A stretch of 64,000 nt of DNA from Planctomycetota bacterium (GTDB lineage Bacteria > Planctomycetota > UBA1135 > UBA2386). Shown here piece after piece: positions 1-64,000 of this stretch. The position numbers and the translations under genes are program-made. Within the stretch, counting starts at the first letter, position 1, and the number at the start of each line of letters is the position of its first letter. The notes under the pieces were generated by a model. It was not told the origin of the DNA. It saw nothing but the letters and a program-made list of their open reading frames with translations, and did no database searches. The DNA is taken from contig OZ245838.1 in the NCBI GenBank assembly GCA_965228735.1, forward strand, positions 2,656,001-2,720,000, read 5' to 3'.

Positions 1-1829
1 AACGCGCAGGACGCGCCGCCGCCACCGCCACTGCCACCGATCAGGAAGTGGTTGAGGGACAGCTCGGGGTCACCCGAGGTCGGGATCGGGAACGGATCGA
101 ACATCACGCCGCCGGCCGGCAGCGGTGCGCTCGGGTCACCGTAGATCGTGTTGGTCAGGAAGCTCGGCAGGGGCGTCGGCGTCGTGAACGCCGGCACGCC
201 ACCCGGCGTCCAGAAGCCGCCACCACCGCCACCCGGCGAGAAGTAGGCGCGGTAGACGAACGCGATGCGCGGCGTGTTGGGCGCGGCCTCACCCGACGGC
301 GGGTTCATCGTCGAACCGCGACCGCCGGTGTTGGCGGACTGCACGACGTAGGCATGGCCGGCGAGCAGGCGCACGTCCTCGCCATGCGCGCCGTTCGTCA
401 GCACCTCACCGTTCACGATGATCGGGCCGTTGCCCTGGCACTCGTCGCCACCGCGACCACCGGCACCACCGCCGGCACCCGGCGCACCGCCGGGCTGACC
501 GCTGACGAACGGCTGCGGCGCGGCCGTGCCGCCACGCGCGTTGAACTTCTCCATCTTCGCGCCGTTGAGCTCGATCGTGCCGTTGATCTCGGCCTGACCG
601 CGCACGCGGATCTGCGGCGGCACCGGGCCGACGAAGCGCAGGGTCGTGTCGACCGGCAGGACGAAGTCGGTGAAGTAGAACTTGCCGTCGGAAACGAACT
701 CGGTCTGACCCGACTGCGTGTTGCCGGCGGGAATCTCGACGTTCGTCGTGTCGATCTCGTAGGTCGTCGCGCCGACCTGGGTCGCGATCGAGAGATCGAA
801 CGGGCCGTGACGGCCATCGCCACCGAGGAGGCCGGGGCGGGCGCCGTTGTTCCACAGCGTCGTCGAGACCGGCACGTTGAGGTTGTTCGAGTTGGCGAAG
901 CTCTCGTTGATGTTGATCGGGATGATCGTGCCGGCTTCGGTGAAGAACTCGAAGCGCGCGGGCGTCGCCTGGGTGCCGGCGAGATCGCGCAGGTCCGCCG
1001 TGATCGCGACCTCGACGCAGGCGAGGCCGGGGAGCAGGACCGACGGCTTGAACTCGACGACCGTGACCGGCGTGCCGGCCACGAACTCCGTGCGCAGCTG
1101 CGGGATGCCCTCGAGCACGAGGCCCGACGAGTCGCGGTTGCAGACGAGCGTGTTGTTGACCTGGTTGGCCGTGCGCAGCGTCACGCGGACCGGCGACGAC
1201 GAGGTCAGGGTCCCCTGCAGCGGCGTCGTATCGATCAGCTCACTGAAACGCAGCACGATCGTGGGGTCGCGCGGGTTCTCGAACGTGGACGCCGGCGCGA
1301 TCATCTCGGCCGACGGCGGCCGCTGGTCGGCGTCGACGATGCCGCGCGACGCGATGACGGAGCAGCTGAACTCGCGGCTCAGCGTGTCACCCGCGGCGCT
1401 GCGGACGCCGAAGCTCGCGGTCGGACCGCCGGCGATCGTGATGATGTAGGTCTCGTTGCGCCGGAAGCCGAACGTGCTGATGCCGTTCTGCGTCGACACG
1501 CGCGGCACGAACGTCAGCTCGTTGCCCGACACCATGAGGTCGCCCTCCGGCGCGATGCCGGACGCGGTGCGGATCGAAACGGCCGAGCCGTTCACCGAGC
1601 TCTTGGCAATCGTGTCGTTGAACGTGAACTTCAGCGGCTGGTTCTCGGCGATCTCGGTGATCGCACAGCCGGTCTGCGAACAACCGAGGTCGCAGCTCAC
1701 GATGCAGAACGACTGACCGCCGGCGCAGCGGAACTGCACCGTCGCGGTGTCGTCCGAACTACCCGAACAGCCCACCACCGCGAGGGGCAGCAGCAGGAAG
1801 CCGAGGGTCTTCAGGGAAACGTGTCGCAT
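1..1829 (-). CDS. Large secreted lipoprotein with Ig-like (Big_5/SbsA-like) and Gly-rich domains; 3' end runs off the window
   Basis: Not in the ORF track because no stop falls in the window. Manual translation from ATG 1829: MRHVSLKTLGFLLLPLAVVG-CSGSSDD (lipobox), Cys motif C..SC.LGCS.TGC, DLAG, GGDGRHG, LRFVGPVPP, HFLIGGSGGGGG. Colinear paralog of 1890..4637. Confidence 0.85.
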   Translation of the reverse strand, partial: MRHVSLKTLGFLLLPLAVVGCSGSSDDTATVQFRCAGGQSFCIVSCDLGCSQTGCAITEIAENQPLKFTFNDTIAKSSVNGSAVSIRTASGIAPEGDLMVSGNELTFVPRVSTQNGISTFGFRRNETYIITIAGGPTASFGVRSAAGDTLSREFSCSVIASRGIVDADQRPPSAEMIAPASTFENPRDPTIVLRFSELIDTTPLQGTLTSSSPVRVTLRTANQVNNTLVCNRDSSGLVLEGIPQLRTEFVAGTPVTVVEFKPSVLLPGLACVEVAITADLRDLAGTQATPARFEFFTEAGTIIPININESFANSNNLNVPVSTTLWNNGARPGLLGGDGRHGPFDLSIATQVGATTYEIDTTNVEIPAGNTQSGQTEFVSDGKFYFTDFVLPVDTTLRFVGPVPPQIRVRGQAEINGTIELNGAKMEKFNARGGTAAPQPFVSGQPGGAPGAGGGAGGRGGDECQGNGPIIVNGEVLTNGAHGEDVRLLAGHAYVVQSANTGGRGSTMNPPSGEAAPNTPRIAFVYRAYFSPGGGGGGFWTPGGVPAFTTPTPLPSFLTNTIYGDPSAPLPAGGVMFDPFPIPTSGDPELSLNHFLIGGSGGGGGASCA

Positions 1830-1889
1830 GGGGAGGTCGGAAGAAGGAGCGGTTGATGCGGGCCTGGTGGCGCTGGGAGGGGACGCGGG

Positions 1890-4637
1890 TCAGACCCGAT
1901 ACACGATGACGACCTTGTCGATGATCACGGAAGCCGCGACATCGTGGTCCTGGACGAGCACGAAACGGAACGCGTTGCGGCCGTCCGACGCGATGCCCGT
2001 GACGTTCTGCGTGGAGCGCACGGCCGTGCGCCACGGCTGGATCTCGGCGACGACGCCCGTCGAGAGGTCCATCTGACCGGCCTGGATGAAGAGCCGGATC
2101 GGCTGACCGGCGCCGGCCGGCGTGCTGTTCGGCACGGCCGCCGGGTCGTCGGACAGGATGATCTGCTCCGGCCCGTTGCCGCGATCGATCGTCGCGTGGA
2201 TCTCGTAGCGCGCGAACTCGGGACCGAACACGAGGCCGGTCGAGTACCACAGCGAGCGGCTGCTTGAGAACTGGTCGACCTCGGTCAGCGCCGCGACGTT
2301 CTCCGCGACGGCCGGCGGGTTGGCACCCGGCAGTTCCTGCGGCGTCGGCGCAGTCGGCAACTCGAAGCGCAGGAACCCGGCCGAGCCGTTGCCGGCCTTG
2401 GCCTCGACGCGCGCACCGATCGGCGGCGCCGAAACACCCGAAGAGCGGTCGTAGGAGCCGCCCTGACCGCCCGCGACATTGAGCTCGCCCGAGATGTCCG
2501 CGGCGCGGCCGCTCTGCAGGACGATCGAACCACCGGCGCCAGCGCCACCCGGCATCGCGCTCGTGGTGCCGAAGGAGGCCTGAACGCTGCCGGTCGAGCC
2601 ACCGTTCGCGAGGATCTTCGCGAGCGGGCCGACGGTCAGGCTGTCACCGGCGCGCAGCGCGATCGCGCCACCGCCGCCGCCACCACCACCACCGCGCACG
2701 AACGCGTTGCTGGCCGGGATGACGTCGATCGACAGCGCGCCGTTCGACGCGGCGCCACCACCGCCGCCGCCACCGACGAGGAAGTGGACCGAGCTCTTGT
2801 CCGAACCGCTGGGGTCCGGGAACGGGAAGTACTGCACCGCGTTGCCGCCATCCGCCGGCGGGCCGAAGTAGATCGGGTTGGGCGTCTGGTTGGTCGCCGG
2901 GTTGACGTGGTTGTTGTTGGTCACGAGGCCCTGCTCGCCCGGCTGGCGGTTGCCGCCACCGGCACCCGGCGCGGTCGCCGTCGGCGAGTAGGAGACCGTC
3001 GTCGGACTCGGCGCGTAGAACAGCGAGGACTTGAGGCCGTCGAGCGGGAACACGACCGAACCCTTGCCGCCCGAACCGCTGGCCGACGTCGCGTAGGCGC
3101 GACCGGCGAGCACGCCGCCAGCGCCGCCGTTCTTGCCCTGGTAGGCCGGCAGGATGCCGACGCCGAAGCACTTGTCGCCGCCGTCGCCGCCATCGCCGCC
3201 GAAGACGCCGCCGACGCCGCCGGGCTGACCGACGATGCTCGAGCCCGTGGGGTAGTCGAGGGACTCGCCGTCGATGTCGATCTCACCGAGGATGTCGATC
3301 TTGCCGGCAACGCTGATGATCGGCGGAACCGGCCCGATGAAGCGCAGGCGCACCGAACCCGGCACGACCATCGAGCTGAAGTTGAAGCGCCCGTCGGTCA
3401 CCGCGACCGCGGAGCCCGTCAGCGTGTTCGCCGCGGGGATGATCGTGTTGTCGGTGCGGATCTCGTAGGTGTCCTTGCCGTCGATCGTGCCGACGAACGT
3501 GCCGAGGTCGACCGAGAAGTCGCCGTGGCCGCCGTCGCCGCCGATCGCCGCGAACGTCGCGACGCCGTTCGACCACTCGCCGCCGGAGCGGTCGCGGTCG
3601 AGCTGATCGTCGTCCTCGAACTCCTCGACCGTCTCGTCCTCCTGGAGGTTGGCCGGCTTGGTCGTGAACGTGAAGGTCTGCGGCTGCGCCGGCTTGCCCG
3701 CGAGGTCGACGACCGCGCTCGTGACGTTGATCTCGACGCACACGTTGTTCGGCAGCGGCTGCGTGGGCTGGAACGTCAGCACGGAGACGCGGCGCGCGGG
3801 ATCGAACGTCAACCGCGGCGTGCCCGGCAGCTCGATCGGATCCGACGCCGGATCGCAGATCGTGCCGTTCGGGGTCGAGAGCGTGCGACGCACCTCGAAC
3901 GTGACGGGCGAGCCCGACTGGAACGGCGTCACATCGACCATCTCGTTGAACGCGAGCTCGATGATCGTGTCGACGGGGACCTCGGTCAGCACGTTCGGCG
4001 TGACCAGCTGCGCTGCCGGCGGCACCCCGTTGAGGTCCTGGATGCCCTGACTCGCGACGAGGGAGCACGTGTAGGTCTCGCCGAACGCGAAGCCCGACGT
4101 GCTGCGCAAGGTGTCCGGCTGGGTGCGCGAGCCCGGAATCGTGAGCGTGTAGACCTCACCCGGCTTGAAGCCGAAGAAGGTCTGGCCGCCCGAGACCAGC
4201 AACGTCGGCACGAACTCGATCTGGTTGCCGTTGGTGAAGAAGTCGCCGACCGGCAGCTCACCGGCCGCGGTGCGCAGTCGCACGGTCGACTCGTTGACCG
4301 TCGCCGGATCGATGTCGTCGCTGAACTGCAGGATGAGGATCTCGTTCTGCGCGATGTCGGTGCGCAGGCACCCCGTCGAACTGCAACCGAGACTGCAGTT
4401 GAACAGGCACAGCGCGGTCGTCTCGCCTTCTTCGGGCGCGCACGAGAAGTTCGCGGCGCCAACGGTCGCAGAACTGCCGGAGCAGCCAGCAGCGCCGAAC
4501 AACACCGGCGCGCCCAGGAACAGTGCAGCCAACTGCAGCAGACGTGCGCCGCGGTGGGGTCGGGCCGCGGGAGCCGCCGGTGCAACGTGCGGCTGGGTCC
4601 CGGCAGGGACCACGTGAGGCTGAGATCGGAACAGCAT
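1890..4637 (-). CDS. Large lipoprotein with Ig-like domains and polyglycine-rich domain
   Basis: ORF 1890..4829; likely start ATG 4637 (MLFRSQ). Lipobox LFGAAG-C. Ig-like motifs FSDDIDPATV, FNEMVD, VVDLAG. GGGGGGGG...ANGG...GGAGAGG repeats. Confidence 0.85.
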   Translation of the reverse strand: MLFRSQPHVVPAGTQPHVAPAAPAARPHRGARLLQLAALFLGAPVLFGAAGCSGSSATVGAANFSCAPEEGETTALCLFNCSLGCSSTGCLRTDIAQNEILILQFSDDIDPATVNESTVRLRTAAGELPVGDFFTNGNQIEFVPTLLVSGGQTFFGFKPGEVYTLTIPGSRTQPDTLRSTSGFAFGETYTCSLVASQGIQDLNGVPPAAQLVTPNVLTEVPVDTIIELAFNEMVDVTPFQSGSPVTFEVRRTLSTPNGTICDPASDPIELPGTPRLTFDPARRVSVLTFQPTQPLPNNVCVEINVTSAVVDLAGKPAQPQTFTFTTKPANLQEDETVEEFEDDDQLDRDRSGGEWSNGVATFAAIGGDGGHGDFSVDLGTFVGTIDGKDTYEIRTDNTIIPAANTLTGSAVAVTDGRFNFSSMVVPGSVRLRFIGPVPPIISVAGKIDILGEIDIDGESLDYPTGSSIVGQPGGVGGVFGGDGGDGGDKCFGVGILPAYQGKNGGAGGVLAGRAYATSASGSGGKGSVVFPLDGLKSSLFYAPSPTTVSYSPTATAPGAGGGNRQPGEQGLVTNNNHVNPATNQTPNPIYFGPPADGGNAVQYFPFPDPSGSDKSSVHFLVGGGGGGGAASNGALSIDVIPASNAFVRGGGGGGGGGAIALRAGDSLTVGPLAKILANGGSTGSVQASFGTTSAMPGGAGAGGSIVLQSGRAADISGELNVAGGQGGSYDRSSGVSAPPIGARVEAKAGNGSAGFLRFELPTAPTPQELPGANPPAVAENVAALTEVDQFSSSRSLWYSTGLVFGPEFARYEIHATIDRGNGPEQIILSDDPAAVPNSTPAGAGQPIRLFIQAGQMDLSTGVVAEIQPWRTAVRSTQNVTGIASDGRNAFRFVLVQDHDVAASVIIDKVVIVYRV

Positions 4638-5225
4638 GATGCCTCGAGTAGGGAGAGGATGGTTCAGGACGCGCCGAGACCTGCCTCCGGTCGGGCACCG
4701 GTCGACAGGCGGGAGAGGGGCCAGTTCACAGCCTGCGAGCAGACTGGACGAGCTAGACAACCATACCGCACTTGCGGCCGCAAGGCCGGCCTCGAAACCG
4801 ACGTAGGACCACTCTGCCCCCCTCGGCACGGTGCCGTGGGCGGTTCGGGCCAGCCAGCGCCAGAGATCGCGGATGGCCCGAAAATGCAGGTGGGAACGGG
4901 GAGTCGGGACAAGTCGCGGAACGTCCGGGGATCAGAGTCTGGAGCTGGCGCGCGGAACGACCGCGCGCGGCTTCGAACTGTCGCGCCAGAGATCGGCGCC
5001 GGCGACTACGGACAACTTCCATGCCGGCCGGTCGATCCGCTAGACGGTGCGACGTAAACTAGACTCTAACCCGCTTTACCACTAGACTTTCCACGTCATT
5101 CGAGCGATCGGGCGAGGCCGCACGCGGCGGGCTTCGAGATCGCTCATGGAGCACGACGGCACGACGGGTGTTCGACATCGAACACCCCGTGACCGCCGCC
5201 CGCCCCCTACACTAATCCGGCAATC

Positions 5226-6299
5226 ATGAAACACGCTCCCCTCGTCCTCGGCGCCATCGCCACCGCCGGCGTCCTCTGGATCGGCTTCGAAATGCGCTCC
5301 CAGAACGCCCGCCTCGCGCGCCTCGAAGAACAGGCCGCGGCCCGCGCGGGCGCGGTCGACGAGATCCTCGGCGAGGTCACGCGCATGCGCCTCGAGCAAC
5401 GCGCCGACGGGCGCGGCCCGAGCGCGCTGCTCGAGATGCTCAAGACCTATGCCCCGATCCTCGTGAGCGCGCGCTACGCCGAGCCCGACTACCAGTTCGC
5501 GCGCGACCAGATGCAGCGCATCCTGCGCGCGTTCGAGACGGTCGGCGAGGACGCGTGGCAACCGGTGATCGATCGCATCGCAGCCCTCGACGCCAGCAAG
5601 AACTTCGACGAACTCAAGTGGCTGCTCGAAGCCGCGCTGCGGATCGACGAGAAGCCGGCCGTCGAACTCGTGCACCAGGTCGTGCTCGGCCAGAAGCTGC
5701 CCGCGCCGCGCCTGCGCTGGTACGCAGCCGACCTGCTGCTGCGCCATGACCGCCGCCTCGCCCAGAGGACCCTGCGGCAGATCCTGCTCACGGAGTCGAG
5801 CCGCGGCGTCAACCCGGAGCGCGCGGCGGCCTACGGCCTGCCGATCCCGGACATGGCGGCGACCGCGACGACGGGCTTCCACAACTTCGTGCTGAAGTAC
5901 GTGCAGTCGGAGGACGACGAGATCGACGACACCCTGCTCATGGTCATGGGCCGCACGGAGCACGACCTGATGACGGTGCAGACGTGCGTGAAGGAACTCG
6001 GGGCCCGCAACTGCGCGCGCGCCGCCCCGCTGATCCGCGAGCTCTACCAGCGACCGCCGGGCCACTCCCACAACCCGCTGTTCCAGGTGCGCTGCCTCGA
6101 CGCGATCGCCGCGATCGAGGGCGAGAGCGCGCGCCCGTTCTTCGAGGACATGCTCGAGAAGGCCACGACGGAGACCGTCGCGAAGCACCTCGAACGCCTG
6201 CTCGGGCGCTCGGTCACGACGCAGGCCGCGAGCATGCCGCTCGAGCGGCCGGGCCCGCCGTCGCCGGGTTCTCAGCCGGCGCCGAACAAGAAGAAGTAG
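5226..6299 (+). CDS. Hypothetical membrane-anchored helical (HEAT-like) repeat protein
   Basis: 357 aa; N-terminal hydrophobic helix, coiled coil, then amphipathic helical repeats; good codon usage. Confidence 0.7.
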   Translation: MKHAPLVLGAIATAGVLWIGFEMRSQNARLARLEEQAAARAGAVDEILGEVTRMRLEQRADGRGPSALLEMLKTYAPILVSARYAEPDYQFARDQMQRILRAFETVGEDAWQPVIDRIAALDASKNFDELKWLLEAALRIDEKPAVELVHQVVLGQKLPAPRLRWYAADLLLRHDRRLAQRTLRQILLTESSRGVNPERAAAYGLPIPDMAATATTGFHNFVLKYVQSEDDEIDDTLLMVMGRTEHDLMTVQTCVKELGARNCARAAPLIRELYQRPPGHSHNPLFQVRCLDAIAAIEGESARPFFEDMLEKATTETVAKHLERLLGRSVTTQAASMPLERPGPPSPGSQPAPNKKK

Positions 6300-6315
6300 C
6301 GCGCCAGCGACGCGC

Positions 6316-6792
6316 TCAGACGAACTCGATCGCGCCGCCCGGCAGGAAGTAGAGGATCAGCATCTGGCCGTCCGTCACGGTCGGCACGTGCGTCGTATCC
6401 GGCCCGTAGACGACCCACCCCTCGGGGTGGCCATCGAATCGCGGCTCGCCGGCCGTCGCGAAACAGAGATCGATCTCGCCGTTCGGATGGCGGTGCTTCG
6501 GTCCGGGCGTCGACATCAGCACCGCGTCGATCGTGAAGCCGTGCAGGTCCTTCGCGACGCGGCCGAAGCGGATCCCGCCGTTCTCCTTGGGCAGCAGCCA
6601 ATCGGAGTCGATCGCGGCGATCGCGGCGGCGCGGACCGCCGCGACCATGCTGCCGCGGAACGACGCCTTGTGTTCCGCCGCCGCCGCGGCGTCGCTGGCC
6701 GCGACATCGACGTTCTGCAGCAGGCCGGCGAGCGGGTCGAGCAGCTCGACGAACTGGTCCTTGGTCATCGGATCGGGGGTCGCGTCAGTCAT
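6316..6792 (-). CDS. DUF4863 / PnbB-like (4-hydroxylaminobenzoate lyase-like) cupin protein
   Basis: Motifs HRHPNGEIDL, FDG..EGWVVYGP..THVPTV, LILYFLPGGAIEF. Confidence 0.8.
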   Translation of the reverse strand: MTDATPDPMTKDQFVELLDPLAGLLQNVDVAASDAAAAAEHKASFRGSMVAAVRAAAIAAIDSDWLLPKENGGIRFGRVAKDLHGFTIDAVLMSTPGPKHRHPNGEIDLCFATAGEPRFDGHPEGWVVYGPDTTHVPTVTDGQMLILYFLPGGAIEFV

Positions 6793-6810
6793 CGTTCTCT
6801 TGCCCGCGTT

Positions 6811-7350
6811 TCATTTGCCCTGGGGACGGAAGACCTCGACGACGTCCGGGTTGCCCTCGAGGCGCGGGCCGCCGATGAGATCGATACAGTACGGGATCGC
6901 CGGGAACACGGCGTCGAGACAGACGCGGATCGACCCGGGCTTGCCCGGCAGCGTCACGACGAGCGCGCGGTCGAGGATCGCCGCGGTCTGGCGCGACAGG
7001 ATCGCGGTCGGCACCCCCACCGCGAGTGAAGCGGCGCGCATCTGCTCGCCGAAGCCGGGCAGCTCCTTGTGGCACACGTCGCGGATGGCCTCGGGCGTGA
7101 CATCGCGCTCGGCCGGGCCGGTGCCCCCGGTCGTGCAGATCAGACAACAACCGGCGGCCGCGAGCTCGCGCAGCGCCGCGCCGATGCCGTCACGTTCGTC
7201 GGGGATCACGCGCACGTCGAACGTGCACGGCGTGCTCAGGTAGTCGCGCAACGCGGCGGCGATCGCCGGCCCCGACTGATCCTCGTACTCGCCCCGACTC
7301 GCGCGGTCACTGACCGTCACGATGCCGATGCGCGGCGACTCGGCGCTCAC
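6811..7350 (-). CDS. mog: Molybdopterin adenylyltransferase (MogA)
   Basis: IGIVTVSDRASRGEYEDQSG, TTGGTGPAERDVTPEA, PGFGEQMR, PTAILSRQ, LPGKP, IPYCIDLIGG. Confidence 0.93.
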   Translation of the reverse strand: MSAESPRIGIVTVSDRASRGEYEDQSGPAIAAALRDYLSTPCTFDVRVIPDERDGIGAALRELAAAGCCLICTTGGTGPAERDVTPEAIRDVCHKELPGFGEQMRAASLAVGVPTAILSRQTAAILDRALVVTLPGKPGSIRVCLDAVFPAIPYCIDLIGGPRLEGNPDVVEVFRPQGK

Positions 7351-9278
7351 GACTCGCCACCCCCACGGCCGGAGTCGCCGCTGCCGGAATCACCGCTGCC
7401 CGAGTCACCGCTGCCCGAGTCACCGCTGCCCGAGTCACCGCTGCCCGAGTCACCGCCGCCCGAGTCACCGCTGCCCGAGTCACCGCCGCCCGAGTCACCG
7501 CTGCCCGAGTCACCACCTCGGCGGCCCCCACCATCACGCACCGCCGCGCCGTCACCAGCAGCCGGCGCCGTCCCACCGGCCGAACGCGCGGCGTCCGCAG
7601 CGATGTCGGCGGCCTCGTCGACCGCGCTCAACGACCGGCGCACGTGAATGCGGAACTCGCCGCGCTCTTCCGGATCGGCCTCGCGCCACCGCCCGAGCTG
7701 CCGCCGGCGATCGACGGCCGAGCGCTGCATGACGACCGAGGTCACGTGCTTGGCGTCCGGCGAGAACACGTGCACGCGGTTCTTCGGCCCGAGCACGACG
7801 ATCGTGCCCTGGTCGAGATCCCAGAGGATCGCGTTGTCGCTGGCCTCGCCGGCGTCCGGGTACGCACGCGACGTCGGGCGCTGCCCCTCGTCGCTGCGTT
7901 CGAGCCCGTGCTGCGTGCGGCGACCGGCGTTGCGCGTGCGGTTCTGCAGCTGCTTCGCGAGATCGTTGAGCAACGGCAGGACGAACTCCTCTTCGTCGGT
8001 CTCGCCGTTCTTCAGCTGGCCTTCGAGCCGCAGCGCCTCGGTGTCGAGACGCCGTTGGAAGCGGCTCAGGATCTGCATGATCGCCGGGTCGACGAGCTCC
8101 ATCGGATCGACCGCCGACACCGGGTGCAGCCGCAGGCGAACGCGGCCCTCGAGCGTCGTGCCGCGCAGCAGCTGGAAGCTGAACGCGCACTTGCCCGACG
8201 GCCCGAGCGTCTTGAACAACCCGGCGTTGACCTGACCGAGGATGCGATACACCGGCGAACCTTCGCCGCCGCCGAACTCCGCGAGCTGCTGCGTGCGCAG
8301 CACCCGCCCCATCGTCACCTGCGTGAGGATCACGTCCTCGCCCGCGAGCAGCCGATCGATGCCGGCGTCCTTGCGATCGATCGCCATCGTGACGAAGTCG
8401 GTGAACGTCGGCTTGCCCGTCGAGCTGTAGCCCTCGAACACGTGCCGCGGCTCCGTCGGTCGACAGCCGTCGGCCTCGGACGAATCGGCGAAATACGAGT
8501 AGACCGCGCCGGGACGCAGCGCGCGTTCGTGCTCGCGCACTTCGCGAACGCGCTTCAGGATCTGATCCACGGCCGTGCCGGCGGCCTGCCGCAGGTCCTT
8601 GCCACCGCGGCCGCCCTCGAGGGGAATGCGCAACGCGAGTTCGAGCTCCCGCGGCATCGCGAACGGATCCACGCCCTCGACGCGCAGCAGCTGCTGCGCC
8701 ATCTCGGCGAGCGCGCGCACGGCCTGCGTCGCGAGGTGCGCGGTGTCGCGCGGCCCGCCGTCGCCGTGCATGCCGCGGCGCCCGACCCCGCGCGCGCCGC
8801 CGCCGCGGGCAGCACCCGGCTCACGGGCACCGGCAGCCTGATCACGGCGCCCGCGCTGTCGCGCCTTCTTGCCGCGTTGTCGGCCGCTCTTCGGCGGCGG
8901 CGCGTCCGCAGCCGGGCCGCCCGCGACCCCGGCCTCGGGCGCCGCCTCGGCTTCGCCCGCCGGCGCCGCCGGGTCATCGCCGCTGCGCTTGCGACGCCGG
9001 CGACGACGGCGCCGCGGCCGATCCTTCTCGTCACCGTCCGCCGCATCTCCGCCCTGGGAATCCCCACCCTGGGAATCACCGCTCTGGACCACCGGCGCCT
9101 CGACCGGCGGGGAACCGGCAACCGACGAATCAGCCGGCGGCGAAGCCGGCGCCGGCGCGGGAGCCGAATCCACCGGCTTCGGAACGGCGGGCGGAACGGC
9201 GGGCGGACCCGCGGGCGACGACGCGTCTGGTGACGGCGGCGGCGACGGCTGGTCGGGAGCGGAATCGGACTCGGACAC
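7347..9278 (-). CDS. Hypothetical protein with disordered Pro/Arg-rich N-terminus, globular core and GDSG-repeat tail
   Basis: ORF 7347..9842 overlaps CBS upstream, so the probable start is GTG 9278 (VSESDSAP). Stop overlaps the mog GTG start. Start uncertain. Confidence 0.7.
   Translation of the reverse strand: MSESDSAPDQPSPPPSPDASSPAGPPAVPPAVPKPVDSAPAPAPASPPADSSVAGSPPVEAPVVQSGDSQGGDSQGGDAADGDEKDRPRRRRRRRRKRSGDDPAAPAGEAEAAPEAGVAGGPAADAPPPKSGRQRGKKARQRGRRDQAAGAREPGAARGGGARGVGRRGMHGDGGPRDTAHLATQAVRALAEMAQQLLRVEGVDPFAMPRELELALRIPLEGGRGGKDLRQAAGTAVDQILKRVREVREHERALRPGAVYSYFADSSEADGCRPTEPRHVFEGYSSTGKPTFTDFVTMAIDRKDAGIDRLLAGEDVILTQVTMGRVLRTQQLAEFGGGEGSPVYRILGQVNAGLFKTLGPSGKCAFSFQLLRGTTLEGRVRLRLHPVSAVDPMELVDPAIMQILSRFQRRLDTEALRLEGQLKNGETDEEEFVLPLLNDLAKQLQNRTRNAGRRTQHGLERSDEGQRPTSRAYPDAGEASDNAILWDLDQGTIVVLGPKNRVHVFSPDAKHVTSVVMQRSAVDRRRQLGRWREADPEERGEFRIHVRRSLSAVDEAADIAADAARSAGGTAPAAGDGAAVRDGGGRRGGDSGSGDSGGGDSGSGDSGGGDSGSGDSGSGDSGSGDSGSGDSGSGDSGRGGGES
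7372..7515. repeat. 15-bp coding tandem repeat (about 10 units, GAGTCACCGCTGCCC) encoding (S/G)GDSG
   Basis: Directly visible head-to-tail units with no spacers. Confidence 0.95.
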
Positions 9279-9368
9279 GGGCCGAACAACGATGCAGACG
9301 GACCAGGGCGGCCACAAGCGGGAACCACATTTCCCTTCGGGGCGGCCGGCTGCTTGAATCACCCCCGC

Positions 9369-10730
9369 ATGACGCAGATCCACGACTCGATCCTGTCGGT
9401 CGTCGGCGACACCCCGCTCGTCCGGCTCTCCCGCATCGCGCGCCACCTCGACGTCGAGCTGTTCGGCAAGTGCGAGTACCTCAACCCGGGCGGTTCGGTC
9501 AAGGATCGCATCGGCGTGCGCATGTTGCTCGACGCCGAGAAGGCGGGCCGGATCAAGCCGGGCGACACCCTGATCGAGCCGACGTCGGGCAACACCGGCA
9601 TCGGCATGGCGCTCGCCGCGGCGGTGCGCGGCTACCGGGTGATCATCACGATGCCGGAGAAGATGTCGCGCGAGAAGCAGGTGGTGCTCGAGGCGCTCGG
9701 CGCCGAGATCATCCGCACGCCGACCGAGGCCGCCTGGGACTCGCCCGAGTCGCACATCGGCGTGGCGAAGCGACTGCAGGAGGTCATTCCCAATTCGCAC
9801 ATCCTCGACCAGTACGGCAACCCGTCCAACCCGCTGGCGCACGAGGACGGCACCGGCCGCGAGATCTGCGAGCAGCTCGACGACAAGGTCGACGCGATCG
9901 TGATGACCGCGGGCACGGGCGGAACGATCACCGGCGTCGCGCGCGCGGTGAAGAAGCGCGTGCCGAACTGCCAGATCATCGGCGTCGATCCCGAGGGTTC
10001 GATCCTCGCGGGGCCGGAGCCGATCAAGAGCTACAAGGTCGAAGGGATCGGTTACGACTTCGTCCCGGACGTGCTCGACCGCGACCTCGTCGACCGTTGG
10101 ATCAAGTCCAACGACAAGGACAGCTTCCGGGTCGCACGCCAGCTGATCCGGCAGGAGGGCCTGCTCATCGGCGGCTCCTGCGGCGCGTCGGTCTGGGCCG
10201 CGCTGCAGGTGGCCAAGGACTTCCCGAAGGGCGCGCGCATCGTCTGCATCCTCGCGGACAGCATCCGCAACTACCTCACGAAGTTCGTCGACGACCGCTG
10301 GATGCGCGAGAACGGCTTCCTCGAGGAGGACTGGGCGGTCGGCACCCTCGAGGAGCTGCTGCGCGCGATGCCGCCGCGCGAGGTCGTGACGCTCGACGTC
10401 GGCGAAGACCTGAGCGCGGCCGTCGCGCTGTTCAAGGAGCGCGGCTTCTCACAGATTCCGGTCACGGACGCCGGGCGGCTCGCGGGCATCCTCACGGAGG
10501 CCGACGCGCTGCGCGTGCTCGTGGACGGCCACGCGAGCGGTTCGACGCGCGTCGCCGAGGCGATGGTGCGGCAGGTGTCGACGATCGGCCCGCACGCCCC
10601 GACATCGGAGTTGCCGGAGATCTTCGAGCGCGGCGAGGTCGCGCTCGTCGTCGACGACGACCGCACGATCCGCGGTCTCGTCACCAAGCTCGACCTGATC
10701 GAACATCTGACGAAGAGGCCCGCCGTATGA
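9369..10730 (+). CDS. cbs: Cystathionine beta-synthase with C-terminal CBS domain pair
   Basis: PLP lysine motif NPGGSVKDRIG, EPTSGNTGIG, GTGGT, VEGIGYDF, DSIRNYLTKF; C-terminal CBS pair (FSQIPV, GILTE, GLVTKLDL). Confidence 0.92.
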   Translation: MTQIHDSILSVVGDTPLVRLSRIARHLDVELFGKCEYLNPGGSVKDRIGVRMLLDAEKAGRIKPGDTLIEPTSGNTGIGMALAAAVRGYRVIITMPEKMSREKQVVLEALGAEIIRTPTEAAWDSPESHIGVAKRLQEVIPNSHILDQYGNPSNPLAHEDGTGREICEQLDDKVDAIVMTAGTGGTITGVARAVKKRVPNCQIIGVDPEGSILAGPEPIKSYKVEGIGYDFVPDVLDRDLVDRWIKSNDKDSFRVARQLIRQEGLLIGGSCGASVWAALQVAKDFPKGARIVCILADSIRNYLTKFVDDRWMRENGFLEEDWAVGTLEELLRAMPPREVVTLDVGEDLSAAVALFKERGFSQIPVTDAGRLAGILTEADALRVLVDGHASGSTRVAEAMVRQVSTIGPHAPTSELPEIFERGEVALVVDDDRTIRGLVTKLDLIEHLTKRPAV

Positions 10731-11389
10731 GCATGAACTTCGGACGCGAGATGTCGCTGCTGCGCGTGCGCTTCACCGAGGCCGGCACGCCCGAGCGCGC
10801 GGAGGCGAGGAAGGCGGAGACCGGCAGCGCCGCGACGTTCCTCGGCGCGGCGGACGACGAGGTCGAGACCGCGGCGCGCGAGGTCGTCGAGAACTTCCCG
10901 CAGATGGGCCGCGCTCAGATGACGGCGTTCGTCCGCACGTTGTGGCAGAGCAACACCTACGAGCTGCAGCGGGCGGCGGCGCACATCCTAGCCGCGCGCG
11001 CCGAGCTGCTGGAGCCGCCGGACCTCGCGTTCGTCGACGGCCTGCTCAAGAAGTGCGACGCCGACGAGCTCGCGGCGATCGTCGCGGGCGAGGCGCTCGG
11101 CACGCTGACGAGCAAGAACAAGAAGGTCTGGCGCGATCTCAAGAAGATGGCGAAGGCCGCCGACGCCCGCCTGCGCCGCGCCGCCGTGCGCGCGTGCCGC
11201 ATCCCGGTCGTCGCCGACGAAGCGCTGTTCTCCCGCCTCCAGGAGATCGTCGAGCCGCTGCTCGAACAGGGCGACGAGGACGAGGACGTCCTCGGAACGA
11301 TCGACGAACTGCTCGCCGCGATCGCCGAGCACCACGCGGACGCCGCCAACGAACTGGCCGCCCGACACGGTCGCTCGATCAACAGCTGA
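10727..11389 (+). CDS. DNA alkylation repair (AlkD-like) HEAT-repeat protein
   Basis: ATGA overlap with cbs. Helical repeats FLG...LWQSNTYELQRAA and RLRRAA resemble the AlkD-like family. Confidence 0.6.
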   Translation: MSMNFGREMSLLRVRFTEAGTPERAEARKAETGSAATFLGAADDEVETAAREVVENFPQMGRAQMTAFVRTLWQSNTYELQRAAAHILAARAELLEPPDLAFVDGLLKKCDADELAAIVAGEALGTLTSKNKKVWRDLKKMAKAADARLRRAAVRACRIPVVADEALFSRLQEIVEPLLEQGDEDEDVLGTIDELLAAIAEHHADAANELAARHGRSINS

Positions 11390-11438
11390 GGCGACGAGTC
11401 GACTGGCCAGGAGGCGGCGCGCCCGCCGCCCGACCGTG

Positions 11439-12314
11439 CTACTGGCCGAGCTTCTTGCGCAGCTCTTCGTTGTTCGGGTGGCGCGTCATGCCGCGCTGCC
11501 ACATCTCGCGCGCCTTCTTCGGGTCCTTCTCCTCGAGCAGGTTGCCGAGGTAGAGATACGTCTGCGCCTGGTGATCCTGGATCGGCGCCGACTCCTGCTG
11601 CTGCACCAGCGTCTCGAAGTGCTGGATCGCCTCGCCCTGCTTGCCGAGGAACTTGGGGTAGAACGTGTAGCTCACGGCCTTGGTGAAGCGCGCCTCCCAG
11701 TGGTGGTCGTCGAGCGCGAGCACGCGGTCGTACATCTGATCCGCCTTCATCGAGTACTGCCACTTGGTGTTGTCCAGCTGCATGTAGGCCATGTAGGCGC
11801 TCGCCAGGGCCATCTGCGCCTCGATGTTGCCGGGGTCGTTCTCGGCCGCCTCCTCGAACATGTCGATGAGCTCGTCCATCCGACCCTCCTCGTGCGCCTT
11901 GCGCCACGCGTCGGAGTTGTCCCAGAAGTTGGTGCCGTTGACGCTCGCGAAGAACTCCTCGATCGACTGCGGCTCACCTTCACCGCCCGCCGCGGCGAGC
12001 GCCGCCTTCGCGCCCTCAGTGCCGTTCTCCGCGAAGTAGGCCTCGACGGCGTTCTTCACCTGCTCCTTCGTCAACGTCGGCACGGCGACGCGATCGACGC
12101 TCGCGGGCGACGCCGACCGCGCGGCGAGCGCCGTCGCGAACTCGGCCTGCATCGTCTCGACGCGATCCCGAAGCGCGGCCACTTCGGCCTGCGCGGCGGC
12201 CGCCGTCGGATCGGGCGCCGGCTCGCTCTTGCTGCTGCCGAACACGACGACGGTCGTCGCGGCAGCGGTGGACAGGACGATCGAGGTGATCACGGTCGGA
12301 ATGTGCATGGCCAT
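11439..12314 (-). CDS. Exported tetratricopeptide-repeat protein
   Basis: Start MAMHIPTVITSIVLS (hydrophobic), coiled coil, TPR-like helices (DPGNIEAQMALASAY, YLYLGNLL...KAREMWQRGMTRHPNN). Confidence 0.75.
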   Translation of the reverse strand: MAMHIPTVITSIVLSTAAATTVVVFGSSKSEPAPDPTAAAAQAEVAALRDRVETMQAEFATALAARSASPASVDRVAVPTLTKEQVKNAVEAYFAENGTEGAKAALAAAGGEGEPQSIEEFFASVNGTNFWDNSDAWRKAHEEGRMDELIDMFEEAAENDPGNIEAQMALASAYMAYMQLDNTKWQYSMKADQMYDRVLALDDHHWEARFTKAVSYTFYPKFLGKQGEAIQHFETLVQQQESAPIQDHQAQTYLYLGNLLEEKDPKKAREMWQRGMTRHPNNEELRKKLGQ

Positions 12315-12364
12315 GGGATTCGGTATCGAAGTCGGAACAGCGCGGGGTTCGAACGAGCGCGGGA

Positions 12365-13660
12365 TTATTTGCGACGTTGCGGCTCGCCCCGCTCGACCCC
12401 CAGCAAACGGCGCACGATGGCCTCGAACGCCGCTTTCTGCGCCGCGTAGGCCGCGCCCGTCGCGGGACCCGCAAACCCCTGGTGGACGGCGCGCACCGTC
12501 CCACTGTCGTCGAGAAACAAGGTCGTGGGATAGGACCGGACCGCGTCGACGGCCGGGAACGCCGCGCTGGCCGCGCGCTTGCTCGACGGGCCGGCGAGCA
12601 GGATCGGCCACGGCACGTCGTACCGCTCGCGGTAGGCCTGAACGACGCGCGCGTGTCGCTTCCGATCGTCGCCGTGCTCGAACGCGAGCCCGATCACGCG
12701 CAGGCCGCGGTCTTCGTACTTTGTTCGCAGCTCGCGCAGGTACGCGCCCGAGTCGCCGCAGTTGGGACACCACGTGCCGAACAGCACGACGAGCGTCGCG
12801 CGGCCGAACAGGTCGCGGAGTTGCCGCGGCTCGCCGGTCGCGACGTCGGGATAGCGCAGCGCGCCGATGTCGACCGCGGGCTCCGCGCGCGTCAGGGTGA
12901 ACGCATCGGGCAGAGCGACCGCGTCGTCGCGACGCGCCGTCCAGGTGTCGTGCCACGTCGACCCGCTCCAGAACTCCCCGCGCAGCGTGCCGTCGTCCAG
13001 CATCGTCGCGTGGAACAAGAACGCGTGCGCGCCGTCGAACACCGCGAGGCGCAGCTGGTCGCCGCGCGCGGTGCCGACGAGGTAGCGGTAGTCACCGGTG
13101 ACCGTGAGGAACGTGCCCGCGACCTCGCCCGCGGCGTCGAACAGCGGGCTCGGATTCTTGCCGAAGATCGCGACCGCGTCGTGCTCCGGATCGCTCGCGA
13201 AGCGCACGCGCCAACGGCCGGCGACGGCGAGCGGCTTGCCCGCGAGCGGGAACATGGGCGCGACCTCGCCTTCGACACCGCGCATCCGGAACGGCAGCGT
13301 GTCCTCGCCGTTGCCGCGCACCTTGCGCCAGGCGCCCTGCCACGACTCGCCCCCCGGGGGCAGGAACGGCGTCGTGATGCGCGCGTCGTACGGCGGAAAG
13401 CGCCAGTCCGAGTCGCCGCCGATGGCGCCCTCGAACGAGCGGTCTTCGAGCCCGTGCACGAGACCGAGGCGTTCGTTCTGCTCGCGAACGAGGAACGGCA
13501 GCTCGCCGCCCGGACTCTGCAGACTGCCGCGATAGTACGTCGGCGACGCGCCGGCCTCGGGTTCGGTCGCAGCCGGGTCACTCTGCGCCGGCGCGCCGAT
13601 GGCGGCAGCGGCGGCGAGGGCGAAACCGAGCAGAACCCGGCTGCGGTATCCGTTCGTCAT
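12365..13660 (-). CDS. TlpA/ResA-family thiol-disulfide oxidoreductase, exported
   Basis: Signal peptide from ATG 13660; FDGAHAFLF N-domain; thioredoxin motif FGTWCPNC; SYPTTLFLD..G.VR. Confidence 0.88.
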   Translation of the reverse strand: MTNGYRSRVLLGFALAAAAAIGAPAQSDPAATEPEAGASPTYYRGSLQSPGGELPFLVREQNERLGLVHGLEDRSFEGAIGGDSDWRFPPYDARITTPFLPPGGESWQGAWRKVRGNGEDTLPFRMRGVEGEVAPMFPLAGKPLAVAGRWRVRFASDPEHDAVAIFGKNPSPLFDAAGEVAGTFLTVTGDYRYLVGTARGDQLRLAVFDGAHAFLFHATMLDDGTLRGEFWSGSTWHDTWTARRDDAVALPDAFTLTRAEPAVDIGALRYPDVATGEPRQLRDLFGRATLVVLFGTWCPNCGDSGAYLRELRTKYEDRGLRVIGLAFEHGDDRKRHARVVQAYRERYDVPWPILLAGPSSKRAASAAFPAVDAVRSYPTTLFLDDSGTVRAVHQGFAGPATGAAYAAQKAAFEAIVRRLLGVERGEPQRRK

Positions 13661-13665
13661 GCCGG

Positions 13666-13672
13666 TAGGGTA
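13666..13672. promoter_or_regulatory. Putative overlapping bidirectional -10 elements (TAGGGT on +, TACCCT on -)
   Basis: Lies in the 24-bp gap between divergent starts 13660 and 13685; TACCCT sits 6 nt before the tlpA ATG. Confidence 0.45.
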
Positions 13673-13684
13673 ACGCCAACCGGT

Positions 13685-14434
13685 ATGCAGATCTTCGACA
13701 CCCATTGCCACCTCGGCTACGACGCGGACCACGACCCCGAAGTCGATCACGCCCACGCCGTGGAGAGCGGCGTCACCGCGATGGTCGTCGTCGCGATCGA
13801 TGCCGAGAGCGGCGCCCGCGCGCGCGAGCTGTCGCGCCTGTCGGGCGTGCGCTGGAGTGCTGGCCTGCACCCCAACGACGCCGGCCGATTCGAGGCGGAC
13901 TGGCCGACGATCGAAGCCCAGGCGCGAGAACCGGCGTGCGCGGCGATCGGCGAAACCGGGCTCGACTGCTACCGCGACCGCACGCCGCTCGATCAGCAGG
14001 AGGCGTCACTGCGCCGCCACCTCGAGCTCGCGCGCGAGCTCGACAAGCCCGTGATCCTGCACTGCCGCGACGCGTTCGATCCGCTGTTCGCGCTGCTGTC
14101 GAGCGAGCCCCGCACCGAGGGCGTCATGCACTGCTTCTCGGGCACCGTGGACGAAGCGCGCATCGCCCTCGATCTCGGCCTCTACATCTCGTTCGCCGGC
14201 CCGCTGACCTACCCCAAGAACGACGCGCTCCGCGAAGCCGCGAAGTTCGTCCCGAGCGACCGCGTGCTCGTCGAGACGGACGCGCCGTTCCTCCCGCCCC
14301 AGGGCTTCCGCGGCCAACGCAACCACCCGGCGCTGATCGTTCACACGGTGACGAAGCTCGCGGAAGTGCGCGGCCTCGCCGTCGAAGACGCCGCCGCCCT
14401 CACGTTCGCGAACGCCGAACGCCTGTTCGGGTAA
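13685..14434 (+). CDS. tatD: TatD-family deoxyribonuclease
   Basis: DTHCHL, GLHP, AIGETGLD, LHCRDA, MHCFSG, LVETDAPFL. Confidence 0.95.
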   Translation: MQIFDTHCHLGYDADHDPEVDHAHAVESGVTAMVVVAIDAESGARARELSRLSGVRWSAGLHPNDAGRFEADWPTIEAQAREPACAAIGETGLDCYRDRTPLDQQEASLRRHLELARELDKPVILHCRDAFDPLFALLSSEPRTEGVMHCFSGTVDEARIALDLGLYISFAGPLTYPKNDALREAAKFVPSDRVLVETDAPFLPPQGFRGQRNHPALIVHTVTKLAEVRGLAVEDAAALTFANAERLFG

Positions 14435-14466
14435 TGGCGGTACCGAACCCGCTTCAAATCCGCCAC
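14434..14466 (+). repeat. 33-bp dispersed repeat, identical to 49389..49421
   Basis: ATGGCGGTACCGAACCCGCTTCAAATCCGCCAC at both loci. Confidence 0.92.
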
Positions 14467-14473
14467 GCCCCGC

Positions 14474-14584
14474 GTGATGCCGTACGGTACCTGGTTCAAA
14501 CCGCAAGGCTGCCACGCGAGCGCCGCCTTCGGCGGCGCTCGCGTGGCAGCCTTGCGGTTTGAACCAGGTACCGTACGGCATCAC
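14474..14584. repeat. Perfect inverted repeat with 54-bp arms and a 3-nt loop
   Basis: 14474..14527 is the exact reverse complement of 14531..14584, loop TTC; lies between convergent genes. Confidence 0.95.
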
Positions 14585-16452
14585 CGCGGGGGGCTGGCTC
14601 GGAGCGCGTGGAGCACGGCCGGCTCCATCGGGTTCTGTTGCGCCGCGCGCAGGAGCTCGGCCCTGGCTTCGCGGTGACGGTCGAGGGCGCGCAGGGCTTC
14701 GGCTCGCGCCAGGCGAACGAGGTAGTGGTCGCGGCCGAGTGCGAGGCTCCGGTCGAGGTGCTGCAGCGCGCCCGCGTGATCGTCGAGGCCCGTGCGCGCT
14801 GCTGCCGCGAGCCGGAAGACCAGGCCCTTCGGTTCGGCGATCTGCAGGCACGACAGCGCGAGGCGTTCGGCTTCTTCGAACCACTTCGGCTCCTCGGTCG
14901 CGCGGCCGACCTGCAGGTGCGCTTGCGCCGACAACGTGCGCGCATACGGATCGTCCGGACGCGCGTTCACGTATCGATCGGTGACGGCCAGCGCGCGCCA
15001 CGGCCTGGCCGAGTCCGCCGGCAGCCGCGTGAGCGCTTCCGCGAAATGGCGCAGCAGCGTGCCGTGCCGGTCGTTGCCGTCGTAGGCCCGCGCCAACGGC
15101 TCGACCGCGGCGACGGTATCGCCCGCGCGCAGGTGCGCCGCGCCGAGCCCCCACCACGCGCGCCACGTCGGTGAGTCCTCGAGCTCCGCCTGCCACAGCG
15201 TCGTCTCGCTGCGGAACTCGAGCGCGCGCGCGTTCGACAGCACGACGCCGAGCAGCAACAACGCGATCGTCGCGCGCGGGCGCCTCGCGACGTTCGGCAG
15301 CCACGGCTGCACGGCGACGAGCAGCGCGAGCAGCGGGCCGTACAGCCGGTGTTCGGCGAGCGGCATGTTGAGCGGGATGACGATCCACGGCAGCGCCGCC
15401 GCCCCGGCGACCGCGAGCGCGAGCCGACGCAGCGCCGCGCCGCGGCCGGGCAGCAGCCCCATGAGAAGCAGCGCCAGAACGCTGCCCCAGCCGACGAGCA
15501 CGAGCCCGTCGAACGAGTGCCGGAAGTCGACGGCCGGATCGATCGACAACCCGACGGGGAACACCATGAGCACGAGCGCCCGCGGCAGCAGCAACCCCAT
15601 CGTCGCGAACTGCGTCACGAACGACCGGCCGTGCCCCGCGAGCGGGTCGTCCGTCGTGCGCCCTTCGAACGAGACCGTCGCGACGCCGAGCAGCTCCTGC
15701 CGTAGCGCCAGGTAGCCGAGCACGAGCAGGCCGACGGGCACGATCGTCACGGCCGCCCGCAGGATCACCGAGCGCACTCCACCCGAGCTCCCCCTAGCCG
15801 AGCTCGCCCTATTGGGGCCGCGAGCGCGCCGCACGAACAGCGACTGCGCCACCATGAGCGCCGGCAGCACGACGCCCGTCTCCTTGCTGCCGCACGCGAT
15901 CGCCGCGCCGAGCAGCGCGAGACCGACCGCCGGCACCGCGGGACCGCCGCGGCACCACCACAGGTGCGCGCGCAGGCCGACGAGCAGACCGACCCAGAGC
16001 AGCAGTTCGCTGCGCGCCGAGACGAGGTTCGTGCACTCGCTCACGAGCGGGTGCACGGCCAGCAGCGCGACGACGGAGAACGCGCCGAGCGACCGCAGCC
16101 CGAGGCCGCGCAGCCAGCCGAACGCGAGTCCGCACACGCCGGCGTGCAGCAACACGTTCGAGAGCTTGAACAGCCACGGCGCATCGTCGATCGCGAACGT
16201 CAGCCCGAGACTCAGCAGCACCATTGGGCGAAACATCGCGCCGTTGTCCGAGAACGCGGTCGGGTCGCTGAGCCAGCGCCACCAGTGCGCCGTGTCCTGC
16301 AGGTGCCAGTTGGCCGCGATCGAATGGATGTCGTCGAAGACGAACGCGCCGAACACGGCGCAGCCGTGCGCCAGGACCGCGAGCCCGAGCGTCGCGAGGA
16401 GCAGCAGCCGCGTGCGCGAACGCGCCGCGTGACGCAGCGCTACGGATGTCAC
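14581..16452 (-). CDS. TMTC-like GT-C multi-pass membrane glycosyltransferase with C-terminal TPRs
   Basis: Probable GTG start 16452 (GTGA overlap). FVFDD in first loop, FRP, NVLLHAG, AVHPL.SE....SARSELL, SKETG, LAEHRLY, ETTLWQ, then TPR helices. Confidence 0.82.
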   Translation of the reverse strand: MTSVALRHAARSRTRLLLLATLGLAVLAHGCAVFGAFVFDDIHSIAANWHLQDTAHWWRWLSDPTAFSDNGAMFRPMVLLSLGLTFAIDDAPWLFKLSNVLLHAGVCGLAFGWLRGLGLRSLGAFSVVALLAVHPLVSECTNLVSARSELLLWVGLLVGLRAHLWWCRGGPAVPAVGLALLGAAIACGSKETGVVLPALMVAQSLFVRRARGPNRASSARGSSGGVRSVILRAAVTIVPVGLLVLGYLALRQELLGVATVSFEGRTTDDPLAGHGRSFVTQFATMGLLLPRALVLMVFPVGLSIDPAVDFRHSFDGLVLVGWGSVLALLLMGLLPGRGAALRRLALAVAGAAALPWIVIPLNMPLAEHRLYGPLLALLVAVQPWLPNVARRPRATIALLLLGVVLSNARALEFRSETTLWQAELEDSPTWRAWWGLGAAHLRAGDTVAAVEPLARAYDGNDRHGTLLRHFAEALTRLPADSARPWRALAVTDRYVNARPDDPYARTLSAQAHLQVGRATEEPKWFEEAERLALSCLQIAEPKGLVFRLAAAARTGLDDHAGALQHLDRSLALGRDHYLVRLARAEALRALDRHREARAELLRAAQQNPMEPAVLHALRASPPR

Positions 16453-17591
16453 CCGCCGGCCTCGACCGTGACCCGGTCCACCACCTCGCGCCAGCGCGAG
16501 GCCACCCCGTCGACGGCGAAGTGGCGGTCGTACGTGGCCCGCGCCGCGGCGGTCGCGGCCTGCAGCGCGGCCGGATCGCGCGCGAGTTCCGTGAGCACGT
16601 TCGCGAGCGCTGTGGAATCCCCGGCCGGCGAAAGCGCGACGGCATCGCTGCCGTCGAGCCAGCCGCAGACCGCTGGCGTCTCCGCCGTGACGACGGGCCG
16701 GCCGGCCGCGAGCGCGATCACGACCTTCCACGGCACGACGCGCTGCGCTTTCGTGGTCGATCCGAAGATGCCCGCGACGACGTGCGCGCGCTCGAGCTGC
16801 TCCTGCAGCGCTTCACGCGCGAGGAACGCGGGCATGAGCTCGACGCGATCGCCGAGCCGCTGCCGCGCGAGCGCGCGGTCGCTGGCGGTGCCGCCGACGA
16901 GCGTGAGTGTGATCTCCGCCGTCTGCTCCACCGCCGCGATCAGGACGTCGAGCCCGTGCAGCGGGACCCCGGTGCCGAAGAACAGCACGCGCAGCGGTTC
17001 GCCCGCGACGCGCTCCGCTGGCGGCAACGGCTCGGAGGCCGCGCGCGGGTCGCTGAGCGGCAGCCAGGTGAAGCGCTCGGGCGGCAGGTCCGTGAGCTCC
17101 GCGACGTAGGCCGCGTTCTCCGGCGTGTCGACGAGCACGAGGTCGGCAGCGGCGCACGCCTGCCGGTCGAGCTCCTCCATCACCCAGGCGCCGATCGAGC
17201 CGGGCATGCAGAGCTGGCGATCCTCGACGACCGTGTCGTAGGCCGAGAGGAACAGGTCGAGCACGACCGGCACGGGCGAGTGCGCGCGCACGTCGGCGAC
17301 GATGTGATGCCCCGGATACGGCACGACGACGCACCGCGGGCGCTGCTCCTGCACCGCCGCCTGTAGCTTCTGCCGCAGTCGCCGGCGATCGAGAACGCCG
17401 CGCCACAGCGCGACCGGCCACAGCCAGGGCCGCAGGAGGATCCGCCGCTTGCTCGTGCCCTGGCCGGGCACGCGGCACTCACGAACGTCGAAGCCGGCGT
17501 GCTCGAGCCCCTGCCGCAACGCGTCCGTCCGCGGGTAGCCGTCGCCGTCGTCCCACGCCCCGCAGAACAGCACCGAGTCGTTCGCAGCCAC
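16449..17591 (-). CDS. Glycosyltransferase family 4 (GT-B)
   Basis: LRVLFFGT..PLHGLDVLIAA, VPWKVVIALAAGRPVVTA, PAGDSTALA...L.RDP. Confidence 0.88.
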   Translation of the reverse strand: MAANDSVLFCGAWDDGDGYPRTDALRQGLEHAGFDVRECRVPGQGTSKRRILLRPWLWPVALWRGVLDRRRLRQKLQAAVQEQRPRCVVVPYPGHHIVADVRAHSPVPVVLDLFLSAYDTVVEDRQLCMPGSIGAWVMEELDRQACAAADLVLVDTPENAAYVAELTDLPPERFTWLPLSDPRAASEPLPPAERVAGEPLRVLFFGTGVPLHGLDVLIAAVEQTAEITLTLVGGTASDRALARQRLGDRVELMPAFLAREALQEQLERAHVVAGIFGSTTKAQRVVPWKVVIALAAGRPVVTAETPAVCGWLDGSDAVALSPAGDSTALANVLTELARDPAALQAATAAARATYDRHFAVDGVASRWREVVDRVTVEAGG

Positions 17592-17600
17592 CGTCGTTCC

Positions 17601-18632
17601 TCACTTCCCGTCGCGGGAGAGGTTCTGGAACCGCAGCGCCGCGATCTGCTCCGCGATGAGGCCGAGCGCGAACATCAGCGTCGCCTGCCCGAGCAGGGTC
17701 ACGGCCATGTTCGTGAACCGACCGGTCGTGAAGTAGGTGAACGCGTACCAGCCGATGCCGAGCACCGCGAACAGGAACGACGTCGGCAGGAAGACGCGCA
17801 GCGGCGCGAACATCGTCGCGATGCGCAGGATGATGAGGAAGAACCGGCTGCCGTCCGAGACCAGGCGGATGTGGCTCTTGCCCTGGCGCTCGCGCACGGT
17901 GAACGGGTGGAACGCCACGGACCACCCGCCGCGCAGCATCGACATCGTGATCGTCGTCGGGTAGCTGAACGTATTGGGCAGCAGGAACACGAGGCTCTTC
18001 GCGATGCTCGCGCGCACGAGCCGGTAACCGCTCGTGAGGTCGGGGATGTGCTTGCCCGATACGTAGCTCGCGAAGCGGCTGTAGATCTGGTTGGCGACGT
18101 TGCGATGGAACGCGCCGCCGCGGCCACCGCGCGACGCGACGACCATGTCGTGACCCCGTGCTGCCGCGATCATCGCGGGCAGTTCCTGTGGCGGATGCTG
18201 ACCGTCGCCGTCGAGCAGCAGGATCCACTCGCCCTTGGCCTCGCGGATGCCGCGCTTCACGGCCGCGCCGTTGCCGAGGCTCTGCGGATGCGTGATCGCC
18301 CGGGCGCCGCCGGCGCGCGCGATCGCGGGGGTCTTGTCCGTCGAGCCGTCGTCGATGACGAGCACCTCGCAGAACTCGAGGTCGACCCCGGCGAGCACCT
18401 CCTGGATCTCCGCGAGCAGGCCCGGCAGGTTGAGCTCCTCGTTGCGCGCCGGCATCACGATCGACAGGCTCGTGATGCGCTCGACGGGCACCGTGTCCGG
18501 CGGCTCCACGCCCGGCGCGGCCGGCGCGGCCTCGGCTTTCGGCAGTGGCAGTTCGCCCGCGGCCATGAGGCCGACGAGCGCGTTCTCCGCCTGCGAGACG
18601 GGGGACAGCAGGGCTTCCGGGTCGGCCGACAT
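17601..18632 (-). CDS. Glycosyltransferase family 2, DPM1/GtrB-like, with C-terminal TM helices
   Basis: SIVMPARNEE, IDDGSTDKT, GNGAAVKRG, DGDGQHPP, DLTSGYR; two C-terminal TM segments. Confidence 0.9.
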   Translation of the reverse strand: MSADPEALLSPVSQAENALVGLMAAGELPLPKAEAAPAAPGVEPPDTVPVERITSLSIVMPARNEELNLPGLLAEIQEVLAGVDLEFCEVLVIDDGSTDKTPAIARAGGARAITHPQSLGNGAAVKRGIREAKGEWILLLDGDGQHPPQELPAMIAAARGHDMVVASRGGRGGAFHRNVANQIYSRFASYVSGKHIPDLTSGYRLVRASIAKSLVFLLPNTFSYPTTITMSMLRGGWSVAFHPFTVRERQGKSHIRLVSDGSRFFLIILRIATMFAPLRVFLPTSFLFAVLGIGWYAFTYFTTGRFTNMAVTLLGQATLMFALGLIAEQIAALRFQNLSRDGK

Positions 18633-18736
18633 CGCCCTTGCTATCGGCAGGACGGGTGGCCGCCATGAACCGAAAGCCGCGTCGGTCGGGGTTCTCCCCG
18701 ACGCCCGGCCGGGGCCGCGGTCGCGGATGGCCGGCC

Positions 18737-19438
18737 CTACTGGACGACGACCCAGAGGTTGGTGTCGCGCCCGCGCGTGTTGCCGGCAGCGCGCGCGGTG
18801 AGCGAGCTGCTGCCCGTCGCAACGAACGCCGCATCGTAGGCCGGCGTGGGCGAAGCCCCGCTGTATTCGACGCCGTCACCGTTCGTCGACAGCACGTCAC
18901 CCGCCTGGTTGATGAAGAACGCGCGCAGCCCAGTGCTGCCGTGGACGACGGGCCACGCGTAGCAGCACCAGACGATCTCCGCGTCCTGCGGCGAGACCCC
19001 GTTGTCGTTGCCCGTGTCCCCGCCCGTCGCGTCCTCCGCGATTCCCGCCCCCGTCGCGGACGGCAGGTACATCTGGAACAGGTACCCGGACCGCGTCGCC
19101 CGCGAGTTCACCAGATTGCCGAACGACGCCGACAGGATCTGCGGCTCGACCCGCTGCGCGCTGCCGCGCACCGTCACCGCACCGGCGACCTCGCCGAGGT
19201 AGCCGTACTCGCCCGCGCCGTTGCCGTTCACGTCGATGATCCCCGACGCGTGACATTGCGCCTGCGCCGACGAGATGTTCTTGAGCGTCGAGATCGCCGC
19301 CGACTCGTTGGCGTGCAGCCGCGCGCTGACAAGGTTCGGCACCGCGATCGACGCGATGATCGCGATGATCGCGATGACGATCATCAGCTCGATGAGCGTG
19401 AACCCCCGGTCTCGGGCCCTTGGATCCTGGCTAACCAT
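18737..19438 (-). CDS. Type IV pilin-like protein (paralog 2)
   Basis: Class III signal RG/FTLIELMIVIAIIAIIASIAVPNL; ANESAAISTLKNI; WCCYAWP..HGSTGLRAFFINQAGDV (DUF2950-like head). Confidence 0.9.
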   Translation of the reverse strand: MVSQDPRARDRGFTLIELMIVIAIIAIIASIAVPNLVSARLHANESAAISTLKNISSAQAQCHASGIIDVNGNGAGEYGYLGEVAGAVTVRGSAQRVEPQILSASFGNLVNSRATRSGYLFQMYLPSATGAGIAEDATGGDTGNDNGVSPQDAEIVWCCYAWPVVHGSTGLRAFFINQAGDVLSTNGDGVEYSGASPTPAYDAAFVATGSSSLTARAAGNTRGRDTNLWVVVQ

Positions 19439-19489
19439 GATGAAGCGGCATGCTCCCTTCTTCGGCATCGCTGCCCGCTCCATGAACGA

Positions 19490-19531
19490 GAGAACGCCCG
19501 CCGGCTCACATTGGAACCCGCGGGCGTTCTC
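19490..19531 (-). terminator. Stem-loop downstream of the first pilin gene
   Basis: 12-bp stem GAGAACGCCCGC / GCGGGCGTTCTC followed by a weak pyrimidine tract on the minus strand. Confidence 0.55.
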
Positions 19532-19570
19532 GGATCGGGCCCGAGGGCCCGACCAGCGATGTGACCAGTC

Positions 19571-20257
19571 TTACTGGACGACGACCCAGAAGTTGCCGTC
19601 GCGGGCCAGCGTGTTGCCGGCGATCTGCTCGCTCATCGAGTTGCTGCCGCCGTTGATGAAGGCCTCGCCGTACGCCGGGATCTCGTTGGTGCCGTCGTAG
19701 AGCGTGCTCGCGCCGTTCGTCGCGAGGACGTCACCGCCCTGGTTGATGAAGAACGTGCGCTTGCCCGAGTTGCCGGCAACGCTCGGCCAGGCGTAGCAGC
19801 ACCACATGGTCTCGGCCGACGGCGCGTCGACGCCGTTGTCGTTGGCCGTGTCGCCACCGGTCGCGTCTTCCGCGACACCGGCGCTGGTGTTCGACGGCAG
19901 GTAGAGCTGGAAGAGGTAGCCCGAACGCGTGACGCGCGAGGCCGTGACGTTACCGAACGCCGACGACAGGACCGGCGGCTGGATGTTCAGCGTGCTGCCG
20001 CGCACGGCAACCGCGCCGGACAGCTCGCCGAAGAAGCCGTACTCGCCCTGGCCGTTCGTGTTGGTGTCGATGATGCCGGACGCCTGGCACTGCGCCTGGG
20101 CCGACGAGATGTTCTTGAGCGTCGCGATCGCGGCCGACTCGTTCGCGTTCAGACGCGCACTGAGAAGGTTCGGAATCGCGATCGACGCGATGATGGCGAT
20201 GATCGCAACGACGATCATCAGCTCGATGAGTGTGAAGCCCTGTTCCCGCTTGGACAT
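19571..20257 (-). CDS. Type IV pilin-like protein, probable major pilin (paralog 1)
   Basis: MSKREQG/FTLIELMIVVAIIAIIASIAIPNL; short leader; GGAG Shine-Dalgarno upstream; downstream hairpin. Confidence 0.92.
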   Translation of the reverse strand: MSKREQGFTLIELMIVVAIIAIIASIAIPNLLSARLNANESAAIATLKNISSAQAQCQASGIIDTNTNGQGEYGFFGELSGAVAVRGSTLNIQPPVLSSAFGNVTASRVTRSGYLFQLYLPSNTSAGVAEDATGGDTANDNGVDAPSAETMWCCYAWPSVAGNSGKRTFFINQGGDVLATNGASTLYDGTNEIPAYGEAFINGGSNSMSEQIAGNTLARDGNFWVVVQ

Positions 20258-20347
20258 AGTTTTCTCCCTAGCAACCTTGTTTCTGCGAACGACCCCCGTG
20301 GCCGTCCTCGTGTTTCCCCTATGTGTGACTCTTCCTTCCGCACACCC

Positions 20348-21229
20348 TCAGCGCCCCATCGGGGCCGCCGAGGCAGGTTGGATGAGTTCCATGAATCGAA
20401 CGTCTGACGAGAGCGCCTGCCAGGTGTCCCGTTCTTCCCGAACGAGACGCCGAGTGTCGGCAGGCGCCGCGGCAACCGCGCGCTTCAGGCACTCGATTGC
20501 GGTATCGGTCTGGTCCTGCCGGAACTTGAGGCGTGCAAGGTAGTAATCGGCGATGGGCGCGCGCTCGCGCGCCTGCTCGAACGCCTGCGCCGCGGTCTGC
20601 AGATCACCGAGCTCTTCGTACTCGATGCCCGCTTGCACCCATGCCACGGGTTCGACCGCCGCGTCCTCGACGACCTCGCCGAGCAGCGCGCGGGCCTCGT
20701 CGCGGCGATCGAGTTCGCGCAACGTCGCCGCCTGCTCGATGCGGCGCTGGGCCCCGAAACGAGAATCCAGCTCGACCTTGTGGCGCTCGAACACCGCGAC
20801 CGCGGCCTCGCCCTGCCCGGCTTCGCGCAACATGCGCGCCTGGTTGAACGCCAGCACGTCGCGCTGCTCGTCGCCGCAGTCCTCGCAGTCGCGAGCCTTG
20901 CCGTAGCACGCCGCCGCATCACCGAACTCGCCCTGCAGCATGTGGGCGAACCCGCGAAACTCGGAAGTGATCGCCATGCCCGGCGTGCTCTTCTCGACGC
21001 GGTCGAGGAGCACGATGGCCTCGGTGACCATCTGCTCGCGATTCGACAGTCGCTCGCCCTGCTTGTCGAACTCCGGGATCCCGTAGGCCAGCCGCAGCTG
21101 CACGTCGGCGCTGCTCAGCAGCGTCATCGCGTCGGCCTCGGCTTCGTAGGTCATGACGACGGCGCCCAGGCCGCCGAGCAGAACCACCGCGCCGCCGTAG
21201 AGCAGCGCCCGTCTCGTGTTCTCGTTCAT
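20348..21229 (-). CDS. Membrane-anchored TPR protein
   Basis: Start MNENTRRALLYGG with GAGGGG SD; N-terminal TM; repeated TPR helices. Confidence 0.8.
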   Translation of the reverse strand: MNENTRRALLYGGAVVLLGGLGAVVMTYEAEADAMTLLSSADVQLRLAYGIPEFDKQGERLSNREQMVTEAIVLLDRVEKSTPGMAITSEFRGFAHMLQGEFGDAAACYGKARDCEDCGDEQRDVLAFNQARMLREAGQGEAAVAVFERHKVELDSRFGAQRRIEQAATLRELDRRDEARALLGEVVEDAAVEPVAWVQAGIEYEELGDLQTAAQAFEQARERAPIADYYLARLKFRQDQTDTAIECLKRAVAAAPADTRRLVREERDTWQALSSDVRFMELIQPASAAPMGR

Positions 21230-21298
21230 ATCCCCTCTTCGCCGGGGCGCGCCGCTGCCGGCGTGCCCCTGTCCCCGCATGTTCGTGATCTCGCCGGC

Positions 21299-22531
21299 CT
21301 AGCCGCCCGACAGCTGCTCCTGCAGCTTGAAGATCGGCAGGAAGACCGCGAGCACGATGCCGCCCACGATGACGCCCATGATGGCGATCATGATCGGCTC
21401 GATCATCGAGGTGAGGCCCTTGACCTCGGCCTCGACCTGCTGGTCGTAGAACTCGGCGATCTTCTCGAGCAGCGCGTCGAGCGCGCCGGCCCGCTCACCG
21501 ATGGCCATCATCTTGGTGACCATCGGCGGGAAGATCGTGGACTTGGTGAACGGCTCGCTCAGGCTCTCACCGTTCTTCACGCTCTCCTTCGCCTGGTCGA
21601 CGATATTGCTGATCACCAGGTTGCCGGCGGTATCCGACACGATCTCCATCGCGCCGAGGATCGGCACACCGCTCTTCACGAGCGTCGAGAACGTGCGGGC
21701 GAAGCGCGACAGCGCGACCTTCTTGAACAGCACGCCGAACACCGGCAGCCGCAGCATGATGTGGTCCTTGATGAGCGCACCGCGCGGCGTCTTCGCGAAC
21801 GCCTTCCACCCGACCCCGAGCGCGAACGCGCCGCCGAAGATCAGGTACCAGTAGTCGCGCATGAAGAACGCGATGTCCATGATGAAGATCGTCAGCCCCG
21901 GCAGCTCGACCCCGAGGGAGTCGAACACCGGCTTGAACGACGGCACGATGCCGATCATCAGGAACGAGGCGATGCCGATGACGAGGAACAGCGAGATGAC
22001 CGGGTAGGTCATCGCCGACTTGATCTCGTTGCGCAGGTGGGCCGCGGCCTCGAGGTACTCCGCGAGACGGACGAGGATCACGTCGATCTGGCCGGAGACC
22101 TCACCGGCCCGGATCATGCTGACGTAGATGTGCGAGAAGACCTTCTTGTGCGCCTCGAGCGCCTTGCTGAGATCCGCACCAGAACGGATGTCATCGACGA
22201 CCTTGTCGAGACAGAACCGGAAGCCCGCCGACTCGGCCTGATCCGCGAGGATCTCGAGCGCCTCGAGCATCGGGATACCCGCACCGAGCATCGTCGCGAG
22301 CTGGCGCGTGAAGACCTCGAGCTCGCCCTTCTTGACGGAGCTCTTCGTCGCGGTCTTGTTGTTCGCCTTCGCCCAGAACTCGGCGAAGCCGCCGGCCTTC
22401 GTGACGCCCATCGGCGTCAGGTTGCGGCGCCGCAGGTCGTTGATGACGTCGGCCTGCGACTTCGCGGAGACCGACCCCTTGACGGTCTTGCCAGAAGCGT
22501 CGCGCGCCTCGAACTTGAACTTGGTTGCCAT
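21299..22531 (-). CDS. pilC: Type IV pilus / T2SS inner-membrane platform protein PilC (GspF family)
   Basis: FTRQLATMLGAGIP, AGEVSGQID, IKSAMTYP, RFARTFSTLVKSGVP, IGERAGALD, LTSMIEP. Confidence 0.95.
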   Translation of the reverse strand: MATKFKFEARDASGKTVKGSVSAKSQADVINDLRRRNLTPMGVTKAGGFAEFWAKANNKTATKSSVKKGELEVFTRQLATMLGAGIPMLEALEILADQAESAGFRFCLDKVVDDIRSGADLSKALEAHKKVFSHIYVSMIRAGEVSGQIDVILVRLAEYLEAAAHLRNEIKSAMTYPVISLFLVIGIASFLMIGIVPSFKPVFDSLGVELPGLTIFIMDIAFFMRDYWYLIFGGAFALGVGWKAFAKTPRGALIKDHIMLRLPVFGVLFKKVALSRFARTFSTLVKSGVPILGAMEIVSDTAGNLVISNIVDQAKESVKNGESLSEPFTKSTIFPPMVTKMMAIGERAGALDALLEKIAEFYDQQVEAEVKGLTSMIEPIMIAIMGVIVGGIVLAVFLPIFKLQEQLSGG

Positions 22532-22554
22532 GCGTTGCGTTCCCCTGCCGCAGC

Positions 22555-24270
22555 TCAGTCGGCCATCGTCACCGATTCGACTTCTTGAAGACTGGTCTTG
22601 CCGCGCGCCGCGTTGAGCAGGCCACAACGCCGCAGCGTGAGCATGCCCTCCGACAGCGCGAGCTTCTTGACGTCGGCGATGTGCGCACCGTCGACGACCA
22701 TGCGCTTCACGCCTTCACTCATCCGCATCGTCTCGAGGAGCGCGAAGCGGCCCTTGTAGCCCTGGTTGCAGCGCGGACAGCCGACGGGCTCGTAGATCTC
22801 CATCTCCGGGATCCCGCCGTCGAGATCCTCGTCCGTGTAGCCGAGCCGCTTCAGCGCTTCCGGCTTGAGCTCGACCCGCTTCTTGCAGTTGGGACAGAGC
22901 TTGCGGCCGAGACGCTGCGCACAGATCAGGAGCGCCGCGCTCGAGACCATGAACGGATCCATCCCCATGTCGACCATACGAGTGATGGTCGACGGCGCGT
23001 CGTTCGTGTGGAGCGTGCTCAACACGAGGTGGCCCGTGAGCGCGGCCTTGACGCCGATCTCGAGGGTCTCGTGGTCACGAATCTCACCGATCAGGACGAC
23101 GTCCGGGTCCTGACGCAGGATCGAGCGCAGCGCCGCGGCGAACGTCATGCCCGCCTTCGGGTTGACGGGCACCTGGTTGATCCCCTCGAGCTGGTATTCG
23201 ACCGGGTCCTCGACCGTGACGAGGTTGATGTCCGGCTGCGCGATGCTCTGCACCGCGGAGTACAGCGTCGTCGACTTACCAGAACCCGTCGGGCCGGTGA
23301 CGAGGATCATGCCGTAGGGCTGCGCGCAGGCCCACTTGTAGTCCTCCATCGACTTGCTCTCGAAGCCGAGCGACTCGATGTCCAGCGCGAGGTTGCTGCT
23401 GTCGAGAATACGGAAGACGGTCTTCTCGCCCCAGACGACCGGCAGGATCGACACGCGGAAGTCGATCGCCTTGCGACCGATCTTCATCTGGAACTTGCCG
23501 TCCTGCGGGATGCGACGCTCGGCGATGTCGAGCTTCGCCATGATCTTGATGCGCGAGGTGATCGTGTTCTGCATCCGCTTCGGCAGCTGCATCGCTTCGT
23601 AGAGCGCGCCGTCCTTGCGGTAGCGGATGATGACCTTCTTCTCGAACGGCTCGATGTGGATATCGCTCGCGCCCGTGTTGCAGCCGTCGAGGATGATCTT
23701 GTTCACGAGCTTGACGACCGGCGCGTCCTCGTCGCTGATCGACGACAGGTCGGTCGTGTCGTCCTCGATCTTGGACTCCTGCAGCTCGACGTCCTCGCCG
23801 TCGAACGTGCCGAGGATGCCGTCGACCGACTCGCTCTCCTTCTGATAACCGCGTTCGATCGCCTTCTCGATCTCCTCCGCGGTGCTCGCAACCGTGCGGA
23901 GCTGACAGCCGGTGATGATCCGGATGTCGTCGAGCTTGAGAACGTCGAACGGGTTGGCGACCGCGACCGTGAGGATCGAGCCGATGCGGTCGATCGGGAA
24001 GATGCCGTACTCGGTGGCCGTCTCCTCGGGCACCGACTCGAGCACTTCCTTGTTGACCGCGAGCTTGTTCAGATCGATCGGCGGGATGTTCGCCGCGCGC
24101 GCGAGCATCCCCGTGAGCTCGGAGGCCGACGCGATGCCCTTCTTGACGAGGATCTCGGTGAAGGGCCGGCCCTGGCTCTTGGCCTCGGCCAGCGCCTCGT
24201 CGGCGACCTCGACCTCGACCTTGCCGGCCTTCTCGAGGAGCTGCTTGAGTTTCTTGGCGAGCTGCGACAT
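22555..24270 (-). CDS. pilB: Type IV pilus assembly ATPase PilB (GspE family)
   Basis: ASDIHIEP, LDIAERRIPQDG, Walker A GPTGSGKSTT, EDPVEY, LRQDPD, AALTGHLVLSTLHTND, two CxxC Zn motifs. Confidence 0.95.
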   Translation of the reverse strand: MSQLAKKLKQLLEKAGKVEVEVADEALAEAKSQGRPFTEILVKKGIASASELTGMLARAANIPPIDLNKLAVNKEVLESVPEETATEYGIFPIDRIGSILTVAVANPFDVLKLDDIRIITGCQLRTVASTAEEIEKAIERGYQKESESVDGILGTFDGEDVELQESKIEDDTTDLSSISDEDAPVVKLVNKIILDGCNTGASDIHIEPFEKKVIIRYRKDGALYEAMQLPKRMQNTITSRIKIMAKLDIAERRIPQDGKFQMKIGRKAIDFRVSILPVVWGEKTVFRILDSSNLALDIESLGFESKSMEDYKWACAQPYGMILVTGPTGSGKSTTLYSAVQSIAQPDINLVTVEDPVEYQLEGINQVPVNPKAGMTFAAALRSILRQDPDVVLIGEIRDHETLEIGVKAALTGHLVLSTLHTNDAPSTITRMVDMGMDPFMVSSAALLICAQRLGRKLCPNCKKRVELKPEALKRLGYTDEDLDGGIPEMEIYEPVGCPRCNQGYKGRFALLETMRMSEGVKRMVVDGAHIADVKKLALSEGMLTLRRCGLLNAARGKTSLQEVESVTMAD

Positions 24271-24276
24271 CGGGTG

Positions 24277-25368
24277 TTACCGCCTGCGGCTCCCACCACC
24301 GCTACCGGCGCGCTCCATGAGGCGTTGGAAGTCCGCGGGATCGCTGCTCCGCTCCAGCGCGTCCTCGTAGCTGACGGTGCCGGCGCGGTAGAGGTCGAAG
24401 AGCGACTGGTTCATCGTTCGCATGCCCGACTGCCCGCCGGTCTGGACCGACGACATGATCTGGTGCGCCTTGTTGTCGCGGATCATCGCGCGGATGGCGG
24501 GCGTCACGATCATGACCTCGGCAGCCAGCGCGCGGCCCTTGCCGTGCGTCCGCGGCACGAGCTGCTGGCAGACGACCGCCTGCAGCGTGAACGACAGCAT
24601 CGTGCGGATCTGCTGCTGCTGGTGCGCCGGGAAAACGTCGACGATGCGGTTGACGGTCTGCTGCACGTCGGACGTATGGAGGGTCGCGAACGTGAGGTGG
24701 CCGGTCTCGGCGAGCGTCAGCGCCGCTTCGATCGTCTCGAGGTCGCGCATCTCGCCGATGAGCACGACGTCGGGATCCTGACGCAGCACGGACTTCAGAG
24801 CGTTCTCGAAGCCGTGCGTGTCGCCGCCGACCTCGCGCTGGTTCACGAGACAACCCTTGTTCCCGTGCAGGAACTCGATCGGGTCCTCGATCGTGATGAT
24901 GTGACCCTGGCGTTGCTCGTTGATGTGGTTGACGATCGACGCGAGCGTCGTCGACTTACCAGAACCCGTCGCCCCGGTGCACAGCACCAGGCCGCGTGGC
25001 AGGTTGCAGATCCACTCGCAGACCTTGGTCGGTAGCCCGATGGTCGTGAAGTCGAAGACCTCGTACGGAATCACGCGCAGCACGGCCGCGACGGTGCCGC
25101 GCTGCAGGAACACGTTCGTTCGAAAGCGCCCGAGGTTCGTGACGCCGAACGAGAAGTCGATCTCGAGGTTCTTCTCGAACTTGGCGATCTGGTCCGGACC
25201 GATGACGGAGTAGATCAGCTTCTTCGCCGCCTCCGGCGAGAGCGCTTCGTACTCGCTGTCGACGAGCTTGCCGTCGACGCGGATCCGAGGAGGAGTGCCG
25301 ACCGAAAGGTGCAGGTCGGATCCACCGCGCTGAACCATCAGGTTCAGCAGTTCTTCCATCGAGACCAT
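24277..25368 (-). CDS. pilT: Type IV pilus retraction ATPase PilT
   Basis: GSDLHL, GRFRTNVF, GATGSGKSTT, EDPIEF, NQREVG, LRQDPD, AETGHL, AIRAMIRDNK (AIRNLIRE-like). Confidence 0.95.
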   Translation of the reverse strand: MVSMEELLNLMVQRGGSDLHLSVGTPPRIRVDGKLVDSEYEALSPEAAKKLIYSVIGPDQIAKFEKNLEIDFSFGVTNLGRFRTNVFLQRGTVAAVLRVIPYEVFDFTTIGLPTKVCEWICNLPRGLVLCTGATGSGKSTTLASIVNHINEQRQGHIITIEDPIEFLHGNKGCLVNQREVGGDTHGFENALKSVLRQDPDVVLIGEMRDLETIEAALTLAETGHLTFATLHTSDVQQTVNRIVDVFPAHQQQQIRTMLSFTLQAVVCQQLVPRTHGKGRALAAEVMIVTPAIRAMIRDNKAHQIMSSVQTGGQSGMRTMNQSLFDLYRAGTVSYEDALERSSDPADFQRLMERAGSGGGSRRR

Positions 25369-25553
25369 CTGGGGGCTCCTTGCTCCGGCCGATCCCTATG
25401 ATCGGCCCTGCCCCTATCGGTCTCGGGCGGCGGCGAGGTTGAGCGCCGCCGCCGGGAAGGGGCAGATCGCGGGCCTGCCGACCCGGAGGATGCCGGCCGC
25501 GGGGCCGGCCGCGCGCGCGTCTCCGTATGAGACGCGGCGCTGCGGGAACTCCC

Positions 25554-27590
25554 CTACTTCTCGGCGTGCGCCTGCTCGACGACCGCCTTGCGCTGCGCGA
25601 CGATGTCGTTCTGCACGTTCGGCGGCACGGCCTCGTAGGAGGCGAACTGCATCGAGAACGTGCCCTCACCAGCGGTGATGGAGCGCAGCTGTGTCGAGTA
25701 ATCCAACATCGACGCGAGCGGCACCTGGGCCTTGATCGTCTGGATGCCGTTCTCGATCTCCATGCCGGACATGCGGCCGCGCGCGCTGGACAGGTTGCCC
25801 GCGACGTCGCCCGTGAAGCGCTCCGGCACGTGGATCTCGACGTCCATGATCGGCTCGAGCAGGATCGGCTTGGCCTTGAGGTAGCCGTCGTGCACGGCGC
25901 GCTGCCCGGCGAGCTGGAAGCTCAGCTGGTCGCTGTCGACGTCGTGGAACTTGCCATCGTGGACCTCGACGCGCAGATCGACGACCTGGAAGCCCGCGAG
26001 CGCACCCTTCTCGGTGAACTTCACCGCGCCCTTCTCGACCTCGGGGATGAACTGCCGCGGGATCGCGCCGCCGACGATCGAGTCGACGAACTCGAAGCCC
26101 GCGCCGTGCTCCCGCGGCGCGATGCGCAGGTAGACCTCGGCGAACTGGCCGCGCCCGCCCGACTGCTTCTTGTGCCGGTGGTGCCCTTCGGCCGGCGCCA
26201 TGATCGTCTCGCGGTACGGGATCGTCGGCGGACCGTGCTCGACGTCGACCTGGTAGCGCTCGTGCATGCGCGCGAACTGCACCTCGAGGTGCAGCGGGCT
26301 CATGCCCGTGAGCAGGAACTCGCCAGTCTCCGGATCGCGCCCGTACTGCAGCGTCGGATCCTCGAGCACGACCTTCTCGACCGCGCTGCCGATCTTCTGC
26401 TCGTCGCCGCGCGACTTCGGCCAGATGTGACGCGAGTAGGTCGGCAACGGGAAGTTCGGCTTCGGGAACGCGATGTCGCCCCCGTCCGCGAACACCGTGT
26501 CGCCGTACTCGAGCCCCTCGATCTTGCTCACGGCGAACAGATCGCCCGCGACGACCTTGTCGATCTCGTTCGTCTCCTTGCCGTGAACTCGGAAGATGTG
26601 CGCGAACTTGAGCGACTGCCCGTCGCGCGCGACCTTGACCGAGCTGTCCTTGCCGAGCGACCCGCGCAGGCAGCGCAGGTACGACATCCGCCCGACGTAG
26701 GGGTCGGAGACGATCTTGAAGACCTTGGCGGCGAACGGCTCATCGGCCGCGGGCTCGCAGAGCTCGCCGAACGACTCGGCCCCGGGCTTGCCGGCGCCGC
26801 GCGCGCCGAAGCAGACCGGCGACGGGAAGTGCTCCGAGACGAACGCGAGGAACTTGCGCAACCCGAGCGGACTCAGCGGGTTGATCGCGAACACGGGCGC
26901 CAGCTTGCCGCCCGCGATCGCGCGCCGCAGGTTGGCCTCGAACTCGTCGTCCTCGAGGTGACCGGCCTCGAGGTAGTGCTCCATGAGCGTGTCGTCGACC
27001 TCGGCCTCGTCCTCCTCGATCTGCTCGTGGTATTCCTCGCCGTGCGGCCCCTCGCGCTTCAGCACGTTGAGCGCGGTCTTGAAGTCCTTCGCGGTGCCGT
27101 CGGGGTAGGTCACGGGCACGACCGCGTGACCGAACGCCTCGCGCAGCTCGGCGAGCGTCCGGTCGAAGTCCGTGTTCACGTGGTCGAGGTGGGTCACGAC
27201 GATCGCGCGCCCGACGCCGATGTCACCGGCCGCCTGCCACAGCTGCCGCGCATGGAACGTCAGCGGGCTCGTCGCGTTGACGACGAGCACGACGGTCTCG
27301 ACGACGTCCATCGCGGCGATCGCCGACGCGATGAAGTCGTTGTGGCCCGGCGTGTCGAAGACGTTGAGAACGTGGCCACCGTGCTCCATGCGGAAGAGGT
27401 GCGACGTCAGCGTGTGCTTGCGCTCCTTCTCCTCGGGCTCGACGTCGCTGATGCTCGTGCCCTCCGCGGAGCTGCCGAGCCGCGAGGTCAGTTCGAGATG
27501 ATGGGCGAGGGCGTCGATCAGCGCGGTCTTTCCCGAGTGACCGTGCCCGACGAGCGCGAGGTTGCGGATGTCTTCCGATCCGTGAGCCAT
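25554..27590 (-). CDS. Elongation factor G-like protein (divergent EF-G II paralog)
   Basis: IRNLALVGHGHSGKT, DTPGH, PYRETI, HKKQSGGRGQFAEV, HDVDS, ILLEPIM; full EF-G domain order. Confidence 0.92.
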   Translation of the reverse strand: MAHGSEDIRNLALVGHGHSGKTALIDALAHHLELTSRLGSSAEGTSISDVEPEEKERKHTLTSHLFRMEHGGHVLNVFDTPGHNDFIASAIAAMDVVETVVLVVNATSPLTFHARQLWQAAGDIGVGRAIVVTHLDHVNTDFDRTLAELREAFGHAVVPVTYPDGTAKDFKTALNVLKREGPHGEEYHEQIEEDEAEVDDTLMEHYLEAGHLEDDEFEANLRRAIAGGKLAPVFAINPLSPLGLRKFLAFVSEHFPSPVCFGARGAGKPGAESFGELCEPAADEPFAAKVFKIVSDPYVGRMSYLRCLRGSLGKDSSVKVARDGQSLKFAHIFRVHGKETNEIDKVVAGDLFAVSKIEGLEYGDTVFADGGDIAFPKPNFPLPTYSRHIWPKSRGDEQKIGSAVEKVVLEDPTLQYGRDPETGEFLLTGMSPLHLEVQFARMHERYQVDVEHGPPTIPYRETIMAPAEGHHRHKKQSGGRGQFAEVYLRIAPREHGAGFEFVDSIVGGAIPRQFIPEVEKGAVKFTEKGALAGFQVVDLRVEVHDGKFHDVDSDQLSFQLAGQRAVHDGYLKAKPILLEPIMDVEIHVPERFTGDVAGNLSSARGRMSGMEIENGIQTIKAQVPLASMLDYSTQLRSITAGEGTFSMQFASYEAVPPNVQNDIVAQRKAVVEQAHAEK

Positions 27591-27987
27591 GGCGATGTCC
27601 GTTCTGTGAAGGCGCGCGCGGGGCGCCGGGAGAGAGGGTGAGTCTCCGGCACACGCGGGCTGGCCGCCGGGGGGAACGCGCCGAACGCGCGCTCCAGGCG
27701 CCCAGGAAGGTGGGCCGGCGATTACGGGGGACCTCTCCTTATACCCGGCTCGCTACGTCGGGACAGCCCTGGAGCGCCCTCATCACCGGACCACCTGGTA
27801 GCCGTCTGGCGAGCTCACGAGGGCCTGCGGCACGGAGTCCCCGGGCGGCTCCGCCGGGACCGAATCCACCATGGCATCGCGCGGCCCCGCGCGGAGCGGC
27901 GCCCCGGACTCCCGACTTGCAGCTGCTCGAGGTATTCCGCATCCGGACGAGCCGTCACGAAGTTCAGATCTGGTAGGCGGGATTCCG

Positions 27988-28866
27988 ATGGCCCGGGAAA
28001 TGCCGACTTCTCGCTTTGCCTCGGCTGGGTTCACACTCATGGAACTCATGATCGCCGTGGCGATCCTCGCCGTGATCGCAGCGATCGCGATCCCGCAGTA
28101 CGTCTCGGCCCTGCAAGTCGCGCGCGTCGGCAGGGCCCGCGCCGAACTTCGAACCATCGCCGGGGCGATCGACAGCTACCTCGCCGCGCACGGAACGCTG
28201 CCGCTGACGCTCTATGAGGTCGACTTCGGCGGCAAGCGGGACCCGTGGGGTCTGCCATACTGCTACTTCAACTACGGCGCCGGTACGGGAGACGGGCTCG
28301 ACTGGGCGGTCGGAGCCGGCCTCGTCGACCCGAGCGCGATCGTGGCTCGTGCCGAGCCTGCGCGAGCACGCCGCGTCCAGGTGGCCGGACTGGGCGGGGC
28401 GCGGCCAGAAGCGTTCTCCCATCGTGCATCGCCTGAACGGAGACAGGGACAAGGCCAAGGCCAAGGCCAGGGGCAAGGCCAAGGCCAAGGCCAGGGACAA
28501 GGCCAGGGACAAGGCCAGGGACAAGGCCAAGGACAAGGCCAGGGACAAGGCCAGGGACAAGGCCAGGGACAAGGCCTGCAGGGACACCCTTCGCTGCGTG
28601 GCCTGACCAACGCCCTGAAGAAGAGTCAGAACGAGCGCCTGCTCGACGTCATCGCCAAGAAGTCCGGATTCCGGATGTTCACCGCGGTCGATGCCGAATC
28701 GACGCGCCGTCGAGACCGCTTCCTGTTCCCTCTGAACACCGACTACGACCTGTTCACACTCGGACCGGATGGTGCCACGTCCGTCTCGCTCGGCGAGACG
28801 GTCGCCCAGGACGACGTCATCCGGGCCAACAACGGCGGCTTCTTCGGCTCGGTCTCGGAGTACTGA
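27988..28866 (+). CDS. Prepilin-type (GspG-like) protein with (QG)22 insertion
   Basis: AG/FTLMELMIAVAILAVIAAIAIPQY; DPWG.PY; C-terminal PLNTDYDLFTLGPDG...DDVIRANNGGFFG. Start 27988 or 28000. Confidence 0.85.
   Translation: MAREMPTSRFASAGFTLMELMIAVAILAVIAAIAIPQYVSALQVARVGRARAELRTIAGAIDSYLAAHGTLPLTLYEVDFGGKRDPWGLPYCYFNYGAGTGDGLDWAVGAGLVDPSAIVARAEPARARRVQVAGLGGARPEAFSHRASPERRQGQGQGQGQGQGQGQGQGQGQGQGQGQGQGQGQGQGQGQGQGQGLQGHPSLRGLTNALKKSQNERLLDVIAKKSGFRMFTAVDAESTRRRDRFLFPLNTDYDLFTLGPDGATSVSLGETVAQDDVIRANNGGFFGSVSEY
28444..28575 (+). repeat. 6-bp coding tandem repeat (CARGGN x22) encoding (Gln-Gly)22
   Basis: Directly visible, with synonymous variation between units. Confidence 0.95.
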
Positions 28867-28870
28867 TCGC

Positions 28871-29497
28871 ATGGCATCGTTCAAGCGCCGCCGCCTGCTC
28901 GTCGACCGACGACTCCAGGGCAGCATCATCTCCCATGCCTCGACTGCCGTGGTGTTCGTGCTGCTCGTCGGGATCGCCGGCTCGATCGTGCCGCTCGTCT
29001 GGCAGCTAAGCTCCGGCCGCAGCGCCGACCACGAGAGCGCCGGCATCATCATGCTCTACCTGCACGAGCGGCTCTGGCCGCTGGCGCTGTTCGGCCTGCT
29101 GGTCGTCGCCGGTTCGGCACTGCACTTCTCGCACCGGATCGCCGGCCCGCTCGTGCGCGTGCGGCGTCATCTGCGGCAACTCGGCGATGGCGAGATCCCG
29201 CCGCCCCTGCGGACCCGACCGCGCGACTTCCTCAAGGTCGAGGTCGAGTGCCTGAACTTCGCGGCCAGCGGCATCGCGCATCGGATCGAGACGATCGGCC
29301 GCGGCCACCGGGCGGTCGAGCGCGCGTTCGCAGAGCTCGGAACGACCCCGGGTCCGGCAGCGGAAGCGGCGCTGGCCCGCGCGATCGACGAACTCGGCGC
29401 GGCGATCGCCGAGTTGCGCCTCCCCGCGGCCGGAGCGGCCTCGGACGAGCAACCGCAGGGTGACCGTCTCCTGGCCCTCGACGACGCCATGTCATGA
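28871..29497 (+). CDS. Two-TM membrane protein with HAMP-like segment
   Basis: MASFKRRRLLVDRRLQG, two TM helices, SHRIAGPL.R...LGDG....RPRD; 4 bp after the upstream stop and overlapping the kinase start. Confidence 0.7.
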   Translation: MASFKRRRLLVDRRLQGSIISHASTAVVFVLLVGIAGSIVPLVWQLSSGRSADHESAGIIMLYLHERLWPLALFGLLVVAGSALHFSHRIAGPLVRVRRHLRQLGDGEIPPPLRTRPRDFLKVEVECLNFAASGIAHRIETIGRGHRAVERAFAELGTTPGPAAEAALARAIDELGAAIAELRLPAAGAASDEQPQGDRLLALDDAMS

Positions 29498-31296
29498 GCG
29501 CCGTCACCAATCCGCTGCGCTCGCGGGTCGGCCGCCGCATCGTCCTGCTGTTCGCCGGCTGCGCGCTCGGACCGCTCGTCGCGTTCCAGCTCGTCTCGAC
29601 GCAGAGCATCCGCGAAACGAGCGAGCAGCAGACCGAGAGCCAGCTTCACGGCCTGGCCAAGACGTCGGGCATGATGGTCGCGGCGCGGCTGGCCAGCATT
29701 CGCAGAGAACTCAGACTCGCTGCGGCAGTTGCTCGATTCCAGGCCCGAGCCGAGGGCTTCCTGGCCGACGCCGAGGTCTATCCCGTGCTGGCCGAACACG
29801 CACTCTCGCTGCAGCTCGTCGGAACCGAGACTCGTCGCGTTCTCGTCGGCGATGCCGACCCGACACCGCTCCGGTTGGATGCCGCGGACGAGCAGCATCT
29901 CGCGCAGGGCGCCGCCCTGCTACGGCTCCATGGTCCCGCGAACGCGATCGTCATGGCGGCGGCCGTCGAACCGCCGCGACTCGACCAACTGCTCGTTGCC
30001 GCGGTCGACCCGAACTGGTTCTGGACATCCGTAGAGATGGCCGGGCCCGGCTGCGAGTTCATGGCCATGGATCGCTCCGGGAATGTGCTGTTCCACACGT
30101 CGACCACGCCACCGGCACCCGAGCAGTTGCCGGTCCAAGGCGCGACCACCTCGCCGTCCGGCACCTTCGAGTGGACGCTCGATGGCAAGCCGCACATCGC
30201 TCGGTATTGGCACTTGTTCGTCGAACCGCAGTACCGCGTCAATCTGCTCGTGGTGCAATCGCTTCCCAAAGCCAGCGCGTTCGCAGTGAGTGACTCGTTC
30301 GTGAACTGGGCCTGGCTCTTTGCCAGCGCGACCCTCCTGGCCGCGGCCTTCGCGAGCCTGGTGCAGATTCGGCGCACGCTGCAGCCCGTCTTGTCGCTGC
30401 GGCAAGCCTCGGAACGCCTGGGCGCGGACCTGAGCACCCGAGCCGAGGTCAGCAGCGAGGACGAGTTCGGCGAACTCGCGAGCACTTTCAACGAGATGGC
30501 CGGACGGCTCCAGGCCAGCTTCGAGCGGCAGCAGTGCACCGAGCAGGAGCTGATACGGTCACGCGATGACGCGCTGGCCGCGGTGCGGGCCAGAGAGGCG
30601 TTTCTCACCAATGTCTCGCACGAGCTGCGGACGCCGATGGCGAAGATCCTCAGCTCTACCGAGATCCTGATGATGCTGAGCCCGGAGGACAACGAGGCCC
30701 GACAGGACTTCACGCAGATCGCGCTCGCAGGCGCCAACGACCTGTCCGGCATCCTCGACGACGTGCTGGCACTCGCCAGCGCTCGCGTGCCAGCGGACGG
30801 TACGATCGCGGTGCCACGGCTCATCGACACGCTGCAGGAGCAACTCGCCGACGATGTCCGCCAGAGGCTGCAGGTCAGCCTCGCCGACGAACTGCCGCTG
30901 GTGATGGGCGACCTGCCCGTGCTCGCCGCTGCCATCCGTCACGTGCTGGACAACGCCGTCAAGTTCGGGCCGGACGGAGCGCCGATCGAGCTGCGCGTGA
31001 GCCGGCAGGGCAACGCCGTTCACATCGACGTGTCCGACCGCGGCCCGGGCATCGAGCCAGCCGATCTGGAACGCGTCTTCGAACCGTTCGTGCAGGTCGG
31101 TCGGGATCAGATGATCGACAAGGCCAACGGCACGGGTGTCGGCCTCGCCCTCGCCCGTCGCGCGGCGGAATCGTGCAACGGCACCCTCACCGTGTCGAGC
31201 ACGGTCGGAACCGGCTCGACGTTTCGTTTCACGCTGCGGATCGTGGCCGTGGACCAGCCCGGCCAGGCCGCCACTCAGCCGGCCCATCTCGCGTAG
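29494..31296 (+). CDS. Membrane sensor histidine kinase (periplasmic sensor, HAMP, HisKA, HATPase)
   Basis: DEFGELASTFNEMA (HAMP), VSHELRTP (H box), LDNAVKF (N), DRGPGI (G1), FEPFVQ (F), GTGVGL (G2). Confidence 0.93.
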   Translation: MSAVTNPLRSRVGRRIVLLFAGCALGPLVAFQLVSTQSIRETSEQQTESQLHGLAKTSGMMVAARLASIRRELRLAAAVARFQARAEGFLADAEVYPVLAEHALSLQLVGTETRRVLVGDADPTPLRLDAADEQHLAQGAALLRLHGPANAIVMAAAVEPPRLDQLLVAAVDPNWFWTSVEMAGPGCEFMAMDRSGNVLFHTSTTPPAPEQLPVQGATTSPSGTFEWTLDGKPHIARYWHLFVEPQYRVNLLVVQSLPKASAFAVSDSFVNWAWLFASATLLAAAFASLVQIRRTLQPVLSLRQASERLGADLSTRAEVSSEDEFGELASTFNEMAGRLQASFERQQCTEQELIRSRDDALAAVRAREAFLTNVSHELRTPMAKILSSTEILMMLSPEDNEARQDFTQIALAGANDLSGILDDVLALASARVPADGTIAVPRLIDTLQEQLADDVRQRLQVSLADELPLVMGDLPVLAAAIRHVLDNAVKFGPDGAPIELRVSRQGNAVHIDVSDRGPGIEPADLERVFEPFVQVGRDQMIDKANGTGVGLALARRAAESCNGTLTVSSTVGTGSTFRFTLRIVAVDQPGQAATQPAHLA

Positions 31297-31338
31297 CAAG
31301 GTCGCGATCGGGCCCGGCCCTGACTCGCCGGCTCGCGC

Positions 31339-31986
31339 CTACCGAATCGGATCGCCGATCACGATTGCCACACGGCGGTTCGCGGCCTTGTTCGAGCCGA
31401 GCGGATCGAACGGCCCGTAGCCGACGACGGCGATCGCGGACTCCGGCACGCCCTGCGAGACGAGGTAGCGCGCAACCGAATCGGCGCGCTCGCTCGAGAG
31501 GTGACGGTTGCTGCGGAACTTGTTCTTCGTGCGCCGGATCGGATCGGTGTCCGTGTGGCCCTCGACGAAGATGCGCTTGCCCGCGTGCCGCGACTTGAGA
31601 ACGCTCGCGACGTTCTGCAGCACGCGGTGCGCCGACGACTTGAGCGCGGTGCTGCCGGAGTCGAACGTGACGGAGTTGTTCACGTCGATGCTCAGGCGGC
31701 CGCGGCGGTAGGACACCGACGCGTCGTCGCCGACGGCGCGCTGCGTGTCCGAAACCTCGTCGTTCGACCGCGCCGGCGTCGCCGACGCGTCACGCAGCGC
31801 GGCCTGCGCCGCCTGCTCACGCCGGAGCAGTTCGTCGTTCTCACCGCGCAGCTGGGCCACCTGGCCATTGAGCTCGCGGATGCGCGCGTCGCGCTCGCGC
31901 AGCATGTCCTGGTAGCGCGTCGTGCAACCGGCGCTGAGCATCAGGATGGAAGCGGAGAGGAACAGAATCGATTTGCGGAACAGCAT
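31339..31986 (-). CDS. OmpA/MotB-family peptidoglycan-binding lipoprotein
   Basis: Lipobox LSAG-C, coiled coil, FDSGS, VEGHTDTDPI, NRHLSSERADSV, NRRV. Confidence 0.9.
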   Translation of the reverse strand: MLFRKSILFLSASILMLSAGCTTRYQDMLRERDARIRELNGQVAQLRGENDELLRREQAAQAALRDASATPARSNDEVSDTQRAVGDDASVSYRRGRLSIDVNNSVTFDSGSTALKSSAHRVLQNVASVLKSRHAGKRIFVEGHTDTDPIRRTKNKFRSNRHLSSERADSVARYLVSQGVPESAIAVVGYGPFDPLGSNKAANRRVAIVIGDPIR

Positions 31987-32069
31987 GGTGCCTCGGACTT
32001 CGGGGGTGCTGGAACTGGACAGCTGGAATGGGTTGTGGTGCAGGAAACGAGAACGCTGCAGCGCTCACA

Positions 32070-33065
32070 TCAGGTTCGCCGAGCGCGGCGCAGCAGCAGG
32101 AAGAGGGCAACGAGTGAGGCGAGCCCGACGACGAGCAACAGCCACGGCGCGTTCTCGCTTTGGCGCTGCCAATCGGGCCAGGTCACGAACAGGAAGTGCT
32201 GGATCGGGTCGCCGGCGAACAGCGCGATCACGGCGCCGAGCGCGAGATACGGGCCGAACGGGATCTTCGACGCGGCGCCGCGGCGCATCACGGCGACGAT
32301 GCCGAACGCGGCGCCGAGCACGCACGCGAGGAACATCGTGAGCAGCGCGTTCTGCCAACCGACGAACGCGCCGATCATGCCCATGAACTTCACGTCCCCG
32401 AATCCCATGGCCTCCTTCTTGAAGGCCCAGGCGCCGAGGATGCGGATGCCCCACGTGAGGCCGCCGCCGACGACGAGGCCGGCGAGGCTGCCGAGAACGG
32501 TCTCGACCGCGGGCGGCACGCTCGGATCGTCGATCAGCGATCCCGCGACACCCGGCCACAGTCCCGCGAGCAGACCGATCGCCATACCCGGCTTGGTGAG
32601 TCGATCCGGCAGGATGAAGTGATCGATGTCGATGAACGTGCACGCGACGAGCAGCGCGAGGAACGTCGCGAGCGCGACGAACGCGCCGAGCGCGACGCCG
32701 TGCGGCACGAAGCCGTCCTCGAACAGCTCCAGCGCGGGACCGAAGCTCGCGCCCGTGCCGGGCACGTTCGGCGGATAGCGCGCGAGCAACAGGAACAGCA
32801 CGGCCGTGAGCAGTTCGACCGCGGGATAGCGGACCGAGATGCGCTGTCCGCAGCACCGCGCCTTGCCCCGCAGCAGCAGCCATCCGAGCACGGGCAGGTT
32901 GTCGTGCCAGCGGATCGGGGCACCGCAGTGCGGGCAGTGCGAACGGCCGCCGAGCGAGCGCTTGCTCGGATCCTCCTGCGGCAGTCGGTACACGACGACG
33001 TTCAGGAACGAGCCGATGCACGCCCCGAAGAGCGCGGCTCCCACCTGGAACACCGCCGTGGACAT
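32070..33065 (-). CDS. pilD: Prepilin peptidase (A24) PilD
   Basis: GSFLNVVVYRLP, SHCPHC, W.DNLPVLGWLLLRGK.RCC, FIDIDH, MGFGDVK, IPFGPYLA; likely start ATG 33065. Confidence 0.95.
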   Translation of the reverse strand: MSTAVFQVGAALFGACIGSFLNVVVYRLPQEDPSKRSLGGRSHCPHCGAPIRWHDNLPVLGWLLLRGKARCCGQRISVRYPAVELLTAVLFLLLARYPPNVPGTGASFGPALELFEDGFVPHGVALGAFVALATFLALLVACTFIDIDHFILPDRLTKPGMAIGLLAGLWPGVAGSLIDDPSVPPAVETVLGSLAGLVVGGGLTWGIRILGAWAFKKEAMGFGDVKFMGMIGAFVGWQNALLTMFLACVLGAAFGIVAVMRRGAASKIPFGPYLALGAVIALFAGDPIQHFLFVTWPDWQRQSENAPWLLLVVGLASLVALFLLLRRARRT

Positions 33066-33302
33066 TGAACGCGGATACGCTGCTGCTGACCGGAACGGAG
33101 GCGCGACAGACACACACCTCCGGCACGGGAACCGCGGCCCCACCGGCCGCCGCCCGTCGCGCTGACCCACGACGTGCGAGATGCCCCCGACCGCCGCATC
33201 ATACGGTCACGCCGAATCGAATCCAGGGCGCTCCGCACAACATTGCGCGCCCGTCAACCGCACCCATGACATCAGGATCGGGGTGGCAGGGCCGTCGCGC
33301 CG

Positions 33303-35207
33303 TCAGCGATCCGCGAGCCGCAGCTCCTCGAAGCTGGGCAGCGGCAGGCCCGCGACGAGATCGGCCGACACGAGGAAGCGGCCGAAGCTGCCGGGCTCGA
33401 GCGCGAGCCATTCGCCGTCCGTGGCGCGGCGCGGCCGGGCCAGGCGATCCGACCGCAGGTCGGCACGATCGGGCTGGACCGGGTCCGCCGGCGCGGTCTG
33501 CCATTCGACCCGCAGCGCGGGATCGACGTCGACGAAGCGCAGCACTCCGCGATCGCGGTCGCGGCCGAGCTCGCGCCACTCGGACCTCGCCTGCGCCCGG
33601 ATGCGCGCGCCCGGCGCGAGCCCGTACTCGAACTCGACGGTCGTCGGGAACGACTGCCCGCGCGGTCCGACGATCGGCGTCGAGCCGCGCGCGACGCCGC
33701 GTTCAACGGCCAGCACGGTGTTGTACGGCATCTCGCCGCCGAGCTCGATGCGCGCGGCCGACGCGACCGTGAGCGCGGTCTGGTCCGTCGGCAGCGGCCG
33801 CGCGGTCGTGACCGTGCCCGACAGCCAGATGTCCCCCGCGGCGACGAGCGCGGCCGGGGCCTGAGCGAGCACCTCGCTGGCCGGCGCCCCGCGCTGCAGC
33901 CGCGGCACGAGCTCGGTCGGGGTCGAAAGTTCGAGCGTGCCCGCGACGCGGATGCCGCCGCAGGCCAGGAGCTGCACCGGCACGGACGACTCGACGCGCA
34001 CGCGCACGCCGGCCGGGATGTCGATCGCGAGGAACGGGAAGTCGGCGCCGACGCTCTGCACGAGCACGCCGTCCCCGCGGTCGAACGGCACGCCGGGCCG
34101 CAGCGTGATGTCGGCCTGCGGCCGGAAGACCCCGAGACTGCCGTCCCCGGCCTCGATCCGCACGCGCGGCCGCACGAGGCCGGCGCGGGCTTCGAAGCCC
34201 GGCTGCAGTTCGTCGTCGCCGACCAGCCCACCGTCGTCGGTGGGCCACGCGAAGAGCGGCAACGCCGAACCCGCGACGACGAGCCAGAACTGCGCCTGAC
34301 CGACGGGGCCGCCGAAGACCTCCTGGTCCGCGAGGTCGCGCAGCGAGTGCGGACCGTCCGCGAGGGTCACGCTCAGTAGTTCGCCAGGATCGAGTTCGAC
34401 GCGCGGGCCGCCGCCGTGGAGCCGCGGCTCGGAGCCGAGGTCGAGCTCGACGGTCGAGCCCGGGTGCTGATCGAGCGGCGCGGTGAGCAGCCGCGCGCGG
34501 CGCACTTCGAGGCGCTGCTGGGGTTGCGCGAGGTGCACGATGAACGCCTCGGGCCGCACCGTCGTCGGCAGCACGGGCAGCGTGAAGTGCAGCCGCAGCC
34601 GCGGCGCGTCGGCCGGCAGCCGACTCGCGATGTCGCCCGGCAGCTGACGATGCTGCAGGAATGGCAGCTCGGTGCTCGGCGGCCGCAGCGGTGCCGGCAG
34701 CCGCCCGTTCGCGGTTTGGACCGGACCGAACTCCGCGGTCCGGAAGCCGAGCGTCGGCGCCGCGGCCAGGCGCCGGCCGTCGACCGCGCGCACCGCGTCG
34801 GGCCGCGGGTAGCTCGCGACCACGAGTCGATAGCTCTCGCCCGGCAGGAACGAGCCGTCGTCGAGCGCGGGCGACAGCGGCGGCTCCGGCGCGAACGTCA
34901 CCCAGTTGGTCCCGGTCCGCAACGTCCCGGGCACCGCGTGGCCGGCGGCGTCGAACACGGCGACCGAGGCGGCGGTCACGCTCAACGGGTCGATCGCGTC
35001 CGAGAAGTAGACCGTGACGTTGTCGTTGAGCAGCAGCGGCGCGGCGTCGGCCTCGCCGAGGTCGTGGGGCGAGACCCGCGTCACGCTCAGGGGCGCGGCC
35101 GGCGGCGGCGACGACCGCCAGCACCCGGCCGCACCGAGCAGTGCCGTGCAAGCCGCGACTGCCGCGATCCTGGATACCGCCCGGGGCTCGACCATTCGGC
35201 TCGTCAT
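33303..35207 (-). CDS. Lipoprotein with Ig-like domains; shortened relative of 39762..43205
   Basis: Lipobox LGAAG-C; LNDNVTVYFSDAIDPLSV; F.P..P....DDGSF.PG..Y matches FVPRFP....DNGGFKPG..Y of the 1147-aa protein. Start uncertain (35195-35225). Confidence 0.75.
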   Translation of the reverse strand: MTSRMVEPRAVSRIAAVAACTALLGAAGCWRSSPPPAAPLSVTRVSPHDLGEADAAPLLLNDNVTVYFSDAIDPLSVTAASVAVFDAAGHAVPGTLRTGTNWVTFAPEPPLSPALDDGSFLPGESYRLVVASYPRPDAVRAVDGRRLAAAPTLGFRTAEFGPVQTANGRLPAPLRPPSTELPFLQHRQLPGDIASRLPADAPRLRLHFTLPVLPTTVRPEAFIVHLAQPQQRLEVRRARLLTAPLDQHPGSTVELDLGSEPRLHGGGPRVELDPGELLSVTLADGPHSLRDLADQEVFGGPVGQAQFWLVVAGSALPLFAWPTDDGGLVGDDELQPGFEARAGLVRPRVRIEAGDGSLGVFRPQADITLRPGVPFDRGDGVLVQSVGADFPFLAIDIPAGVRVRVESSVPVQLLACGGIRVAGTLELSTPTELVPRLQRGAPASEVLAQAPAALVAAGDIWLSGTVTTARPLPTDQTALTVASAARIELGGEMPYNTVLAVERGVARGSTPIVGPRGQSFPTTVEFEYGLAPGARIRAQARSEWRELGRDRDRGVLRFVDVDPALRVEWQTAPADPVQPDRADLRSDRLARPRRATDGEWLALEPGSFGRFLVSADLVAGLPLPSFEELRLADR

Positions 35208-35327
35208 GCTACCTCGGTTGGTCAAAACGAACGACCCTGCGGCACGCTCCCGACCAATTCCTCCCCCACCAACGGACGACGGCGCGCCCGGATCCAGGAT
35301 CCGGACGCGCCATCGGGCTCGTCTCGC

Positions 35328-35467
35328 CGATCGGCGATCGGCGATCGGCGATCGGCGAACCGAGCGCCTCGACCTACTGTGGCACGACTCGATAGACGAT
35401 CGCCAATTGGCGATCGTCGAACCGAGCGGCTCGACCTACTGCGGCACGACTCGATAGACGATCGCCA
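35328..35467. repeat. Compound repeat: (CGATCGG)4, 59-bp direct repeat (35347..35405 / 35409..35467) and 24-bp palindrome 35395..35418
   Basis: Three mismatches between the 59-bp copies; the second copy contains the end of the 35436 gene. Confidence 0.9.
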
Positions 35468-38400
35468 TGCTGCGCAGCGACGGCGACAGCGCCGGCGTCA
35501 CGTCGACGTTGTTCGTCATCGTCAGGCGCGCGTTGAGGTAACGCGGCAGCAGACCCGTCGCCGGGTTGCGGATCTGGCCGAGCTGGCCCTCGGTCACGTA
35601 CCGGGTCAGACCCGTCGTCCCGACGCGCGGCTGATCGCCGCCACCCGTGAGGTGGCCCTCGGCGTAGTTCGCCTGCGAGTAGCGGAACGCCTCACACGCG
35701 TAGTTCGGGTTCAGCAGGTTGCCGCGGCCGTCGAACGTGTCGTCCGGGGTCTGGCCCGCGCCATCGAACGTCGGGTTGTAGAGCCCAGGGTCAGCGCTCG
35801 GATCACCGATCGCCTCGACGCCACGCAGCTCGAGCACGACGGACGTGCCGGCCGGCTGGCGACCCGCGGGCGGATCGAGCTGGGTGACGAGGTTCGTCAC
35901 GCGCAGGTTCGTGCCGATCCCGGCGAGGTTCGGGAAGCCGTCCGAGAACTCGATCGTCGGCGTGCCGCTCGGATCGTTCACGAACTCGGCGCGCTGCGGC
36001 TGCAGCGTGTCGATGAAGCCGAACGTCATCGTGGACACCTTGCGCACGAAGTCGGCCTGGGCCCAGTTGAGCATGCCGTCGCGCGGCGGGGCCTGGAACA
36101 GCGCGCGCTCCAGGTTGCCGTAGCCGGCGTCCTTCAGCACGTTGTACGGACCGGCCGCATCGAGCGTGTTCGCCGGGTCGACGATGATCTCGGAGTTGCC
36201 CGTGAGCGGGACACCGCCCGAAGCGTGCACGCGGACCGACGGCCACGCGGGGCGCGTGCCACAGCCGGCCGGCACGCCGTCGTAGTAGCCGCCCCACGGC
36301 GCGAAGCCGTAGCTCGGCGGGCCGAGCAGCGCGAGCTGGAACGAGTTGCTCGCGATCGCGAGGCCGTTGGCCGCGCTGTCGGCGAACACCTTGTAGTCGA
36401 CCAGCAGCGGCAGCGCGATCGGGTCGTGGTCGTGGCGGTGGTTGCCCTTGAAGTCGCCCGGATCCATGACCCACTCGGACGGGCCTGCGACCTCACCGTT
36501 CGCCGGGAACGCGTCCGAGATCCACGGCGAACTGATGTGCGCGGTCCAGTCGTCGTTCGGATCCTCGGCGCCAGGCGTCTGCGCGCCGCCGAGACCGATG
36601 ACCTGGCCCGACGCATCGATCGTCACGAGGCGCGAGTCACGCCAGGTGTAGCTGCGGTCGAAGCGCGGGAACGGCACGTAGGTGACGTTGAACGCCGAGC
36701 GGAACGCGTTGTTCGGGTTGATCGTGTAGACCTTGTCCGCGAACACCGGCACCTGCGCGGTGCCCTCGAGCACGTTGTCGGCGAAGACCGTCGACAGCGC
36801 GCTGCTGTTGCTCGTGCACAGGTAGTCACAGGTCGGCAGGGTCGGCGGCACCGGCGGCATGGCCGTCGGATCGCCGGGCACACCGGCGTTCAGGCGCCAG
36901 ACCTCGTCGGGCCGCTTGTCGCTGTGCGACAGCGACATCGACATGCGATCGAAGACGTCGAAGAAGACCGTCTCGTCGTTGAACGGCGACCAGTAGAGCT
37001 GGTCGACGTCGATGCCCATGTCCGTCGCCTGGTGGTAATCGAGGGAGAAGTCGTCCTCGAGGTAGCGCATCTGCATGCGCGACCCGCGGGTGTTCAACGG
37101 CTCGATCACCCGGCCGACGCTCTGCGGCACGGTCTGATAGAACTCGTAGACCGTCGGCACGATCGGCGGCGCGATCGAATCGAACATCCGCGGGTTCCAG
37201 TAGAGCAGCCCGGTGTGGACGTTCATCATCTGGTCGACCGGCGCGAGGCCGATCCCGCCCTGCGGCGACGTCGGGCCGGTGCCCTCGGTCTCCCAGTCGA
37301 AGTCCGGATCCCAGCACTCACCACGCGTCACGCGGCTGATCGTGCCGAGGTTCTGGCTGTCCGCGGTGCGGCTGAAGCGCACGCCCGCGGCGCCGATCAG
37401 GCGGCCGTCCTGCAGGCGGAACTGGCCGAACAGGTCGACCGAGCCCGGCAGCGAACCGTCCTCGTCCGAGTCCCGGAACAGGTAGGTGTGCCAGCCCACG
37501 AGGTTGTCGGGCATCGCTTCGTAGATCTGGAGGTCGACCGACCAGCTCGCGAGCGGGTTGATCGGATCGCCGAAGACCTCGACCGGGTTGCCGCCGAGGT
37601 CGAGCACGCCTTCCTGGCCGAGCTTGACGTGGAAGCCGTAGGTCTCGGAGGTGTTCTCCTCGTGGAAGAAGCCGAGCTGCGGCTGCAGGCGCAGCACCGT
37701 GCCGTCCCCACCGAGGTCGGCGAGGCGCGACGGCACGACGCGAGCGGTCGCCCGCTTCGGGTCCGTCATCTGCTCGGCGAACGTCTCGTCGAGGATCGAC
37801 GTGTTGGTGAGCACCAGGTTCTCGGTGTTGTCGATCTGGTCGAGATCGAGCGGCTTGGTGAACTCGATCGCGACCGACGACTGCGGCACGAGCTTGCCCG
37901 CACCCGGCTGGCCGGCGGCCGGCGGCTGCGGCTCGATGCGCAGGAACTGCTCACGCCACTGCGAGTCCGAAACGGCCTGGCTGCCGGTCGAGAACGGCAC
38001 GTCCTCGTAGTAGCGGGCGCGCAGGATGCAGTCGCGCCCCTCGGGTGCCCCGAGCGGATCCTCGGGCGCGAGGAACGAGTGCAGCGTGCCCTCCGAGTCG
38101 CGGCCGCCGGCGAGCGTCGAGACGCGCACATCGATCTGCGGCAGCGTCTCGCCCTGGTCGCCATTCGCGCTCAGGCCGATCGGCAGCGCGCCGCCGACCC
38201 GCGAGCCGATCGCGAGGTTCTCGAGGATCTCGGCCTGCACCGTCACGGTCTCGAGCGCGCCCGTCGAGAGCTGCACCAGGCGCTCCTGCGTGAGGATGTC
38301 GCCGGCGCGCAGCGCGCGCACCGTCGGCACGTTGACCGGGCCGACCGGCACGTCGTTGGCCGCGAGCGGGCCGTCGACGAACGGGTAGCGACCGCGCACC

Positions 38401-39467
38401 GGCACGAGGCTGTCGCGCTTGTTCAGCCGGACGATCCGGTTGGCGGTGTCGATGCTGACGATGCCCATCGGCAGGCTGCCGACGATCATCGGGGTCTCCG
38501 ACTCGGCGAGCTTGCCCGCCGCGCCGTCGTTGAGGTTGCCCGACCGGAAGTCGCGGATCACCGACTGACGCCCCGCACTGTCGACGCCGTTCAGATTGAC
38601 GTTGCCGTCCTCGCCGACGAAGAACGTCGAGACGACCGAGCCGCGGGCCGGAATCGCGAGGCGAATGTTCGCCGTCGCATTGTCCACCGACTCCGGCAGG
38701 CCGGAGGTCGTGAAACCGCTCTGCCCCTCACCCCCGAGAATGGTCGTGTCGATGACGATCCGGTCGCCCTGCGGGATCACGCGCGCCGGCAGGATGCGGA
38801 ACGCATCGACCGGCTGTACCACGTTCGGGTCACCCTTGAACTCGAGCAGCTGGATCGCCGACGGGTTGAACTGGAAGAACTCCTCCGTGACGTTCACCGC
38901 GCCGCTGAACTGCAGCCGCAGCGCCGCGTTGCGCGGCACGACCGGCACCGGCCGCAGCTGCGTGTTCTGACCGCGGAACGCCGGCGCGAGCTCCGTGAGC
39001 CCGGTCTGACACTCTTCGAACGCCGCGTCGAAGCGCGCCTGCTCGGCGCTGCCGTCGCGGTTGTCCCACAGAATCACGAGCTCTTCGTGGCCGACGGTCT
39101 TGTCGAACGGGCGCAGCTCGAAGGTCGCCGTCGGCACCTCTTCGCCGGCCGCGTCGAACAGGCTGTCCGACCGGATGTTCGGGTTGATGACGACGTTCTC
39201 GGCCACGAGCGCGAGCTGGCGGTTGAGCCGGACGCGCCGATCCGCGATCGACGGGTCGATGCGCTGGTAGGCGTAGATGTCGACGAGGCGTCCGAGCTGG
39301 ACGCCTTGCAGCTGTGCGCGCTGGGCATCGGGCCCGACGGTCGCAACCGACGAACCCTGGTTGCAACCAGGAACGATCATCAGCAGCGCCAGGACCAGAA
39401 GTGCCAGTGGCGCGAGGGCCACACTCCGGAAGAGGCTCGAGTGTTGAGCTTGCATGCGGGTTTTCAT
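35436..39467 (-). CDS. Very large lipoprotein (about 1340 aa), paralog of 43600..47505
   Basis: Start MKTRMQ with GGAG SD; lipobox IVPG-C; shares GRLVD.Y, VPRNAALRL, GLPES, IRDFRSGN, LRLQP, YW.PF and DPP...PAGTS with 43600..47505. Confidence 0.85.
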   Translation of the reverse strand: MKTRMQAQHSSLFRSVALAPLALLVLALLMIVPGCNQGSSVATVGPDAQRAQLQGVQLGRLVDIYAYQRIDPSIADRRVRLNRQLALVAENVVINPNIRSDSLFDAAGEEVPTATFELRPFDKTVGHEELVILWDNRDGSAEQARFDAAFEECQTGLTELAPAFRGQNTQLRPVPVVPRNAALRLQFSGAVNVTEEFFQFNPSAIQLLEFKGDPNVVQPVDAFRILPARVIPQGDRIVIDTTILGGEGQSGFTTSGLPESVDNATANIRLAIPARGSVVSTFFVGEDGNVNLNGVDSAGRQSVIRDFRSGNLNDGAAGKLAESETPMIVGSLPMGIVSIDTANRIVRLNKRDSLVPVRGRYPFVDGPLAANDVPVGPVNVPTVRALRAGDILTQERLVQLSTGALETVTVQAEILENLAIGSRVGGALPIGLSANGDQGETLPQIDVRVSTLAGGRDSEGTLHSFLAPEDPLGAPEGRDCILRARYYEDVPFSTGSQAVSDSQWREQFLRIEPQPPAAGQPGAGKLVPQSSVAIEFTKPLDLDQIDNTENLVLTNTSILDETFAEQMTDPKRATARVVPSRLADLGGDGTVLRLQPQLGFFHEENTSETYGFHVKLGQEGVLDLGGNPVEVFGDPINPLASWSVDLQIYEAMPDNLVGWHTYLFRDSDEDGSLPGSVDLFGQFRLQDGRLIGAAGVRFSRTADSQNLGTISRVTRGECWDPDFDWETEGTGPTSPQGGIGLAPVDQMMNVHTGLLYWNPRMFDSIAPPIVPTVYEFYQTVPQSVGRVIEPLNTRGSRMQMRYLEDDFSLDYHQATDMGIDVDQLYWSPFNDETVFFDVFDRMSMSLSHSDKRPDEVWRLNAGVPGDPTAMPPVPPTLPTCDYLCTSNSSALSTVFADNVLEGTAQVPVFADKVYTINPNNAFRSAFNVTYVPFPRFDRSYTWRDSRLVTIDASGQVIGLGGAQTPGAEDPNDDWTAHISSPWISDAFPANGEVAGPSEWVMDPGDFKGNHRHDHDPIALPLLVDYKVFADSAANGLAIASNSFQLALLGPPSYGFAPWGGYYDGVPAGCGTRPAWPSVRVHASGGVPLTGNSEIIVDPANTLDAAGPYNVLKDAGYGNLERALFQAPPRDGMLNWAQADFVRKVSTMTFGFIDTLQPQRAEFVNDPSGTPTIEFSDGFPNLAGIGTNLRVTNLVTQLDPPAGRQPAGTSVVLELRGVEAIGDPSADPGLYNPTFDGAGQTPDDTFDGRGNLLNPNYACEAFRYSQANYAEGHLTGGGDQPRVGTTGLTRYVTEGQLGQIRNPATGLLPRYLNARLTMTNNVDVTPALSPSLRSMAIVYRVVPQ

Positions 39468-39761
39468 GTCAGGGATCTCCCCGTTCTTGCGCCAGGCACG
39501 TCCATCCGCGATTTGCTGATTGGAACTCACGAGGCCTGGAGCAGCGAACGAGTCAGGGCTTCGAGGGAGAGCGGTAGGTGGGTTCATCGGTGCCGGCGAC
39601 GACCGAGAGCGAGCGCAGGTCCGAAACGACGATGGCACGGCTGGTCGGCAGCGCTGCGGTCGGAGTCGGATGCGGCAGGCTCATGATGGGATCGATCACC
39701 GGCGGTAAGGGGTAGGGGCAACCAGGCCGCCCGAACAACCAGGCAGCCCGAAACAGGATGT

Positions 39762-42700
39762 CTAGAACCGGAACGGCAACCGCAGGAACTGCAGGGCCGG
39801 ACGCGGGGTGTCCGGGCTCAGGAACGGCGGGTTGTCGGTCGGCACGCTGCGGTAGCGTTGGTCGAACAGGATGTCCAGCTGGACGAACGTCGCCCCGAGC
39901 TGGCGAATGTCCTCGATGACCTGCGGGTCCTCGAGGTCGTAGATGTATTCGTTGGCCGCGGCGGGGTAACGAACCGCGGAGGTCTCGTCGGCCGGGTTCT
40001 GGTGGAACGCGAAGCCGATGCGGACGTTGGAGACCGGCACGCGCGAGTTCGGCTGGCTGCCGGGGTAGGTCGCGCCGAGGCCTTCGACGCCGTTCGTGAC
40101 GAACTCGAAGAACTTCGCCCGTAGCTGGACCTTGGTCGCCTCGAGCGGCAGCGGACCGGAGTCGGTCGCGAGCCGCAGGCGGCTGTCGCTGTGCGCGAGG
40201 ATCCGGAACGAGCCGGCCACGAAGCCGGTATCGTCGATGAGTTCGGCCTCGTACTGGCTGTAGAGGTTGGCGACGCTGCCGAACGCGCCCGGCGCGGCTT
40301 CGACCGCGTAGGCGGGCTGGCCGCGGTAGGTGTCCGCGTCATCGAGGGCGATGATGTCGACCTGCCCGCCGATCGCCGGGTAGACGACCTTGGCGATGTC
40401 GCCGACGAGCTCGAAGCTGGCGTAGCCGTCCGCGGGGTTGGTGCCCGCGAACTCGTAGCGCGGCCCCTCGAGGCCGGCGTTGGTCGGATCGAGCACGCCG
40501 CGCGGCCGGTTGTCGACCGACATCAGCGGCCGGCGCGCGCTGCGGCCCGTGTCGAGCCACTTCGTGCGGATGCGCGACTGCTCGGCGAACGGCGTCGGCA
40601 TCAGCACCGGCTGCGGCCGGATATCGCCCGCCACCGTCGGGGTCGGGTTGTTGAAGTCGTCGACGAGCTGCCCGATCTCGTTCGGGAAGCCGCGCCAGCC
40701 GAGCGCGTCGATCTTGGCCGAGCCGGTCAGCGGCAGACCGAACTCGAGGATGTCGACCTTGTCGTCGAGGATGGTGTTGCTGCCGTCCTCGTTGGACATC
40801 GGCTCGCCAGCGGGTGGGCCGGGCGGCGCCATCAGCTGCACGATGCCCATGCCGCCGAAGCCGCCGAGCGGCGCGTCGTCGTAGTTCCGCTGGAACTGGA
40901 ACTGCGGCGGCGAGCCCTGGATCGGCGTGCCGTTGCCCGGGTACTTGTTCTGGACGATCGGCGAGCCGAACAGGTTCGTCTCGCAGACGCCGCCGTCCGC
41001 GGAGATCGCGAACTGGTAGTCGTTCTGGGCGAAGTTGCCGCCGCGGGTCGAGATCTTGATGCCCGTCGCCGACATCAGGACGACCATGCCGCCCGCGCCG
41101 CCGCCGCCGCCGCCGCCCGCGCTGGACGAGCCGTTGACCTCGCCTGCACCGCCGGCGCCACCATCCGCGGAGATGCGGCCGGTCTCGCTGATGACGATGT
41201 CGTCGAGCGCCTTGATGACCAGGACGCCACCACCGCCACCACCGGCGCCGCCGGTGCTGTCGTTGGAGAAGTTCGGATCCTCGGTCGTGCAGGAGTTGTT
41301 GTACGACAGGTCGCCGCCGCCGCCGCCACCGCCGCCGCCCAACGGGACGGACAGTTCGCCGGCGATGCGCAGGCCGCGTCGGATGTCGAGGCCGGCACCC
41401 CAGAAGTTGTTGTCGCTGCGCGAATCGGTGAAGACCGCCGCCCCGGATGCGCCGCCGTCGAGCTGACGCGCGTTCGAACCGCCGTCACCGTTGCAGCCGC
41501 GGCCGCCCGTGCCGTTCACCTGCGGGAAGATCGGCAGCGGGTTCTGGTTGGGGTTCGGGATCGAGCCGGCCGGCACGGTCTGCGCCGGGAACGCCGGGTC
41601 GCCCTGCGTCGCGAGCGCGCCGCCACCACCACCGGAGCCGCGACCACAACCCGCGAGGCACGCGAGGGTGCCGCCCGTGCCGCCGCCCAGCGGCTGCTCG
41701 AGCGGGCCGTTGCCGGTGCCGCCGAAGTTGTCACGCTCCGTCCTGCTCGGCGAGCCGGCCCCGCCGGTGCCGCCGCCGCAGGCGCCGAAGCCGCCCTGCT
41801 TGGGGAAGTTCGCGGTGCCGATCTGCGTGCCCTTGACGCCATCGCCACCTTCGACGAGCAGGTTGCCGTCGATCTGGACCTTGCCGCTGACGAGCAGGAC
41901 GAGCGGCTTGGTGCCGCGGCCGGAGACCGTGACGCCCGTCGGCACGCGGAAGCGGCGGAAGTTGAAGATGCCGCCCGAGACGTTGAACGGCGTGCCCGTC
42001 GTCGGGATGACCGTCGTGAAGTCCGTATTGAGCACCGCGTTGCTCAGCGGCTCGTACTCGACCTGCGTCGGGCTGCCTTCGAACGCGAAGCCGGCGCGCA
42101 CGAAGCCCGGGCCGACCTCGCCCACCGGCTCGCCGAACGCGGCCGTGAAGTCGACCTGGCTGCCGTCCTCGAAGTCGGCGATCAGCGCATCGAACTGCTG
42201 CTGGTAGGCCGCCTGCGTCGCGAACGTGCCGAAGAAGCGGTTGTAGGCCGCGTTCGAGACGTTGGACTCGCCCGAGATGTCCGCGACGCTGCTCTCGACG
42301 ACGACGCGAATGGTCGCGTTGTTCGGCAGCACGCCGACGGGCCGCAGCAGCACGGTGGAGCTGGCGAGCTCGTTCGCCTCGAGCTCGACCTCGGTCGGGA
42401 TCCACTGGTTGGGCCCGAACTCGGGATCGTCGTACTCGAGAAAGATGTTGCCGCGGTTGGTCGTGCTGCGGGTCAGCGGGTTGGGATCGAACGCGACCGG
42501 GATGTTCGTGCTGGCCGGGTTGATCGGCTGATCGAACGTCAGGCGGACCTCGACCGGCGGCGCCCCGAAGCGGTTGAGGATCACGCTGCCGTCCTCGGCG
42601 CGCGGCGTCACGGTCAGACCCGTGCGGCGGGGGCCGCCCGGCAACGTGTTGCGGAACAGCTGCGACGGCGAGGTCCCCTCGGCCGTGGTGAACGTGAAGC

Positions 42701-43205
42701 TGATCGGCTGCAGCAGCGCCTTGCCACCCACATCGCGCAGCACCGTGCCGTTGACGCGGTTGCCGCCGACGAGCTGGACGATGTAGCGCCGACCGGGCTT
42801 GAAGCCGCCGTTGTCGAAGGTGTTGTTGGTCGGGAACCGCGGCACGAACTCGAGGCGCCGACCGGCCGTGTCGTCACCGGGCGAGGTGCCGATGCGGAAC
42901 GTGCCCGCGACGTTCTCCTGCAGCGCGTTGCCGAGCTGATCGAAGACCTGGAACGAGAACGTCGTGAGGTTGACGCTCGACAAATCGACCTGGTTGCTGA
43001 AGTCGATCCGGATCGGATCGTTCAGGAACAGCTGACCGTTCGTCTCGGGCTGCGTGCCGAGCACGACGAAGTCGCCGCCGGTCTTGATGCCAGCGGTGTC
43101 CGAGCCGCTGCTGGAACAACCGGCAGCGAGCAGGCCGAGGCCGGTGAGTGCGGCCAGCGCCAGGGACGAAGGAAGCGAGCGGATCAGTCGATTCATGACG
43201 TTCAC
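39762..43205 (-). CDS. Large lipoprotein with Ig-like and polyglycine-rich domains
   Basis: Lipobox LLAAG-C; FSNQVDLSSV, FDQPINP, VADISG; GGGGGGGGG...ISADGG...GGGAGG repeats. Start 43196 or 43205. Confidence 0.87.
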   Translation of the reverse strand: MNVMNRLIRSLPSSLALAALTGLGLLAAGCSSSGSDTAGIKTGGDFVVLGTQPETNGQLFLNDPIRIDFSNQVDLSSVNLTTFSFQVFDQLGNALQENVAGTFRIGTSPGDDTAGRRLEFVPRFPTNNTFDNGGFKPGRRYIVQLVGGNRVNGTVLRDVGGKALLQPISFTFTTAEGTSPSQLFRNTLPGGPRRTGLTVTPRAEDGSVILNRFGAPPVEVRLTFDQPINPASTNIPVAFDPNPLTRSTTNRGNIFLEYDDPEFGPNQWIPTEVELEANELASSTVLLRPVGVLPNNATIRVVVESSVADISGESNVSNAAYNRFFGTFATQAAYQQQFDALIADFEDGSQVDFTAAFGEPVGEVGPGFVRAGFAFEGSPTQVEYEPLSNAVLNTDFTTVIPTTGTPFNVSGGIFNFRRFRVPTGVTVSGRGTKPLVLLVSGKVQIDGNLLVEGGDGVKGTQIGTANFPKQGGFGACGGGTGGAGSPSRTERDNFGGTGNGPLEQPLGGGTGGTLACLAGCGRGSGGGGGALATQGDPAFPAQTVPAGSIPNPNQNPLPIFPQVNGTGGRGCNGDGGSNARQLDGGASGAAVFTDSRSDNNFWGAGLDIRRGLRIAGELSVPLGGGGGGGGGDLSYNNSCTTEDPNFSNDSTGGAGGGGGGVLVIKALDDIVISETGRISADGGAGGAGEVNGSSSAGGGGGGGAGGMVVLMSATGIKISTRGGNFAQNDYQFAISADGGVCETNLFGSPIVQNKYPGNGTPIQGSPPQFQFQRNYDDAPLGGFGGMGIVQLMAPPGPPAGEPMSNEDGSNTILDDKVDILEFGLPLTGSAKIDALGWRGFPNEIGQLVDDFNNPTPTVAGDIRPQPVLMPTPFAEQSRIRTKWLDTGRSARRPLMSVDNRPRGVLDPTNAGLEGPRYEFAGTNPADGYASFELVGDIAKVVYPAIGGQVDIIALDDADTYRGQPAYAVEAAPGAFGSVANLYSQYEAELIDDTGFVAGSFRILAHSDSRLRLATDSGPLPLEATKVQLRAKFFEFVTNGVEGLGATYPGSQPNSRVPVSNVRIGFAFHQNPADETSAVRYPAAANEYIYDLEDPQVIEDIRQLGATFVQLDILFDQRYRSVPTDNPPFLSPDTPRPALQFLRLPFRF

Positions 43206-43599
43206 GAGCAGTGCACGGAAGCCGGGGTCTGCGGTGGTCCGGTCTGGAGCACGACGGCAGGCGGGGTCACGTCCGCCGGGGTCGTCGCGCCGGCCCGGAC
43301 CTCCCCCGGGAGGGGGAGTCGTGGGAGAGGCTTCGCGGGAGAGGTTGTCTCGGAAAGTGTACCCCGACGAGGAGCCCGAAGCGCCGCACCGAGTCGCACG
43401 GACCGCACCTCTGAGGGGCGCGGGTCACGGCATCGGCTTGCTGTCTTCGTTGTCACCGGGGGGTCAGGGAGAGGGGAAGAGATCGGGAGTGGGACGAACC
43501 GCGGCGGGCCGGCCAGCCGGGGCCGCAGTTGCCGGGCCCGAGCGGGCCCGGCGCGTTCTCAACAGGTTTGCTGAGATCGGGTTTGCTGAGATCGGGAAC

Positions 43600-46500
43600 T
43601 CACTGGGATTGGAAGCGCCACGTCAGCGCGAACGTCTCGATGACCGGCGCGACCGGCGGGCTCGCGTCGACGTTGTTGCTCGTCACGAAGCGCCAGTTCA
43701 CGTAGCGCACGTCGCGCGGCGTGAACGCTTCGTTCGGACCGGCGAACTGCAGCGTGTAGGTCGGGTCGACGAGCGTGTTCGGGTCCTCGACGTAGGTCGT
43801 GACGTTCTTGTTGTAGAAGTAGGTCCACCAGTCGCGGTTGCCGCGCTTGTCCCACTTGCGGATGTGGGCGTCGCCCGCGATGAACGGGTCGAGCGGGAAG
43901 CTGTCGGCGTCCGGCCTCATCTGCGCCTTCACGTCCCCGGTGAACGGGTTGGCCGGGTAGATCGACGTGTTGCCGTCGACCCAACCATCCCAGTACCACG
44001 GGCTCGGATCGACCACGCCCGCGCCGCGGAACTGCGGCACCAGCGACGTGCCGGCCGGCAGGTCGCTGAGCGGCGGATCGAACTCGAACGCGAAGGTCGG
44101 AACGATGTTCGCCGGCCGCGTGCTCGCGCCGTTGGCCAGGTAGAACGGGCCGAGCCGCGGATCGACGTAGCCCTCGGGCACGCGGTGCGGGTTGTTGAGG
44201 TCCACGAAGCCGTTCGTGATCACGCTCTGCCGCTTCAGCATGTCGATCATGATCCAGTAGAACGTGTTGTCGCGGGCCGCCGTCGTGCCGCCCGTCGGGG
44301 TGTAGCCACCCTGGGCGGTGTTCCAGCGGGTCTCACCCGGACCGACGCAGATCGGCCCCTGGCCGGACTGCAGCGCCGCGCGGCCGGAGGACAGCGCACG
44401 GAAGTACGGCGTCGGGCTCGACTGCACGGTCAGCGCGACCTGCCAGCCGTTGGTGCCGAGCGCGACGTAGCCGTTGCCGGCCGGCAGTTCGGACGAATCG
44501 CAGTAGGTCCAGAAGTCGGCGAGCAGCGGCAGCGCCACGGCGCCGGTCAGACCGCCCGTGAAGTTGTCGGTCTGCGTCGACGTCAGCTGGACGTTCGTCA
44601 GATCGTTCCAGAACGTGTTGGCGAACACCGTCGTCTCGACGCCCGGGTTGGCCGGATCCTCGCCGACCAGCCAGCGGCGGCCGATGCCGTTGTTGTAGGG
44701 CGACGCGATGTAGGGCGTGACGGACGAGCTCTGGCCCGTGTCGCGACCTTCGTCGCAGTCGAGACCCTGCTCCACCACCGTCTCGTCGCGGAAGACGAAG
44801 TACGGCTTCTGGAAGTCGGGCAGCGGCAGGAAGCGGTTGACGTTGTTGACCTCGTAGATCACGTCGGCCGGATCGATGACGAGCTGCGCGTCGACGTACG
44901 CCGGGTGCGGCGTCGGCTGGCTCTCGATGATCTGGCCCGTGCCGGACGGATCGGGGTTCCAGAGGAAGTTCTTCTGGAAGTTCGACTCGAGGCCCGAGTC
45001 CGGCAGCGACGGCAGCGAACTGAAGTCACCGACGCACGGCGCCGGGCGGTATTCACTGTGGCCGAGGAACAGGCTCACGCGGTCGAACTCGTCGTACTCG
45101 AGCACGGTGCCCGTGAACGGCGCCCAATACATCTGCTCGACGTCGAGGTTGAAGTCGAACGGGTCGGTGCGCGACAGGCTGAGGTCGACCTCGCGCCAGA
45201 GCGTCTGCAGGCGGCAGCCGTAGGGGTTCAGCGGGTTCTGGATGCCCTGCTGGAACACCGTGGTCGAGGAGTTGGCCGCGACCTGGGCTTCGTTGCTGAC
45301 CGTCTCCGGGCACCAGCGCAGGATCGAGCTCTGCGGCGCGACCGGCGCCTGGTTGAGGTTGTCCGCGACCTGGCGCGAGCGCGAGGTCGGGCGCGCCTGC
45401 AGGCGACCGTCGACGTAGATGAAGCCGCCGAACATGTCCTGCAGCGGGTAGGCGAGCGCGAAGCCACCGTTGCCCGGCTCGGGCACTTCCGCCGGCATGA
45501 AGTAGGACGGCTGCGCGTCCTCGTCGGCGCTCGCGAAGCGGCGGACGACGGAGACCGCGAGGTTGTCCTCGAAGAACGGCGTCGAGCCGTTGACGCGGGT
45601 GTCGACCGTGAACGGGATCACGACGTCGCCGCTGTTGAGCGCGGTCGCGCCCTGCAGGTCGAGCGCGTTGCCCGCGAGGTCCTGGATGCCGCCTTCAGTG
45701 GACGACGCGATCAGGTGCAGGAAGTAGCGGTAGTCCGCGCCGGCCGGCGCGTTCCGCATCGTGTTGTCGAGGTAGAACCCGGTCGACGGCTGCAGGCGCA
45801 GCGCGGTGCCGGAGTTGTCCTCGTCGAACACGCGCGCACCGACCAGGTAGGGCGTGCGGTACTTGGCCTCGTTGAACACGCTCGGCTCCATGCCGGCCGT
45901 GCCTTCGCGGTTCGGCAGCGTGTCGATGAAGTCCTGGATGCTCTCGTCGCTCGTGAGGTCACGCATCGCGAAGAAGAACGTGTCGGCCCACTTCACCGTC
46001 TCCATCGCGACGGGCTTGGTGAAGCGCACGACCGCGCCGGCGAACGGCGAGACGTTCTCGTTCGGCGCGCTCGGCGTGCCGTTGAGGTTGGGCAGCGGCT
46101 CCGGCGTGAACGACAGGAAGTTGCGCGGGTCGTCGCCGCTCCCCATGGGAGGAGCCCCGTCCCCGGCCCGGAACTCGGCGACGCAGACGGCGCGCGGCGC
46201 GTTCAGCACGAGCCACTGCTCGCGCTCCTGCGGGTTGGTCGGGAAGCCCGGCTGATTGCGCGGGTCGAGGCTCGACAGGTCGGGGATGTTGCGGATGCGC
46301 ACGCGCACGTGCTGCACCCCGGGCGCGCCCTGGTCGTCGATCGGGTCGACGACGACCTCGGACGTGCCGAACGGCACACCGGTGCTGTCGGGAATGATGC
46401 GGAACACGTCACCGCGATCGATCTCGTGCGCGACGCCGTTCTTGAAGACCGTGATCTCCTGCGTGAACGCATTGATGCGCTCGACGCGCTCGAGATACAT

Positions 46501-47505
46501 GACGATCTCGCCGATCACGCGCAGCGGCAGCGGATCGCGCACGAAGCCGTTCGACAGATCGGACGACTCGTCGTTGCGGTTGCCGGACCGGAAGTCGCGG
46601 ATGATCGAGTTGCGGCCGCTGTTGTTGAGGCCGGTGAGGCCGAGGCGCGGACGCAGGCTCGGGATCGCGAGCGGGCCCTCGAGGGCCAGCGCGACCCGGA
46701 TGTTGGCGCCGACCTGGTCGGGCGACTCGGGCAGGCCGGCCGCGTTGTTCTGGGTCTGGTACTGCAGGCCTTCGCTCCCCAGCAGAACCGGATCGAGGAT
46801 CAGTTGGCGACCGCGCGGCACGACGCGCGTCGCGAGCGGCCGCGTGCCGCCGGGCTGCTCCGGATCGCCCGCGATCGCGAGCAGCTGCACGGCTTCGGTG
46901 TTGCGCAGGCCCGTGATCTGGCCCTGCGCGTTGCGATCGACGAAGAAGCTCTCGTCGACCCCGAGCTCCGCGGAGAACGTCAGGCGCAGCGCCGCGTTGC
47001 GCGGCACCACCGAGAACGGCAGGCCCGGCCCGTTGGTCGCGTAGCGCATCGGCGCGACCTCGCGCAGTTCGACGTCGAGGTCGTCGAAGGCCGCGGCAAA
47101 CTCCTCGCTGGCCATGTTGCGGGGGATGAACAGGCGCGGCTGCAGCGTGTCGGGATCGGCGCCGATGAAGTCGTAGAGCACTTCGTCGTCGCGCTTGATC
47201 TCGTTCGTGCCGCGCTCGTCCCGGATGTCGGAGCCGATCAGCACGTCGCGCCGGAAGAGCTCCGGCGTGCTGCCTTCGGCCGTGACGCGCAGACCGTAGA
47301 CGTCGACGAGACGACCGAACTCGATCCGCAGCAGCTCGGGCTGCACGGTCGTCGGGGTCACCCCGCCGGTAGCATCATTGCTGCCACTGCACGCTGCGAA
47401 GAACGCGACGCCGGTCAGCGCTGCAACTCGCAGTGCTGCCGCTGACGCGGAACCCGTCGACCGGGCGGTCATGCGAGGGGAACGACCTGAGGAAAAGTCT
47501 GCCAT
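43600..47505 (-). CDS. Very large lipoprotein (1301 aa), first gene of the four-gene lipoprotein cluster
   Basis: Lipobox FFAA-C; IQDLAGN Ig-like motif; colinear motifs with 35436..39467. Confidence 0.87.
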   Translation of the reverse strand: MADFSSGRSPRMTARSTGSASAAALRVAALTGVAFFAACSGSNDATGGVTPTTVQPELLRIEFGRLVDVYGLRVTAEGSTPELFRRDVLIGSDIRDERGTNEIKRDDEVLYDFIGADPDTLQPRLFIPRNMASEEFAAAFDDLDVELREVAPMRYATNGPGLPFSVVPRNAALRLTFSAELGVDESFFVDRNAQGQITGLRNTEAVQLLAIAGDPEQPGGTRPLATRVVPRGRQLILDPVLLGSEGLQYQTQNNAAGLPESPDQVGANIRVALALEGPLAIPSLRPRLGLTGLNNSGRNSIIRDFRSGNRNDESSDLSNGFVRDPLPLRVIGEIVMYLERVERINAFTQEITVFKNGVAHEIDRGDVFRIIPDSTGVPFGTSEVVVDPIDDQGAPGVQHVRVRIRNIPDLSSLDPRNQPGFPTNPQEREQWLVLNAPRAVCVAEFRAGDGAPPMGSGDDPRNFLSFTPEPLPNLNGTPSAPNENVSPFAGAVVRFTKPVAMETVKWADTFFFAMRDLTSDESIQDFIDTLPNREGTAGMEPSVFNEAKYRTPYLVGARVFDEDNSGTALRLQPSTGFYLDNTMRNAPAGADYRYFLHLIASSTEGGIQDLAGNALDLQGATALNSGDVVIPFTVDTRVNGSTPFFEDNLAVSVVRRFASADEDAQPSYFMPAEVPEPGNGGFALAYPLQDMFGGFIYVDGRLQARPTSRSRQVADNLNQAPVAPQSSILRWCPETVSNEAQVAANSSTTVFQQGIQNPLNPYGCRLQTLWREVDLSLSRTDPFDFNLDVEQMYWAPFTGTVLEYDEFDRVSLFLGHSEYRPAPCVGDFSSLPSLPDSGLESNFQKNFLWNPDPSGTGQIIESQPTPHPAYVDAQLVIDPADVIYEVNNVNRFLPLPDFQKPYFVFRDETVVEQGLDCDEGRDTGQSSSVTPYIASPYNNGIGRRWLVGEDPANPGVETTVFANTFWNDLTNVQLTSTQTDNFTGGLTGAVALPLLADFWTYCDSSELPAGNGYVALGTNGWQVALTVQSSPTPYFRALSSGRAALQSGQGPICVGPGETRWNTAQGGYTPTGGTTAARDNTFYWIMIDMLKRQSVITNGFVDLNNPHRVPEGYVDPRLGPFYLANGASTRPANIVPTFAFEFDPPLSDLPAGTSLVPQFRGAGVVDPSPWYWDGWVDGNTSIYPANPFTGDVKAQMRPDADSFPLDPFIAGDAHIRKWDKRGNRDWWTYFYNKNVTTYVEDPNTLVDPTYTLQFAGPNEAFTPRDVRYVNWRFVTSNNVDASPPVAPVIETFALTWRFQSQ

Positions 47506-47814
47506 GTTTCAGTTGGACGTGGAGACGACGCTCGCGAGGAGCGATGCGGGAGTGCCGAACGCGACACCGGAGGTGCCGGAACGGCGCCGCACGAGCGACG
47601 TCTTGACGGACGCAAGAATCGGCCGGATCGCAGCTTGCCGTGCAGACCGGGCGCGAGCGCAACGGGAGAGCACGGGATACCAGACCAGAGCCATGGGGAT
47701 GTTACAACGACTGGGACGGAATGCCGGAGCCGAGGTCACGGGAAGCTCCGAACCGGAATCGTCCGGCAGAGGGGTATCAAACATCATGCCGCCCGACGAC
47801 CCCTTGGCAAGAAC

Positions 47815-47846
47815 CCCTAAGCCGCTTTTTTGCACCAGCTTAGGGG
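47815..47846. promoter_or_regulatory. Inverted repeat CCCCTAAGC-N15-GCTTAGGGG upstream of the lipoprotein cluster
   Basis: Dyad with AT-rich spacer in a 520-bp intergenic region; possible protein-binding site; function not established. Confidence 0.3.
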
Positions 47847-48024
47847 GTGCCACCCGGGCACCGAAACGGCCGCCCGAGGGGCGTTTCGCGCTGTTTGCCG
47901 TGCGATTCCGCGCGATTCCGCTCGCCACGGTCGACCGCGGATCGCGCGAGTGTGCGACTTCGGGACAACCCGCACCCCCCGCCCCCGGCCGTCGGTCACC
48001 CCGCACCGATTTCGGCGCGATCGG

Positions 48025-49365
48025 TCAATCGACGCTCGCGAACCCGGCGGCCTCGGCCTGCGCCTCGGTCTCGAAGTAGATTCGGCGCTTGGCCGGGATC
48101 TTGTTCGCCGGACCGATGCCGTACGGGTGGAACACGCGCGCCTTGGTGTCGCCGACGAACCGCACGGTGAGTTCGCGTTCGCAGTAGGCGCAGCACAGGA
48201 CCCCGAACGGCTCTTCCGCGCGCAGCCGGAAGTCGCGCACGAGGTAGCGCACGCCTTCGCCGTTGGTGATGCAGCGCTCGTTCTGACAGCGCAGCACGCT
48301 GCCGGCATCGATCCCGCCGTGCGATGCCATGTGCTCGGGCGGCGCCGCGCGCAGCTGGATGCGGCCGAGCAGGAACGCCATGAGCGCCATGCGCATCGGC
48401 ACGCCGAGCTCCGCCTGCCGGAAGTAGATCGAGCGCGGATCGTCATCGACCTCGTAGTCGATCTCGTCGACGCGCGGCAGCGGATGCATGATGCTCGCGT
48501 CGCGCGCCGCGGCCGCACCGAGCGTGCTGCGCGTCAGCCGCGGATAGTCGGCCGTGTCCTCACCGGCATGGCGCTCCCGCTGCGCGCGCGTCATGTAGAT
48601 CGCGTCGATGCGATGGACCTCGACGTTCGTCAGCTTGGTGAACAACGCGAGCTGGTGCGGCTTGCTGGCCGTGAGATAGGCCGCCGAGTTCTTCGCCGAC
48701 GCGATGCCCGGCAGATCGTCCATCGTCGCGGTCGCGGCCTGCACGCCGAAGTCGCGATGCAGGCGCGTGAGCACGTAGTCCGGCAGTTCGAAGCCCGGGT
48801 ACGGCGTCGTCACGATGTTGGCGCCGAACCGCGCAAGCGCGTAGCAGAACGAGTGGATCGTGCGCGAGTAGCGCAGATCGCCGCAGAGCACCACCTCGAG
48901 GCCCTCGAGCCGCCCCTTCTCCTTCCACAGCGTGTAGAGGTCGCACAGCGTCTGCGTCGGATGCTCGTGGGCGCCGTCGCCGCCGTTGATGACGGGGACC
49001 CGGGCATAGCGCGACGCGACCCGCGCCGCGCCGTCCTGCGGATGTCGCACCACGAGGATGTCGGCGTAGCTGCCCCCCACCACGCGCACCGTGTCGGCGA
49101 GCGATTCGCCCTTCGCCGAACTCGTGCTCTCCGTGTCCGCCGCCGTGATCACGCCGCCGCCGAGCCGCAGCATCGCGGACTCGAAGCTCAGCCGGGTGCG
49201 CGTGCTCGGCTCGAAGAACAGCGTCGCCATGATCGCGCCGCGACACAGGTCCGACCAGTCGTGCAGGTTCTGTCGGAATTCCTCGGCGTGATGGAAGAGC
49301 TCGAGGATCTCGGCCGTGCTCAGATCCTCGATCGATACGAGGTCACGCTTCGCTACGTCGGTCAA
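48025..49365 (-). CDS. pyrB: Aspartate carbamoyltransferase catalytic chain with fused C-terminal PyrI-type Zn domain
   Basis: FFEPSTRTRLSFE, KGESLADT, HEHPTQTL, GDLRYSRT, MHPLPRVDEI; tail CQNERC...CAYCER; TTG start. Confidence 0.93.
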   Translation of the reverse strand: MTDVAKRDLVSIEDLSTAEILELFHHAEEFRQNLHDWSDLCRGAIMATLFFEPSTRTRLSFESAMLRLGGGVITAADTESTSSAKGESLADTVRVVGGSYADILVVRHPQDGAARVASRYARVPVINGGDGAHEHPTQTLCDLYTLWKEKGRLEGLEVVLCGDLRYSRTIHSFCYALARFGANIVTTPYPGFELPDYVLTRLHRDFGVQAATATMDDLPGIASAKNSAAYLTASKPHQLALFTKLTNVEVHRIDAIYMTRAQRERHAGEDTADYPRLTRSTLGAAAARDASIMHPLPRVDEIDYEVDDDPRSIYFRQAELGVPMRMALMAFLLGRIQLRAAPPEHMASHGGIDAGSVLRCQNERCITNGEGVRYLVRDFRLRAEEPFGVLCCAYCERELTVRFVGDTKARVFHPYGIGPANKIPAKRRIYFETEAQAEAAGFASVD

Positions 49366-49388
49366 ACTGAGACGAGAGCATACCGGGG

Positions 49389-49505
49389 ATGGCGGTACCG
49401 AACCCGCTTCAAATCCGCCACCGGCAACTCGGCGGGAGAGCCGATGGGTTGCGGAACCGGGCCGGCGGCGCCGTGGCGAATACGAAGCGGGTTCGGTACT
49501 GCCAC
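49389..49505. mobile_element. REPIN/MITE-like element: 33-bp imperfect terminal inverted repeats around a 51-bp spacer
   Basis: 49389..49421 vs reverse complement of 49473..49505 matches 28/33; left arm identical to 14434..14466. No transposase in window. Confidence 0.6.
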
Positions 49506-49509
49506 CTCG

Positions 49510-50499
49510 TCACGGCAACGCTGCGGGCCCGCCGACCGGGCCCGCGGGCGGCAGTTCGCGCCGCTCGCGCAGGACCTCGCCGAAGCGCTCGCGCAGCGTC
49601 GCGGGATCGTCGGCCGTCGCGGTGATCGCCAGATCGCGCGGCACGTCCGCCGGCCAGTCGGCGGCCGGCAGGTCGGCCTTGTTGGCCACGACGAGCACGT
49701 TCGCAGCACGCGTCGCTGCCGCGAAGATGGTGCGATCGGCCGCGGTCGGGCCGACGCTCGCATCGATGACGAGCAGGACGATCGCACCCGCCCGCAGCTG
49801 CTGCCCACGCGCGATCGCGGCGCGGTCGACGGCCGAGCCGGCGGCCCCCTCGCCCGCCGTGTCGACGAGCCGGTACGGGTAGCCGGCCAGCGTCGTCACC
49901 TCGTCCACGGGGTCGCGCGTCAGGCCGGGCAGCGGCCCGGTGAGCGCCCGTTCGCGGAACAGCAGCCGGTTGAACAGCGTCGACTTGCCCGCGTTCTGCG
50001 CGCCGGCGAGCACCAGCCGACCCGGCTCGACGTGGGCCCGGGCGATGCGGCTGCGGCGGTCGAACTCCGGGTCCACGCCAGCCGCCGGCGGGGCGCCGTG
50101 CGCGTCGCGCTCGTAATCGAGCTGCTCGAGCGCGAGGTCGAGTTGGGCTTTTGACAACGCCGCCCGCATCAGCCGCGTCGCCGGCGACCCGGGGTCGGCG
50201 GGCACTTCCCCGAACCGTTCGCGCAGCGCGTCGACCACGGCCATCGAGCCGTGCAGGTGCAGTTCGATGCTGCCCGCGCCAGAGCGCCCGCTGCGATCGA
50301 CGACGAGCACCTCGTCGATCGGGTCGTGGTCGAGCACGAGCGCGGCGAGTCGCGGCCGGGCGCGCTCGCCGTCGCCGGCACCGAAGGCGAACGGTCGCCC
50401 CGACGGCGTGCGCAACACCGCGCCCACGGCATCCCGTTCGCTCGCCGCGAACGCGACCACCGCGACGCCGGCGACTCCGGGCGGGGTCAGGACCCGCAT
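49510..50499 (-). CDS. MnmE/TrmE-like GTPase, shortened
   Basis: LTPPGVAGVAVV, IDEVLV, ELHLHGS (TrmE N-domain); GAQNAGKSTLFN, GLTRD, DTAG, NKAD. Confidence 0.82.
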   Translation of the reverse strand: MRVLTPPGVAGVAVVAFAASERDAVGAVLRTPSGRPFAFGAGDGERARPRLAALVLDHDPIDEVLVVDRSGRSGAGSIELHLHGSMAVVDALRERFGEVPADPGSPATRLMRAALSKAQLDLALEQLDYERDAHGAPPAAGVDPEFDRRSRIARAHVEPGRLVLAGAQNAGKSTLFNRLLFRERALTGPLPGLTRDPVDEVTTLAGYPYRLVDTAGEGAAGSAVDRAAIARGQQLRAGAIVLLVIDASVGPTAADRTIFAAATRAANVLVVANKADLPAADWPADVPRDLAITATADDPATLRERFGEVLRERRELPPAGPVGGPAALP

Positions 50500-51218
50500 G
50501 AATCGAGCTCCGTCAGCCCGCGGTGCACGAGGTCGGGAACATGAATCGCGCGCAGGCGCGAGTGGCGCCGGAGCCGTTCGGCATTGCCGCCCGTGAGCAC
50601 GACGGTGGCCGGCCCGCCCGCCGCGCGCTGCGTGTCGGCGACGAGACGCTCGACGAGGCCGGCGTAGCCGAGCAGCACGCCCGCCGTGATCGCCGCGTCG
50701 GTCGCGCCGCCGGGCACTTCGGGGTCGCCGTCGAGGTCGGCCGCGGGCAGCGCCGGGGTCACCGCCGCCATCCCGGCGACGAACGCGCGCAGCCCCGGGC
50801 CGATCGCGCCGCCGCAGAACGTGCCGTCCGCCTCGATCAGGTTCACCGTCGTCGCCGAACCGCAGTCGACGGTGATCGCGCGACCGTGCGCGCGATGCGC
50901 CGCGAGCGCGCCGAGCCAGCGGTCCGGGCCGAGGGTCGAAGGCGTGCGGTAGCGCAGCGGCAGCGGACACGCGACGTCGCGCCCGACGAGCCGGAGCGGC
51001 AACCTGGCCGCCGCAGCCACCGCGTCGAGCACGGCAGCCGTGCGTTCGACCACCGTCACGGCGATCACGCGATCCGCGCCGTGCTCGCCAGCGAACGCGG
51101 CGATCCGGGGCCTCACGTCCGCGGCCTCGACGTCGAGACCGAGCGCGTGCGCGCCGAGCCGGCAGCTGATCGTGCTGTTGCCGCCGTCGATCGTCAGCAG
51201 ACCCGCGCGCGCTGCCAC
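50487..51218 (-). CDS. coaX: Type III pantothenate kinase
   Basis: IDGGNS, LGPDRW, VDCGSATT, GGAIGPG, VLTGG, LVHRGL. Confidence 0.92.
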   Translation of the reverse strand: MAARAGLLTIDGGNSTISCRLGAHALGLDVEAADVRPRIAAFAGEHGADRVIAVTVVERTAAVLDAVAAAARLPLRLVGRDVACPLPLRYRTPSTLGPDRWLGALAAHRAHGRAITVDCGSATTVNLIEADGTFCGGAIGPGLRAFVAGMAAVTPALPAADLDGDPEVPGGATDAAITAGVLLGYAGLVERLVADTQRAAGGPATVVLTGGNAERLRRHSRLRAIHVPDLVHRGLTELDSCGS

Positions 51219-51228
51219 GGCCGGGTCG

Positions 51229-52521
51229 CTACTTGTCCGGCAACTGGTAGATGCGCTCGACCTCCTGACCTTGCGACAGCCAGGTGGTAACGAACTCGCG
51301 CACGCCCTTCTTGTACTCCTTCTTGCCGAACTGCACGGCCTGCGCCTTGGACTGGACCTTGCGGCCGTTGACCGAGAGCAGCACGTCGCCCTTGACGACG
51401 CCGTAGGTCGTCGCGAGCTGCGGGGGAAGGTTCGTCACCTGCAGGCCGCGCACGGTGCTGCCCGGCACCTTGCTGCTGTAGGTGTCGAAGTAGACCTTCT
51501 CGAAGAAGTCACTCTCGTTGCTGAACGCCTGCTCGTCCTGGCGGCCGATGTGGCGCACACCGTTGACGAGCTGGGTCTGTTCGCTCTCGATCCACGTGCG
51601 CTGCGAACTGGTGTTCTCGTTCGCCTGCTCGGGCCGCGGCGTGCCGCGCTCGCCGTAGAGCCGATGCAGCTCGGCGAGGACCTCCTGACTCAGCGACGCC
51701 GTGGACTTGTAGAGCGGTTCCTCTTCGGGCTTCGCCTGGGTCGTCGGATCCGGGTTCTCGTCGCTCGGCACGCCTTCGCGCACGAAGTAGGCGAGCTGCG
51801 CGGTCGGGTCGACGCGCACGAGCTTGATGTGGTCGAACGGCGGCCACAGGTGCGGGTCGCGGCGCGGATCGCCCTCGCCCTGGATCCACACCTCCTGCAG
51901 CAGCACGCTCGGCCCCGTGGCGGTGGGCATCGACGTGGTGCGCGGCGGCGCCTGGGGGTTGCCGGATCGATTCGGCCGGAAGTTCTGGTTGCCGCCAGCG
52001 CGCGGCGGCGGAACGCCGTCGGGCGGGCCGCCGTAGCCGGTCGCGGCCACCGAGTTCTGCCGCACGTACCACTCCGGCGGCTGCACGCCGGACTCCGGCT
52101 TGTAGCGCACGACGACGTGGGACAGAGCACCCTGGCCCTTGTCCGCGCCGTCGTACATGAGCGCCGACAGCTCGATGATGTCTTCGAGCGGGATCTGCGG
52201 CGGCGTGACGATCTCCGGCTCCTGGTTGCCCTCGGCCTCCGCCGGATCGACCGGCGGCGGCGGCAGCTTGCCGATGAAGTTCGCCTTCTTGAGCTGGTCC
52301 CACCACGCCCGGTTCTTGTCCGAGTAGAGCCAGTCGGCCGTGACCTGCCCCCGGCCGCGCCCCACCGAGATCCGATCGGTCGCGGCCTTGGTGCCGCGAT
52401 TCATCGCTTCCCGCTTCGTTTCGGCCTTCTGCAGCGGCAGCAGTTCGTAGACCTGCCACCCCGTGAACCCGGCGAGGCCGAGAGCCGACGTGTACAGCAG
52501 GAAAGGGATCGGAAGTTTCAT
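51229..52521 (-). CDS. Membrane-anchored protein with C-terminal PDZ-like domain (GspC-like architecture)
   Basis: N-terminal TM, Pro-rich linker, C-terminal GLQVT...YGVVKGDVLLSVNG PDZ signature. Confidence 0.7.
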   Translation of the reverse strand: MKLPIPFLLYTSALGLAGFTGWQVYELLPLQKAETKREAMNRGTKAATDRISVGRGRGQVTADWLYSDKNRAWWDQLKKANFIGKLPPPPVDPAEAEGNQEPEIVTPPQIPLEDIIELSALMYDGADKGQGALSHVVVRYKPESGVQPPEWYVRQNSVAATGYGGPPDGVPPPRAGGNQNFRPNRSGNPQAPPRTTSMPTATGPSVLLQEVWIQGEGDPRRDPHLWPPFDHIKLVRVDPTAQLAYFVREGVPSDENPDPTTQAKPEEEPLYKSTASLSQEVLAELHRLYGERGTPRPEQANENTSSQRTWIESEQTQLVNGVRHIGRQDEQAFSNESDFFEKVYFDTYSSKVPGSTVRGLQVTNLPPQLATTYGVVKGDVLLSVNGRKVQSKAQAVQFGKKEYKKGVREFVTTWLSQGQEVERIYQLPDK

Positions 52522-52742
52522 GGTCGCAGCGGGTTCTGCAGTTGCCGGAGTCTAGCCAGCGCGCCGGGGCAGGCGCACCGGAATCACCCCCGGAATCACG
52601 AGTTGGGACGGAGAAGCGACGCGCTTTCTTCCCGAAAGTCCCACCCGCGAGGCCAGGGCGAGGAAGCCCCCACGATACCGCGCGCAGGCGGCCGGTGGCC
52701 GCGACCGGAACGGGCCCGGGCGAACCGGGCGCGGGGTACACG

Positions 52743-52769
52743 AAAACGGGCTCGCCGAAGCGAGCCCGT
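52743..52769 (-). terminator. Rho-independent terminator after rpsG
   Basis: Minus strand ACGGGCTCGC-TTCG-GCGAGCCCGT followed by TTT; cUUCGg tetraloop. Confidence 0.8.
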
Positions 52770-52839
52770 CGAGGGGAGGTGCCTTGCCGAGCAATGCTGC
52801 CAGGAGCAGTGCCGGCTCCCGCCAGGGGAGAATGGGTCC

Positions 52840-53313
52840 CTACCAGGAGAAATGACTGTAGGCGGAGTTCGCCTCGGCCATCTTGTGCACGTTCTCCTTC
52901 TTCGTCACGGCCGCGCCCTGATTGTTGAACGCGTCGAAGAACTCTTCCGCGAGCGACTTGCCCATCGGCTTGCCGCGCTTGCTGCGAGCGGAGTCGACGA
53001 GCCAGCGGATCGCGAGGCTCTGCTGGCGCCGCTTGCTGACTTCGCGCGGGACCTGGTAGGTCGCGCCGCCAACACGCTTGCTGCGCACCTCGACGCGCGG
53101 CTTGATGTTGTCGATCGCCTTCACGAAGACCTCGGTCGGATCCTCGACCTCGACCTTTTTGCAGACCGTGTCGATCGCGTTGTAGAACAGCTTCTGCGCG
53201 GCGATCTTCTTCCCGTCGAGCATGATCTGATTGATGATCTTGCTCGCGAGCTTGCTGCCGTAGCGCGGGTCACCCTGGAGGTGAACTTCCGTGGACTTGT
53301 AGCTGCGGGGCAT
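52840..53313 (-). CDS. rpsG: 30S ribosomal protein S7
   Basis: DGKK..A, VEVRSKRVGGATYQVP, HKMAEAN.AYSHF. Confidence 0.98.
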   Translation of the reverse strand: MPRSYKSTEVHLQGDPRYGSKLASKIINQIMLDGKKIAAQKLFYNAIDTVCKKVEVEDPTEVFVKAIDNIKPRVEVRSKRVGGATYQVPREVSKRRQQSLAIRWLVDSARSKRGKPMGKSLAEEFFDAFNNQGAAVTKKENVHKMAEANSAYSHFSW

Positions 53314-53358
53314 TCTTCGGTGTTCCTGTATTCGTTACTGGGTCGCCGGGGACCGCCC

Positions 53359-53733
53359 CTACGCCTTCGGCCTCTTGGTGCCGTACTTCGAACGGCCGCG
53401 ACGCCGGTTCTCGACGCCGGACGCGTCGAGGCAGCCGCGCAGCACGTGGTAGCGCACACCCGGAAGGTCACGGACGCGGCCACCGCGGATCAGCACGATC
53501 GAGTGCTCCTGCAGGTTGTGGCCCTCGCCCGGGATGTAGACCGTCGTCTCCTTGCCGTTGCTCAGGCGAACACGCGCGATCTTGCGGAGCGCGGAGTTCG
53601 GCTTCTTGGGCGTCATCGTCTTCACCTGCAGGCACACGCCGCGCTTGTGCGGGCAGGCCTCGAGGATCGGCGACTTGCTCTTCTCTTTGATCTTCTTGCG
53701 ACCCTTGCGGATGAGCTGGTTGATCGTGGGCAT
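53359..53733 (-). CDS. rpsL: 30S ribosomal protein S12
   Basis: [42 protein letters not shown]. Confidence 0.99.
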
Positions 53734-53908
53734 GAAGGTCTGGTCTACAGTGGTCTACAGTCGTGGTGGTGCCAGGCGAACTGGCGCGATCCGGTGGCGT
53801 CCCAGCCGGATTTGGGGCGGCGCAGCGTAGGGACCGCCCCGGGTCTTTGCAATGCCGGAAGCCGCCAAAAGCGACCTCCGGTGGCGGCTCGACCGACTCG
53901 GCCGGCCC

Positions 53909-58138
<4,230 letters not shown>

Positions 58139-58207
58139 CGGTTGCCTCGTTGATAGTGCTGTCGGGGTTTGCTGCGGGAGGGTGTGCGAGTGCGATCCGA
58201 CTCGCCG

Positions 58208-61918
<3,711 letters not shown>

Positions 61919-62487
61919 ACGTTCTCACCTGAAGACCCCAGGGGCGTGGGGTCATGCTTGATCAGCGGCGCCATCGTCGAGCCGGCCAGGGTCGCACTGG
62001 CGAGGGGCGACGACGCGCACCGTCTGATCGTTTGGGCCAAGGGTTGGGGGTGGCGAATGCCGAGGGTGTGCCGGACCTGCCGATCCGGCGTGGGTTCGAA
62101 CCGAACGAGTTGGTCGAGCCGAGAGGAGGAGGTCGTCCTCCGCGGCTCACTCCGGCGGCGCTCCGCGTGACACACACCGACGGACCGCGAGCGACGCCGG
62201 GCGGCGTGGCTCGAAGCTCGCTGCGTTACGACAGAACGGACGACGGACACTCAGGAGGAAGGGCACGGAGCGACCGGCTCGAAGTCACCCCGCAAAAAGC
62301 GCACCAGCACGAAGACAAAGCGTACAAACACGCCTGCCCCGGCTGCAACCGAAAAAGGTTGCATCAACCGGAACAGGGCGTCCCCATCACGCGAGACCCC
62401 GAATCGAGGCCGCCCGAATCCGGGGGGACCGAACCGAGGCGGACCAGGCGAAGATCGGCCTGGCTCGCGGATGTCGCTGACCGAGCA

Positions 62488-62892
62488 CTACTTGAGCTCG
62501 ACCGAGGCACCGGCCTCGGTGAGCTTCTTCTCGAGCTCGGCGGCTTCTTCCTTGCTGACGCCTTCCTTGATCGGCTTCGGCGCTTCGTCGACCAGGCCCT
62601 TGGCCTCCTTGAGGCCCAGGCCGGTGATCTCGCGCACCACCTTGATGACGTTGATCTTGGCGCTGCCGGCGTCCTTGAGCACGACCGTGAACTCGGTCTG
62701 CTCTTCGGCCGCGGCTTCGCCGCCACCACCACCACCGGCCGCCGCGACGGCGACGGGCGCCGCGGCGCTCACGCCCCAGCGGTCTTCCATCGCCTTCACG
62801 AGCTGGGCGGCCTGGCCCAGGCTCAGGGCGTCGATCTTGGTGAAGATTTCCTCGAGGTCGGCGTCGAGGGTCACGGTTGCTTCGTCGGACAT
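62488..62892 (-). CDS. rplL: 50S ribosomal protein L7/L12
   Basis: Start MSDEAT with [43 protein letters not shown]. Confidence 0.97.
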
Positions 62893-63028
62893 GATGAACT
62901 CCGGTCTATGTGCTCGGTCCGCAGTGCGCGGGTCGGGTGCGTGGGTTGGGTATGGGTTGTGTTGGGAGGATCCCGGCGGCCAGCCGCGGTGCGGCCCACA
63001 CCGTCCGGGACTACTCGACCGTCCGGGA

Positions 63029-63550
63029 CTATTCGCCCTTGTCGATCTTGGCTTGGATGCAGCGCGCGAGGCCACCGGCCACGGCGTTGAGAACGGACGC
63101 CAGCGAGCGTGCGGGGCCGCTGATGGCGCTGACGATCTGGGTGTTGACGGTGTCGCGGTCCGGCAGGGCCGCGATCTGCTCGGCCTGGTCGCCGCTGTAG
63201 ACCTGACCCTCGACGAGGCCGGCGCGGATCGCGATCGGCGCCTCCTTCTGCTTCTTGATCCACTCCTTGAGGATCTTGGCCGCCTTGATGGCGCCCTCCT
63301 CCTCGGCGATCGCGAAGCCGCAGCGACCCTTGAGCGAGTCGCCGAGGTCCGGGCTGATGTCCGCGAGCGCGCGCTTGGCGAGCCGCGTCCGCACGAGGCG
63401 GTACTTGACGCCCGCTTCGCGCAGCTGGGTGCGGATGTCGATGTCCTGCTGCGGACCGACCGCGCCGTGCTCGACCACGACGCACGATCCCATGCTCTGG
63501 AACTCCTGCTCGAGGTCCTTGACGAGGCTCTCGTTGACGATGTTCGGCAT
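63029..63550 (-). CDS. rplJ: 50S ribosomal protein L10
   Basis: Position between rplA and rpl[28 protein letters not shown]. Confidence 0.95.
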
Positions 63551-63562
63551 TGCTAGGACTCC

Positions 63563-64000
63563 TTACTCGACGGCCAGCTGGACCCCGGGGCCCATGCTCG
63601 TGGAAACGACGACCTTGCGGATGAACGCGCCCTTGGCCTGCGACGGCCGCAGCGCGCGCAGGTGGTCGACGAAGGCGGTGAGGTTCTCGGCGAGATCGCC
63701 AGCGGCGAACGACTTCTTGCCGATCGCGGCGTGGATGTTGGCGCCCGAGTCCGTGCGGAACTCGATCTTGCCCGCCTTGAACTCCTTGACGGCGTCCGCG
63801 ACGTTGGGCGTGACCGTGCCGGCCTTCGGCGAGGGCATCTTGCCCTGCGGGCCGAGGACCTTACCGAGCTTGCCGACGAAGCGCATCATGTCGGGCGACG
63901 CGATCGTCATGTCGAAGTCGGTGAAGCCCTTCTCGATCTTCTCGGCGAGATCGGCCGCACCGACGTAGTCCGCGCCGGCCGCCTCGGCCTCCTTGGCCTT
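63563..64000 (-). CDS. rplA: 50S ribosomal protein L1 (5' part outside the window)
   Basis: [35 protein letters not shown]. Confidence 0.98.

Follow-up and report, generated by a model that had tools for sequence, protein, structure and literature searches.

In this study, we analysed a window of 64,000 nucleotides of planctomycete DNA that carries four large lipoprotein genes, here called A, B, C and D. The four are paralogues within one unnamed superfamily and form two unnamed families, A with C and B with D. They share a lipobox and a predicted chassis of lipid anchor, two Ig domains and a jelly roll, on which different heads are carried. We give about an even chance to the reading that they form a core surface adhesin or receptor array, which would probably be exported by type II secretion rather than via the adjacent type IV pilus.

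Gene array and paralogy

All four genes lie on the minus strand: A (43600-47505; 1301 aa, lipobox Cys39), B (39762-43205; 1147 aa, Cys30), C (35436-39467; 1343 aa from an ATG at 39467, Cys35; longest frame 1400 aa) and D (33303-35207; 634 aa, Cys29; longest frame 640). These reading frames bear out the four co-oriented lipobox genes of an earlier note on this DNA. The same note called them operon-like, a description that stays tentative: the gaps measure 228-519 bp, and an 18-bp GC-rich hairpin lies between C and D (35274..35318, minus strand). The hairpin is predicted at -37.0 kcal/mol, while 15 shuffles gave -21.8 +/- 1.6 as the best window, and it may be a terminator or an RNA-stability element. 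As the note had also stated, the array runs into pilD and an OmpA lipoprotein: downstream lie the conserved pilD/gspO prepilin peptidase gene (A24 peptidase; 32070..33170, minus strand) and a gene for an OmpA-domain lipoprotein of the peptidoglycan-binding type (31339..31986, minus strand), which is conserved in the order; no ompA gene was found at the loci of families f68, f30 or f93. The upstream neighbour at 48/48 informative loci is pyrB fused to a PyrI C-terminal domain (48025..49365, minus strand). A PDZ gene (51229..52521, minus strand), whose product has an N-terminal hydrophobic segment and a C-terminal PDZ domain and may be GspC-like, lies at the same locus. Further downstream, a minus-strand block (18737..27590) holds an EF-G paralogue, pilT, pilB, pilC, a TPR protein and two pilins; this block is a neighbour that cassette retention does not need. 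Beyond it, two divergent B-type lipoprotein genes stand in tandem on the minus strand, E (1890-4829) and F (3-1829, cut by the window edge; its full length in the genome is 893 aa), and several relatives also have a B-type gene downstream of the pil block.

In each of A-D, a hydrophobic stretch ends in the lipobox cysteine; the same heuristic scan (not SignalP) found a lipobox in 110/119 homologous frames at loci L021-L060; of the other nine, two were proteins lacking such a cysteine and the rest were truncated or read-through frames. Cys1 is almost invariant across the family alignments. By sequence, A-D are therefore classed as putative bacterial lipoproteins, with a signal peptide II and a conserved lipobox cysteine. 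A and C match colinearly at 25% over 951 columns (E 5e-39) and 31% over 337 (E 3e-29), and all seven motifs on which their paralogy had been proposed were found; C is a paralogue of A that arose in a duplication common to families f1 and f7. B and D match at 27% over 492 columns (E 2e-13), which extends beyond the common Ig-like N-terminal region that had been noted. In profile-profile comparison, A and B match in the Ig part (E 2.6e-5) and, for the C-terminal strands only, at E 0.003. D forms its own clade and is the last array gene, immediately before pilD, at every locus where the junction was seen.

B-type genes occur in 110/111 genomes of the order, including genomes of 2.5 Mb, and A is followed by B in 56/68 informative loci. 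The order A..B..D-pilD is conserved. The alternation of two types described earlier is, as a strict rule, local: the array reads ABCD here and AAAABD, ABAD, AABD or ABD elsewhere. Homologues occur close together and beside pil genes rather than scattered. Identity is 56% for A, 54% for B, 50% for C, 54% for pilD and 53% for ompA; A ranks above coaX, and A-D all rank below pyrB and the EF-G paralogue. Since pyrB, coaX, obg and the EF-G paralogue are linked as tightly as the array genes, and one B paralogue lies inside an arginine operon, the neighbourhood alone carries little weight. Co-occurrence with a MamK-like actin was considered and rejected: the actin is present in 110/301 genomes, including families f20, f29, f56 and f60 without listed A or B, and was not found in f33, f42 and f61, which have B-type matches.

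Domain architecture and relation to known families

The AlphaFold model of B reached a pLDDT of 91.4 and a pTM of 0.83. For the A type, a homologue 45% identical to A was modelled (L038; pLDDT 87.3, pTM 0.83), and the domain limits of A given here are mapped from that homologue. Both types are predicted to share one chassis, namely a lipid anchor, two Ig domains and a split galactose-binding-like jelly roll with an inserted head. In A, Ig1 would span 55-321 and Ig2 327-635, the latter holding a beta-barrel insertion (333-442), and the split jelly roll (649-706 and 1093-1301) would enclose the head (707-1092). In the B model, Ig1 (45-178) and Ig2 (189-332) are followed by a jelly roll split into three parts (333-375, about 873-929 and 1032-1147), by the inserted head (376-872), which has six conserved cysteines, and by a small beta-barrel (about 944-1029). 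The head is predicted to differ by type: a second jelly roll in A and C, and a beta-helix with glycine runs (27% Gly) in B. D has the B-type chassis without most of the glycine-rich head, of which about 80 residues are present compared with about 350 in B.

In fold searches, the Ig domains matched CopC, LdtMt2 and SbsC (Z 9.8-11.2, rmsd 2.2-3.2, about 97 aligned residues), and the split jelly roll matched CBM16, EphA2, Fbs1 and the phi812 baseplate (Z 6.8-8.4). The A head matched the Bxb1 tail tip (Z 8.9, rmsd 3.8, 159 aligned), the lectin-like domain of Cwp84 (Z 7.8) and PHR (Z 7.2); the B head matched the beta-helices of two-partner secretion (HxuA, Z 8.6, rmsd 2.6, 125 aligned) and, weakly, glycine-rich viral proteins. 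All head Z-scores lie between 7 and 9, the usual range of the tool for common arrangements. Conserved cysteines are present in A-type and B-type heads. At the domain level, the modal residue frequency is 0.69-0.76 in heads and 0.72-0.76 in Ig domains; the heads are not hypervariable, unlike those of classic adhesins. Other proteins of genome G000 use these heads with neither lipid anchor nor Ig stalk. In line with the earlier remark that no catalytic motif is evident, the proteins look non-enzymatic, with modular Ig and lectin-like parts.

Their uncharacterised status was upheld: in Pfam, NCBIfam, the PDB, PHROGs and Foldseek, none of them matched a characterised family over its full length. 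Big_5 of Pfam was detected above its gathering cut-off of 23.6 bits in B (35.6 bits) and D (28.9 bits) and in 21/24 B/D-type rows; Pfam gave no match in A or C, and NCBIfam none in A-D. The Ig domains of A and C are assigned because of the homologue model together with Big_5 in 10/34 members of their family. A PDB sequence search with family profiles returned no match for the A type and only weak ones for the B type (E >= 0.036). Foldseek gave no full-length match to either model (TMq <= 0.10 in the PDB, <= 0.17 in a viral library), PHROGs matched 1/34 members in each of two families, and the best ESM Atlas scores (0.76 and 0.81) were below the lead threshold. No cultured strain was named among the best 120 matches of three homologue searches. 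Full-text literature searches listed no paper on the cassette; subscription journals and the supplements of 10.1101/817700 (pilus gene maps, Fig. S5, Tables S2-S3) may show the locus.

Proposed export route and separation from the type IV pilus

The array sits inside an old type IV pilus and housekeeping superoperon, yet it is separable from the pilus. In genome G254 it lies within a complete pilM-N-O-Q ... pilU ... pilD ... pilT-B-C-A superoperon, and G194 shows the same arrangement without pilU. In families f9, f6 and f68, the cassette adjoins pilD, and pilM/N/O/Q, pilU, pilT, pilB, pilC and pilA were not found at the locus; pilM exceeded the cut-off in 0/16 genomes of these families, which are 86-92% complete, versus 5/5 controls, and the cassette was mapped next to pilD in 11 of the 16. 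In f30 and f93, an intact pilus locus retains only a D-like gene, without A and B there, and at the pilus locus of genomes G201 and G299 a D-like gene is all that remains of the array. A-D are thus not co-retained with the PilM-Q, PilB, PilT and PilC machine. Each of the 40 genomes tested keeps one or more PilT-family and several PilB/GspE-like ATPases, so that another pilus type may remain. The proposal that A-D belong to the surrounding type IVa pilus as dedicated parts or adhesins is largely refuted at this locus, and we consider it most improbable overall, in spite of the embedding in G254 and G194 and a weak fold match of B to the pilin ComZ (Z 6.4). The gene-loss pattern removes this tempting but wrong reading. 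Like type IVa pilus loci, the array stands among pilM-Q, pilU, pilD, pilT, pilB, pilC and pilA; unlike pilus components, A-D have no prepilin motif, and whether they are kept or relocated does not follow the pilus genes. Neither N_methyl, the prepilin methylation motif, nor PilY1 had a match in A-D, and a PilY1 search of G000 found none, but nor did it in any control.

Export by the neighbouring type IV pilus or type II machinery had been proposed earlier. The pilus half of this proposal is not supported in view of the five families above; the type II half gains indirect support from Gsp genes and from the residues behind the lipobox cysteine. GspG was above cut-off in 4/5 genomes, and a GspD-like secretin was found in 5/5, though under cut-off. 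The best match to the GspC model in G308 (E 7.5e-11) and G032 (E 9.4e-8) is the PDZ gene of the locus, in both cases under cut-off; the PDZ gene of G000 gave no match, nor did G029, and the best match of G313 is another gene. The PDZ gene persists at loci that lack the pilus genes. Type II-secreted surface lipoproteins carry a Gly/Ser or Asn/Asp motif behind the lipobox cysteine; A, B and C have it in the Gly/Ser form, and D lacks it: the Gly/Ser share at positions +2 to +6 is 0.86 in A (n=22), 0.87 in B (20), 0.63 in C (22) and 0.19 in D, with a background of 0.29 over 142 predicted lipoproteins of G000, 27 of which also carry the motif. This rule was derived from Acinetobacter, and the segment may be a plain linker in these proteins. 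An Asp at +2, as for Lol avoidance, was rejected as inconsistent (10/22 C proteins, 2/22 A). Taken together, the GspC-like neighbour, the type II genes and the Gly/Ser-rich motifs suggest type II export of A-C.

InvL consists of an Ig stalk with a lectin-like end, as is predicted for A. A-C resemble InvL of Acinetobacter baumannii and PulA of Klebsiella, two surface lipoproteins secreted by type II systems, in being large, in having a lipobox with Gly/Ser-rich residues after the cysteine, and in the presence of type II genes in the genome; according to PMC12802150, InvL needs a motif of the Gly/Ser type to be displayed on the surface by type II secretion. Unlike InvL and PulA, to which there is no sequence match, they belong to an array of four genes that is kept by vertical descent and whose nested heads can be swapped.

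In the favoured reading, A-D would be exported by Sec and then lipidated, and A, B and C would cross the outer membrane via a type II secretin and remain anchored outside. The two Ig domains would hold the head off the membrane, lectin-like in A and C and beta-helix/polyglycine in B, and the head might bind a conserved candidate ligand, for example a glycan, matrix material or a different surface protein. D, having lost head and Gly/Ser motif, could be an assembly or periplasm-side partner. Tandem duplication varies the copy number, which would give each lineage its own head set.

Alternative explanations

The periplasm is the default fate of lipoproteins, and A-D might face it as a structural scaffold between membranes and peptidoglycan that works with the OmpA-domain lipoprotein. 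We regard this as unlikely. In its favour, periplasmic proteins are among those matched by the Ig domains (CopC, LdtMt2, alpha-2-macroglobulin), conservation is even along the chains with identities near those of pilD and ompA, retention is near-universal, and D has no Gly/Ser motif. However, the heads look like binding folds of extracellular proteins and recur in anchorless proteins that appear to be secreted, ompA is absent from the f68 locus, and copy number varies. That A-D build a lipid-anchored S-layer or fibre, the hetero-oligomeric lattice of the earlier note, is very unlikely in our view. Lipid-anchored Ig S-layers exist, with the HPI layer of Deinococcus as precedent, the Ig domains match the S-layer protein SbsC (Z 9.8; 8.2), the models are compact, and the order A..B..D is fixed. 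On the other side, the codon-usage index, a weak proxy in this high-GC genome, places A (92nd percentile of 2805 genes), B (91st), C (83rd) and D (24th) below pilin (99.7) and tuf (99.9), and stoichiometry differs between genomes. Type V pilins, the Fim/Mfa lipoprotein pilins, have a two-domain pilin fold and assemble by donor-strand exchange. Neither they nor S-layer heads were among the best 50 fold matches listed, from a whole-chain search that can miss single domains, and the word 'S-layer' does not occur in the main text of the Saltatorellota preprint.

A further possibility, which we hold to be doubtful, is that A-type proteins are an outer-membrane dock or display platform for hundreds of secreted proteins ending in an unnamed C-terminal domain, by analogy with cohesin-dockerin or type IX attachment. 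This tag domain has no Pfam family and occurs in 265/4741 called genes of G000, in 244 of them at the C terminus. Outside the order, it is multi-copy in 27/30 genomes with an A-type head match, in 7/27 with only Ig or split-jelly-roll matches (classes assigned by eye from best-match ranges) and in 9/226 without an A match. One G000 protein combines a signal peptide, the tag domain and A-type nested jelly rolls. However, the co-occurrence may reflect one clade and hence one event, the fusion is equally readable as the tag being an alternative anchor that replaces lipid and Ig stalk, and the tag is in none of A-F. Should the link be true, it would amount to a new protein-display system. In its widest form, to which we assign a similarly low probability, the cassette would form the core, anchored in the membrane, of a hitherto undescribed surface-display system in OM190/CL500-15 planctomycetes, a type II-exported A/B/C/D platform on which hundreds of tagged proteins dock to form the sticky, remodelling surface of shape-shifting cells.

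Significance and comparison with other systems

As a putative adhesin or receptor array, A-D are among the largest near-universal envelope proteins of a deep-branching planctomycete order that is widespread, little studied and largely uncultured, and no curated family contains them. In cultured members of the wider clade, cells change shape, fuse and form tissue-like aggregates, and the text covered of 10.1101/817700 assigns no surface proteins to these traits; this genome probably belongs to that clade. The cassette offers concrete targets for surface proteomics and cryo-ET, and its interchangeable-head chassis suggests that one lipoprotein scaffold can bear lectin-like or polyglycine modules.

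Like Ig proteins of the Big_5 (PF13205), CopC and SbsC type, A-D have two N-terminal Ig domains, with Z up to 11.2; unlike these, the Ig part is about a quarter of each protein, and the cell-wall-binding helices of SbsC are lacking. According to PMC12032242, the phage adhesin Gp38 has a beta-helix plus a polyglycine II sandwich. B similarly has long glycine runs inserted in a beta-helix, where a polyglycine helix may form. Gp38 was not among the best 50 fold matches listed for B, which in contrast is lipid-anchored and four times longer; hypervariable segments between glycine motifs, as in Gp38, were not seen in the B head, whose conservation, scored at the domain level, is like that of the Ig domains. 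The nested jelly rolls of phage baseplates and tail tips (phi812 9euf/9eui, Bxb1 9d93, HFTV1 9h4p) resemble the jelly roll within a jelly roll of A, whereas the array locus has no tail or baseplate genes. Such phage proteins are the top Foldseek rows for the A model, with TM-scores of 0.06-0.10 and 8-9% identity, and 9euf_0 aligns with A-type residues 578-1124 at Z 8.4 (259 aligned, rmsd 14.3).

A conserved lipoprotein array beside pilD

Genes A, B, C and D form a real, deeply conserved and undescribed set of lipoprotein genes; full-text literature searching retrieved no description of it. ORF coordinates confirmed the four large, co-oriented genes of the earlier note at 43600-47505 (A), 39762-43205 (B), 35436-39467 (C) and 33303-35207 (D), all on the minus strand of the window (G000:C1:2656001-2720000, within a contig of 7.19 Mb; G000 is the genome holding it). 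Pfam annotation likewise confirmed that the array runs into pilD and then a gene for an OmpA-domain lipoprotein, with pyrB as the gene before it. The lipobox claim was also borne out, as a heuristic scan detected a lipobox-type cysteine in 110 of 119 homologous frames, and the proposed kinships hold: A aligns end to end with C, and B with D over 492 alignment columns. Big_5 in B and D was the sole Pfam match among A-D, and nothing usable was obtained against NCBIfam, PHROGs or PDB sequences. The intergenic gaps measure 228-519 bp and a strong 18-bp hairpin lies between C and D, so the array may not be a single transcript. Also in this C-D gap (35208-35435) are short CGATCGC repeats and a sequence that nearly duplicates the end of gene C. 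The pyrB gene (48025-49365) is a single 446-residue frame with a PyrI C-terminal domain fused on. Between ompA and an EF-G paralogue lie three inserted plus-strand genes (27871-31296). One is pilin-like and carries a long stretch of (GQ)n repeat, another encodes a membrane protein and another is histidine-kinase-like; all three were unmatched in 20 mapped family loci.

A was matched in 40 of 41 related genomes, and the B profile in 110 of 111 genomes of the order (completeness at least 90%). In a phylum sample of 301 genomes the A profile was found in 75 and the B profile in 89; the A match was full length in G000 itself and in each of the 17 members of the order, and partial elsewhere. Among 74 loci found by A motifs alone (from the best 80 of 103 matches), A was followed by B in 56, stood alone in 12 and was cut off in six, while B preceded C (45/45), C preceded D (40/40) and pyrB preceded the array (48/48) throughout. 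In 20 loci chosen for having A and C, D was followed by pilD in all 19 reaching that far. Over 20 loci, median identities to G000 were 56, 54, 50 and 43% for A, B, C and D, 54% for pilD, 53% for ompA, 61% for the EF-G paralogue and 75% for pyrB. Other families carry ABD, AABD, ABAD or AAAABD. The complete order, seen in the related genome G254, is pilM-N-O-Q, rng, rplU, obg, pilU, a PDZ gene, coaX, trmE-like, pyrB, the array, pilD, ompA, EF-G paralogue, pilT, pilB, pilC and pilA; in G000 its first half sits 3.8 Mb away. In midpoint-rooted trees (34 and 24 rows) A, C and D each form one clade, and the A/C split is placed in the ancestor of families f1 and f7.

B-type genes also occur elsewhere. 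E and F, tandem B-type lipoproteins with cysteine-rich N termini (window 3-4829), have the family's highest codon index (97th and 99th percentile). A full-length B paralogue (L185:7874-11365) lies amid arginine biosynthesis genes, with an acetyltransferase before it and argJ after, and another (locus L186) lies downstream of genes for two MqnC-type radical SAM proteins and a TPR protein.

One predicted chassis with two kinds of head

B was modelled from an alignment of 121 sequences (pLDDT 91.4, pTM 0.83). A was too large to model, and a complete 1127-residue homologue, 45% identical (L038), served as stand-in (64 sequences; pLDDT 87.3, pTM 0.83). Both models show a flexible linker, two Ig domains like those of CopC and SbsC, and a galactose-binding-type jelly roll whose strands are split before and after a large insert, the head; each contains a small beta-barrel, differently positioned in A and B types. 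The A/C head is predicted from the A homologue to be a second jelly roll, with the Bxb1 tail tip and an esterase N-domain as best fold matches (Z 8.9), followed by Cwp84 lectin-like (Z 7.8) and PHR (Z 7.2). The B head is predicted to be a beta-helix with long glycine runs (HxuA fold, Z 8.6). Such Z values are typical of common arrangements, and these predicted folds do not give function. Profile comparison of A with B indicated common Ig domains (E 2.6e-5) and, weakly, common last strands (E 0.003). D keeps the chassis (lipid anchor, Ig domains and split jelly roll) with about 80 residues in place of the about 350 of B, and is shrunk to about 240 residues in families f9 and f6. Thus, the two alternating types proposed earlier come down to two kinds of head within a single superfamily that has the chassis in common.

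A-type heads, B-type heads and the barrel recur in G000 proteins that have no lipobox or Ig stalk. At locus L044 of genome G034, two tandem A-type genes lack the lipobox cysteine by the heuristic; their products are possibly released or otherwise anchored forms.

Array and pilus are retained independently

Dependence on the neighbouring type IV pilus, as suggested in the earlier note, was not borne out, since array and pilus genes are kept independently in several families. With the caveat that these genomes are 86-92% complete, pilM was never found over cut-off in f9 (six genomes), f6 (one) or f68 (nine), and was found in 5/5 controls. The G000 PilM protein as query gave the same absences, and the best PilB-like matches in these families fell to about 40% identity. 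A PilT-family ATPase was kept in all 40 genomes tested, which limits the pilus-loss reading. Loci of five genomes (G032, G039, G308, G389 and G029) follow the order rng-rplU-obg-PDZ-...-pyrB-A(A)BD-pilD-ompA-EF-G, and within the retrieved stretches pilD is their sole pil gene. A-B-type genes lie ahead of pilD in six f68 genomes. Conversely, G201 (f30) and G299 (f93) have a full pilus locus with a D-like gene as the only array member before pilD; their A/B homologues are located elsewhere, some in tandem arrays. In G042 and G206 the array genes follow pyrB and pilD is non-adjacent. The pilus is therefore not the partner of the array; A-D lack the co-retention with pilus genes expected of a type IVa pilus component, and a role as a pilus part is very improbable.

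In two f2 loci (L235 and L236), pilT, pilC and pilins are present, with pilM in the genome, and a full pilB match is absent between pilT and pilC. G000 has genes for seven secretins. Of its two prepilin peptidases, the second appears, by our reading of the gene list, to lie in a Tad-like cluster.

Possible export route and function

Where the pilus genes are missing, pilD and the PDZ protein stay with the array. In G308 and G032 the GspC model finds its top hit in this PDZ gene, below cut-off; in G000 and G029 the gene scores nothing against the model. GspG was over cut-off in four of the five genomes tested, and GspD-like matches, below cut-off, were present in all five. The residues after the lipobox cysteine are Gly/Ser-rich in A, B and C, not in D; a study on Acinetobacter reports that such a motif is needed for type II surface display (PMC12802150). 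Because of this retention, these genes and this motif, our best guess is that the lipoproteins would be exported by a type II system. The heads are conserved to the same degree as the stalks, and therefore their ligand is probably conserved. The favoured reading, about as likely as not, is that the array works like a set of type II-displayed Ig-stalk adhesins or receptors; the likeness would be one of workings, as A-D belong to no curated family. That A-D instead form a periplasmic scaffold is unlikely. The lattice or fibre of the earlier note is improbable, and the array's codon index, high but not extreme, argues mildly against a main S-layer.

A further reading, rather doubtful, is that A-D are a dock for tagged proteins. 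An unnamed domain of 85-125 residues, with no Pfam match, occurs in 265 of 4741 called G000 genes, in 244 at the C terminus (for example L187:2622-2999, L205:9256-9636 and L189:9143-9484), and is confined to 64 of the 301 phylum genomes; it may serve as a tag for sorting or anchoring. In one G000 protein that has no lipid anchor, a signal peptide and this domain are fused to A-type nested jelly rolls. Outside the order, the domain is multi-copy mostly where an A-head match is present (27/30 genomes, against 7/27 with Ig/chassis matches only and 9/226 without an A match), but this co-occurrence may reflect one event because kin are not independent.

G000 appears to be a member of the OM190/UBA1135 clade, for which the name Saltatorellota has been proposed (10.1101/817700). 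It encodes a MamK-family actin (L205:2481-3557 = G000:C1:6767480-6768556) scoring 409.9 bits against a curated cut-off of 400, and 110 of the 301 genomes in the phylum sample have relatives of it; the gene adjoins a tyrosine-autokinase-like gene, and two secretins are near.
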